DNA of 63,989 bases, counting the filler, from Atractiella rhizophila (taxonomy: Eukaryota): NCBI GenBank assembly GCA_021432655.1. It is 5 parts of 5 records of this genome, joined end to end, with 100 filler letters (N's around TTAATTAATTAA, not from the genome) between each part and the next. Parts side by side here need not be neighbours in the genome. Positions count along the whole stretch, not along the records: positions 1 to 16,465 come from MU271901.1; 4 more parts are not named here. One strand, given 5' to 3'. Shown here piece after piece: positions 1 through 63,989 of this stretch. The notes under the pieces were generated by a model. It was given only the letters and a program-made list of their open reading frames with translations, ran no database searches and was not told where the DNA came from. How positions within the stretch are numbered: the stretch's first letter is position 1; each line of letters opens with the position of its first letter. Both the position numbers and the translations under genes were made by a program.

Positions 1-3000
1 TAGAACGGGAACTTGGGGGGTGTGAGAGGGAAATAGTCTCACTCCAGGCAGGTGTAAGAGGGGTCTTAGCGAGGAGGAGGGAAGAAGAGAAGAGGAGGCT
101 GTTGAAAGAGGCGAAGAGGGATGTGGTGGGATTCCAGGCGAGAGCGAGGGGGATGATTGCTAGGCGGACGTTTGCGGAGGCGCTCGAGGTGAAGCGCGAC
201 GTGGATCGGTGGACCGTCACTTTGCAGGCTGCGGTCAGGGGCAAGTTGGCCAGAAGCGCGAGGAAGGAAAGAGAGACTGCTCTCAAGGACACCGAGGACG
301 TCATCCCCTTCCTCCAAGCTCACATTCGCGGCGCCCTCGTCCGTTCTCGACTTGCGAAACTTCGCGGAGCGCTGAGGATGGCCACGAGGGAGACGCAGGC
401 GTTGCAAGCTCTGTTGAAGGGCAAACTGGGTAGGCAGAAGCATAGGACGATGGTGCAGCGATTGTGGAGCGAGGATTATGGCGATTTTGCTATCCGACTC
501 CAGGCTCAAATTCGCGGTGTCCTCATACGGAGAAACTTCTTCTCCAACATTCGTGCGCTCGACGATGAGGAAGCTACGGTCAAAGGTTTCCAGGCGCTCG
601 CGAGAGGATTCTTGGCGAGGAAGAGGTACGAGGACACGATTATGGAGCTCTCCGAAGCCGTCGTCGAAGTCGTAGGCTTCCAAGGCGTCCTTCGTGGTGT
701 CCTAGCCCGGCGACAACTGCTGAACAAGATTCGAGCTCTTCGAGGGGCGGAAGACGCTGTGACTGGCCTTCAAGCTCATGCCAGAGGTGGATTGGCACGC
801 GCCGAGTTCAGAAGGATGAGCAGGGCGCTGCAACGTGTGGAAGTCAGTAGGAGCGTCGGCGGATTGCAAGCGTTCGCGAGAGCGGCGCTGGCGAGGAAGA
901 AGGTAGTGCAACAGAAGAAGGAGCTCGATTTCGTCGCCCCCGATGTAGTCGGTTTTCAGGCTCAGGTCCGTGGTGCGCTTGTGAGGAGGGAGTTCACGAG
1001 TTGGAGGGACTATCTCCTTGATTCTCAACCTGAAGCGGTCTACCTTCAGGCTCTTGTGAGAGGGTTTCTAGCGAGGAGGAGATTCTGGATGCGCATGAGG
1101 CATTTTGAGGAACATATGGAGAAGATTGTCAAGATCCAATCCATTTTTAGGGGCAAGCAGCAGGTCGAGCAGTATAAGCAGTTGACGATGGGGAAGAACG
1201 TGCCCCTGGAGACAATCAAGAACTTCATCCATCTCCTCAATGATTCTGACTTCGAATTCAACCAAGAAATCGAGGTCGAGAACCTGCGACAGGAGGTGGT
1301 GAAGGTCATTCGATCCAATCAAAACCTCGAACAGGATGTGACGGAACTAGAGGTCAAGAACGCCCTTCTTGTCAAGAATAAGATCACACTGGACGAAGTG
1401 GCTCGGGCTCGACGCAGCGTTGGAGGGACAATCGGCGCTGGACATCGAAACAGTATTCTCGCAGCCCACAAGGATCCTTTCGCCTCCACTCTAGATCGAG
1501 ATTCGAAACGGAAACTGGAGCTGTACCAACAATTGTTCTACCTCCTACAGACCAAACCTGAATACCTCGCGAGACTCTTCGCCATCCTAGGCAAAAACGG
1601 GATGGCAGAGAAGAACCGCAAGGTTTTTGAAGGAGTCGTCCTTACTCTCTTTGGATATGCACAGAATTCAAGGGAGGAGTTCTTGCTCCTCCGCGTTTTG
1701 CAGGTAAGTGATCGTCCACATGCACCATGAAAGGAAAACTGATGCGTTGTTCATCAGTCTGCCGTCCAAGAAGAAATGCAGTCGCTGCAAACCGTCGAAG
1801 ACTTTATCCACGGAAAATTCATGTTCATCAACCTTTGTGTACAATATGGTCGTGGTCTTAAGGAGAGAAAATACTTGCGCGACACTCTTGCCCCCCTCGT
1901 GGACAGCATCATTAGTCACAAAGACCTGGACCTGGAGACTGATCCAGTGAAGGTATGCTGTTTTATGCATTTTCTGTGCTTCCTCCTGTTCATGGCTGAT
2001 CGTAATTTCAAGATTTATCGCGCTTGCATTACGGCCGAAGAGTCTCGAACTGGTCTTGCCAGCAGACGACCTATCGATGTTAATTTCCACCAAGCATTGC
2101 AAGACGAGGAGACCCAACGCATGTTCATCAAGCGTATGTTGTACCTTCGTCATAAATGTATCCTCACTATTGTCGACAGATCTTCAATTGCTTCGAGCTA
2201 CCACTGAGTCTTTCCTTAATGGGTTAACTGCCTCGACACGACGGATGCCTTATGGGTTGCGATTCTTTTCCCGGGAAGTGTTCTTTGCATTGAAGGTGCG
2301 TGCAACTACTGTATCTGCTGTAAATGCTCACTAAGATTTCCTAGGCGAGGTTTCCCGAAGAGGTGGAGGAGACCCTTGTCCGAGTTGCATGCTACTTCCT
2401 TTACTATCGTTTTATCAACCCTGCCATTGTGTACGTCGTTTCCGTTCGATCCGTGAAGCCCGCTGAATTGTTCTGGAAGTGCACCTGAGGCTCTTGGTGT
2501 TGTGGATAAGACAATCGATCCTTTACAGAGGGCAAATTTAGCCGAAGTTTCGAAAATGCTCAACCAGATATCGATTGGCCGATTGTTCGGAAACGAGAAT
2601 CCTTACCTCCAACCTTTGAACGAATATGTCACTTTCGCCACAAACAAGATGTCGACTTGGTTCAGAGAAGGTGAGTATAGTTCTCTGTTGTGATAGCAAA
2701 GGCTCATTCCCAGGTAGTCATTGATGTCGTCGATGCTGATCAATACTTCCATGCGGACGAATATCTGGACCACACTATTTCGAAACCTGTCATCTACATC
2801 TCTCCGAATGAAATTTATGCCACTCACTCGCTAGTCATGCAACATCTGCAATACGTCGTGAGTAGTCTTACTCACTCGTTATTAGGCGCTCATGATGGTC
2901 AGGCTCCTGGAAATGACAATCCTCTTCGCTCCTGTCTCATCGAACTTGGGGCTGCTCCTTCAACCCATGCTTCCGACGACCTTGATGCCGCTCGATCATC

Positions 3001-4199
3001 TGAAGTGGCGTTGACTTTGACAAATCGGTTCTCAGAGGTTAGAGATCCGCACTCTGAAGAGAAAAATCTATTCGTCAAGACGAAACGATACGTTTTGTCT
3101 CTCCTCAAGGTGCAGCACGGCTCGAATCTTGTTGAGACATTCCTTCTTCCAGTAACCGAGGAGAACGAGGAGGCGTGGGCAAGAGTCATTGCAGAGGAAC
3201 TCGATCAGGACAGGAAGGAACTGAGCCGTCGACACAAGGCTCTCCCTTCGCCTGACATGGCAAACCAGCTGGAGGATGTGCGGAAGTAAGCTGATTTGTT
3301 CCATGCTTTCGCTTGCTGAGTTAGTTCGTGCAGCCTGTCCTTCAAAGAGCTCAAGGTCAGGACCTTGGAGAACATGCTCAAGTTGGAACAACTTGGGAAG
3401 GTCACCAGAGCCAACAATTATCAAGATATGCTCAATGCTATCGCTAATGACATTCGAATGAAGCGTAAGCTTGATGCAGATTCATCCAAGCTACGCTAAT
3501 AGCTGGCGCTAGATCGCAAACGAATGCAACGAGAAGCGGACATGAAGAACATGTATACGACCCTTTCTACGCTAGAGGACAAACGCACCTACCTTCAGGA
3601 TCAGATCAAGAAGTACCATGAGCACATCGAGTCATCGATGGCAACGATGCAGAAAAAGGGAAAGAAGAAGCGACTAGTTCTGCCTTGGACCAGCCAGTAT
3701 TTCCATATGCGGCATCTTGAAAAGATGGGTAAAGTGCCTCAGTTCGGAAGGTTCGTGCTCTTTCTCATCGGGAGCACCAAACGCTGACTCTTCATGGCAG
3801 CTACAAATACACAGCACAAAGGCTGCATGAAAAGGGAGTGCTTATTTCTATTGAGCAACACTCGGCTAGGGAGCTGCATAACATCTCGCTTACGATTAGC
3901 AGCGACGAGGTTGGAGTTTTCTTGATCGAATGTGCTCATTCGGGTGTGCCGATACCTGGTGGAACCATCGAATTGCGGATGGAGGATCTAGTGCGTGTCC
4001 ATATCGCTGTTGTTTGTCCAGGAGAACTAAGAACTGTTTACAGCTGGAGAGACAATTTAATAACGCGCAAACGATCAATATCAACTCTGTTGCAAAGTTT
4101 AACTTGAACCTCCTCTTATTCTTGATAAACAAAAAGTAAGCTCTCTCTCGACTGCGGAATAGAAGCTCACGCTGAGGTTGTGACAGATTTTATGTGTAA
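1..4199 (+). CDS. IQG1: IQGAP-family Ras GTPase-activating-like protein (Iqg1/Rng2-like), 5' truncated, multi-exon
   Basis: Frame is open from position 3 with many tandem IQ motifs (FQAxxRGxLARR). These are followed by a RasGAP-related domain (YQQLFYLLQTKPEYLARL, MPYGLRF, YYRFINPAI) and the RasGAP_C end (FNLNLLLFLINKKFYV*). Introns are short GT-AG; stop TAA at 4197-4199. Confidence 0.95.
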
Positions 4200-4506
4200 T
4201 TTGTACGCATTTCTCGCCATTTCACCGCACTTCTTTCGTATTTCAGCTGTTGTGCTCTTTGCTCTTTGTCTTCCCTAAAATCCCACAACCTTTGGTATAT
4301 GCAAGTAGATAGAAAGTAGGAAGGACGTGTCTGTAATTCTAATGTGCCATAGTCCACACAGAGCTTTGCCTGTTCTCCATCCATTTTGTTTCGACTATTG
4401 CTTATTATAGCTTGGAACATGAAACTTTACATATGATCAAGCTATCTGTGCATCTACCAAATCTAACATCTTGAGAGGAGTGACAGGAACTCGCCAGCAT
4501 CCCTAA

Positions 4507-4517
4507 TCACGTGAAAT
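4507..4517. promoter_or_regulatory. E-box TCACGTGA(AAT), candidate bHLH site upstream of the phosphotransferase gene
   Basis: Palindromic TCACGTGA about 70 bp upstream of ATG 4582; retained in the second haplotype copy near 10436. Confidence 0.35.
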
Positions 4518-4581
4518 GCCCTGTTGTCTTTCGCGGCAAGCCCAATTTGTCGAATTCTGAGTAAACCCAGTTGGGAGGACG

Positions 4582-6234
4582 ATGAACGTCAACTATCATC
4601 CCTTTGGCAGGCTGCCTGTGTGGACGGGAGGTGTTTCGAGGTACATCGAGGGCGAGGATTCCCTTCGCTGGTTGAAGTTAGTTCAAGTTATTTCCTCAGT
4701 GGAAGAGAATTCGACCTCATTCATCTCGCTAGATCCTACTCTTACCGATCCAAAGACCTGAGCCCAATATCTCACTATGTTCTTCGGTGAGCAAAGGTCT
4801 GACGCTACCCTGGCATGCTGATGAATGTTACAGACATTGGTGGAACTTCGTGGCCTCCCTGCTTCCTGATTACCTCCATCCGAACATGGTCACTTTACTT
4901 GGATTCGGATGCATCATGATCAACTTCCTTACTCTACTCATTTTCAGCCACGATTTAGCTGCTGCCGCTCCCAGTTGGGTGTACACAAGGTGGGTCAGTG
5001 TATTGTCGAAGATACAGATTGAGAGAACATGCGACCTAGCTTCGCGATTGGACTTTTCTGCTATCAGGTTCGCTATTGTTTTCCTCAGAAAATCTTATTA
5101 AAGATGATATCAACGTAGACCATGGACAGTATGTCCTCCAGTCGTTCAATTTCCCCAACTCATCCACCACACAGATGTCGACGGCAAGCAAGCGCGACGT
5201 CTTTCTCTTTCTTCACCGCTCGGTGAACTATTCGACCATTCGATTGACACCCTTAACTGTGGATTTGGTGCCTTGATCATCTGCGCTACCCTGGCTACGG
5301 GTCACTCTGGCGCATCTGTTTTCCTCCTCCTCATCGGTTGTTGGCCCATGTGCCTCAGCACTTGGGAAGAGTATCACACTGGCATCCTCTTCTTGGGATT
5401 CATCAATGGACCCACTGAAGGTCTCCTCATCGCAATGGCCACCCAGCTCGTCTCTGCAATCCATGGTCCGGAATTTTGGCGTCAGACTGCGTGGGACACC
5501 CTTGGACAACTTCCTTGGACGAATGCTGCAACTTCGATGCTGGATGTTTACCTCGCCTTCGTACTCCTTTGTTTCGTAGGTTTCCATGCTCCTGCTTGGT
5601 GCGCTATTTCTCGTTCCCTAACCGTTGGGTTTAATCTGTCGCAAAAGTTTCATAAACGTCTATCGTTCAATCCCTCCGAACGACTCTCGTCGTCGTGTTG
5701 TCATGTTCAGTGTATTCGAGCTCACGCCAATGGTACTCCTAACCGCACTCTTCTCTGCGTGGTGCTTCGGCAAGTATAGCATCATAATGCAGGATAAATG
5801 GCTTGTTCCGATGGCACTGATTTTGAGTGCGCCATTTCTTTCTTCTGCGTTTCAAAGTTGACTGCTATCCGAAGCGTTTTCATTCGGCAAGATCAATTCG
5901 AAAGTCATCCTCGCTCAGTTAACGCGAGGCGGTTTCCCTTACTCTCTCAACGTCCTGCTGCCGTTCCTCATCGGAGCCACCCTCGCAAACTATCCTTCTC
6001 TTGGCTTGTAAGGTTCCTCTCTCTTCCAGTCTGCTGCAAGCTGAGAAAGTCGACAAACTTAGGCCTGCACTCCCACACTCGGTCGAGAAGTGGTACATCT
6101 GCTACCTTCTCTTCAGCGCATTCGCTTCCTATTCTGTGCAGGCGTGGAGGACCATCGATGCGTTCTGCAAGACCCTCAATATCAACGCTCTCACCGTGAA
6201 ATCTGGGAGTGGACGAAGGGTGCTGACGCGTTGA
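4582..6234 (+). CDS. CPT1: CDP-alcohol phosphatidyltransferase (choline/ethanolamine-phosphotransferase), haplotype copy 1
   Basis: Spliced motifs YSYRSKDLSPISHYVLR/HWWN, HPNMVTLLG, DVDGKQARR...SSPLGELFDHSID and STWEEYHTGILFLGFINGPTEG are typical of CPT1/EPT1. Confidence 0.92.
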
Positions 6235-6249
6235 AGGACGGTGAGACTC

Positions 6250-6274
6250 NNNNNNNNNNNNNNNNNNNNNNNNN
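6250..6274. other. 25-N assembly gap
   Basis: Run of 25 N immediately before the mirror segment. Confidence 0.99.
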
Positions 6275-9200
6275 TATGCTTTCTTCACGCCACTTTACCG
6301 CTCTTTACGCATGTTTAATGTGTATTTTAGACAGTGTTGGAGTCGCACTCGAAGATAAGGCGTCAGCTCTCTCTCGAATGAAAAACAAATAGTTCTTATT
6401 CTCCTCCAAGTTCAATTTGAAACGTTGTCTCAACTATAACTAGCAAACGCGCAATAATTTAACAGAGAGGTCGACATTTGTCAAGAATCAAGAGGACCTG
6501 TTTGTTGTCGCTATACCTGTGCGTGATCTAGGAGGTAGGCGTTAAGCTACCAAGGTGGTCCATAGCCGTGTGGGCTTACTCGTGTAAGCTAGTTCTTTTG
6601 AGGTTGGAGCAGCGACGATTAGCATTCGCTCTACAATACGTCGAGGGATCGGCTCACAACGAGTTATCTTTATTCGTGAGGGAAAAGTACGTCGGAAACA
6701 CGACACATAAACATCGACGGTACTTCTCAGTCGCAAACCACGAGGGCTACTCTTTCTCGTGCTTGGAAGGCTTGACTCCGTGAAATGGGTAGAAAAGTTC
6801 TACGGCGTATACCTTTATGACCGACCAGGTTCCGTCTTGATCAGCGAAGAAGAAAGGGAAAAAGACGTAGCAACGGTAGCTACTGAGCTACACGAGTACC
6901 ATGAAGAACTAGACTAGGACTTCCATCCACGCAAACAGGAGATCGCATCTTTCCCAGCATATGTACAAGAAGTACAGGCGAAGAGCAACGTAAGCAAACG
7001 CTAGATCGCGGTCGATAATCGCATCGAACCTACTTAGACGTAGTTCGAATGCGAAGTAAGCTTACAGTAATCGCTATCGTAACTCGTATAGAACTATTAA
7101 CAACCGAGACCACTGGAAGGGTTCAACAAGGTTGAACTCGTACAAGAGGTTCCAGGACTGGAACTCGAGAAACTTCCTGTCCGACGTGCTTGATTGAGTC
7201 GTTCGCCTTTCGTACCTTGTTTAGTCGAATGAAGGCGTGTAGGAGGTCGACCAAACGGTACAGTCCGCTTCCCTCTCGGAACACAGCTGCCGAGTCAAGG
7301 AAGGACAGGACTAGCTCAAGGAGACGTTACTGAGAACGGGTGCGGAGGAGCAAGAGGAGCCAATGACCTTCTTCCTTACAGAGTTGTTCTAAGCTCGGCA
7401 CGACGTGGAACTCCTCTCTGTTTTGCATAGCAAAGCAGAACTGCTTATCTAAAAAGAGAAGTCTCACGCCTAGAGATTGGAGACTCTTGGCTAAACAGTT
7501 TCAGTTGCGGTGAAGTCTACTAGCTCGCCGTAGTTCCAGCAGCCTTCGTACCCAACTTCCTCGTCGGGGTCAAGCTACTCTGTCCTCGCTTCTCCTAACA
7601 GTAAAGGTCCTCGGACTGGTAGTACTCGCGGATTATTGCTCACTCATTCTGATGAGTGCTGCATAACGTCTACAACGTACTGATCGCTCACTCACCGTAT
7701 TTAAAGTAAGCCTCTCTACATCTACTGTCCAAAGCTTTATCACACCAGGTCTATAAGCAGGCGTACCTTCATAACTAGTCGTAGCTGCTGTAGTTACTGA
7801 TGGACCCTTACTCGGAAACGATAGTGTTGTCTCTTGATATGAGTGGAAGAGACTTGGTTCAGCTGTAGAACAAACACCGCTTTCACTGTATAAGCAAGTT
7901 TCCAACCTCCATTCCTAAGAGCAAAGGCTTGTTAGCCGGTTAGCTATAGACCAACTCGTAAAAGCTTTGAAGCCGATTTAAACGGGAGACATTTCCTAGC
8001 TAACAGAATAGGTGTTGTGGTTCTCGGAGTCCACGTGAAGGTCTTGTTAAGTCGCCCGAAGTGCCTAGCTTGCCTTTGCTGCATGTGTTACCGTCCCAAC
8101 TATTTTGCTATCATTTCCTTCATCGTACGTTGAGCCTGTTCCCAGAGGAGGTGGAGAAGCCCTTTGGAGCGGATCCTTTAGAATCACTCGTAAATGTCGT
8201 CTATGTCATCAACGTGCGTGGAAGTTACGTTTCTTGTGAAGGGCCCTTTTCTTAGCGTTGGGTATTCCGTAGGCAGCACAGCTCCGTCAATTGGGTAATT
8301 CCTTTCTGAGTCATCATCGAGCTTCGTTAACTTCTAGACAGCTGTATCACTCCTGTGTAAGTACTGCTTCCGTGTTGTATGCGAACTACTTGTACGCGAC
8401 CCAGAGGAGCAGAACGTTACGAACCACTTTTAATTGTAGCTACCCAGCAGATGAGCGTTCTGGTCAAGCTCTGAGAAGTCTGCATTACGTTCGCGCTATT
8501 TAGAACTTTAATGCTAGTCGGTACTTGTCCTCCTTCGTGTCTTTTACGTATTTTGTCGTATGGAAGTGACCTAGTCAGAGGTCCAGTTCCAGAAACACTG
8601 ATTACTACGACAGGTGCTCTCCCCGTTCTCACAGCGCGTTCATAAAAGAGAGGAATTCTGGTGCTGGTATAACATGTGTTTCCAACTACTTGTACTTAAA
8701 AGGCACCTATTTCAGAAGCTGCCAAACGTCGCTGACGTAAAGAAGAACCTGCCGTCTGACTACTTGTTGCGTAGTCAAAAGGAAAGTACCACGTACACCT
8801 GCTAGTGAATGGACGTTTTGCGCCTCCTCGTTCTTGAGGAGGGACCTTAAGACACGTATAGGTTTCTCTCATTCCTGCTGAGGAAGTTTTTGGAACGCCA
8901 AGAAGAGACGGTAGGGCAAAAACGGGTCCTACCGCTTCTCAGAGCGCTCCATAAGTCCAAACCAGACGTCCTCCATCTTGTTAACAACCATGTCGAGGTC
9001 AAAGGCAAAGCTTAGAGCTAGGTCTCACCTCCGCTTTCCTAGGAACACCCGCGCTCTTATGACAAAGCTACAGGTCGCGGCTAACAGGGAGGTTGCGACG
9101 CAGCTCGGGCTCGGTGAAGCAGGTCACACTAGAATAAGAACTGTTCTTCCCGCAAGAACTGGAGATCAAGGCAGTGTAGGACAAGCTCCAAAACTAACCT

Positions 9201-10170
9201 AGCTTACTGGAAGTGGTGGAGGACAGCGTTCAAGAGCTGGAGCTAAAGAACCAACTTAAGCTTTAGTCTTAGTAACTCCTCTACCTACTTCAAGAACTAA
9301 CAGAGGTCCCCGTGCAAGAAGGGGTAGCAGTTGACGAATATGACGAGCTGGACGACGAACGGGGATTTTTACCTAACCTAGAACTGTTAGAAGAGGTATA
9401 CAAGGAGTTTTACGGAGTACGCGTAGGTCTTAGAGGAGGAGCGATCTTTGGGAGAGTGTTCTCGGACTTCCATCTGGCGAAGTCCAACTCTTAGTTCCTC
9501 TATCAGGGAGGTTGAGCACTTGAGGGAGGAGTGTTCGCGTGGTGCCTGGACTCGGACTTTTGGTTGCTGTAGCCCCCGCTGCTTTAGCTCGAGGAAGAAG
9601 ACAACGTGGTGGAAGAAGGAGCGGTCGCGGCGAGAGCGCTTGCGAACGTTAGGGCGGCTGCGGGATGACTGAAGGTGTGCAACGTCGCGGGACGAGTAGG
9701 AAGACTTGAGCCGCGCACGGTTAGGTGGAGACCGTACTCGAACTTCCGGTCAGTGTCGCAGAAGGCGGGGAGCTTCTCGAGCTTAGAACAAGTCGTCAAC
9801 AGCGGCTCGGTTCTGTGGTGCTTCCTGCGGAACCTTCGGTTGCTGAAGCTGCTGCCGAAGCCTCTCGAGGTATTAGCACAGGAGCATGGAGAAGGAGCGG
9901 TTCTTAGGAGAGCGCTCGCGGACCTTTGGAAACTGGCATCGAAGGAGTAGCAGCTCGCGTGCTTACAACCTCTTCTTCAAAGAGGCATACTCCTGTGGCG
10001 CTTAAACTCGGACCTCAGCCTATCGTTTTAGCGGTATTAGGAGCGAGGTGTTAGCGACGTGGTAGCAGGATACGAAGACGGATGGGTCAAACGGGAAGTT
10101 GTCTCGAACGTTGCGGACGCAGAGGGAGCACCGGTAGGAGTCGCGAGGCGCTTCAAAGCGTTCAGCTCTT
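6275..10170. repeat. Mirror (reversed, not complemented) copy of 344-4241, second IQGAP haplotype; assembly artifact
   Basis: 6275 tatgctttcttcacgcc is the string-reverse of ...ccgcacttctttcgtat (ending 4241). The end ...aaagcgttcagctctt (10170) is the reverse of ttctcgacttgcgaaa (starting 344). Confidence 0.97.
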
Positions 10171-12179
10171 TTCAGCTGTTGTGCTCTTTGCTCTTTGTCT
10201 TCCCTAAAATCCCACAACCTTTGGTATATGCAAGTAGATAGAAAGTAGGAAGGACGTGTCTGTAATTCTAATGTGCCATAGTCCACACAGAGCTTTGCCT
10301 GTTCTCCATCCATTTTGTTTCGACTATTGCTTATTATAGCTTCGAACATGAAACTTTACATATGATCAAGCTACCTGTGCATCTACCAAATCTAACATCT
10401 TGAGAGGAGTGACAGGAACTCGCCAGCATCCCTAATCACGTGAAATGTCCTGTTGTCTTTCGCGGCCAGCCCAATTTGTCGAGTTCTAAGTAAACCCAGT
10501 TGGGAGGACGATGAACGTCAACTATCATCCCTTTGGCAGGCTGCCTGTGTGGACCGGAGGTGTTTCGAGGTACATCGAGGGCGAGGATTCCCTTCGCTGG
10601 TTGAAGTTAGTTCAAGTTATTTCCTCAGTGGAAGAGATTCGACCTCATTCATCTCGCTAGATCCTACTCTTACCGATCCAAAGACCTGAGCCCAATATCT
10701 CACTATGTTCTTCGGTGAGCAACGGTCTGACGCTACCCTGGCATGCTGATGAATGTTACAGACATTGGTGGAACTTCGTGGCCTCCCTGCTTCCTGATTA
10801 CCTCCATCCGAACATGGTCACTTTACTTGGATTCGGATGCATCATGATCAACTTCCTTACTCTACTCATTTACAGCCACGATTTAGCTGCTGCCGCTCCC
10901 AGTTGGGTGTACACAAGGTGGGTCAGTGTATTGCTCGAAGATACAGATTGAGAGCAACATCCGACCTAGCTTCGCGATTGGACTTTTCTGCTATCAGGTT
11001 CGCTATTGTTTTCCTCAGAAAATCGTATTAAAGATGGAATCAACGTAGACCATGGACAGTATGTCCTCCAGTCGTTCAATTTCCCCAACTCATCCACCAC
11101 ACAGATGTCGACGGCAAGCAAGCGCGACGTCTTTCTCTTTCTTCACCGCTCGGTGAACTGTTCGACCATTCGATTGACACCCTTAACTGTGGCTTTGGTG
11201 CCTTGATCATCTGCGCTACCCTGGCTACAGGTCACTCTGGCGCATCTGTTTTCCTCCTCCTCATCGGTTGTTGGCCCATGTACCTCAGCACTTGGGAAGA
11301 GTATCACACCGGCATCCTCTTCTTGGGATTCATCAATGGACCCACCGAAGGTCTCCTCATCGCAATGGCCACCCAGCTCGTCTCTGCAATCCATGGTCCA
11401 GAATTTTGGCGTCAGACTGCTTGGGACACGCTTGGACAACTTCCTTGGACGAATGCTGGAACCTCGATGCTGGATGTTTACCTCGCCTTCGTGCTCCTTT
11501 GTTTCGTAGGTTTCCATGCTCCTGCTTGGTGCGCTATTTCTCGTTCCCTAACCGTTGGGTTTAATCTGTCGCAAAAGTTTCATGAACGTGTATCGTTCAA
11601 TCCCTAAGAACGACTCTCGTCGTCGTGTTGTCATGTTCAGTGTATTCGAGCTCTCGCCAATGGTACTCCTAACCGCGCTCTTCTCTGCGTGGTGCTTCGG
11701 CAAGTATAGCATCATAGTGCAGGATAAATGGCTTGTTCCGATGGCACTGATTTTGAGTGCGCCATTCCTCTCTTCTGCGTTTCAAAATTGACTGCTATCC
11801 GAAGCATTTTCATTCGGCAAGATCAATTCGAAAGTCATCCTCGCTCAGTTAACGCGAGGGGGTTTCCCTTACTCTCTCAACGTCCTGCTACCGTTCCTCA
11901 TCGGAGCTACCCTCACAAACTATCCTTCTCTTGGCTTGTAAGATTCCTCTCTCTTCCAGTCTGCTGCAAGCTGAGAAAGTCGACAAACTTAGGCCTGCAC
12001 TCCCACACTGGGTCGAGAAGTGGTACATCTGCTACCTTCTCTTCAGCGCATTCGCTTCCTATTCTGTGCAGGCGTGGAGGACCATCGATGCGTTCTGCAA
12101 GACCCTCAATATCAACGCTCTCACCGTGAAATCTGGGAGTGGACGAAGGGTGCTGACGCGTTGAAGGACGGTGAGACTC
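10171..12179 (+). repeat. Direct near-identical duplicate of 4242-6249 (alternative haplotype)
   Basis: Starts ttcagctgttgtgctc as at 4242 and ends gtgagactc as at 6249, with scattered SNPs and small indels. Confidence 0.97.
10511..12164 (+). CDS. CPT1: CDP-alcohol phosphatidyltransferase, haplotype copy 2
   Basis: Same exon structure as 4582-6234 with a few substitutions (e.g. PMYLSTW vs PMCLSTW; PHWVEK vs PHSVEK). Confidence 0.9.
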
Positions 12180-12469
12180 ATCAGAGCTCTGTTTTGATAT
12201 ATGCTTCTATTCCTGAAATGGAACGTAACATAACGCTCTGTTCCCTTATTCTCATTCGCACCTTCGTCACATCCACATTTGCTTGACGCACTAACCTACG
12301 GCAGCTTGACGGGAGGACTGTTCTACGGAAATATTGAGTTAACTGAAGCAGCGAAGCTAGCGCTGTTTTGTGGAACACCTCTAGTGCACGACAAAACAAA
12401 GTCTCGGTAACAGAGGGAGACAATGACAATCACTCTCTATATTCTTACGATCCGAAAACACCTGTGCTA

Positions 12470-13282
12470 NNNNNNNNNNNNNNNNNNNNNNNNNNNNNNN
12501 NNNNNNNNNNNNNNNNNNNNNNNNNNNNNNNNNNNNNNNNNNNNNNNNNNNNNNNNNNNNNNNNNNNNNNNNNNNNNNNNNNNNNNNNNNNNNNNNNNNN
12601 NNNNNNNNNNNNNNNNNNNNNNNNNNNNNNNNNNNNNNNNNNNNNNNNNNNNNNNNNNNNNNNNNNNNNNNNNNNNNNNNNNNNNNNNNNNNNNNNNNNN
12701 NNNNNNNNNNNNNNNNNNNNNNNNNNNNNNNNNNNNNNNNNNNNNNNNNNNNNNNNNNNNNNNNNNNNNNNNNNNNNNNNNNNNNNNNNNNNNNNNNNNN
12801 NNNNNNNNNNNNNNNNNNNNNNNNNNNNNNNNNNNNNNNNNNNNNNNNNNNNNNNNNNNNNNNNNNNNNNNNNNNNNNNNNNNNNNNNNNNNNNNNNNNN
12901 NNNNNNNNNNNNNNNNNNNNNNNNNNNNNNNNNNNNNNNNNNNNNNNNNNNNNNNNNNNNNNNNNNNNNNNNNNNNNNNNNNNNNNNNNNNNNNNNNNNN
13001 NNNNNNNNNNNNNNNNNNNNNNNNNNNNNNNNNNNNNNNNNNNNNNNNNNNNNNNNNNNNNNNNNNNNNNNNNNNNNNNNNNNNNNNNNNNNNNNNNNNN
13101 NNNNNNNNNNNNNNNNNNNNNNNNNNNNNNNNNNNNNNNNNNNNNNNNNNNNNNNNNNNNNNNNNNNNNNNNNNNNNNNNNNNNNNNNNNNNNNNNNNNN
13201 NNNNNNNNNNNNNNNNNNNNNNNNNNNNNNNNNNNNNNNNNNNNNNNNNNNNNNNNNNNNNNNNNNNNNNNNNNNNNNNNNN
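12470..13282. other. Scaffold gap (813 N)
   Basis: Run of N. Confidence 0.99.
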
Positions 13283-14300
13283 CAGTTGTCGTAGGTTAAG
13301 TAGGAGACTCCGTAGCTTCTTAACTAGGGGGAGAAGTAGGTGGAGGTAAGAAACGCGAACTGAGAGAGGGTCGGGGAGTTTGACTGAGCATCGATGGTGA
13401 GAGAAGGCGAGGGAGAGGCGGGGAAGTTAGTTAACGAGGGAGTCGAGAAGAAGCGAGTAGGCGGGGAAAAGGAGAGAAGCAGTAGGTAGGGAAGGGGGAC
13501 AAACCCTCTTCGCTAAGCTCACCGATTCAGACTTTTGGCGAGACCCCCGTAGCCTTCGTCCTTCTCTTTTTGCTCACCCAACAAAACCGAAACACTAACC
13601 CTTAAGCAAGCCATCGCCACCTACCTCTTTCCTCCCATGTCTCGGCTCATACCGCTTGACAAACGGTAGATACTGCTCGCTGCGACGGAAGCAGGAGAAG
13701 AAGGCGACAACATCAAAGCCACTACCTCCACCTACACCTCTAACCCTCTGCCCGCCGCAAACTAACACCCCTCCAACGCCAACTTCCCCTCCTCTACTTC
13801 CTCCCTCTCCGCTCACCCCATTCTCTCCCCTTCTGTCGCTGTGGGGACGATCCTACAGTTCTCCGCCTCTATATCTGGAACTACTTCGCAAGCACCCTCC
13901 CTATCCTCTTAGTCTACCACCCTGTCCACTCCTGAACCCAACACTACCAAAGACCACAACATCTCCTTCTCGGTTTCCTCCGCTGCTACCTCCACCCGTT
14001 TCTTGCGGAGTCAAAGAGGACAGTTAGGAAGCAGCAGCAGAACCAAACCCGGTAGCGACGGCTGTAGCAAACTTGAGCGATGTGGAGAGAGAGGCGAGCC
14101 AACCTTACGATGAGAGTGAGTTGCGGTATCTTAATGTGAGGGATTAACCTTTCCTTTTGAGCTGGCTGATGACACCCGTGTGGGAGCAGGATTTCATCGT
14201 GCAGGATGTGAGCGGAACACAGATGCGAATGCCAGACGGTAAGGAATTCTAGGTACAAGGGCATCGCACTACAGTAAAGCGACAGGAAGTGTTGTTGTAT
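13283..14300. other. Second mirror (reversed, uncomplemented) segment containing the 3' part of a Pro/Ser-rich gene with an acidic tail
   Basis: Read right-to-left without complementing, 14008 to 13283 is one 242-codon frame with a single TGA. It ends ...MSEEELREQLIEGAERERKRVVATSQFEGLGESQAQRMEVDEEGDQFFDASEDELDAVD. The forward text is TAG-rich (reversed GAT). Right boundary approximate. Confidence 0.8.
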
Positions 14301-14375
14301 TAATGAGGTGCACGGAATTGCATAATTTACAAAACCTTGGACTATACTTGGGCCATGCTGAACAGCATGAAACGT

Positions 14376-16465
14376 TCACCATCCCTCAAAGTTCCCAAAC
14401 CCTTTTGTCTTCTTCTTCTTTCTCTCATCGCCTCTTCCATCAGCATTCCCAACATCCCCCAAACCACTGAGTCCGCTTAGGAGCCCTTGCTCCTCAAGCT
14501 TCCTCTTCTTGACCACTTTCTCCCCTGCTTCCTTCTCCTCTTCAGGCTTCAACTTGACTCCGAACCAATTAACATCTGCTCCCTCCCCATCCCCCTTCTT
14601 CCCACTCTTCTCCGCCTCCAAATAGCCCCTCTTCCTCTCCCTCCTCCCCTTCCACTCTGCAAAGGCGTCCTTAAACACCTCCACCTCCACTAACCTTATA
14701 TCTCTCAACGGCTTCTCCCCATCACAACGCGCTTTCTCCATCCTATCCAGCGTCTCTTCTCCCCCAACCAACTTGCCGAAGACCGTGTGCTTGGAGTCCA
14801 GGTGAGGTGTCGCTTTGAAAGTGAGGAAGAATTGGCTGCCATTCGTGTTCGGGCCGGAGTTGGCCATGGATACCACACCCCGCGCGTCGTGTTTATAGGA
14901 CGAACGTTGTATTTCGTCCGCGAATCGTGTGCCCCAGATACTCTGCCCACCGCGTCCTGTACCCGTTGGATCCCCTCCTTGGATCTGGATCACACAGTCA
15001 GACGTCAGTTCTGTATTCAGGAAGATTAATTATGAGCGGCATGACCCAAAGCAGGTCGTCGTGAGGAGAATGCAGGCGCAGAAGAGAAAAGACGACGCGA
15101 AAAAAGATTAGGGAAGCGAGAACGAAGAGGATACTAACCATGAAACCGGGTATAAGCCTATGGAAGATCGTATTGTCATACTTTCCCTCTTCCGCCAGTC
15201 GCATGAAGTTATAACATGTGCGCGGTGCGCGATCCGAATGCAGCTGGAGAATAACGATCAGATCTCATTACGCACTGAACACAGAGCAGATGGACAAAGA
15301 ATGAACTCACCTCTAAATTGAGAGGACCCAAAGATGTGACGAGTCGTAGGTAAGACTTATCCTTTATCTGAGGAAACATAATCTCTTCCTAGTCCATGCA
15401 TACGCATAAGCATTTCTCAGATCCAAACGCTGGCGAAAGAGAGAAAGACGCACCTCTTCTAAATCCTCTCCCTCATTCTTGGTGACCACACTCGCCGCTG
15501 TGCTCGTCAAACTACTAGATACCAATCCCTTCGAGAAAGCAGACTGAGCCTTCTTCTCTTCTTTTTCTTTTACCTCCGGCTGTTGTTCTTGCGCTTTAAC
15601 AGGTTGCTTGCCCTTGTCCTTCGCCTTTGAAGATTGCGCTGTGGAGGCATCGGAAGCTGTCGTCTTGCCTGTCGCGCGAGCGACCGCCTTTGCGAGACCA
15701 GGGTTCGTGAGATTTATGGTGCCTTCTTCTTCGGCAGAGGACACTTTTAGGGCATTTTTGAGGTGGTGGAAGTTGGACAGGTCGCGGGTTTTGGTATCGT
15801 TTGGGTCCTGTACCCATCAATTCATATGGCATTTAGGCGAGGAGACTGGCGTATAGCGAACCTGGATTGTGACGATATCACTCTTGGAAATCTCTTCGTC
15901 AGTGATCAAATCCCTCCACCACCCCGCTTTGATATTCAATCTCTCGACCGTATCCTTCGAATACACATTCCCGCTCTTGAGCACGGCGACGATGGCGGAG
16001 TGATGTGTGAAGACCTTGAACGTCAGAGGGTCTATGTATTCCCCCTCTTCGTTCGTCGTGAAATTGAGAGGGAAGAGGTCGGACGAGGTGAGGGGTGAGC
16101 CTGTGACGGGGGAGATGTTGCCATACTGCCTATCATTTATTCAGCTATCTTTCTATCGAGATTGAATGAGGATACAGACCTCAAGAAAGGTATAATGTTG
16201 GCTACACACCAGCATGAGCTACTTCAAACGCAGTAAACGAGTAATCTCACAAACGTCGTAAACGATTCCCTCCCTCTCGCACACTGGATTCTCAAACGGC
16301 TTCAGCGAGAGCGCACAATGGTCGAAAGGCAGTCGAGCGAAGGAAGCTGGCCGTTGGGACGAGGACGATGAGGCATGGCCTGCTGAAGTGGCGGAATGGC
16401 CTCCAGCTGAGTGTTCAGAGTAGGTCACGTAGAGTTTGTCGGTTTTTTTCTGACCCTCTTTTCAG
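14376..16465 (-). CDS. PPIL2: Peptidyl-prolyl cis-trans isomerase-like 2 (U-box/RING + cyclophilin), 5' end truncated at contig edge
   Basis: N-terminal [10 protein letters not shown]...[19 protein letters not shown]; cyclophilin motifs [52 protein letters not shown]-terminus GFGNFEGW*. Confidence 0.93.
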
Positions 16466-16565
16466 NNNNNNNNNNNNNNNNNNNNNNNNNNNNNNNNNNN
16501 NNNNNNNNNTTAATTAATTAANNNNNNNNNNNNNNNNNNNNNNNNNNNNNNNNNNNNNNNNNNNN
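16466..16565. other. Artificial contig-joining spacer (44N-TTAATTAATTAA-44N)
   Basis: Six-frame stop linker, identical at four positions; genes are truncated at both sides. Confidence 0.98.
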
Positions 16566-16802
16566 AAGGCTGGCCTGAAGACGACGGACGACATCCTTTA
16601 CTATTACTGGAGCGAAAATCACCAAGCCGACCTCGACAAAGTCTTGGAAAGCAGAAAAGATGTGCTTCTTAAAGTGCTCAAACAGTTACCTGAGAAGGCG
16701 AAGAAGGGGAAGGAAGAAACATATGCGGGGAAAGCAGTCATTTTACATGAGGAGCAGGAAGTGGGAGACTTCAAAGTTTGGTTCACTCTCGTCCAAAATT
16801 GA
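16566..16802 (+). CDS. ILS1: C-terminal fragment of cytoplasmic isoleucyl-tRNA synthetase
   Basis: Frame from the contig start reads KAGLKTTDDILYYY...VILHEEQEVGDFKVWFTLVQN*, resembling the KKAGLxxTDD...EEQEV C-terminus of fungal IleRS. Confidence 0.72.
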   Translation, partial: KAGLKTTDDILYYYWSENHQADLDKVLESRKDVLLKVLKQLPEKAKKGKEETYAGKAVILHEEQEVGDFKVWFTLVQN

Positions 16803-16899
16803 ACCCAACCGACGTGAAAATGTTCTATTGACGATGAAAGGCTATTGAAAGAGCCAAAGACGTGTATATGTACAAGACTTGCAATCTTGACCTACCTAG

Positions 16900-19210
16900 A
16901 TTCATCTTGCTTGGTGTCGCTGGAGATAGTACAATAAGTTATTGTAAAGCTCTCGTGTTGTGAGTCCAAATGCAAATCATTGAGCCCTCAGCTGTTCCTC
17001 CGAAATCTCCACAGCGTCCAGCAATGTGCCAATAGTTTGCTGTCTCGAAAGGATTAGTTGAGTCGTTGCTACAGAAAAGTTTTGCTCCTTTAGAAGTCTT
17101 TGCATCCGTGGGGCTTGGTGGTCACGTGCTGCGGTATAAGTGGTTTGATTCCAACTTGAAGTTGGTCGAGTGTCTTTGGGACGCGAAGGTGAGTCCAGTT
17201 AATTTTAAGCTCCTCTCTTTTGAAGGCACAGTTGCTTTGTTCTCTATAAACTGCTTTTGTGAGGTTCTCGACTCCCTCTTGTTTGCGCCAGATCTCTGCA
17301 CAACCATCTTGACCTTGTCTCCATCTGTCATGCTGCTCTTTCTGATTCTTCAGAGGACATCCGTGCTCATTTTGAGGGTGTTTTCTTCTTCTCGCCCTTT
17401 TGCTTGGCTTGCTCTCTACTGCAGCTTGCTTGAAGACGGACTAGACTTGTCCCTTTCGCTCCATGCGTGTGCATGATCAACTCAGAAGACAGGAGAGGAA
17501 CGAGCGTTTCGAACAGAATACCCTCATAGGAGAAGTTGGTTATCCGAGAGAACAGCGTCCATCCCGGTTCTTCATTTATGCACTGAGTTTGAACTATCTC
17601 AGAGGCTACATTCCTTCGCGCATAACCAGTGTGCAATTCTTTACTCTTTGATGACAATACTTAGTCACGAAAACTACTTAGTCATGACAACCTGGACTCT
17701 CCATTGCTCCATCGTCTTTTTATGAAAGCGTCTGTCATAAAGCCCAATCGCATTCTGACCCAACCCGGCTGCAAAATACAACAGCCATGCGCACCTTACT
17801 GAATGCCCATTCGATGTACAGTTGGTCTGAATGATCGGTAATCTACATCACAACGTTTGTTCGATGGTTAGTAAGGAGAATGTGGTCCGTTCCATACCAT
17901 TTCGTGTATCTCAAAACCTCCTGCAGGGTATTTTTGAGACCGTTGGTGGATGGGACGCCATCGTGCCAATAGCCCTTGTAGACTCTCAAGCCGTCATAAG
18001 AAGGCATTCTGTCGGTTAGCTCGTCTATGTCTGCTTCGGTAAAGACAAGTATTTTCTATCTCTATATTAAGATCTTAACCTGTCAACAGCTGCTTTGAAA
18101 CAAAGGAATGTCTTGCCTCGATTCCTTGCAGTAAAATGTTTCGTTCCTTCTTTTCAGCCGTGGCAGAGTTTTCCACGATGCGGAATCAATGATCGACTCC
18201 CACTGAAGGTTTGGGTCAGATTATTTCACCGCAACGATTTAGATACCTGAGGTACCTTGGATGTCACGTATCCGAGATGCACTGACGATGCAGGCGGGGT
18301 CTGAGCGCTGGCCGAACGCTGTTGAGCCTTCGCGTAAAATGGACTTGAAAATCTGTCATCTCCTGCTGCATGTGCTCCTGCATAATGCTACCACATACCT
18401 GTTTGACGCAAGAGAGACGGCATTACTGCAATCCTTTGTATTTGCCCCCTGACCGATCTCTGAGATTTACTTCTTTCAGGTTGAAACACTCACATAATGT
18501 CAACCACATTCCTAGCCTCGTCAAAGGACGGGCGAGCGCAACGCACAGGAACCATCTGGAGCGCCATCGCAACATTTCCAAGACCAGGGGTAGAGTGCTT
18601 GGTGATACTCTTCTTGAACTGACAATAATCACATTCTTTCAAATTTCCTTTCAGATCCTAGGAGCGATCAGCAAAACGCCACCATTTGGTTCACTTGAAC
18701 ACGATACGTTCACATTTCAGCCGTGTTTTTGCTTCTTGTTTTACCCTTTGGAAGAATAATCTGTAAGTGACGCATCTTTCGCGACTTGTCCAGAGATCGA
18801 AGTCCAGAAATGGCTTGACTGTATTCAGAAGGAGGTTTAAAATCGATCCTATGAGACTCAAGTTGTTTCTCCGCGTATTCGGAAGACCAAACAAACTTGT
18901 GTGACATCTTGATGGGGAAGGCGAATGCTTGGGGCATGGACGGTCAGGCGACCTGGTATTTATACCTTCGCTAAGTTTCCACCTGCCTCTACTCCTTTTG
19001 TCGCAAAACAGAAGCTGTCCTTGTTCCTACGTTTGGACTTTTTTTTGAGTTGAAGCTTGCTTTGTTCCAAACCCTAGACCTGATTGCACAAGTGGTCCTT
19101 ATTCGGCTTTGTCTCCTCGCGTATCTCGCCTTGTTTCCATGGTTTTGAGAATTTTCACCCTTTCTCGTTCCTCCATCTACTAACACGCACAGTGTCTTTT
19201 GTCTTCATTT
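16900..19210 (-). pseudogene. Degenerate gene with nuclease-fold-like segment, divergent from kinase gene 1
   Basis: Minus frame about 18007-17700 reads MPSYDGLRVYKGYWHDG...LQEVLRYTKWYGTDHILLTNHRTNVVM*I...VRMAVVFC with in-frame stops. Paralogue at 30540-30945. Outer limits approximate. Confidence 0.5.
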
Positions 19211-19368
19211 TCTGATTTGTCTCCTTACTCCCTCGCCACAGCTTGTTTAAACAAGGTAAAGAAAACTGCCTTCTTGTTGCCCACACATCCATGAGAGCCG
19301 ACCCCTTTCAATTCACAATGTTCCTGCATCTCTATCTAACAATTTCCTCAAAGGAACGCAAGCGAAAG

Positions 19369-21499
19369 ATGCGCAATTTACGCCTTCGATCATTTGTCAA
19401 ACCGGACCCTTCGGTGCAGCAGATGAGGTCCCCTGCACTGCGTCTCAACTCAACAGCAATCCAATCGGGCGAAAGAGATAATTCTCTGCTGAATGTATGG
19501 TATAGAATTAAAAAAGAAGATTTCAATCATCCGTCTCTCGACACTGGAAGGCTTTTCCAGGTCACGTACAAGGATCACCTCAAAGGAGAACTAGAGGCTC
19601 TGCGGCGCTTTGATTTCGTGCCATTTCATGAGCAGATTCTGGTGACAGGATTGATGTAAGCTTTATCTCTTACTTTTGAATCGCGGTTTTAGAGCCCCTC
19701 AATTTTCGGTGTAGCGATGCTTCGCACAGGTTGGCCTCATTCACAGACGACCTGCGCCATCTTCTCTCGTACTTTCATCCTTCTCAATGCTTAGAACCTG
19801 TTCAAATTCAGTGTACATCCACGTTCACGGCCAGAACCCCTGCCTGTGGTTCTCCTGAGCTAGAGATTGTGCGGATCCTTCATGAAGATAGATGTTTGAT
19901 GACAATCTTGCTTCTGGTGTGCCATTGTTTCACTTCTGTTCGCAAACGGCTGACTCGCCACCTAATGGTAGCCGTATGGAGTGCTTTGTGATCAAGATTG
20001 GGAAGAGTTTGACAAGACAGATTTCGACAACTTGGGCAACACCGTTTCAGGACAATACCTGGAGGTTCTTGCAGGTATAATGGCTTCAGAGCCATTAAAG
20101 TCGACGGCAGTTCTTTGCGACATGCAATCATCTGTGACACTCCGCCTAAACTACACAATAGCTTATTCTTTTCATTCGCAGGAGCCTTATCTGCCTCTCA
20201 TGGCCTTGCTTTGTGAGATTTGTGCCAAATCGGGTTCCGGACAGTATTCCTGCCGCACTGGACAGCCTCTTTTCCCGGACATAGCTGTTGCGGGATGTCG
20301 AAGAGATCCTTCAGCTGGATTGCAACTTGATTTGACGGCCATCTCTACATCTTCCGAATTCGACTTATTCGATGTTCAGACTGCCGGCTATACTTTCCAG
20401 CGAGCCATTATAAGGTGGCATGAGGAGCGCTTGCACAAAGGGAAGTTATGGCTGGATAATTTAGAAGTACCTGGAGCAAGTCTGACGGTCGTGTCTGTTC
20501 TCGAGTCAACAAACCTCAGGTCCACTGAACCTCTGCTCATTCTCAGTACCTCCGATCCTCTTGTACTTTTCCGACAGAACATCATGCTTCATGCCATGTC
20601 CAAGCAACGATCTTCCCTGCCCGCCATTGATCTCAAAGTCGGTGAATCTATTCAGCTGCTCCGTTCTCTCAGGTCGGGGCAACAACTGTGGGGACAGGTT
20701 TACGAAGTGACAATCCCTGGCAGAGAACTCAGCGGTACCCGTCTTGTCCTGAAGATTTATGAAGAGCGGTTGTACCCCTTTCCAGCCTGGAACGGGCCAG
20801 AGGAGGAAGGTTCGAAGCGCATTCGGCGCTGGCCTGATGCGAAGGATTGTTTAGCACGGGAGCAATCTGCTTACTGTTCATTACACTTACTCCAAGGGTC
20901 AGCTATACCGAGGTCTTACGGTTTCTACGAGGTGAGTTTTGTGGTTGCATCACATCAGAACTGAAAGAGAGACTAGGTACGGCTGTCGGATGGAACATTC
21001 GTCCCCGCACACTTGCTAGAGTTCGTGGAAGGTCCTCATATCGACAAAGCAGGTCTGCAATCATTTTCAGCTGAAGATCAGCAAGCATTTGTGAGTAGCT
21101 CCTCATCTATCCCCTTCCTATCCGCTGATTTTGGTAGTACATCAACGCGATGACGATGATTGGTGCCGTGTTGCTTCTAGGTGTGAATCACACCGACATT
21201 GATCAGCGACCAGACAAATCATCTGCCATAGCGATGGATCGGGAGTGCCCAATCCTGTTCTTCTGGATTTTGGAATGTCGAACTGTGGCATTTTCATGGA
21301 CGACAGCGCTTTAAACTCAAAGGATCTCGCATGGGATCTTGAAGTCCTGGGCACTCCAGATTCGTTGCACATGACCTGGGGATTGTGCCACTACTTGGGA
21401 TGGAGAAGTATCCGTGCGCATCCTGAAGGAGTTTCGACTTATGTTTGGGAGTGGATGAAGACCGTCAACTTTGGTCCATTTGAGGTGAAGTGGGATTGA
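19369..21499 (+). pseudogene. Lineage-specific protein with C-terminal atypical protein kinase-like domain (copy 1), frameshifted
   Basis: GQQLWGQVY, LVLKIY, REQSAY..L..LQGSAIPRSYGFY, LLEFVEG, HTDI, VLLDFG. A 1-nt deletion near 21215 (ccagacaaatc vs ccagatcaaatc in copy 2) puts DFG out of frame with HxD. Confidence 0.75.
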
Positions 21500-21671
21500 T
21501 ATCATTCTTGACTGCAATGTCTGGACATACACCTTTTAATAATGATGAGTAGACTACACAATCACACTCCCTGATGCTACATTCTTTGACAGTGCCTTCG
21601 GACAGTGGCTCCCCTATCCATCTAATCGCTCATTCAATATTCGCTCTCTTCACATTGCTAGGCGACATTCA

Positions 21672-22170
21672 GTCCCTTGAGCATTGATAACCATTTAATA
21701 GACATCCGAATCTTTCGTGCGATCTACACATATCGACCGATGGAAGGGACGTAGTTAGGATTCTGAGTCCGGTTATGCAGTGGACTAACTATTAAAATGC
21801 AATGCATGATAGATATCTACTTGGAATGCAAAACCATGCGACGGTGCAATTTTTTGCAACATTAACGCTCCGTATTGATGTCATCTTTCCTTTCCCCGGC
21901 GCTTGCCGCCTCCTCAACAATCTTTTGCATCCATTTCTCTTAGTTCCGAAGAATGGTCAAGTCAAAAACGTACCTCGGCCAATTTCCCGACGCCAAGTCT
22001 CACGCTAAATCGATCTCTTCTCTCGGATTCCAATAGTCTAGGAGAAGAAAACACCACCATTGAATATTGAACGATGAGGATGATGCATAGGTGATACACT
22101 CCACATGCATCATAACTATTTATCAATTCATCTCATCCAACAAGCCTGAGGGGAAATAAAAAGAAATTGG
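21672..22170 (-). pseudogene. Diverged duplicate of the PIG-A 3' end (last exons + 3' UTR; matches 26996-27513)
   Basis: Colinear similarity (e.g. aaatgcaatgcatgatagatatctacttggaatgcaaaac in both) with indels disrupting the coding part. Confidence 0.85.
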
Positions 22171-23599
22171 CAGTCCCAACGTTGTCTTGCGCTCCTGAAA
22201 GATATTTTCGCTCCATCATCAGTACAGCCAGCAGATCGCAAGCGTGCCGCACATTGACGGGGCAGTCGAGCAGAAGGTACTTTCAATTGAGAAAGCATCT
22301 ATGGAATAATGAAGCACGCATTTGCTGAGAGAGTTCTGTGTGTCAGGTTGAGGCTTAAGCAACTGGCCTCAACTGAGGATGCAGGCCGACAAAGTCCATT
22401 CGACAGCCCATACTGCTGGTTCCATAATCTGCTTGCTTGATTGTGACGAAGAGGAGCTCTCATATCTCGATCTCGAATACAAACGGCTCCCACAAGACGA
22501 TTTAGTCATCGGGTAACCAGGAGAAAGTAGTCATAGCCCCGTGCTGGAAGTTGCCTAACCAACACCAAGTGCCCCAACCTAGCTTCTCGTTGTGAGAGCA
22601 TCATGAAGGAGCGAAGACAAGTGCGCAAGCGGTCCATAAACAGTTAGTTGGCATACTGCATCGAGTGGACCTAGAACTTCTTCCCCTTACTCCAAATGAC
22701 TGAGTGTACGAGCCTGCAACAACAGTTGATGGTGAGAAGACGATTAAGCTGAGTGAAAAGGAGACGGACATACTATGAGCTTAGGAACATGTAATGACCA
22801 AACGACGCCAGAATAAAACTTCAAGTTTTGCCTCCATCCACCGAACAGTAACCTAGCTCTCAGTGATCCCATCAACATATCAATCCGTCGCCGCAGGTTT
22901 CTTGGTACGCTACCGGTGCGTGGTATCGACTCGGCTCGTAACAGAATTGGTAGGTCTGTTAAGAAAAACAGTCCTCGGGTGAGCTACGTCGTGTTCAGAG
23001 GCACTTTGACGTGGTGGCTACACTTCATCCTCCTCCTCGGAACATCTGAGTACCAGCCTGATACACTTTCTCTTATCATCTTGTTCGCAGACACGATCTC
23101 CTCCCCGGTCCACTCTCTAAAGAAATAAACGAACCTTAAGACCATCACACGTCCTCATTCCATTCAGCCCTTCTCAACTCCTCTCCTCGCCAATCCCCAA
23201 AGAGCCTGCAAATAAAGTCTGGGAAGTCGGACGAATCCACCATGCAGTACTGGGGCGATATCCTACATATCGTCGTTACATTTTTGAGGTTCCGAAGGGC
23301 GAGGAATGAGGTTCGACGTTTCTTTCACCGCCGTCGAGGGGTCAGAGGTGAGGCCGGCGAGGAGTGTGAGGCGCAACAGGTCGAGCGCAGTGAGTTCGTT
23401 CTATCAGAGAAGGGGTAACCCCTGGAAAAAAGCGATGTTACGGAATAGGGTTCCGTTGGTGGTCATGGTGTTAGGACACGATGGGCTTATGGGTTGGTGT
23501 TTGCGTGGTGTTAGGATAGTGTTGAGGGAAATGTCGAATCGGGATCGAATCCTCAATATTGAATCGAGAAACAGATACGAACATAAAAGCTTCTTGCTG

Positions 23600-24745
23600 A
23601 AAATTATCTCCCAAGTACGTCAGAGGTCCGACCCCTCCGCATCCGACCACCATATCCAAAACGACAAAGTCGACAATTTCGCTCCTCAAGTTCACGATCG
23701 ACGCGTCAAACTCTCCCACAGACTCAGATACCTATCAACTAAATTGGGATGACAGCGCCGTTCGAAACAAGCTCCTTTGCATGTTTCGCATCTGCTGGCC
23801 TCATCGACGTGACTTTGTGCACGCGTCAATTTCGTCGAAACGCGATATTTTGACACCAAATTTGGATATGATTCCCTTTGGGTGGCTATACACGGGATAA
23901 GGTGGGTCTGAATCGACGTGATGGTTACACCAAATCAGAAAAGTTTGTCTGTTTTCAGAGTGATTGGACTTTAGAAGGGGATGCTACTGGAAAACCAATA
24001 ATACCTTGGTTCGTCTTGCCGCCTGCAAAGGTACGCGGCTGCTCCTTAACCAGTCAGACGCATTCTGATCCCCGTTTGCTGTTTAACCCAGCAATTTGCC
24101 CTGTCAAGCCTTCTTATCCGAATGAGTCGACGTATTGTGACTTGTAAGTGTTTCATTTCCTTCCTCGTACATCCTCAAACTGATCTCCTTGTACTAGGGC
24201 CACGCAAGGTATGTGGTTTCCCCCGCTTTCTATCCTGTTTTCTCTTCTCTCTTTTCAGTCAGTAGAGCTAATAGTTTGTTTGGGTCCGTAGGTCCCCGTC
24301 TTTCCTCATCTCCAGCATTCAAGCACTGTGGCTGATTGCTCCCTTTCGCCTCGATTTGTCTTATAGGGGCTGCATCGCAAGGAACTCGCCGAAGGAAGGA
24401 ACGATTAGAAGCCACCTCGCCACTTGGCGTCCTCTCCCGCCCTTCCCTCTTCCTTCTCCCACCTCTCCCATCGACCACTTCTCGCTGCAACGCGGTCGTC
24501 CTTGTTATCCTACACCTTCTCCAAGTTCGCTATACTGAAATCCAGCTTTTACCCGGCGAGACTTGCTTCAAGCCATCGATGAGCCTTCAAAGCGACTCGT
24601 CTATTCGACTTTTGCCAAGTTTTTTGGTGTCGGTGAGGGGAGGATTGGAAGCAGTGGAACCTGGAGAAGAGCTTGGGTTGTCCTTACCAATAACGAGGGG
24701 TGGGAGAGGAATGGGGAGGCAGTGAGATATAAGAATATGCAGTAA
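23600..24745 (+). CDS. Hypothetical multi-exon gene, possibly degenerate
   Basis: GTAAGT..CTGAT..TAG and GTATGT-type intron signals at about 24145-24365; terminal exon LLQAIDEPSKRLVYSTFAKFFGVG...RYKNMQ*. Start unclear. Confidence 0.35.
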
Positions 24746-25448
24746 TACGATTACTTTCAAAATAATAACACTATTTGACCCAAAAGCAAACGCTACCTAA
24801 AGAAATTCCAAACCTAGAGAACGGTAAATGGACGAAAGCGGAACGAAACAAGAACACCATAAATACCCTATCCAAAGACCATTGAACGAAATAGGGTACA
24901 CTATCCTAACACTACTTTACCACTATCCAACGTAATTTATAAGCTCAAGTAGCGCCGATTTGACGTTGTTGGATGGTGTTCGAGTGGTGTTACGGTTATT
25001 TTGGCCAAGATTTAAGCCACTCGAGCCGCGACCCCTAAGTCAACACTACGAGGCCGCTAACTAAAGGAAGTGCGTTATTTCAGGGGATTGTTCCAGAAGA
25101 GAAGGCTGACTGGTGGAAGTGATGCATCGATGGTGATGATGAACCACGACCTACAAACCGTTTTGCCTACTGCCAACCTGCAACCAACCAGCTTCTTCCA
25201 CAGCAAGCAACGTGAAAGCTTGAGCTCTTATCCAACACCAATTTCCCCGGCATCCAACAGTGACTACCGAACTCGAAACGCCATCCAACACTCTTTCATC
25301 TTCCTTCATCACACACGAAGTTTGAACCGACTCCGCCACCGGCACGGCACCTTACATCCATTTCTGACGCGAAACAAGCCTCCCACCGTCCATGATGACA
25401 GGGGTTGATAACACGCTACGCCGACGTAGGTTTTAGCACTGTGCATTC

Positions 25449-26173
25449 ATGGAGTTGACCGTTCTTTTAGCCACTCCCGGCTGCACGTTTGGGGAACGAC
25501 GGGAAGAACGATCCGCCAGCACACTCGAGGTTGACGTTCAACCGGAAGCCTCGAGTCTTAGACAAATCAGAGTAAGTCATTTACGGTGATAGAGAATGCA
25601 TTCAGCGGCATTTATTTGTGGTCAGAGTGGCCAGGGTTTCGATACCTCTTCAGCTTCCGCAGCTTCTCGCACATCATCCCCTCAATCCTCCTCAGAACAT
25701 CTGAACGTGTCAGTGCAGTCTTCAGCACCACCGACAGCATTCAAGGAGGTGAGGTTTTCGACACCCTTCATTCTTGATTTGGCTGATGAGGAGAATAGTG
25801 GTCCAATCTAGCTGCTCGAGTAGGAGTCTTGGAAAGAGAAAATGAGTTTATGCGAAGGGAAAACGAGTTTAGGCGAAGGGAAAACGAGTTTATGCGAAGG
25901 GAAAACGAGTCCATGCGAAGGGAAAACGAGTCCATGCGACAGGCAAACGAGTCCCTCGACAAGCTATGTCATATCCAGAACAACAAAATCGCCGTCCTTG
26001 AAGCGCAAGGCAAGGCCCAAATGCTTCAAATAAGCAAATTGGACCAGCAATTGGCAATTCTGTTGGCAGATCGGGATGAGCACAAGAAGCGAATCGAGAC
26101 GGTGGAGAATGACACGGTTCCCAAGGTCAAGAAGATTGTCGATTGGTTCAAGAGGAAGGGAGAAGGGTTGTGA
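25449..26173 (+). CDS. Small coiled-coil protein with internal heptad repeats
   Basis: ATG 25449 and two GT-AG introns join in frame to LERENEFMRRENEFRRRENEFMRRENESMRRENESMRQANESL...KRKGEGL*. Confidence 0.6.
25831..25956 (+). repeat. 21-bp coding tandem repeat x6 (gcgaagggaaaacgagt[tt/cc]a[t/g])
   Basis: Units are directly visible and encode RRENE(F/S)(M/R). Confidence 0.95.
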
Positions 26174-27184
26174 GATCCAATAATGGGCTGGACGCTGTTT
26201 TCGCAGTTTCTTTTCAGAATGTTTCCTTTGTCGAGTATGTTCTATTTTGCCGACATTCTTTATCGCACAGTAATATTGGGCTTCTCTTCTGAGATACATT
26301 CGCTCTTGTAACCCTTTTCCTGCCTATTCGCCTGTTCAAAATTACATAGCTTTCTTACTCCATGACCTCACACTTTGCAGGTAATGTGGTTTTTGTGTCT
26401 GAAATGTATTACGCTTCCTAACATCGTGCCTTCATTGAACCCCCCAAAAAGTTAGATGGGATTGAGCTCACAATGAAACTTTGGAAGATCGACGGTTAAT
26501 AAGCCCTTTTGCCTCCAAAACTTCTTTCATTTTAGGTTTCTGTGTCTAAAAATCAGGCCGAGAGCCATGAGTTTTACGACACACTCAGCATTTCATCTCA
26601 GCAAACTCTGAGCTTTCGATCCTTTACAGTAGTCGACGTAATTGGAATTTGAATTTAGACAGGCAATAGAAATTCACTTAACCATATAACTAAATGCTCG
26701 GGGTAATAAGGAGAACTAAGTCCAACGATTAATGATTAATAGATTGGGAATAGCGAATGTAGGAGGTACCCGTGATGTAGTATGTGGTTTCGGGAAAGCG
26801 AGCAAGAGAACGAGTTCAAGAAGACGAATAGAAGCAATAACAATGTTTGTCACAGTAGCAAAGTAAATTCACTGTGGAGAGTGTGAGCCATCATGCCAGT
26901 TTCCCAGAGTAGAAAGACGAACACGAAAGATGGTCGGGTTGTTCTGGCAGGTCTGTTGGAGATCAATGATACTACTGTCTTGCGTTCCGGATGCCGTCCC
27001 TTGAGATTGATAACCATTTACTAGACATCCGAATCTTTCGTGCGACCTACACATATTAACCAATGGGACGAAGGTAGGTAGGATTCTGAGTCCGGTCATG
27101 CAGTGGAGTAACTATTAAAATGCAATGCATGATAGATATCTACTTGGAATGCAAAACAATGCGACGGTGCAATTTTTTGCAACA

Positions 27185-29496
27185 TTAACGCTCCGTATTG
27201 ATGTCATCTTTCCTTTCCCCGGCGCTTGCCGCCTCTTCAACAATCTTTTGCATCCATTTCTCTCAGTTCCGCAGAATGGTCAAGTCAGAAACATACCTCG
27301 GCCAATTTCCCGACGTCCAAGTCTCCAGCTAAATCGATCTCTTCTCTCGGATTCCACCAGTCTAGGAGAAGGAAACACCACCATTGAACGATGAGGATGA
27401 TGCATAGGACTTTTCCGAAATACACCCCACATGCATGATACCTATCCACCCATACGCCATTTATTTATCAATCCATCCCATCCAACGAGCCGAAGGGAAA
27501 TAAAAGAAATTGGAAGGCGAAGGGACGAACCTCTTCAACCTCTCCTCGACCTCGACATCATCCATCGCCCACGCATCCTCGTACACCTTCTCCGTCCTCC
27601 TCGCCACTTCGTCCCAATCATACATTCCCCTCACCCTCTCATGGCTCTTCCACGGCACATGTTTTCCCTCCCTCACGCGCCGCACAGCCTGCACCACACA
27701 ACGAACTACGTCTGCCTCCGCACCACACCACACCGAAAAACGCATAAGGATTTGGTGAACTGACGACGAAGCGACAAAGAGGAGGGAATGGAATACGGAC
27801 CATCTACGTCCACCTCGCACCACGTCGCCATCGTCCCATCGTCAGGGAGGACTTCAGGCACGCCTCCCACTCGGGTAGCGACGACATAGAGGCCGCAGGA
27901 GGCGGCTTCGAGGATTCCTATCCCAAAAGCCTCCGTGAGGGAGGTCTGGAGGTAAATTTGGCCCTTGATCAACGTCTGTCCCGTCCATCGCACTCAGCGA
28001 ACACTTGATATGTTGCGAGGGGAGGGGAAGGCACCTCTCGAACGTCTGAGTGCCGTAGAGCTCCAACGAGCTGCACCCGCCCGTCCAGCACCGACTGATA
28101 TTTTTCGCGCATCTGTTCGAGCTCGATCGTCTTCGGTCCCTCTCCGGCTACCTCCAGCAGTAAGCAGATGAACACATCTTCTGAAAGGCGGAGGATGAGG
28201 GAGGAGGGACGAACCGATCAGGAACTTGATTTTGGGGTCGAGAGTGCAGAGTTTGGGGATGGCGGAGATGAGGAGGTCGATTCCTTTCCTGTACACGAGA
28301 CGGGAGAGGAGCACGATAGTGACTGTATCCCATCCAGCGAGTCTCTCAGTATCCCATGTGCCTGCCATTACTCTTACAAGCAAGGGGAGAAAGGAAGAAA
28401 GGAAAGTGTACGCACTCCATCCGTCCGTAGGCGGGAACATCTCTTCGCATCGCCCATGCGGACGAAACTGGTCAGAAACGAGAGCGTTCGGGATGACGGA
28501 TACGTTTTCGGGTTTGAGACCAGCTCGTAATACCAAGTTTTCTTTCCTTCCTCAATCCATCAGCATCTTCCTCTCAGGGAATAACGAAACAACAAAAGAA
28601 CGCGAGAGAAAGAGACAGGAAGCCTGACGCACCCAGTGTGGGAAACAGCTATACAAGCGTCCGTATCCGCCAACACCCCTTCTAGCACTTTATTCCCAAA
28701 CATGGCTCCGACCGCACCGAAGGCGAACAAAGAGTGGTCAGTGAAGACGGTGCGTATTCGTATGCCTTCGTCTCCGACCTCCTCCTTCGAACTCTTCTTG
28801 GAGGCTTGCTTGAAAGGAGGAGAAGAGGAAGGACGAGAGAGCGCGCAGAGGGTGCGGACGTGCATGAGCGCCTCGAGACCGAGAGAGGTGAGCGCGCCTT
28901 GGGTGTGTACGATTTGGGGACGCTCGCGGAGGAGGATGTTGCGGATAAGGGGCTGATTGCGGTCCAGCTTTAGTTGTGGTTTTATTCAAGGAGAGAAGGA
29001 ACGAACGAGACAAGCGAAGTATTGCGGGAGGGTGGCATGCGCAGATACTGGCGGAATCCTATTATCTATCAGCCTCTGGTGTTCATCACAATTCAGAATC
29101 CGTAAGATGAAAAGCATACGGTTGCAATGGAATGTAGTACACCCTCAAACCGCCAGACAACCACCTGACACCCGCTCTCGGTGCCTGGTCTCTTGGATGC
29201 GAATGTTTTGAAGCTGAAGCGCTAGCAGGTGGAGGATAGAGGTGTGAGATGACCACGACACTCCATCCGCGCGCAAGAAGGCGTTGTGAGAGCATGTACA
29301 CATGCGATTCGACTCCGCCTGTTCTTGAGGGTATCATTTAGTGGTTCAAAAGGCAAGGGATGAGAAACTTGCCAATCTTGGGATAGAAGAAGTCAGTGAC
29401 GAGCGCGACTGCGTGGAAATGGTGAGCACTCGAGCAGCATGTCGAGGAGGACGCGCCTTTTCGCGGGCGAGACGCGCGCCGCTTTATCTCTGTCAT
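27185..29496 (-). CDS. SPT14: GPI-GlcNAc transferase catalytic subunit (PIG-A/GPI3/SPT14)
   Basis: [84 protein letters not shown], then a C-terminal TM segment followed by PREEIDLA. Confidence 0.95.
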
Positions 29497-30539
29497 TTCG
29501 CTCAACTCTGCCTCTGCTGGTCTGCTGAGCTAATTCCAAGACCTCACACTGCTGGGACTGGCTAAGTTCTGTTTGGTTACGTAGGCAAGTAACTACGGCT
29601 GTAGTGTCAGGAAGCGGTGAGCTTGTCAAAATGCAGTATTGTCCAATTCTGGAAGCGGCGTTTGCCTGTCTTGGAAAGGCTCAACCGCAACCTAGTCCAC
29701 CAGTTCCATGCGTGCCTACCTCTCCATTTGGCTCTAGGGCTTAGAATTGACAGCAGTAGAAGGAACAGGAGGCTGCATATTATTTCAGCCAGTATCTAGA
29801 GGCTGACAGGCTAGATCCGCCAATCCTAGGTGAGCATTCCTTGATCCTGTCCTCTCTCAATCCTCAATATTTCTATTTACGTTTGTGCTGCGAGTCTCTC
29901 ACTACCTTTTGCAATTTGTCTCCGCTCCTCAAACCTATAAAGTGGCCTTCCCTCTTCAATCGGAAATTCATCTTATTCCTCACCATCTTACTTCGCTCTC
30001 ACAGTAGAAAGGCCTCATAAGAATCGAGGTAAATTCCACCGGCCTTAGAGGCGTCTCTGTAAGAAGTGCTCTCTGAGTTCTGAGGCCAAATAGCTTGATA
30101 AGCAGCCCCACACTTCAGTGCGACTGGCATAAGCTTGTTCCTTCTCTCTCTTTCGTTCAAGTTCTCAATAATTGATTGAGCATTTTAATTCTCGCTCTAG
30201 TTGAGCTAAGGGAACCCGCTTTTGTAGTAGAGTCTCACACAATACGGATAGCGAAGCTACTTGAAACCCGCCAACTTTGAAAGCCGAACAACCAAATAAA
30301 CCTCAACGTTTCGTCTCAAGTTGTTGCCTTAAAATTAAATGATGCATATGATGTTTTCTAAGAAGGTTAACCTGCCAGTTCCAGGACAATATGTCGTAGT
30401 AAGCTTTCATCTCGATCCATTTTGTACTTTCCAACAGCATATCATCAGCGTCACAATTTACACAGATTACGAGACATATGATATATAACAGATTACCTCT
30501 TCTGCAACATGACTCCAGGTTGCAGATTTGTTCAAGTTT

Positions 30540-30945
30540 GACAAGTTGCAGCTATCCCAAAGATACATTTACTTCATAGCTCTTTCCGTCTTGATGACTC
30601 CTTACTTCCCGACCTGTGCTCCGTCGCCTGTGACTCTCCATCGTCGCATCCTCAGATTTTCTTTCTTACGCAGCCTCTGTGATTGAGCCCAAGGGCTTTC
30701 ATGCCTAACAGGACACAAAATGTAACAGCCATGCACAGCTCATTCGCCTTCACAGACGCCGATTCGATGCATGTTAGAGCTGGAATCTGCATCACAAGAT
30801 TGATTTTGTGGGTCAGCGAGGTGAATGTAGTCCGTTCCGTACCATTTAGTGTAAATGAGGACCTGCGGCATGATAAATTTGAGACTCTTTTTGCCTGGGA
30901 CATCCATATGTCAAAGGCCCTGGTAGACTCTCAATCTGTCATCTG
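30540..30945 (-). pseudogene. Paralogue of the degenerate nuclease-fold-like gene at 16900-19210
   Basis: Minus strand reads LRVYQGL*HMDVPG...PQVLIYTKWYGTDYIHL, then frameshifts to NLVMQI...LCMAVTFC. Shares gtccgttcc.taccattt and gtagactctcaa with 17885-17990. Confidence 0.6.
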
Positions 30946-31166
30946 ACGTTTACCCAAAAAACGGAGCCTTCACGAAGCATGAGTTGAAGGATTTGACGAT
31001 GTCGTTCTCTCTCTCGGCTGCACTTGTTTGAAACAAGGCATACAGGACTGCCATTGTTGTCCTTTCTACTCTGTATCCATAAAACCTCATACGGATGATG
31101 ATTCTTCGCATAGCTATCTACCATCATTGAACTTATACAATATTTCCTCAGGAAGTCGAGCGGACC

Positions 31167-33009
31167 ATGCGTAATCTGCGCCTTCAAGGATTTCTCAAAC
31201 CAGATCCTTCGGTGGAGCAGATGAGGTCGCCTGCATTCCATATCAATTCGGCATTGCCCCCTTCCGACGCAAGAGATCAATCTCTCTTACGTCTGTGGTA
31301 TAGGGTCAAAAGCGAAGACTTCAACCTTCCTTCCCGAGACACTGGCAGATTTTTCGACGTCGCTTACAAGGATCACCTCAAGGGTGAACTCGAAGCATTG
31401 CGACACTTCGATTTCGCGCCATTTCATGACCAAATCACAGTAACAGGCTTGGCGTTAGTCTCGTTACTGTTGCTGCCTCTAAATCACTGTTGAGCTTTGA
31501 TTTGGGGCAGTACTGCTTCGGACCAAGGGGCCGCATTCATCGACGACCTACGTCATCTTCTCCCATACATTCACCCTTCTCAGTGTCTAGGGCCAGTTCA
31601 AATCCAGATTGACAGATCACCAGCTTCTGCACCATCTGCTCCTGCGTTGCAGGTTGTACGCATACTTCGTGAAGATAGATGTATGATGACAATCGTGCTT
31701 CTGGTGAGCTCATTTTGCCCGGAGAGTTAGGCAGCTGATCCCGTCATTGCAGCCTCATGGAGTACTTTGCGAGCAGGATTGGGCAGAGTTTAACAAGACA
31801 GATTTCGACGACTTGGGCAACACAGTTTCAGGACAATACCTAAGTGTTCTCGCAGATATCATGGCTTCCGAGCCATTGGAATCGACGGCTGTTCTTTGCG
31901 ACATGCACTCATCCGTTACACTCCGACTGAACTACACGATACGTTATGCGTTTCATTTGCAGGAGCCTTATCTGCCTCTCATGGCCTTGCTTTGTGAGCT
32001 TTTTACCAAAAATTCATGTCTCGGGCAGTACTCCTGCCGCACTGGACTGCCTCTTTTCCCGCACTTAGCTGTTTCGGGATGTCGAAGAGATCCTTCGGCT
32101 GGGCTACAAACTGATTTGACGGCCATCTCCAAATCATCCGAATTTGATTTATTTGACGTTCAGGCTGCCGGCTATACTTTCCAACAAGCCATTATATCAT
32201 GGCATCACGCTCGCTTGCAGGAAGGGAAGTTGTGGCTTGATGATTTGCGATTACCTGGAGAGGAGCTGCCAGTTGTGTCTATTCTCAAGGCAACGGAGTC
32301 CACGTCCACTAGCCCTACACTGATTCTCAGCACCACTGATCCTCATGTGCTTTTCCGACAGAACATCATGCTTCACGCCATGTCGAAGCAACGATAATCC
32401 CTGCCAGCCATTGATCTCAAAATCGGCGAATCTATACAGCTTCTTCGTTCGCTCAGGTCTGGGCCACAACTGTGGGGACAGGTTTACGAAGTGACAATCC
32501 CTGGCAGAGAACTCAGCGGTACTCGTCTTGTCCTGAAGATTTATGAGGAGCGATTGTACCCATTTCCAGCCTGGAACGGAGCCGGGGAGGAAGCTTCTAA
32601 ACGCATTCGTCGTTGGCCTGACGCGCAGGATTGCTTGATACGGGAGCAATCTGCTTATACCTCTTTGCAACTGCTTCAAGGGTCAGCTATCCCAAGGTCT
32701 TATGGTTTCTACGAGGTGAGTTTAGTGGGTTGCCTCGCATCGGAACTGAAGAGCGACCAGGTCCGGCTGTCGGATGGAACGGTGGCACCAGCACACCTGC
32801 TAGAGTTTGTGGAAGGTCCTCATATAGACAAGGCAGGTCTGAAATCACTTTCAGCCGAAGATCAGCGGGCATTTGTGAGTATTTTTATTCGTAGTTGTCG
32901 CTCGCTGATTTTGTTAGTACATCAACGCGATGACGATGATTGGTGCCGTGTTGCTGCTAGGCGTGAATCACACCGACATTGACCAGCGACCAGATCAAAT
33001 CATCTGCCA
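31167..33009 (+). pseudogene. Kinase-like gene copy 2, premature stop, 3' truncated by contig end
   Basis: Paralogous to 19369-21499 with the same intron positions; TAA at 32395-32397 where copy 1 has TCT. Confidence 0.75.
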
Positions 33010-33109
33010 NNNNNNNNNNNNNNNNNNNNNNNNNNNNNNNNNNNNNNNNNNNNTTAATTAATTAANNNNNNNNNNNNNNNNNNNNNNNNNNNNNNNNNNN
33101 NNNNNNNNN
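33010..33109. other. Artificial contig-joining spacer
   Basis: 44N-TTAATTAATTAA-44N. Confidence 0.98.
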
Positions 33110-35795
33110 TCCTCTAGCCGCATTTCTTCTTCAATCACTACCCAATCCGACTCATCCAAATCCTCCCCATTCTCGATCTTTTTTCGGACTCTGTATCTGG
33201 GATCCAACGGTTCTGGTAAGACTAGAATCTTTGGCCGAAGGCTCTCTTTGAACCGTGGACGATCTTCGATTTCTCTTTGCATTTCCTCCAGATGTTTGGG
33301 GTCCAGGCGTGAAGAATAAGAAAGACGTTTCATGTCCGGAGTCATATTATCACGTTCTGGGTCGTCTTCGAGATTAGCTCGAAGGGAGGCACGGCTGACT
33401 GGCCGTGGAGCCATGGATGGAGGGAGAGCAGCTTCTTCGGCAGTCAGAGGTTCGATATCTGATTTTGTTCGTTTGCGAGAACCTGATGAAAGATCTCGGA
33501 GCATGACAGACGAAGAGAAGGAATGCACAGGCTTATGCACGGATCTTGATGCCAGGAACGATGGGGTTGTACCAGCATTCAACATCGACATAGCATTCAT
33601 TGAGACCGCGCGATTTCTGTCGTGATCTTTCCGCTCCTTTTTGAGATCTGCAAACCAATCATGATTCTCTTCTGCCGCTGGTTGGCCCAAAGGAAAGGTC
33701 AAAAAGCTGGTTGTGAGCGGCCCAGCTGATGCAGCGATCTTCCGATCAAAATTGTCGAGAGCCACAGATTTAGGCCGTCCACGATTTAGGACACTACCCG
33801 TTCCCGCTGAGGGAGATACGACGCCAGTTGAGGAGGTCCTTGCTCTTGCGGGGACCGAGACAAAAAGGTCATCAAGAGCCACAGATTTTGGACGACCGCG
33901 TGAGAGCAAGCTCGCACGGTTGTCCTCTGGCTGGGTGGAAACACTCCCCAGAGGAACTGAAAGGGAATGGGAAACTTCGTTGAAAACTGATCGAGGTCGT
34001 GGACGATCCAAAACGCTCGCGCTCCCAAGACTCCTACTCCGCGCTCTTCTGAGCGAAGGGCTCTCAGTCTCCTTCAGCGGGGTAGTAGCGATCTCTCCTT
34101 TCAATGCCGCGATTTTAGCTTTGATCCTATCGAGTTCGGTGAAACCATCCCCCTCCTCCCTCCTCAGAACCTCGATCTCTTCGGATACTTCAAAAGAACT
34201 CTTTGGACGACCTCGGTTAAGAACGCTGCTTCTCTCCTTGTCGGGACTCGACTCTCTCTTTCGGAACGCTGCCAACTCTTCCATAACCTCCCTCCTGCCT
34301 GTGTCCAGAGAAACGGCACGGTGATGCTCTTCCTCCCCTCCAGCTGTTCCAGGTTGCCCCTGTGGTCTTTCTCCCCTTCTATACCTCTCAAAATCGAGAG
34401 CTGAATATTTTTTCTCCTGCTCCTTCCTCTCCTGCTCCCTCGCCTTCCGCTTTGCCACAACTCCTTCGGCTTCTGAATCGGAGAAATCGAGACTCTTCAT
34501 ACTATGAATGCTTCGAGGACGTCGACGGATGGATTCGGGGACTATGCGAGGGGAGGCAGACTGAGGACGATCGGGAGGGGTAAGTTGCCCCGTTTCAGCC
34601 GCTTGTCCTCTGGACGAGGAGGGATTTCTAGGGAAGTTGAACGATTCAAAGCGTCTCCCGATCCGTGGGGGAGCTTTTAGCTCGTCGTCGATACTCTCGA
34701 AAGTCTCTCCAATCGTGAGCTGGGACGGACCTGCACTCATGCCCCTGTTCAGCACGTCAGGCAGACTTCGAGTCTCGAGCCTTTCTTCTTCGTCTTGCTG
34801 ATTCGAAGATCCAGCTTCAGCACTCTTCAGGAAATTCTGGAAATCAAATTCGCTCTTCGCTCTTCCACGTTCCTGGGCTCTCACTCCATGATGCTTAAAA
34901 AAAAAAAAAAACCCGTTTCGGCCGCTTGTCCTCTGGACGAGGAAGGATTTCTAGGGAAGTTGAACGATTCAAAGCGTCTCCCGATACGTGGGGGAGCTTT
35001 TAGCTCGTCGTCGATACTCTCGAAAGTCTCTCCAATCGTGAGCTGGGACGGACCTGCACTCATGCCCCTGTTCAGCACGTCAGGCAGACTTCGAGTCTCG
35101 AGCCTTTCTTCTTCGTCTTGCTGATTCGAAGATCCAGCTTCAGCACTCTTCAGGAAATTCTGGAAATCAAATTCGCTCTTCGCTCTTCCACGTTCCTGGG
35201 CTCTCACTCCATGATGCTTCGCCGTCTGACCACCGGAAAGGTTCTTCATGAACTCGTCAAGTCCGTAATCCTTCGCGAGCTCTTCTTCCTCCTGAGGTTC
35301 CTCGTTCACGATTCCTCCAGCTCCGCTGTTTTCAAAGAAAGCGGGTAAATCCAGCGTCCTGCTCCCCGGTGTTCCCGGGCCATCCATAGGAGGAAGATCG
35401 AGCACTTTACTACCTCCTCCGAACTTGAAGTCGCTAACCATACTATTAGGACGAAAAGTGCTAATCCTCTTGTCCCTCATCGCTACTTCAGCGTCTGGAC
35501 CAAAATAATCATCTTGCTTCTCTTCCACCTCCGTCGTCTTCTTCTTTAAGAATGGAGATAATATGGCGGATTCGGCTGCTCGCTTCCTGCTACCAGGAGG
35601 TCGCGCAGCATCCGGTTCGTCGTCATCTTCGTCGTATTCGATCAGCGCGGCGGCTAGCTGGATGCGGGAAAAGAGAGGAGCGGAGGGAGGTGGAGGCTTT
35701 ACAGGAGGAGGGGAGGGTAGTGGTGGTGCCTTCGTGTTGGGAGACGGAGCAGCAACATTGGATTTAGAGGACTGCGAGCGCTTGAATAGAGGCAT
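33110..35795 (-). CDS. Large, likely disordered Ser/Arg/Glu-rich hypothetical protein, 3' truncated and split by an artifactual duplication
   Basis: ORFs 34881-35804 and 33058-34884 share about 100 identical residues; removing one copy of the duplication gives a single frame. Confidence 0.75.
34589..35219. repeat. 308-bp direct duplication separated by A15
   Basis: 34589-34896 matches 34912-35219 apart from a few SNPs; A-run at 34897-34911. Confidence 0.95.
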
Positions 35796-36371
35796 GACTG
35801 GCACCTATGCTTCTAAGTTGATAAATCAGCTGCTTTGTAGGAACTCGATATCATGAGCTTTGCGTCCATCATCCATGCATTTGCGTTGGTTACAGCATGC
35901 TTGCTTGCTGCACTGTGGAGCAATGAAGCAGAAACTGCAAGGTAAGCATACCACGGCTCGTTATGTGGCATATGATGGCCTTTAAACGTCAATCGACTAA
36001 GCTCTCTAGCTCCGACTGTGGTATGGTGTTGCATGCAAAGTACTTGTTACATTAGCTTGCTCCTGCACCAAGCTGGCCGATATTTGTACAAACGTACCAC
36101 TTGGAGATGTCTCCTCAAATGTTCATCTGGATCTCATTGAGGGAGAGCACTCTGGGCAACCACGAAACGAACACGAACAGCAGCTATCTCCCCAATACTG
36201 AATACTGAGATTCAACTAAACGTACCTTGCCTTAGAACCTAGAACAGACTCAAATGGACCTCAAATACTGAATATATCCTCACGAAATAAACCTCGGTAA
36301 CCTGTTCCTCCTTGCTAATGCACAACTGTACATCCCAAAATGGCGCAGCGGTCGGAAGTGCTGGACCATCC

Positions 36372-36575
36372 CTTCCCGATATGAAAAGACATTGATTTCA
36401 CATTGGCACTTTAGCCGACTTCAGCGCTTCAGCTTTGTAATGTACATGATTGCCTAATGTAGTCATGGGCCAACTTCCCGATATGAAAAGACATTGATTT
36501 CACATTGGCACTTTAGCCGACTTCAGCGCTTCAGCTTTGTAATGTACATGATTGCCTAATGTAGTCATGGGCCAA
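36372..36575. repeat. Exact 102-bp tandem duplication (intergenic)
   Basis: cttcccgatatgaaaag...gtcatgggccaa occurs twice. Confidence 0.95.
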
Positions 36576-36610
36576 ACTGGCCATATGTGAACACCATGAA
36601 TATGAATTTA

Positions 36611-38422
36611 CTATCCCAGCGCACTTAGATCCAGACGACCGACAACGTCATCGGCATTCACACCATTCACATCCCTCCAGCTATAATCCGTGAAAAGGTT
36701 CTGAAACCACCGCGTGCCATCTTTCCCTCCATCGTCTCGACTTAAAGAGCCTCCGTCCTCCAAGTCTTCGAGGAGCTCCTGAGTGAGGGCGATGTTGAGG
36801 TTCTCGGCGAGAGCGACGTCGAGCGTCGTCGCTCCTTTTGGAGCGGGTGGGAGAGAGGAGAAAGGATCTTCTTGCTCTTGGGCGGGTGAAGATTCGGCGG
36901 ACGGGTTGGTTTGAGAGGTTAAGAGGAGGACGATACGGTCTGCGAGAGCTGGAGAGGCGTAGTATGGCGTGTAGAGGATGGATAGTCCGGAAGGAAATGT
37001 CTTCATTCGAATCAAGGGAGAACTGGACATGGTTGAAAGGTGTCGGGATGCTTTGAGGAGATCTTCTGGCGAAACAAGAGCTAAGGCGCGCTGGTTCAGA
37101 ACAAGATTGAGAAGAGAGTAAGAGAAGGTACTGACAAACACGACGTGCGCGATTCCAAGCGCACCAAACTTCATCGAGACTCATGATCCCCTTCCCACGT
37201 TCGTCAGCCATCAACCCTTCGCCTTCTCTTCCGCCCTTGAGGCGAACACCTCGTCCATTGAGGACGCCGACCAGCTCTCGACATAGCTCTAGTCCGTCTC
37301 CATCCATCACTGCGGGCTCGACCAAACCGAGAGACAGCAGGGTGCTCTTAATGCTGGTGGTATCCGTTCCCGCCGATTGTGCCTGATCTAGCTTGGTGCT
37401 CAATGCTTGCGCTTCAGTCAATGCATCCTTGTATCGGTACATGAGAGTGTCAAGGTCCGCGAATGCGGATTGGAGGTCGGAGCGCTGGGTTTCTGCTTCG
37501 ATGTCAATGCGCCTGATGAGCCCATCTAACATCGCCCCCTCAGCGACTTAAGTCGAGAGTAAGAGGGAAAGCATACCGATTCCTATGAGAATCTCTTTCT
37601 TTGCTTCCTTACCAGCACCGGCGGCGGTTTGAGGAGTGGGGAGAGTGACCCAGGCGCGACGTGAGATGGCCCGCTTGAGATCCTCGTAGAACTTTTTATC
37701 CCCTCCTTGTCGAAAGCTCAGTCGAACCTCTTCCTCCTTTGCCGCTGATGAGGGAACGGTCGCTGGGAGAGAGGCTGAAGCGAGGGCAGATCCGCATATC
37801 TCGCAATGGGAGAGGGAAGGATGGTTGAGGTACGTGCACGCCGGACAAGATATCCGTATGTCGTCTGGAGTTACGGCAGGAGCGGAAGGCGAAGAAGAAA
37901 GGGATGTGACGGCGGGCGAAGGATTTGGGGTAGACGACGACCGCTTGACTCCGCAGAGGGTGCATTTCGCGTGTTCGGCGCCATTCGAGAAAGCGCAAAT
38001 GCTGCATACCCAACTCGCACCTGCCTCCACGTCGTTCGACTCTGCGATATCTGCGGATGAGGTCGACTGCGGCCCGAGGAGGAGTGTGATTTTGGCGCTT
38101 GAGCGCAAGAAGCCGATCCAGGATTCGGTGCGTCGGACGTCCTTGAGGAGGATGTAGAAGGATTCATGCTCGGGACGTGTGGGATGGTGGTATATCAGCC
38201 GGTGGGACGTGAGATGGACGGTGCCTGATGGATGGGATGGTTCCTTTGACTTTCTGGCCACGGCGTGCCATGAGTAAGGCTTAGAAGGGACAGTAGAAGA
38301 TTGACAAACCCACGATAGATGCCTACTGCGTCCTGGAAAGCAGTATAGACTCGTTCGCGTAGAGCTGAGCGGAGAGATGCACTGTCGATAAGCTGTGCAG
38401 ATACATTATGTCTTTTATTCAT
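36611..38422 (-). CDS. VPS36: ESCRT-II subunit Vps36 (split GLUE domain, two NZF fingers, EAP30 domain)
   Basis: QDAVGIYRG, GTVHLTSHRLIY, WVCSICAFSN..CTLCG, CPACTYLNHPSLSHCEICG, RLSFRQGG, AFADLDTLM, WCAWNRAR, LVSPEDL. Start uncertain. Confidence 0.92.
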
Positions 38423-38954
38423 GTCTTGATAAGTGAACTCCATCGGCACTCCATCGGCATCTCCGCTCCACTTCTGCTTTGGATATCCGATCAATGTTAG
38501 CGACACTCCGCGGCTTCAAAGGGACGACCATCACCTGTCAGCAATCGGCATCTGCCACCTGACCTGTCGCCACTTGAACTCCGGACCCCAGACGTCAGGC
38601 CATCGGGTCACGAATCTCGGACAGACTCCGACTCATCCCATCCAATGGTAACAAGCATGCACTGAGGCCACTTTCAAATTCAAATATTCAGCCCTCCCAG
38701 CTTATTTCAAACCGCCATCTCCAACGAGCAGGCGATTACTCCAGGGCTGAGTAGAAAGGGCCGTATCCAAGCAAGTGCGCCAGTGTAAGTCGTCTCCGTC
38801 GGTATGATATCTCTGGAGTGAGCAAGCGTTCAGGCTGGACACGGCGTACTCGAATTAATCATCCTTTAAGCTGGCCGTCAACACGCCATACTGCTAGTCG
38901 GCTCCACGCCACCTACGATTTCAGCTCTCCTCTGAACCACATCGCCGAACCAAC

Positions 38955-40071
38955 ATGCTCCCTCGGCCTCTCGTCTTTTCCCTTCTCGCCATCGCCGTCT
39001 CCGCCGTGCCCACGAACGTCACCGTGGACGACGCGGATCCCTCCATTATCTACAGCGGGGTCTCTTTTTCTCTTTGCACTTTGTACTCCTCGCTCATGGG
39101 TTAAATATAGGTGTGGACCACGCAGTTCTCTGGCGTTTCAAACTTCGACCAAACCCTCCACTCCTCCTTTGACCAAGCCGCCTTCGCATTCTTTCAGTTC
39201 AATGGCACCGCCATACGGTATGTGGGAAGCACTTCGACGGACCACGGACTGGCCCAGTGCGTCATGGATGCGGACAGCACTCAGGCGGTTCGTTTATTTC
39301 TCCATCGTTTCAAACAGGGACGCAGTGTGATGAATATGCAGATCACCTTCAATTCTTCAGCTCCAGAGTTCAATGGACAGCAGACTCTCTGCACGTTCAC
39401 ACAGCTCGACGCTACCGTCACTCACTCCATCACCATTCGTAATTTAGAAGCCAAAGGTGTGTTTTTCCCGTCACAATGATGACTCCGGATTTAATGACTC
39501 CACGGCAGGTGTGGATGTGGATGCCTTCATCTACACCTTCGATCCAGATCCCAATGGCTCTCTCTCGTTGACCACGAGCACCCTGCGCCCCTCAACTCCG
39601 ACATCGCACTCTACGCCAACGTCCAGCACCACTACTAAATCCTCCAGCTCAAATAACCTCGCTCCCATCATTGGCGCCGCGGTTGGAGGCGTCGTGGCTG
39701 CCTGTCTCCTCACCGCCCTCTTCTTCTGGTGCCGGCGTCGCCGTCGTCAATCCAACTCGAAGGCGGAGTACCCGACAGGAACACGACCCGACGTAATCTC
39801 CCCTCCTCCGCCGGCTCCTTACACCATCGATTTCAACACGGTCATGCCTGACATGTCCATGGCTGCACCCGCGAGGTTGGCGAGCACGACCCCGTCACAG
39901 TCTATTTCTCGAATGAGCAATGGCACGCCTGGTGCTCGGTCGACAGCGAGCGGTGGCCTGAGGCAGAGTTTCGGCGTGCAGAGAAGGCTGTCTAACGTTG
40001 ACAAGGTACCGGATACCTACGTCGACTTCAGAGGAGGGGTGATGTACGCCGGCAATCCCCCGACTTCTTAA
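38955..40071 (+). CDS. Single-pass membrane protein: signal peptide, predicted beta-sandwich ectodomain, Ser/Thr stalk, TM helix
   Basis: MLPRPLVFSLLAIAVSA signal; VTVDDADPSIIYSGxW; FQFNGTAI; IIGAAVGGVVAACLLTALFFWC followed by RRRRR. Confidence 0.75.
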
Positions 40072-40533
40072 CTCATCAACTTTTTTCCTTGTGTAAAAGG
40101 AGGATCCGACTACCGTGCCGTGAACCTCATCATATGACCTTGTCATCGATTTACCCTTTTCCAAGGTCGAGGCAATCCACTACGCTGCTTTGAACTAAAA
40201 CTCGCATCGTTTTATTGCTTATTCACACTTGAGTACTTAGGTTTTTGTGTTTCAGTTCGCACAGCATGGGATCGCTCATATATCTACTTGCAGTTTTGGT
40301 GCTCCTGTTTCTTCGAACTTTATCGTTTTCTGCCGTAATAATCCTGTTGATATCTCTCCTTCCCATGGAACCTTCTAATATGATACAACAATGGGATTCG
40401 CCTACGAATCTACCAACCGTCCTGTCTTGTTCCGAGGCTGCGACCTCCATAACTTGTTCATCGCTGTCAGAATATTTTGCTTGCAGTGTATGGTTTTCGC
40501 TCTTGGATCAATCGACCAGAACATCTGCCCTTC

Positions 40534-41862
40534 GTTTGGTCACAAGTCCGGAATCTTCCAATTGGTTCCTCGATCCATCAGAAAAACGGTCTTACAAGCT
40601 TCCTCCTCGGGCGAGCTCGAGATGCAATCAGCTCTGAAGTCTATATAATCAGAACTCTGACATGTCAAAAGACTTCCGTAAAGACTCCACGTCCTTTATT
40701 TCGCCTATCCAGTCGCTCATTTCTGTTCAACTTCGATATCCATGCACTTTTCAATCCTTCTCGCCGTGGCAGCCTTCGCCAGTGCTGCCCAAATCAACAA
40801 ATCCCTTTTCCCCAAAGGAGCCCTACACAAAACGACAGTCATCCCGAACGTACATCTGGGTCCCGTCAATTTCACTAACAGTCGGCCACAAGATGAACGC
40901 CTCCAGCCGACCAAAACCGTCCAGTCCCAGACTTACAGTCACTTTGTAGCCGTGAACGTAACCTCGGCTCGTGGGGGACGATTGCTCCAACCTATCGCCC
41001 ACAGCGGTAACGTCAAGGCTGGTTCCCTGAAAGGGGAGGTCGGGAGTCGCGGTGGTATTCTACTCCGTCCCGTCCATTGGACAGCGAGCCCCCAGCAGTT
41101 TCAGAAATCCACGACCCTTGTTGGGGAAGAAGAAGCTCCTCGAGGTGGAATATTACTGCACGAGTCTACCAACCTCGCCCCTCTCCCCGATAGGCATTTA
41201 TCAGTTTGGTCACAAGTCCGGAATCTTCCAATTGGTTCCTCGATCCATCAGAAAAACGGTCTTACAAGCTTCCTCCTCGGGCGAGCTCGAGATGCAATCA
41301 GCTCTGAAGTCTATATAATCAGAACTCTGACATGTCAAAAGACTTCCGTAAAGACTCCACGTCCTTTATTTCGCCTATCCAGTCGCTCATTTTTGTTCAA
41401 CTTCGATATCCATGCACTTTTCAATCCTTCTCGCCGTGGCAGCCTTCGCCAGTGCTGCCCAAATCAACAAATCCCTTTTCCCCAAAGGAGCCCTAGACAA
41501 AACAACAGTCATCCCGAACGTACATCTAGGTCCCGTCAATTTCACTAACAGTCGGCCCCAAGAAGAACGCCTCCAGCCGACCAAAACCGTCCAGTCCCAG
41601 ACTTACAGTCACTTTGTAGCCGTGAACGTAACTTCCGCTCGTGGGGGACGATTGCTCCAACCTATCGCCCACAGCGGTAACGTCAAGGCTGGTTCCCTGA
41701 AAGGAGAGGTCGGGAGTCGCGGTGGTATTCTACTCCGTCCCGTCCATTGGACAGCGAGCCCCCAGCAGTTTCAGAAATCCACGACCCTTGTTGGGAAAGA
41801 ACAAGCTCCTCGAGGTGGAATATTACTGCACGAGTCTACCACCCTCGCCATTGTCCCCGATA
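40534..41862. repeat. About 660-bp direct duplication (period 670) of promoter and 5' CDS
   Basis: gtttggtcacaagtccgg at 40534 and 41204, with a few SNPs (LHK/LDK, QDE/QEE). Confidence 0.95.
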
Positions 41863-43348
41863 CGCAGTCAGCAGCTGATAGTTCAGATGAGTATCAGAAG
41901 GCTACGACCTTGGTGGAAGGGGATCAATCTGTTCGAGGCGGTAAATTGCTGATCGAATCTTCCTCTATCATTCCGGTCGAAGGTACGAAGTCAGCCATTA
42001 TTCCTTCCGAAGAACAGCTCCTCTCGTCCATCGCGAATAAGGAAGAAGGCGAAGATGTCATGAAGTTGGTACCAGTCGGTGAAGAGTCGTCGCGTGGAGG
42101 AATTCTTTTGGATTCGGTGACTGTGCCTGAAGATTCGCAAGAGCTGGGTCAGAAGCTTGTGCCAGAATCGTTCAGTTCCAACACTGTCCATGGTGAATCC
42201 GAGGAGGCGAGTAAGAAGTTTGTTCCCGTCGGCCAGGAATCACCTCGAGGTGGAACTCTAGTTACAGCCGTTTCTTCTACCACCATCGCCCCCCCTTCTG
42301 TGGTGTCGAACACAAGCATTTCTACTCTCACCGATTATGAGGCTGCCGGGGGAATCACAGATTCGCAGATCTTGAACTTTGCGCTGTCCTTGGAGTATCT
42401 TGAGCACAGGTCTGCTCACACTCTCATTATTCTTTCTTTTGGTTAAAAGTTTGCCGCAGTTTTTACACTCAAGCCTTGAAGAAATTCTCTGCCAATGCTT
42501 TCGCTCAAGGGGGGTACAAGAGCAGTGTACGACGCAAGCTTCAAACGATGCACAGGGAAGAAGGAGAACACATCGAGTTTCTGAAAGGAATATTAGGCTC
42601 TGATGCCCTAAAACCCTGCACCTACAAGTAAGTCGCTTTCTTCCTCGATGAACCGCACCCACTCGGGTAAAAGGTTCAACATCAAGGATGTCAAACAAGT
42701 GATGACGCTCAATCGAATCTTCACCGGAGTCGGTGTCTCCGCTTATATTACCTCTTCCGCCCTCCTTGATGCCCATGCCTATGTTCGTGCAGCGGCGTCC
42801 ATCCTCTCTGTCGAAGCTCGTCAAGCTAGCTGGTCTGCCAACCTCATCGACGGCGAAGCCTTTCCTACGGGTTTCGATAGTGCTCTGTCCCTCGCCGGAG
42901 TCGCGTCTCTTGCGAAAAGCTTCGTCGTTAACTGCCCCAAGGAGAATGCATCAAAGATTGGAAACATCACGAAGGGAAGCAGTGCTTGGAAGACGTTGAC
43001 GGTGAAGGGGAAGACAGTCGCGGGAGAAAAAACGGAACTGGTCTTTGACAGGAAGATGGGGAAGCCGTATTGGGCAGCGTGGATCCACGAGATGAGGTTA
43101 GTTTTCTGTCATCCTCTTTGGGCTCTTCTGAAAGATCGAGTTAGTGTTGATTTTACTAAGATCAATGCGAGAGGTGAAACTGTGGTATGCCTTCTTACAA
43201 GCCTGCCCCGAGGATGCGCTGATTTTTGGGTCATGGCCAGATCCCAAATGGTCTGAAGGGGCAAGTTTATGTGGCGATTACGAAGAATCGGGACGAGCGA
43301 ATTCGTGATAGTGATGTTCTTGCAGGGTTGGCTGTGGTTGATCTGTAA
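41412..43348 (+). CDS. Secreted Rds1-like ferritin-fold protein with N-terminal RGGxLL repeats
   Basis: Signal MHFSILLAVAAFASAA; ITDSQILNFALSLEYLE, GVGVSAY, AASILSVEARQ, SFVVNCP, GQVYVAIT. Confidence 0.8.
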
Positions 43349-43565
43349 ACGCAAGTTTCTAAAGCTTTGAGTATTCTATGTTCTTTTCTCGGCTAGCATG
43401 TAGGAAATTGAATGTTGACCGTAGTATTATTAACACTTGCAAATGTCCTCGCATGAAATGGTTTCGGAAAGTTGCAGGTCCTGAACAGCTAGCCTTGAAT
43501 GTGCCACATTGGATCTCCTCAGAAGAATTGCACGGGCACATTAATGCTGAACATAATCTATCAGT

Positions 43566-44245
43566 CTATCGTAGCGACGAAACTAGCTCCTATTGACCAT
43601 TCTTGGTCTGTCACGTGTCTCACTCAAAGGTAGGAGACGACAAACCCTTTCAACCTTTTGAACTGCTTCCTTGAATTGTCCAACACGAGAAGCACAATCA
43701 AGAGTCCGGTCGGGGTTTGTTCTGTTCGCGGACGATTGTTCATCTCACCTAGACAATATTCAAAAGGAACGCACTTGTAACACTCAACAACCTCCTGACG
43801 TGCTTTCCACACACTGGGCCAGCTGGTTTCTAGATTCCTCTCCTCCTTCAATCGTTCCACCTTCCTCCTTACCTCCTCCAAGTCCCCCTCCAGCAGCACG
43901 CTACTTGTGATCCCATCCTCGACCTCCTTATCCAAGTTCTCCTTCTCCAGCTCTGCCGATATCTTCGCAGCTATCTCATCTTCCTCGGCTCGTAGGTTTT
44001 CGACTTCGCGAGCAATTTTCGAGCGTATGTGAGAGTCTAGGAGCTCCTGGCGAGACTGGGTAGGGGTAGTTGAAGGTGAACCTGGCGAGTTGGAGGAATG
44101 TGAAAGCTCGGATATGACGCTGTTTGAGAACTGCCTTCCTGCGTCAGTTGTTGCAAAAAGTATGCAATGAAGAATTACGGACACCGACAGAGGTAGGATA
44201 GCTCTCCTCCTGCGAACCCGCTTCTTTTGAGCCAGAAGACCCCAT
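43566..44245 (-). CDS. MIC19: MICOS subunit Mic19 (DUF1690-like)
   Basis: MGSSGSK myristoylation-type start, QFSNSVISEL, RQELLDSHIRSKIAREV, ARQEVVECY...RTLDC twin-Cys C-terminus. Confidence 0.8.
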
Positions 44246-44356
44246 CTTGCCAATTTGCTTTCTGTTAGTCTCGAACCAAACCAACAGTCATTGAGTCATT
44301 CTTTTACTGTCGAGTCATCCAATCAGGTCCTCTTTGCTGCTACCTTTTGAAAGACG

Positions 44357-45881
44357 ATGTCCCCTGCTCCCACTCCAGCAAGCGCTCTTCCCAGCACGGG
44401 CAAGGCGAACTCAAAGCAGGATAAGAAAGCAGATAAAGCAGCACGCCGGCAGGCAGCAAAAGGAGCCGCACCCGCTCCCCCTCAACAACCAGCTCAGCAA
44501 AGCCGTCAAATGGACCGACAATCAACGTCAATGTCAACAAAGCGCCTGCGATCACAACGTCCGCCGCGCCAAACAATAGATCTACGAAAGAAAAGCTACC
44601 CGTAACTCCAACCGCCACAACAGTCGCTTCAGTATCAAGCGCTATCGATCAGCCCTCTCATGCCATTTCTTCGCTCTTGACCCATCTCCCGTCTGCTACC
44701 AAACCGAATAATGTCCTACCTCCGAATCCAGTGCACCCCAAAGTTCAGGCGCTAGCGCTTGAATATTCTACTTTCGCCATAGCTGGGAGCAATGCTCGAG
44801 CAATTGCTATGCTTGAGGCTTTTAAACAGGTATGTCTTCCTCACAACCCGCGTCTGCTACTAAGTTGCACAAACCAGGTCATTAGAGACTATCGAACACC
44901 GAAATCTGAAGCTCTATCGCGGCATCTTCTCTCCCATATATCGCACCAAATCTCCTACCTCGTTGAGCGAAGTCGGCCACTGAGCACCAGCATGGGAAAC
45001 GCCATCCGATATCTCAAATGGGAGATCACAAAATTGGGCCAGGAGAAACAACGAGGAGAGGACGAGGTACAAAACACTATTTTCGATAAAATTTGACTCA
45101 CAGATCCTAGGCAAAGGCGCATTTGATAGAAACGATTGACTACTTCATTCGAGATAGAATCGTCCTTGCTGACAAGATCATACAAGATATCGCTTGCTCC
45201 CGTATTAAAGAAAGCGAAGTAGTGATGGTATATGGACGGTTTGTTTATAACCCCTCTCTGTTCGTCTGTGGCTTGACGCAAAACTATAGGTCGTCGGTCA
45301 TTGAATCTGTCCTTCTTGCTGCACATCGAAGCGGCAAAAGGTTTTCCGTCATCGTGGTGGACTCGCCACTCCTCCACGAAGGACGTACCCTTCTTCCGCG
45401 TTTGCTGTCCCTTGCTCCGGCAATCAGTGTAACCTATCTCCTCCTTCCATCCGTCGGTTCACTTCTCCAGTCTTCAACCCCTCCCACGCTTTTCCTTTCT
45501 GGCGCACACACAATTTTCTCGAACGGGAGCGTCATGGCTCGATCCGGTACATCTCTCATTGCTTCTTTAGTCAACAAGAAAGGAGGGATACCGGTTGTAT
45601 TCTGCTGCGAGACATACAAGTTTTCTGAAAAGGTTGCCCTTGAGAGCGTCGTCATAAACGAGCTTGGTTGGTCCCCTCGCCCCTCCCGCCTGCTCTCAGC
45701 TAACCTTGTTCGTATTGCAGCACCTAAAAAGAAAGGCGGGATGGAGAACGAGCTGCTTTACGACGTTACCACAAGCAGCAATGTCACTTGTGTCATTTCT
45801 GAGGCTGGAATGGTACCTGTGGAAAGCGCCGCAATTTTGCTTAGAGAGTTTAAGCCTATCCTTGCTGGAGCGGAGAGCTAG
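44357..45881 (+). CDS. GCD2: Translation initiation factor eIF2B delta subunit (apparent 1-nt frameshift near 44480)
   Basis: VHPKVQAL, GSNARAIAMLEAFK, RPLSTSMGNAIRYLK, FIRDRI, VVDSPLLHEG, SNGSVMARSGT, CCETYKFSEKV, LLYDVT. Confidence 0.92.
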
Positions 45882-46047
45882 GTTTACTAGGTGCAGGAGA
45901 TAAAATGTATAGCAGTCATAGCTTTTTCTTGTATGAAAAGGAGATTGGATCAGCTTGAATTTGAAACCAGACGTCACGGACAAAATATGCACAATATACA
46001 CCACAAGTCCAAATCATGCAGAGAGACATCAAGCGGATAGAGCGGCA

Positions 46048-47096
46048 CTACGGCTTCGGAATCTTGAGGGTCTTAGACACCATCGCCGCTGCCCAAGCGC
46101 CATAAACAGCGCTGAACCAATGTACTTCCAGGCCTGTCGTGTTGTACAGTCCAGCCCATATACCAAATGGCAGTCCTTTTTCTCCTAAATACTCTCCACG
46201 TCGCAAACAAATCGCCCAGAGCCCAATAACAACAAGGGAGGTGGGTATTGGGAGACCCTCGAAATATTTGGACTTGCCGCTTGCGTCTTTGGGGAGGGAG
46301 GCGACTGTTGCGTTGAAACGAGCGAGACGAGCGATGCCACAACAAATGAACATAGTCAAGATGGAGACATCGAGAGGGGTGCGGAGGCCCATCGTGAATC
46401 CTACTAGAGCGGGAGCAACTCCGAACGACAGCTATGGCACCTTATTAACGAAGCAAAGAGAGGTTAAAAGATGGTTGAATAACGAACTGAGTCGGCGAGA
46501 GAGTCGAGTTCCTGTCCAAGCATCGAAGACTCATTGCGCCAGCGTGCAACTTTGCCGTCCAAAAAGTCGAAGATCAGCCCACCCAGCGGAAAGAACAAGG
46601 ATGCCCAAAGATGGGATTTGTCGTTGGACAGCAGATAATTGGCCGACGAAAAGACGGACATCGAGCCGCACACGCCATTCATGAGTGTGACAAGATCTGC
46701 AACTCGGAAGTTGCTACGCAGCGCCTCTCAGCCCATTCATGGTAAAACGTAGAAGGCCTCACCGAACTAAGGAGAAATGCCTGTCATCGTCAACGAACTG
46801 CTTGAGGTGCTGCTGTTCACTCTTCTGCTTCTCAGTCTTCTCTTCCTCAACAGCTACCGAATCGCTGCTTCCATGGCCCTTTAGCGCACCCAGAATATCT
46901 TGCTTCCCCTGTGCGATATTTACACTCTCACGTCGTGAGGCCAATGCTTCTGCAATGGCTTCAGTGGGAGGTGAGGGTGCCGGTTTTGCGGAGATAGGTC
47001 CTTCTGAGGGAATAGTAGCGGTATATTCAGCAGCAGTTCCTGGACCGGGATAAATGCCTGTCAATCAGAAGCTGCGATGGGATGCTAACCTGGCAT
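46048..47096 (-). CDS. CHO1: CDP-diacylglycerol--serine O-phosphatidyltransferase (phosphatidylserine synthase)
   Basis: [70 protein letters not shown]. Confidence 0.95.
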
Positions 47097-47473
47097 AATG
47101 TATCACGTATGAAGTTTTTCGCTTGCTTGTTTTTGAGCTTTCGGTTTTTCGTCACAACAAAGTTAGTCGTAAGTTACGGGGGCAGACAGGTGTCGTTATT
47201 GGGGAGCAAGTAGGCGCTCCTTAGTGGTCAGTGGTCGTGGTCGATTTCGTGGTCGTTTTGAGCCATTACATCACCAAGCTTCGCATTCTTCTGCACATCT
47301 TTCAGGAGGAGTCAAGGCGTAATCAGGTTCCATACCACATCCTGGTCCTAGGATTTCATGCTGCGGCATGGTTTAGCTACGTTCTAAGGATCGATCCCTT
47401 CCGATTCGTATATAACACTTCTGGTCGATCCTTATGACAACTAAACTCGTTCGTGTTTGAGTAGGCAACGAAA

Positions 47474-48269
47474 ATGGCACCTTGTGACTGAGTTCTCGTC
47501 TGTTCAGCGCTCTCCTTTACTGATGTTGAGGGTAGCCATTCTCCTCACTGGACTTCACTGGACCCAACCCTCCCTCCCCGGCTGGGGATGGAGCGAGGAG
47601 CGCGTCAGAACCGGCTTAGCCAAATGCGAAGAGATTATGTTGGACGCCGGATACGATTACGAGGGTGCGCCGCTCACCCCCATTGCGTTCCATGTTCCCT
47701 GTCTCATTAGGCATTGGAGGGTTCTGGTTTCACCCCGTATGTCCTTCTTGTTCGCTTATTCAGTTTCAACTGATTAGTCTTAGGATGACACTTTCGAACA
47801 ATTCAAAGAGAAGCTCATCACGAAAGTCACTGAAAAGCATTGGGATGGGTCAGTTCCTTCTTCCGCAGAAGGCCAGATGAACTGAAGTGGTGCCCTTGCT
47901 TTTTGGCGTGTCCCTATTCCTCGACCTTGCTCAATTGGCCGATCACAATCGCCTGCACAATTACATTCCTACATTCCCCGAAACTACTATCGAAACTGCT
48001 GTAGAATCATGGTGTGTTGGCTACTGAAGTCACAAGCTTTCTGATATGTTGGCAGATTGGCTGGGGAGTTCGGGGAAATATCCAGATCACCAATTGGTTT
48101 GAAGATATGTCAGTATCAATGCTTCTCCTTTGATCTCAGCCTGAAAGGTTGCAAATATAGGGTCAACGTCGCAAAGGACCACTCTCCGAAATCCAGGCTT
48201 ATGTTCAATTGGAGCCCGGAATCAACGCTCGACATGGCTCAGAGGTCCTTCCCTTACAAAAAATCATAA
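47474..48269 (+). CDS. Small multi-exon conserved-looking hypothetical protein
   Basis: Exons give KHWDG..IGWGVRGNIQITNWFED.VNVAKDHSPKSRLMFNWSPESTLDMAQRSFP. Confidence 0.6.
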
Positions 48270-48427
48270 GCACATTGTTCTGTTCAGCCCTACTCACTTT
48301 CGCGCAATCGGGCAATCGAGACTAGCGATTTTTGTATCGATCTGAGAGTACGAATGCATTGAAAATTGAACGTGATGCCACAATGTACATTTCAACCTCG
48401 TAAACGGGACAAGTCTCAAATTCCTAA

Positions 48428-49523
48428 CTACAACTCGCCAACATTTTGCTTCTCGATAGCCTGATATATGATCTCCTTCACCCAATCTCCTCTCGGTTCA
48501 ATCCTGCACTGGAAGTGTTGCGGGTGGCTCGAAAACCCAGGTGTAAAAGCGTCGGGATCAAGGGGATACTTCTTGCCGCTCGCGTCGAACTCAGGTCCGA
48601 TCTTGAAAGCCCACAAAATGCGAGAGAAGACAATGAAAAGTGAGCGTTCTGCAATCCACTGCCCAGGACACTTTCGCCGACCCAGCCCAAATGCAACCGT
48701 CCCGTGATCAGAAAACTTGCCGTCCTGAATAAATCTTTCTGGCAGAAACTTCTCTGGTTGGGGGAACGTGTCGGGATCCATGTGTATCGACCAATGGCAG
48801 GCGAGAACTGTGCTTCCTTTCGGGATGAAATAGCCTTCATAGACGTCATCCTCCTGTTGACAGTAAATCAGACGTGTATTACACTAAGACTGGGCACCTA
48901 CAATGCTAGCGTGTGCAAGACCTCCAGCAATGACACTTCGCCATCGTAAGCATTCCTGGATGACCGCTTGGACGTAGGGGAGAGAGTTTTCGTCAGGGAA
49001 GTCGGGCATTCGATCCTGACCAATGACGCGATCCAACTCTTCATGTGCTTTGTCCACAACATCAGGACGGTAGGCCATACAGAATATGAACGTGGAAATC
49101 ATATCGGACGTGGTATCCTTTGAACAATATGAACACAAAGCATTGATGAGAGAGGAAAATTTAGCACAGAACCAGCCCCATACATCGCACCAGCAAGGAA
49201 TGTTGCCTCGGGTTCAGAGAGGCCGTACTCTGCCTGAAGTTCGAGAATATACTTCGCGAAACAGTGTTGATCTTTCCCTTGTGCTACTTGCCAAGTAAGC
49301 GTCCTTTCAGTGCAGCAAAGGGATGACATACCAACATTTTGGCGCACGTCATTGACATGCGAGCGGAAAAGTTCAAGTGTGTCCTCAAAAATCTCGTCGG
49401 CCTCCCGCTTCCACGGCGCCAAAAACTTCGGGAGGTAGTTTATGAGAGGAAAAGAATCCACTGCCATAGATTTGATATAATGTCGTGAGGAAACGAGAAA
49501 CGCACCTAAGTAAGCACCAGGTA
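48428..49523 (-). CDS. Cytochrome P450, 3' half (5' truncated by contig end)
   Basis: I-helix AGAMYGAG.DTT, ExxR (ECLRW), PERF, heme motif FGLGRRKCPG. Confidence 0.95.
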
Positions 49524-49623
49524 NNNNNNNNNNNNNNNNNNNNNNNNNNNNNNNNNNNNNNNNNNNNTTAATTAATTAANNNNNNNNNNNNNNNNNNNNN
49601 NNNNNNNNNNNNNNNNNNNNNNN
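49524..49623. other. Artificial contig-joining spacer
   Basis: 44N-TTAATTAATTAA-44N. Confidence 0.98.
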
Positions 49624-50568
49624 GAATCAGAGAGGGTTAGGGAGCCAAAAGTCTATTCGAAAGATGCATATCGGTATCAGAGGACGGAGAGAGAGGAGAA
49701 GAGGAAAGAAGCTACGGAGAGATGGAATGAGTATAGGAAGGTTTGGGAGGAGAAGCAAAGGTTGAAGGAGCAGCAAGAATATGCGAAGCAACTGGTATGC
49801 TTTTCTTCTGCCTCCTATCTACACTTGAGCCCGCATTCAACGCCGACGATGCAGATGAACGCTCCAGCCGTGCCACTTCCATCGGATATTTTCGATAGTT
49901 CTACACCCGTCCCAGAACCTGCTCCAGAACCAACTCCGGAACCTCTTCCCGCCAGTTCCTCATTTGAGATCAGTCCACTGACTACGGTCGAAGCCCTTCC
50001 TCCCGACACACCAGATCTTCCCGTACGCGCACCAAAAAAGTGGAAGCCATCCGCACGAGGATGGGGAAAGTGGCCCAAGAAGCCTCAAGCACCACCGCAG
50101 GCCGAGGAAAAGGTAGAAGAACAGGCAGAAGACACGCGGCCGTGGTACATTCGCCACAGAGCGGCATTGAAAGAAAAATTCCCCTCTGGCTGGAACCCCC
50201 GTCGGAAGCTCACCCGCGAAACCATGCAAATCCTTCGAGACCTTCACGTCCGGGACCCGAAGAGGTATCCCACCGCAATACTCGCTGATCGATTCAAGAT
50301 ATCACCTGAAGCTGTACGCAGGATATTGAGGGGAGTGCGGGCGACGAAGAATGAACAGACGGGAGAGATTGTTGCGAAGGCTAGATGGGAGCTGTCCGCG
50401 GAGGAGAAGGTGGCGAAGGATAAGAGGAAGAGGACGAGATTGGAGATGCTTAGGGAGAAGCGAAGATTAGCGTTCAAGGCACAGCAGAGGAGCGATTATG
50501 AGGAGAGGAAGAAGTCGCCAGTTTTCTGGGCAAATAGGCAGGAGTTGGACAGTATTCCTGAGTTTTAA
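49624..50568 (+). CDS. RRG9: Neugrin/Rrg9-family mitochondrial protein, 5' truncated
   Basis: HRAALKEKFPSGWNPRRKLTRE...LADRFKISPEAVRRIL. Confidence 0.85.
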   Translation, partial: ESERVREPKVYSKDAYRYQRTEREEKRKEATERWNEYRKVWEEKQRLKEQQEYAKQLVCFSSASYLHLSPHSTPTMQMNAPAVPLPSDIFDSSTPVPEPAPEPTPEPLPASSSFEISPLTTVEALPPDTPDLPVRAPKKWKPSARGWGKWPKKPQAPPQAEEKVEEQAEDTRPWYIRHRAALKEKFPSGWNPRRKLTRETMQILRDLHVRDPKRYPTAILADRFKISPEAVRRILRGVRATKNEQTGEIVAKARWELSAEEKVAKDKRKRTRLEMLREKRRLAFKAQQRSDYEERKKSPVFWANRQELDSIPEF

Positions 50569-50680
50569 CATAATTGCATCTAATTGTACTTTCCTCTCTC
50601 AACATTTTTAAACATTTTCAAGTGGATAACGTGAGGGACAACGCGACAACGTGTCATGTTGGAGGGGAGAAAATATGATT

Positions 50681-50692
50681 TATCACGTGATA
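50681..50692. promoter_or_regulatory. 12-bp palindrome TATCACGTGATA (E-box) upstream of coactosin
   Basis: Perfect palindrome about 150 bp before ATG 50840. Confidence 0.35.
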
Positions 50693-50839
50693 GTTGCTTT
50701 GAAACGAACACGAACGTACAACACCACTTGGCTGAGGACTGCTCCAAGACGACGAGGACCGTTTAGACCGCCTGTAGAACCCTCGAGCCCATCGATCTCT
50801 CCCAGCACTCTTTGCATACCATCTTTCCACCACTTCAGT

Positions 50840-51628
50840 ATGGCTGACGCTTCCGATCCTCAGATTACCGAAGGTGCGACTTCCTCACCCGTTGCTCGGT
50901 GTGCATGCTAACAAGTGGGACGCCCATGCAGCCTACGAAGCAGTTCGATCAGATAAAAGTCCGTTGAACTGGCTTTTAATCGATTACGTTGATGAGAAAT
51001 CGTCAAAGTTAACCCTTACGGCTACTGGAGAGGGAGGATTGGAGGAGTTCAAATCGAAATTAGATGACAGTAAGGGATCTTATGGTTATTGCAGAATTGT
51101 GAGTCCTCCTTCGCGCCTTTTCAGACGGAAGAGAGGAGGAAGCGCAAAGCCTGCGGATTGCTTCAGCGATGCTGGGTGAGCCTTGATCACTCACGAAGGG
51201 GATCCTCTCATCTTCGACCGCTGCACGCTCGTGCTCATCATACTCATTTGCAATGTCTCTTTCGATAAACGACAGGAATATGCCAATGACGAAGAATCAA
51301 AACGATCGAAATTTATTTTGGTCACATGGATTGGATCTAATGTGAAAGTCATGCGGAAAGCTCGAATGGGCGTCCACATCGTGAGTGGTCATCGCTTGCT
51401 CTCGCTCTCTGAGGTTAAATGCATTCTTTGTTTGCAGTCAGATGTAAAGCAAACGCTTCGACAATACTCTTTAGATGTTGCTGCGTCCTCTGCCGACGAT
51501 TTGCAGGAAGATCCCATTGTGGTCAGGTTGAGGAAGGCCGGAGGTGCGTTTTGCATTAGCCTTTTTGTCAATCGTCACGTCATCAACAAAACTTTGGTGG
51601 CACAGGTGCGAGTTATGATAAAGTTTGA
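50840..51628 (+). CDS. Coactosin-like ADF-H domain actin-binding protein
   Basis: AYEAVRSDKSPLNWLLIDY, TGEGGLEEF, ESKRSKFILVTWIG, RLRKAGGASYD. Confidence 0.9.
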
Positions 51629-51845
51629 GCTGAGCTATGATTCGGGACTGGATTGGAAAAGTGCATTGATGTGTTGACTCTCATTGTTCGTTTGTGACAT
51701 CTTCTGGAATTGGTCATCGTATTGTTCCATCTCACTACACAATCCATGCGAAATTTAGCAGAAAGTAACGCACATTTACAAGGAACCAAGAGTATTCCTT
51801 TCGTGTCAACATAAGTACACACAAAACTAATTAGACAACGGGGAC

Positions 51846-52804
51846 CTAACAAACGACGCATTTGTCGCTACACTCCTCAGTCTTAAACAACTGCTCTTCT
51901 CCGGTCTCGAACAAGAAGATCCTCGCGTTCGACGTTTTCAAATCGATGGAGTCTGAGTTCTTCTCATCCACTTGAGGTTGTCCATGTCCTCCTTTAGGCT
52001 TGATTGTCCCCGTACCCTCACCTCCATCGACATGCCAAAGAAGCATGCGATCTTTGATTGCAGGCGAAGGGACAAATTTAGCGTTGGAGGTCTTGTAAGA
52101 AAATGCTCCCTGAAAGTCAGGCGGAATCGCCACTTTGATTTGAGCTGAATCACATATCAGTTGGCAGCAAGGAGTACAGATTTCAATCAACCTACCATTT
52201 GAAGTAGACACTCTAAAATCAACTGTCACTTGAGGATCCCTTGAGTGCTGCGCAGACAAATATGTCAGCAAAAAGGGGGAATGTCAAACCTTTGAACACT
52301 CACCAGCTCTCCGCAAACGGAGGCGTTGGAAGTGTGCAAAACTATGATGCTCCTCCCCTTCTTCTCTGGCTCCTTCACAATAAACCTCGCGGCGATTGAG
52401 CCATTCGAGGTTGTGTAGTAGGCCGACGTGTTGAATTCAGGCGGAGGGAAATCTTTGCCTTTGAAAGGACCATGGCTTGGCGGTCCAGGGAAGGGAGGTT
52501 GATGGACCGAAGGATCGAGAATGAAGGATCCTTCGATTGAGCGATTCGAATAGGATTGGCGGATATGGGCCAACGCGGCCTGCGTGGGCTTGAAAGGGTC
52601 CTGAGCCGCAGCCGAGGAAGTGGAGCCATCGGGTGCTGTGGCAGAATCCGAATTGCTAGTAGATTCCTCGTAGGAAGGCAGTTCTGGTCCTCTTTCTCCA
52701 GCATCTAGTCCCACAGGTCAGAAATGTTGGATTGAGAGAGAAGAAGGGTTGCCTGTTGCCACTTCGTGTGCCATTATCTTTGTCCCGTCTTCAGAAATGA
52801 TCAT
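51846..52804 (-). CDS. Hypothetical protein with repeated TSN beta-strand motifs and C-terminal CaaX-like CVVC
   Basis: LPSYEE; TTSNGSI, HTSNASV, STSNG, KTSNAK, KTSNARI; ends DKCVVC*. Confidence 0.65.
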
Positions 52805-54428
52805 GGCGTAAGATTATCAGTGTGCACCTATAAAGGTTGAGAATTCTGGAAGCTATTAGGCTTTTAGGGGAAGCGACTCACGGTCGAGCCTAGCTGAGGC
52901 AATGAAGAACTGGCGCAAAGGCGTCGAAAGAGCGACCGGGACCCTGAGTCATGCATTGAGTGAACTACGGCGTGACTACACACACTATGCCGTACACTAA
53001 GCATCAGGCAAAAAGTCACGAGCATGATTCTCGTTCGCTGCGTGTCGCGTTCAAGTGAGAATGTGAAAACCGACAGCAAGAGGCGCTTGGAGGTTTCGAG
53101 AGGGCGTCAGGGGTCCTTTGAAGTCCATGAGCACGAGATGTGACTCAGTTCAAGTCGAGGACGAGTCAGGGCTGGAAAAAGCTAGTCATGCTCTCGTGCG
53201 CAAAGTCACGCCTGCACGTATTCTGACTTGCAAGCTGGGTAAAGCTCGTACCTCTCGTCGAGAAGACCAACCTATAAGAATGTTCTCCAAGTCCTCAGGA
53301 TTCCCCAGAAATTCAACCATCATCTCCAACTCCAGCTTCATGTTTGCCTACATCGAATCTTCAATGAACCCGTTCGACGAACTCTACTTCTTCTATCTTG
53401 GACGCCTGTACACGGCAACAGAATGGGACGCAATTCTGAACTCTGGTCGAGGGTCAGTCAACGCAATAGCCATACTCTTCCCAGCAGGCTCTTATAACAG
53501 AGTCGTCGACCAGCGAGGGATAGAGCTCTACCCAATCGAGTATGTTATTCCATTACATAATTCTGACCCTTTCTGACTTTTTCTAGTGGTAACCCTTGGT
53601 TGTTCGGGCAAGACTGCCCTTGCGGTCGATTCCAAATTGGACCACATAAGCGACCAGCTGCCATTCGTATGTGTTCCCCCTGATATATGACTTCTGCTAA
53701 CGTAACATTGTGAGCAGGAGAACACATAATCTACTGTCAACTTCGCTATCAAATCCTAGGATCAAGGGACCCAATAAAACGCCTGTGCGAATGCTGGTCT
53801 GGACTGTAATCCCACTTCCGCTTCCCGTCGCATCATCCTCCCCATTTGCAGATATACATCCACTCAACTCCACGCTAAATCGCATTTCGTCACGACTTAG
53901 TCTTCGGAACCAAGCAGTTTGATATGACTGATAAGCAAATACTTGTACTTCACTTTCAACCGTTGTCAAACACATTGTTCCAACACTTCTGTTTCTGTTT
54001 ATAGGATTCTTGTCTAACTTCATCAAAACATGGTCTGAAGTTTCAATATTCAATGTTGCAAAATTTAGTCCATTCCTCTGTTACATTCAAATACAATACT
54101 TGAGCCTGAGTTCGGCTCCCATTTCATCATTCCGTTTCTTGTCAAGATACGCGTACTTAATACTCTAATCTATGTATGTATTTTAATGGACATCAATCGT
54201 ATGACCATTGTAGACATCTTGTGGTGGGAAGCGAAAGTTGGATAATGTAGGCTATACAAACCCCTTGCAACTACGTTAGTTCCCAGCAGAATGATGGGTA
54301 AAGAGAACAGAGTATTATGATTGCAAAGAGCGGAATTCTAAAATGAGCGTAGGAATAAGTCCATTTCAAAGTCCGTTGGCCCAAATAGTCCCTCTACACT
54401 ATCCCAAAAGCTTTCACAGGGCTTCAAA

Positions 54429-56067
54429 TCAAAGAACAAACACTACAGCAAACGCAAGACTGAGAACTCCGAAAGAAGCGTGACTCAGCAACGACATTGC
54501 AGCAGAGTTACCCGTTGTGCCTTGGGGAGAACTTGTTTGTGTGTTAGTTGCTGTGGGCGTTGTCTGCGTCGTAGGGGTAGCGGTATTAACAACTGTTGTT
54601 GTTGAACTGCTCGTGGTGAGTGTCGGAGTGGTGCTTGTGCTTGTGGACGTAGTGGACGTGCTGGACGTGGTGGGCGATGCTACAGCATTGTTCGGTGAGA
54701 TAGTGGCTTGATTCACGCAGTTGGACTTGGGTGGAGCAGGGTGAGGAGGCGGAGTGTTGCCTTGATCTTGATGGAAGGTAGAGCCATCGTAGATACCTAT
54801 TCGAGCGGTCAAGAAAATGGGGTGCGACGAAAAGACCAACATACCAGGATATTGTCCCGAGTCGCCGTCGCATGAATCATAAGTCCCGATCGTGTAGTCG
54901 CCTAGCCGAACAAAGTGAGAACTCGCCTCTCAAGCCATCTCGACCTACCAGGATTGTTCCAACCGCATCTTTTGGGGAGAAACATGTGAGCCCACATGGA
55001 AGTATGCAGCAAGGAGACCTTACCCCATCACATCGTAGATATGTTGGCTGCATTCACACAGTTCAGCTCAGCCTCAATGAAGGGGAGATAATCCATACCA
55101 CCAAAGCCATGCATTAGGACCATCCTTGCATACCCGGAAGCAGAATTCGGTAGCACTCATGAAGTTTGTCCACTCATGAGCCTGCTTCACACCACCGCCA
55201 AAAGCGGACGTAAACACGATTCCACCGATTGGATTACCGTTGCCTATCAAATGGAAGATAAGGATCGAACAGTGTGAGAACTTCTAGTACCAACCATCTG
55301 CTCCGTGGGGATCTGAACGGAGTTTCAGATGCGTTAACAGGAGTTAGGGAAAGTGCTGACCCAATTCTCCTCCGCTATCACCAGCCACAACGTTCATCTA
55401 CTGTATTGTTTAGCTAGACGGCAGAAGACGGGGGGACAGGCTCGCCGTAGTGAAGTCGCCATAACCTGAACGAGTGCAATGAGACACTGTTGCAAAAGAT
55501 AGAAAAGCAAACAAGCTCACCAGTAATCTGAACATAATCTGGCGTCTCAACCTACGCGTGGTTTTCATCAATAACCATTTCAAAGAAGTGAAAGGCAACA
55601 TGCCCAATGAGCCCCTTTGATGGTTCCATCAGGAATCAACCTCGTTCCATAACCTATTCATTGTCAGATACACCATCTAACGGAGAACAGGGAAACAAAC
55701 CGGGTTTCGTGCACCAAGCAACCTCAAAACGTTCTGTAGAACCGATCTCTCCAGGGGTTGGTGGAGCCCAAACGCAAAAATCGTTTAAACTAAGTAGCAG
55801 AATCAGAAGTTGGCAAACTTGCACATGAACGAAATCCGCACGAGTTGAAGTAGGCAGTCTAAGCGGCCATTAGCACACCACAATCGAAGAGAGCTAGAGT
55901 TCACTACTCACCTGGCACCTCGAATCTTGGCTGTTGGCCGTTCCACAGATATTGTAACCCTCCTGCCCACTTTCTGTTTGATTTGGTAGGGATCCAGGAG
56001 TATAGGTAGCAGAGTACTGTGCTGTGGCGACAGAGATCAAGGCCGCGGCTGTGAGAAAGGCGTTCAT
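54429..56067 (-). CDS. GPI-anchored mannoprotein, MP88 / macrophage-activating glycoprotein-like, many micro-exons
   Basis: Signal MNAFLTAAALISVATAQ; GQEGYNICG, DFCVWAPP, EVAWCTKPG, GTRLIPDGTI, GNPIGG, EWTNFM...FCFRVC, HIYDVMG; Thr-rich stalk and hydrophobic GPI tail. Confidence 0.85.
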
Positions 56068-57550
56068 GGTGGCTAAAGAGAATTAACACGACGATGGAAA
56101 GTAATTCGTGAGAGGAAAAGCTATAAATCGAGACGAAGGACGCGATATTAAAGACGATGAGAGGGGATCGTGCGATGGAAACAAGAGTTTTCGAAGGAAT
56201 CGATTTTCAGAATCCAGGGGCTTCGCACGTACAGTCCGAGGAACCTCTCCTTCAAAAGGGATGGCAGAACCAAGGAAGGTCAAGACTCTTGTTCTCACCG
56301 AAATAGCACAAGATAGCACGAACACGAGACCTTCAATCTACAGTACAAATGCACGATACTGCAATACCACATAGCCCGACTGTAGGGACTTGTACTTGGA
56401 AGGCAATGCCAGGGCATTGCCATTCACCTGTCTCTGAACCAGCGTCCATGGAGTTCACCGGTTCGCAACAGAGCGGAGAAAGCTAGATCCAGCCGTTCGA
56501 AGTGTGTTCTCTGAGAAAGCGTGCCATTTTTCCATGTTCTTTGAGAATTCGGTGGATCGGAGCTGCGTTCAATCAAGCGCAGATAAAGTTTGAACAATCC
56601 GAAACTTGATCTCATTGGCGTCTTTGAATTCTGAGGTTTCTCAAATGTCAACCATAGGTGTGTTGTGGACATAATTTCGGCTGCAGCGTGTTTGTTTTGC
56701 TCTCCGATGCTGCTCCATTCGAGTTGGTACTTTTTTTACCACGCCTGCGCTTCAAAGCATTCAGCAATGACCCGCTTAGGCCTTTCCTGAAGGATTAGGT
56801 ACATCATTTGTCGTTTCAACTTCCTTTTGGCTCAAATACCAAAGGCTGAGATGATATGTGGATAGATCTCGAGAAGGATAGTCCACGCTGCCAGATCGAG
56901 GCATTGAGATGGCAATCATGTTGCTGTTCTTTGGCAGTGAGAAATTTCATGAGCCCAGGATTATTTTGTGCTTCCACCTAAACTTCCGGCTTCCTTTCAC
57001 TTCGCATTCCCCTCCCAATCAGAGGTTCCCAATCGTATTCTTGTCTCTTGTCAAATGATGCCAAAAGTCGTTCTCTTTTAGTCCCAGGACAGCCGTTTTC
57101 TAGTCGATTGACAGAATCTATCAAGGTAGGCAGTGGAAGCTATGAAACTTGTTGCTTACGGCCTCCATTTCGTCTGCAGCAGAGATATTGGTGTTGGCTC
57201 CGTTCAGGCTGTTGATAATAGTCGACGAGTTGATTGAAGGGAGCTGCAGGCTCATTTTGAATCATTATGGATCGTGAATACCTTTAGAGCTGAAATGCAT
57301 TGGCTTGAAGGTCTGTCGGAGGCTGACATATTTCCCATCTCCGAGACATTCTATTCATCCTCACCATCTGAACTTGAGACGTAGTATACAATACAGATGG
57401 GATCATACGCCATTGGACAACATTGGACACAGATTCATTGGATTGCTTCTTGCTTCTTGGCCACGGGGTATCTTGGCGTAAAACTGGCGACACTCTCCTC
57501 CCATTATATCAGCGATGTGCTCCTCTTAGACATATGGGAAACACACCACT

Positions 57551-58027
57551 TTAGATGTTCAAGCTCTTGCCATCATGCTTCTGAGCTCGCTTCTGAATTT
57601 CCTCTGTCAATTCGAACCCATCAACCACAGTCACACGAAATCCAAACTCCTTTTTCCTTTCGAAGCGGCTGAGCAATTCAATCCCACAAGTCTTGCAGAT
57701 GAAGTGCTCTATCTCCTTTTTCGCAAAGCGGTATGTGACCATATTCTCCGGGCCGCCTGCGATGAAGCGTAGATCAGGGAAAGGTATGAGTCTAAATCCT
57801 GTTAGCTTGCTCGGAATAGTTCGTCGGAGTACATTCTGAACAACCACGAGGACCACTTACACTGATGGCGCAGGGTTGTATTGACAGTGCGAGCAGTTAC
57901 AGGTGTGCAACTGAGTTTGAGCAGAGTCGAGAGGGAAGGAGTGGAATTCGATAATGTTAGAGCGGCAGTGGCAACCTCCCGTGTATGTTTTCTTCGCATT
58001 GGTACTTTCCGCCTTTGGGACAGACAT
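57551..58027 (-). CDS. GFA/CENP-V family (Mss4-like) zinc protein
   Basis: YTGGCHC, CNCSHC, HFICKTCG, DGKSL; one intron joins the two ORF halves in frame. Confidence 0.88.
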
Positions 58028-58823
58028 TGTTGACCTTTGGCAGCAAGAGCTGTGAGATTCACTGTGTGGGCTGTTATCTTGAACGGGAACGGGGAATGAC
58101 AATCTGAAGCCTTGCTTGTTTCATGGCTTTGCCAATTTATAATTATCTTCTGTGGCTCGAAGACAAAGTCATCATGGTCATTTCCTTTCTCTCAGTCAAT
58201 AAGGAAGCATTGATGCGAATATCTGAATGAATGGCGGATATAGCACATGGAAGTCGGGCCGGGTGGAAGCAGGACGCGTGGTCAATCAACAACAAAATCT
58301 AGCACTTGCTGTCATTCCGTCATTCTGGCAAGTGGTTTAAGAGCTCTCGTCGCTTTCGTAATGGGTCCCGACGTTGATCCCAACGATTCCACGAAGACCG
58401 CAAGATGAAGCAAGCGCTCGCGAGCGTCACTTTGATGGAAGGCGCGGTCTGTTGCGCGAATCGGTGAGGTTTATATTACTTGAATCATTACTGTACTGTA
58501 ACTCTACTGTTCCTCTTGGAGCCTCTTTGGACCCAATATATAGCCTCGAAACGCCTCGAATCCTCCAGCTTTCCCATCGCCTTTACAGACGTTCAGACCG
58601 GCGACGTTCAAATAGTCACGCTTTGATCTATTCAGCTGTCGGTGTCAGCGTCCTTTCATGCCCCTCAAAAGAACCAGTCGGCAGTCGAACCTGGGCTGAG
58701 GCAACCCAGTTAGTCAAAGAATATAATTCTGGAACCATACGTTGCTGTCTTCACGTTTCGTTGGGAAGGTGTCTGTTGTTGCAAGCCATCCACAAGTTGT
58801 AGCAAAAGGGGAGATAGCTCAGA

Positions 58824-60478
58824 ATGGCAGGTTCTGGTCAAAGCAAAGTCTGGATGGTCCCAATCCTGTTAGGAACTTTTGGGAGTTGGATTCGTAGGTG
58901 AAGCTCATTCTCAATTCAGGTTTTGATTGGTCCTTTCAGTCTTTGGTCTTCTTCTCCTTCAGGGAGTGGTAGCCTCCAGAGCTTGCAAATCTGCGACATT
59001 TCACATTGTTGTGCGTTTCTTCGATCCCCTACTAGTACTGGCAACAATAGCTTAGAATCTTGACAGATACTTTCTCTCCTCTTCCTTCAAACTGTACAAA
59101 GCGGTTCAGAACTCTCAGGCCTCGTCCGCTTCCTCTGCCAACTATCTGATGCCCCAGCCAGTTTTGGGACTTTCGAGCCTGAAGGAGCCTTGGTATCTAT
59201 TTTGCGACACATATTTCAACTCCAATGCCAATCATTCCTTCTCTGGAGAGCGTTCATCAGCTTCCGCAAACTGGCGAGGCGCGAGTGGTCTACGAAGCGT
59301 TGGAAGAAGGTCGGAGGCTTCGTTGTCTTTGCGACAGTGGGGCTAGTAGCACTGGTTGGAGCTTTGGTGGGAATGGTCAACACATTCCTTCTTTATGTAC
59401 GGCGTTATTTCCCTCTCAATTCTTCAGCCTGTTGAACTATTCTGCAGACGGGAAAAGATCCACGCGTCATCAATAGGCTGATTTACGTCTCTCTCGGCCT
59501 TGGGAGCATGGCAGACGTCCTCATCTGCGCCATCATTACCTTAGGTTTATTCAGATTTTCGAAGCAAAATAAGTGGACACTCGAGGCTGTTTTTGCATTG
59601 TTTCTCAAGAACGTAAGCATGTTATGCATCCATTACCCATTGCAATCGACTAAATCGGCGTAGGGACTCGTCGTCACTTTATTTCATTTGGCAACCCTGC
59701 TTGTTTGGGCTTTTGATTGGCCATGGATGTACCTCCCAGTTCTTCCGCTCTCCAGTAAGTTCATTTTCCAAAGAAGCACCCGCTGATCGCCTGCCAGAGC
59801 TCTACACCATCACATTCTTTTCTTTTTTCTTCACGTTACCGTCGAGGTCGAAGGATGTGGAAGCGGATGAAGAGAAATCGGCGGTCGCAAACGAGCTTGG
59901 CCATGAGGTCCATCGAGTGCAGTTCGCCGACATGATTTTGAGATATCAATACGAGCCTTGGAAAGTGGATCAACCGCCATCTCCAACCAAGTACTTTTGT
60001 CAACCAGTCCCCACTAAAAGGCGACCAACCCGCCATCAAAATACCGAACCATTCCCCTCCACCTTCGAATGGATGTGAAGAAGGTACCACGAAGGTCGAT
60101 TCGTCTCACTCATCCATTCACGTCAATTCAACTTCCTCCATTCGTGGCAGCAGCAATTTGCCAACGCCCCTGCTCCTTAAAACAGAGAGACTCTCCTCTG
60201 ATTCCTCTTCCTCCTCAACCGTAGTGTCGCATTCGCCAAAACGATTCCATTCCATCAGCGGTAGGATGAGTATGGAATCAAGTAGAGAGGAATCCACTGA
60301 GGATATCGAGACGCTGGAGTCCAACGAAAGTCTGGAGGACACTCCGAGTCATGAGGGTGGGCTTTCCGTTATCGAAGAAGAAAGCGACGAGAGGAGCGGG
60401 TGTTTATCTACCATCGAGGAAATGAGTGAAGAGTCCAGGCTAGAAAATTTCTTGGATCGACAAAGAAGTTTGCCATGA
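58824..60478 (+). CDS. Hypothetical multi-pass membrane protein with Ser/Glu-rich tail
   Basis: Several hydrophobic exons (MVPILLGTFGSWI, GGFVVFATVGLVALVGALVGM, ADVLICAII) separated by short introns. Confidence 0.5.
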
Positions 60479-62041
60479 GCATACTGCTACACTGTTTCAT
60501 TCTTTATCCTCCGATGTGTTCTTTCCTCTGATAGAACTCTCACTTCGTCCCACATCGTTCTTATTCTCGCCAATGACTATTCTTACCGTTTCCCTTCGCC
60601 TTTCGTATTTACTTCGCATTCTCTTCTTAGCTTTTATAACGGTCGCGGCATCAATATGGACCTTGTCATGTATCTTAGCGATGTAGCAAACGTAGTTTAT
60701 TTTGTAAAGACAATCGTGTTGACGATCTTACCTTGATGAGCAATATGGCGTCGTGTTGACATTGCGCACACGAGCTGCGATCTCATTCTGCATGTCGATC
60801 TCGCACACCCTTGCACCAAATGGACACATCATTGCAGTGAGCTCGCGCAAAACTGCAATACATCCCCAGGCGGCTAACACATTGATGCGATGAGACGTTC
60901 CCATCCCGCTGACATTATACCTTACAAAGAAAATAAAAACATTCGAAATGAGTATTGTTTGAGAGTCCTCTTAACGGTCAGAGTCTCCCAACGTTACGCC
61001 AGCAGCTCAGCGGTTGACGAGAAGGTGAAGCAAAGCACAGCACAGGCTCGGGCTTTGATATTAGCCCCAGTGGGTAAGCTCAGCTTGCAAGGATTTCTTG
61101 ATTCCCCTCATACACAGCTAAAAGGAGCGTAGCATATCCCAATCCCACGATATGCATAGGTGTTTCACGCTGAAAGGACCGAACGACAAATTATCACATT
61201 TTAGAGCAAGGACTGTTCATATGATGTTATAACTGCAGGCTCGTTCTATGGCAACTTATGTACTATGAAGAGCACTCCAAATCAACCTTTTGACCTCAGT
61301 GCTCCAGACGAACCATCATGCTTGGAAGGATAAATTTCCTTCCTTCGCTATTCCCATCGCTACTCTCAACTTTATTAACTACCCTAACTTATCTCTGGCA
61401 AGTTGGGCTGGCTTCCTAATGCTGCATTAATGGTGGGGAGGACAGATTGGTGGTCGTTGGTAGTTTGAAGAAGTTTATGTTTACCTAGCCACGTCACCAC
61501 ATCTAGCAAGATCAAGAAGTGACAACAAAGAAGCATCATAGCGGGAAGTCAGGTTGGCACTGTAAGCATTGTTTTGAGATGCTTTGGCGGAACTGACTTC
61601 GAAATGTCAAGGCGAAACTTCGTACGATGCTGTTTCCGCTGCTGGCACTTCTGCCAGCTACTTCTGCTGCACCACCCATCAAAGCGAAGATTGAATTGGG
61701 TAGCGAGTGGGTTGAACCCAGTTTCGCATTGAGGTTTATGTAAGTCAATTGATATGCTAGAAACAGTCTTGGGGTGGACTAGTGAGAGCTGCTGGTTTTG
61801 ACATGTTGAGGTTGCAGTCAGCATCGCTGAACAGCGCTTTGCTGGATTCTGGAGCCGAGGTGTCTAACATACGCTTTGTTCCTTATCCAAGAGGTGGTAA
61901 TGAAGCTGTGCTGACGATGCTTCTCCTGCAGTGAAACGTTAGCCGTCACATCGCCGTCTTCCCTGTTTCCCTTCCTCTCCTCTCTACCTCCCTCTGCATC
62001 TCATCAAAGCGACAAAGCAACGTACTCGTCCTATCTTTCCG

Positions 62042-62141
62042 NNNNNNNNNNNNNNNNNNNNNNNNNNNNNNNNNNNNNNNNNNNNTTAATTAATTAANNN
62101 NNNNNNNNNNNNNNNNNNNNNNNNNNNNNNNNNNNNNNNNN
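62042..62141. other. Artificial contig-joining spacer
   Basis: 44N-TTAATTAATTAA-44N. Confidence 0.98.
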
Positions 62142-63275
62142 TCTTTCATCTTCGCTATCACTGTATGCAGGGTTTTCATTCTTCAAATAATTTCAACAAT
62201 TTTTGCGTCTTTTCTTCACTCTGTGCCATTAGCATAATTGTATATAGAAAACGTTTGTAAACTATCTCCGTGTTGTATTGTAACAACAATTGCATGTTTT
62301 CCCAAATATTGGGAGGCAATGGTCGGATTATGCATGCGTTAACACTGAGAAATTCTTACCGCATCTTTTGAGCCTTTTCTTTGTTGTTTGAAGTTGCCAG
62401 TATCAATTTTTAATTTTAACACAACTTGAACTTAGAAGCAGTAATACCTGCTTTGCAGAACTGTGGAACCTCCGCGAGAAATAAAGAGAACTCACACGAA
62501 CGAGAAACTCCATTTCCCGCTTACTGTATCCTCAACTTGAAATATCCATCTAGTTAACTATGGTTTCGTAAACGAAATCCAGGGAGACCGGCAGCGGCAG
62601 CGAGGGCAGTGTAGGGGAAGTAGGAAAAGGAAATATTCAAATCACGTGATGCAAATTATTGTTTTTGACCACTGCATCGACTGGTGTCCGCCCAACTCCA
62701 ATGACTGATCAGTTTGTACTAGAGATGCCAGGATGTTTGCCTATATTGCTTCACGCCTTGGTGTTACGGTTGGCACTGAGACCGTCTTTTATCTCACAAC
62801 AATCTGCTGCTGGCCCGTTTTCTTTTCTCAGCAAAACTGTTCGATCGTGGGAAGGCACCAGCAACCCTTTCCATCCCGCAATTCCACATCAGCTGACTAT
62901 TCTACCCTATAAAATCCATGGTTTGCGATAAGGAACACCAAGTCCCTTGCTGCCTGCTTCAGTACGCCACATTCTTTTCCTGCCCAAGTCGAATACCTAA
63001 ACACTCTTTATTACTTCTAATTCTATCAAGCCATTGTAAATTCTCAATCTTCACCCATAAACTGTGATGAAGGAACCTAGAGAACATGATTCTCAGCCTT
63101 GTCTTCAATTCTTTCAAGTAGGTCTCCTCCATTTTCGTCTGAGAGGAGCGATCAACTAATTCTCGCTTTCTTCATTATAGACCTATGTCGAGCTAGAGAA
63201 AGTCAGCCCCTATCTTTCTGAGTCCAACACCGACCTATCCTCCCATGCAGCGCAAACGAAGCTGAGACTATCGCC

Positions 63276-63863
63276 GTGAACGAGCAGGAGTCGAGGCGTC
63301 TCCATGATCAGAGGACAGCAGATGTTGTGTTCGCGTCTGCCGAGCCCGATCACGTATGCTCGTCCACTCTGGCATCCGAGAAGTCGTCAAGGATTATTTT
63401 GAGCGACATCCGCGAGAAGGCGTCGTGCGAAAGTGGTGGACAGGAAGACGAGACGGAATACCTGTTCGAGTTTGCAGTAACTCGACAGGCCCTCTGGGAG
63501 TTGGAATTCGAAGAACCAGTTCGTCCCTCTCCTGCTTGTTTCCTTCTCACATTTGTACTAAGCTGGAAACTTCTTTCTTGGCGACGGATGTAGGTGGAAG
63601 TCGCTAGCGAAGAGGAAGAGAACGAATCGTATTCTACTTCCCCTACCGCTTGTCATTCTCCCGCCGATGATCGCGGGCTTGGATTTCCCAAAATTCCTCA
63701 AGGGACGGATGGGGGAGACGCGAATATCGATGGCGCCGAATTCACCATCGACATCCCTCTTCACCCTCTGTCGAAACAGTCTCCTTGTTCTGACAAAACC
63801 TCTCCTGCCACGAATGACGTGACGTCCCGCATGTCACGCATCAGAGCGGAGAGGCGAATATAA
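63276..63863 (+). CDS. Hypothetical acidic low-complexity protein, boundaries uncertain
   Basis: Two in-frame ORFs can be joined by a GT..CTAAG..TAG intron at about 63519-63593. Confidence 0.3.
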
Positions 63864-63989
63864 ACAGGATCGTGTCTTTGGATGAAGAAGAGGACGCGAG
63901 TGAAAGCGTAGGGGATAACGAGCTCGATGTGATCTATACCCTTCCGTTGGACGAAGACGAGCTCCATATTCTTTCCACGCCTTCAATTT

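Follow-up and report, generated by a model that had tools for sequence, protein, structure and literature searches.

A 3.9 kb mirror-image copy of an IQGAP-like gene in an Atractiella rhizophila scaffold is very probably an assembly artefact

In a 63,989 nt stretch of Atractiella rhizophila DNA (assembly GCA_021432655.1; here called the window), the 3′ part of an IQGAP-like gene is found a second time with its letters in reverse order and uncomplemented. This raises the question of whether the organism carries a kilobase-scale mirror of one of its own genes, or whether the mirrored block is a product of how the sequence was assembled.

The forward version of the gene (copy 1) occupies 3–4199 on the + strand of contig A, with its stop codon at 4197–4199. 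Its exons include 3–1703, 1758–1952, 2013–2133 and 2180 onwards, six GT..AG joints were seen in spliced contigs from the public run X3, and the copy 1 frame is open over 3–2316. Pfam returned IQ (PF00612, 1.1e-35), RasGAP (PF00616, 9e-18) and RasGAP_C (PF03836, 1.6e-06), the same set as in basidiomycete IQGAP homologues, which are 42–59% identical to copy 1. In tblastn searches these homologues align over 12–4008, starting from approximately residue 430–590 of the homologues. The 5′ end of the gene is cut by the window start, as the gene runs off the first base, and the window does not reach the N-terminal calponin-homology part. Copy 1 resembles the IQGAP/Rng2/Iqg1 family in its IQ repeats, RasGAP domain and RasGAP C-terminus, whereas the mirrored copy codes for nothing in its deposited orientation.

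The end of contig A (4242–6249, + strand) is made up of intergenic sequence and a CDP-alcohol phosphatidyltransferase gene, for which splice joints in X3 contigs placed introns at 5827–5874 and 6008–6062. A 25-N scaffold gap (6250–6274) separates contig A from contig B, and redundant copies flank it, the first ending at 6249 and the second starting at 6275. The mirrored block, 6275–10170, lies directly to the right of this gap and comprises the 3′ 3.85 kb of the IQGAP-like gene and 42 nt of its 3′ flank, with 6275 corresponding to 4241 in copy 1 and 10170 to 344. Beyond the block, contig B is correctly written on the + strand. Its 10171–12179 part is a second-allele copy of 4242–6249, PF01066 being found in both (at 5108–5779 and 11032–11607), and 12180–12469 is the continuation of contig B and also, as loose contig ends indicate, the true continuation of contig A past 6249. 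An 813-N scaffold gap follows (12470–13282), and the scaffold has no further gaps.

An earlier reading made from the sequence alone had described the block as the reverse, but not the complement, of 344–4241, and proposed an alignment of the uncomplemented reverse. When the window was compared with its own uncomplemented reverse using BLASTN, reverse(6275–10170) matched 344–4241 (+ strand) with 99.179% identity over 3,900 columns, including 26 mismatches and 6 one-base gaps (E = 0, 6,868 bits), which bears that description out. This was the sole mirror pair in the window at E ≤ 1e-10, and the runner-up across the whole window at E ≤ 10 was a 44-column match of 35.6 bits. When the unflipped block was compared with 344–4241 by ordinary BLASTN, nothing above 26.5 bits (14–19 nt) was returned for either strand. 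A gapped alignment was used because the six indels shift the register, leaving only 45.9% identity in an ungapped comparison. GC skew has the same sign in both stretches (+0.313 at 1–500 and +0.219 at 9501–10000), which fits reversal, as reverse-complementing would not have kept the sign. The two arms of the mirror are 3.9 kb each, with 2,033 bases between them.

The right-hand end of the block is seamless once it is flipped. Block letters 6294 to 6275, read backwards and followed by 10171–10191, are identical letter for letter to 4222–4262 in copy 1, and from there 10170–12179 matches 4241–6249 directly with 97.762% identity over 2,011 columns (42 mismatches, 3 gaps). As had been proposed, flipping the block in place yields a continuous second copy of 344–6249.

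Nothing recognisable is encoded by the block in the orientation in which it was deposited. None of its 22 ORFs of at least 60 aa matched Pfam, and the best tblastn match of three full-length IQGAP homologues to the block as written had E = 2.5, so the sequence-only reading was right to call these ORFs spurious. Flipping the block lengthens its longest open frame from 130 to 474 aa.

The differences between the block and copy 1 also make sense only in the forward reading. With the block flipped, all but one of the 21 changed codons are synonymous, and in exon 1 this holds for 12/12 in the true frame vs at most 8/13 in any as-written frame. The codon changes quoted earlier are present, as GTA to GTT at 672–674, CTA to TTG at 702–704 and GCC to GCT at 705–707. 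All 26 substitutions lie at 674–2202, 23 of them in exons and the other three in the intron at 2134–2179. Two of the indels are intronic, at 2170 (in the same intron) and at 3310 (intron 3286–3333). The remaining four, in G-runs at 852 and 861 and at 1463 and 2946, are one-base, frame-breaking exonic indels that are private to the block; they are absent from an X2 contig covering 501–1477, which aligns with 0 gaps, and from the contigs that reach 2946. The private exonic indels have the error pattern that an unpolished fill would leave.

Three public runs (X1, X2 and X3) were available for comparison, all three as contigs; the sample used for the assembly is a possible source of X1 and X2, which are therefore not independent of it. 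Among the variants listed, at least 19 of the 26 block substitutions and at least two of the six indels were found, as the same change, in X1/X2 contigs aligned to copy 1 in forward orientation. The X1 contigs hold both letter states at 1184–1250 and 2034–2160, for example with a depth of 277.8 of 396.1. A 1,127-letter contig present in X1 and X2 (3365–4491) crosses 4241/4242 forwards and has the letter of contig B at 4445. That letter and those of contig B at 5031, 5095, 5107, 5108, 5299, 5352, 5380 and 5416 were seen in X1 and X2, the one at 5107 in X1 only, as were the additional C at 5005 and that at 5025. Behind 6249, the loose end of the X1/X2 contigs is identical to 12180 onwards for 24 of the 30 letters listed, the last six differing, and in X3 all 17 of 17 letters match. 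As the variants occur forwards in contigs and 6249 continues into 12180, we conclude that 344–6249 and 6275–12179 are two alleles of one locus.

Contig cover was found in 19/30, 19/30 and 15/30 bins of 1–10230 in X1, X2 and X3, respectively, all within 1–6479. The 11 bins at 6480–10230 had no cover in any of the runs, and as these are contig data this absence carries no weight. The share of sampled words for 6275–12469 was 0.21, 0.20 and 0.06 in X1, X2 and X3, respectively, and is likewise given no weight, as the contig comparison spanned 1–10230.

The claim that the block derives from a real second allele is supported, with one refinement. In its favour are the differences that are synonymous only backwards and the substitutions, at least 19 of 26, that recur in forward contigs, but the block is not a clean allele. 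It is a mosaic, second-allele-like at 674–2202 and free of substitutions relative to copy 1 at 2203–4241. Because it is without the second-allele variants seen in the run contigs at 2320–3491, the block appears to represent either a third haplotype or a consensus that mixes haplotypes. The divergence between the copies is 0.8% in the block part and 2.2% in the 10171–12179 part.

Reversal can also be detected from composition. A k-mer direction test trained on other scaffolds and applied to 500 nt windows gave negative scores for 13/13 block windows (mean −48.7), while 219 other windows averaged +40.6 with a minimum of −14.9. The score parted the block from the remainder without recourse to the forward copy, and is usable for screening a whole assembly. 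Immediately to the right of the 813-N gap, the 500 nt windows of 13283–~14071 scored −55.6 and −31.8, below the control minimum of −14.9. For k = 4, 5 and 6, this segment, for which there is no forward copy for comparison, scored under 135/135 control windows. A change point in the score was placed at 14071 (± 100 nt), and the left edges of both gaps score normally (+37.5 and +21.0). The segment is of low complexity, purine-rich and then pyrimidine-rich. ORF length was uninformative as a test of its direction, as the longest open frames (142 aa in the deposited direction, 175 aa after flipping) are both Pro/Ser/Leu-rich. From the k-mer statistics, 13283–~14071 is probably a second mirrored stretch.

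These observations are very probably explained by an assembly artefact with two layers, a false allelic duplication and a leftward extension that was only half reverse-complemented. In the first layer, contig A (to 6249) and contig B (6275–12469) represent the same locus in a heterozygous, basidiomycete-like fungus, overlapping by 5.9 kb (344–6249 and 6275–12179) as two alleles. If this overlap was missed, both contigs would have been retained with a 25-N gap between them, and the 3′ part of the IQGAP gene and the neighbouring phosphatidyltransferase gene would have been falsely duplicated. In the second layer, gap-filling or contig-extension software would have prepended the initial 3,896 bases of contig B. 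A leftward extension is computed either along the other strand or from the contig edge outwards, and needs to be reverse-complemented before it is prepended; if half of that operation was carried out, the true sequence would appear backwards, letter for letter. A piece complemented but not reversed and a piece written in extension order would be the identical string. A gap-filler origin of the mirror fits its start at a gap edge, its seamless right end, the private indels and the second reversed-like stretch. It is a tentative suggestion, and one that we lean slightly against, that a systematic gap-filling bug has left kilobase-long mirrored segments at the right-hand edges of gaps all over this assembly and perhaps in others.

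Each layer has a partial counterpart among known phenomena. False haplotypic duplications occur at contig ends in heterozygous assemblies, and the present case is similar in that two alleles, 0.8–2.2% apart and with synonymous differences, were kept across a gap in a single continuous locus. Such duplications are ordinarily direct or reverse-complement copies that are visible to self-alignment, whereas here two thirds of the copy is mirrored and invisible to standard aligners. Biological mirror repeats of the H-DNA, or triplex-forming, type are tens of bases long and homopurine-homopyrimidine, with arms adjoining their centre. The block shares their same-strand symmetry, reading alike both ways, but it differs in having 3.9 kb arms of mixed-composition coding sequence approximately 2 kb apart. 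With a GC content of 0.40–0.59, skews within approximately ±0.31 and long, separated arms, an H-DNA-type mirror repeat is ruled out.

Gap filling offers a closer parallel for the second layer. An overfilled gap may be left with exactly 25 N by a gap filler, as in PBJelly output. In the parts of three papers available to us (PMC3504050, PMC9635638, PMC7757076), contig ends at gaps are extended with locally assembled reads, a gap whose overlap goes unrecognised remains open with redundant sequence added, a gap is defined in PBJelly as at least 25 N, and PBJelly flank extension is described as producing ‘overfilled’ gaps that inflate the assembly and duplicate genes. The 5.9 kb present twice around a 25-N gap is alike, but the same parts describe such gaps without backward, uncomplemented extensions, unlike the block (PMC3504050, PMC9635638, PMC7757076). 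As they also describe PBJelly without a leftover 25 N or an orientation fault, the block is not attributed to that program. A full-text literature search found no description of mirrored, uncomplemented blocks as an assembly artefact, which does not prove that the fault is undescribed.

Of the other ways in which the mirror could have arisen, the one that fares best, though we consider it unlikely, is joining by hand or with an in-house script, in which a piece made separately (a small contig, for example, or a consensus from finishing or PCR) was added with ‘reverse’ or ‘complement’ alone. The resulting string would be identical to that expected from a leftward extension, and a separately made consensus could include both the haplotype mosaic and the private indels. 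However, the block abuts contig B without a gap or an overlap error and ends exactly at the gap edge, and a reversed-like stretch occupies the equivalent place at the next gap, which speaks for a systematic routine over one isolated manual slip. Very improbable is an origin of the mirror when the window or a pseudomolecule was concatenated, or as a synthetic control made by reversing 344–4241. The small scaffolds of the window are indeed joined by an artificial six-frame-stop linker (N44-TTAATTAATTAA-N44), which is a sign of post-assembly string handling, but the block sits inside a scaffold, next to an ordinary N gap rather than a linker, and the scaffold starts after linkers are normal in the direction test. 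A reversed control is also at odds with the 26 substitutions and six indels that distinguish the block from 344–4241, of which at least 19 and at least two, respectively, match the public-run contigs. A genuine kilobase mirror duplication in a fungal genome, made by parallel-orientation copying or ligation, has in its favour only the presence of the string in the deposited sequence, and it has almost no likelihood given that the block variants occur forwards in run contigs, that a forward contig over 4241/4242 bears the contig B letter at 4445, that contigs pass from 6249 directly to the 12180 sequence, that the synonymous pattern reflects selection that acted on the forward reading until the alleles reached their present divergence of approximately 1%, that the block starts exactly at an N gap and that, to our knowledge, no templated polymerase reaction yields an uncomplemented reverse copy.

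With the two-layer artefact as the preferred explanation, approximately 5.9 kb of the record (344–6249 and 6275–12179) is a false duplication, and 3.9 kb of it, probably with a further 0.8 kb at 13283–~14071, does not occur in nature. Gene models, primers and read mapping in these regions are wrong. Because aligners compare only forward and reverse-complement strands, alignment-based quality checks miss a mirrored block, and the error is relevant to database quality. The organism itself has neither a mirror gene nor a second IQGAP locus here, and the block carries little biological weight. Should the block as written exist in A. rhizophila after all, it would be a 3.9 kb same-strand gene mirror generated via a so far unknown process of parallel-orientation copying or ligation.

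When the mirrored block (6275–10170) was reversed without complementing and compared with 344–4241 using BLASTN, the two were 99.179% identical (3,900 columns, 26 mismatches, 6 one-base gaps), as expected for the mirror image claimed in the sequence-only reading. This was the sole mirror pair at E ≤ 1e-10 when the window was searched against its own uncomplemented reverse, and in a whole-window search with a short word size (E ≤ 10) it scored 6,868 bits, with the runner-up reaching 35.6 bits over 44 columns. As written, the block gave no match above 26.5 bits to 344–4241 on either strand in ordinary BLASTN. The sign of the GC skew is the same in the block and its forward counterpart, which fits reversal and not reverse-complementing. 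The adjoining direct copy, 10170–12179, is 97.762% identical to 4241–6249 (BLASTN), and 6294 to 6275 read backwards, followed by 10171–10191, reproduces 4222–4262 exactly, so that the flipped block does run seamlessly into 10171. The earlier observation was correct in each detail that could be checked.

In the window of 63,989 bases, the block lies directly right of a run of 25 N (6250–6274), and a second run, of 813 N, occupies 12470–13282. Four artificial linkers (N44-TTAATTAATTAA-N44; 16466–16565, 33010–33109, 49524–49623 and 62042–62141), which hold stops in all six frames, show that the window is no single natural stretch but a chain of small scaffolds (three of them approximately 16.4, 16.4 and 12.4 kb). 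Elsewhere in the window, near-perfect tandem duplications were found at 40534–41196/41204–41866 (663 nt, 97.6%, 7 nt spacer) and 34589–34896/34912–35219 (308 nt, 99.0%, 15 nt spacer), which could be real repeats or more assembly redundancy. The second small scaffold contains dispersed direct repeats at 19342–21228/31142–33009 (1.9 kb, 79.7%) and 21672–22091/26996–27408 (0.42 kb, 92.4%), which may be copies of a mobile element or members of a gene family.

The forward copy, here copy 1, includes the 3′ part of an IQGAP-like gene with IQ, RasGAP and RasGAP_C domains, followed by a CDP-alcohol phosphatidyltransferase gene (both identified with Pfam). Among the 120 matches listed, its homologues were mostly of the basidiomycete IQGAP/Rng2 type and 42–59% identical, and three IQGAP homologues aligned across 12–4008 in tblastn. 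Spliced contigs from X3, a public run from a related organism, revealed eight GT..AG joints, of which the IQGAP gene holds six and the phosphatidyltransferase gene two. With the first three IQGAP introns (1704–1757, 1953–2012 and 2134–2179) removed, the reading frame stays open across 3–2316; a further intron (GTAAGC...GTGCAG) lies at 3286–3333. As the stop codon is at 4197–4199, the mirror boundary at 4241/4242 falls 42 nt into the 3′ flank. The longest open frame in the block is 130 aa as written versus 474 aa flipped, none of its 22 ORFs of at least 60 aa matched Pfam at E ≤ 0.01, and the best tblastn match of the three homologues to the block as written had E = 2.5. The block as written is without coding signal, and its ORFs are spurious, as proposed.

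Global alignment of the two copies revealed 77 differences. The mirrored part accounts for 32 (26 substitutions and 6 one-base indels), the direct part for 45 (42 substitutions and 3 indels). All 26 substitutions in the block fall within 674–2202 of copy 1. Twenty-three are exonic, in 21 codons, 20 of which are synonymous, the exception being GCC to TCT (Ala to Ser) at 2034–2036; the remaining three, and an indel at 2170, are in intron 2134–2179, and an indel at 3310 is in intron 3286–3333. As a control, changed codons in exon 1 alone were counted in alternative frames. In the true forward frame 12/12 were synonymous, compared with 0/13 and 2/13 in the remaining forward frames, no more than 11/13 in any antisense frame and no more than 8/13 in any frame of the block as written. 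It is thus the flipped reading that has been under selection, and the block comes from real second-haplotype DNA, in agreement with the proposal of a second allele whose differences are silent only when read backwards.

The public runs X1, X2 and X3 all consist of contigs. X1 and X2 are from one sample, which may be the assembly's own source, and are therefore not independent evidence. Among the 40 rows listed, X1/X2 contigs running forward on copy 1 share the block's letter at no fewer than 19 of the 26 substitutions (674, 702, 704, 707, 905, 950, 1250, 1284, 1589, 1670, 1895, 2034, 2036, 2060, 2063, 2072, 2087, 2117 and 2160) and at least two of the six indels (2170 and +C behind 3309). As both letter states occur within one run at several sites (in X1 over 2034–2160, depth 277.8 of 396.1), the sample is heterozygous. 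Variants that contig B (6275–12469) carries in its direct part were also present in run contigs, at 4445, 5031, 5095, 5107 (X1 only), 5108, 5299, 5352, 5380 and 5416, together with its +C at 5005 and 5025. A 1,127-letter X1/X2 contig spans 3365–4491 forwards, crossing 4241/4242, with contig B's letter at 4445. Contigs covering the end of copy 1 extend past 6249 by 137 letters (X1, X2) or 17 letters (X3), and these match the window from 12180 onwards in 24 of the 30 letters shown for X1/X2, where the final six differ, and in 17/17 for X3. As the run contigs pass from 6249 into the sequence at 12180, contig A, which ends at 6249, continues as contig B does, and 344–6249 and 6275–12179 are a single locus written twice. 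X1/X2 contigs on the IQ-repeat stretch 209–494 have unmatched ends before 209 and behind 494, which may reflect an allelic or assembly difference in IQ repeat number.

The other four indels, all exonic, are private to the block: GGGG to GGG at approximately 852, GG to GGG at approximately 861, loss of A at 1463 and TT to T at 2946. An X2 contig over 501–1477 has no gaps and thus none of the private indels there, and the TT to T deletion is absent from the run contigs that reach 2946. Because each would disrupt a frame in which the substitutions are otherwise silent, consensus error is the most plausible origin, and the block bears the marks of an added sequence that had not been polished. It is also a haplotype mosaic, second-allele-like at 674–2202 and without substitutions relative to copy 1 at 2203–4241, where second-allele variants of the runs (2320, 2333, 2339, 2365, 2395, 2410, 2687 and 3491) are missing. 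Local consensus building from reads of the two haplotypes could produce such a mosaic. The copies are free of substitutions at 2203–4413, a 2.2 kb segment that spans the mirror boundary.

Real genomes are symmetric under reverse-complementing and not under plain reversal, and a reference-free direction score, the sum of log[f(k-mer)/f(reversed k-mer)], was therefore chosen (k = 5, 500-nt windows, frequencies from both strands of the window's other scaffolds). In the block 13/13 windows were negative (mean −48.7, range −78.7 to −20.7), and the 219 windows elsewhere averaged +40.6 (minimum −14.9, 5 weakly negative). The lowest normal windows, 24566–25065 (−14.9), 54124–54623 (−10.0) and 22566–23065 (−5.5), are far from the block's scores and probably noise. 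Directly right of the 813-N gap, 13283 to approximately 14071 scored −55.6 and −31.8. With each distinct k-mer counted once as a safeguard against low complexity (k = 4, 5 and 6), this stretch had scores resembling those of pieces from the known block and lower than those of 135/135 control windows. For the known block the change point was placed at 10263, 93 nt from the true 10170, so the boundary at 14071 carries an uncertainty of about ±100 nt. Scores are normal at the left edge of each gap (+37.5 and +21.0), and the low-scoring windows do not include the first ones behind linkers. In this scaffold, mirroring is thus suggested at the right-hand edge of each gap and at no left-hand edge. Just right of the suspected second stretch, an ORF for a cyclophilin-type peptidyl-prolyl isomerase (14379–15029, minus strand; PF00160, 1.6e-28) is correctly oriented. 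As no forward copy is present in the window and the composition is purine-rich, then pyrimidine-rich, the candidate second mirrored stretch is a strong lead, not proof.

The simplest account of the block is a leftward extension with a half-done reverse complement. Contig B would originally have started at 10171, and a gap-filling or contig-extension step would have put 3,896 bases on its left. Leftward extensions are built on the opposite strand or outwards from the contig edge and have to be reverse-complemented before prepending; carrying out half of this operation would yield exactly the observed string. So mirrored, it would be unrecognizable as an overlap with contig A, and the gap would be left open at a token 25 N with the redundant allele copy kept. 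A gap filler may leave 25 N behind at an overfilled gap. The passages on PBJelly in PMC3504050, PMC9635638 and PMC7757076 describe flank extension, 'overfilled' gaps and a spurious gain in size and duplicated genes, and define a gap as 25 or more N; the likeness is in flank extension and overfilled gaps, and we do not attribute the assembly to PBJelly. Full-text literature searches turned up nothing on uncomplemented-reverse artefacts of this kind. The evidence supports the sequence-only reading overall, with a gap-filler as the mechanism that we infer.

A separately made piece, to which 'reverse' was applied manually or in-house instead of 'reverse complement', yields an identical string and fits less well, as the apparent recurrence at the next gap is poorly explained. 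It is unlikely that the block was made by window or pseudomolecule concatenation, or planted as a control, as it differs from the window's own 344–4241 at 32 places, 21 of which match public contigs, and sits at an ordinary gap rather than at a linker. A genuine mirror copy of biological origin, for which we know of no mechanism, is contradicted by the forward orientation of the block's variants in run contigs, the contig crossing 4241/4242 and the continuity from 6249 into 12180. We conclude that the mirrored block is not a real genome feature; its biological interest is low, and its practical interest lies in assembly quality control.
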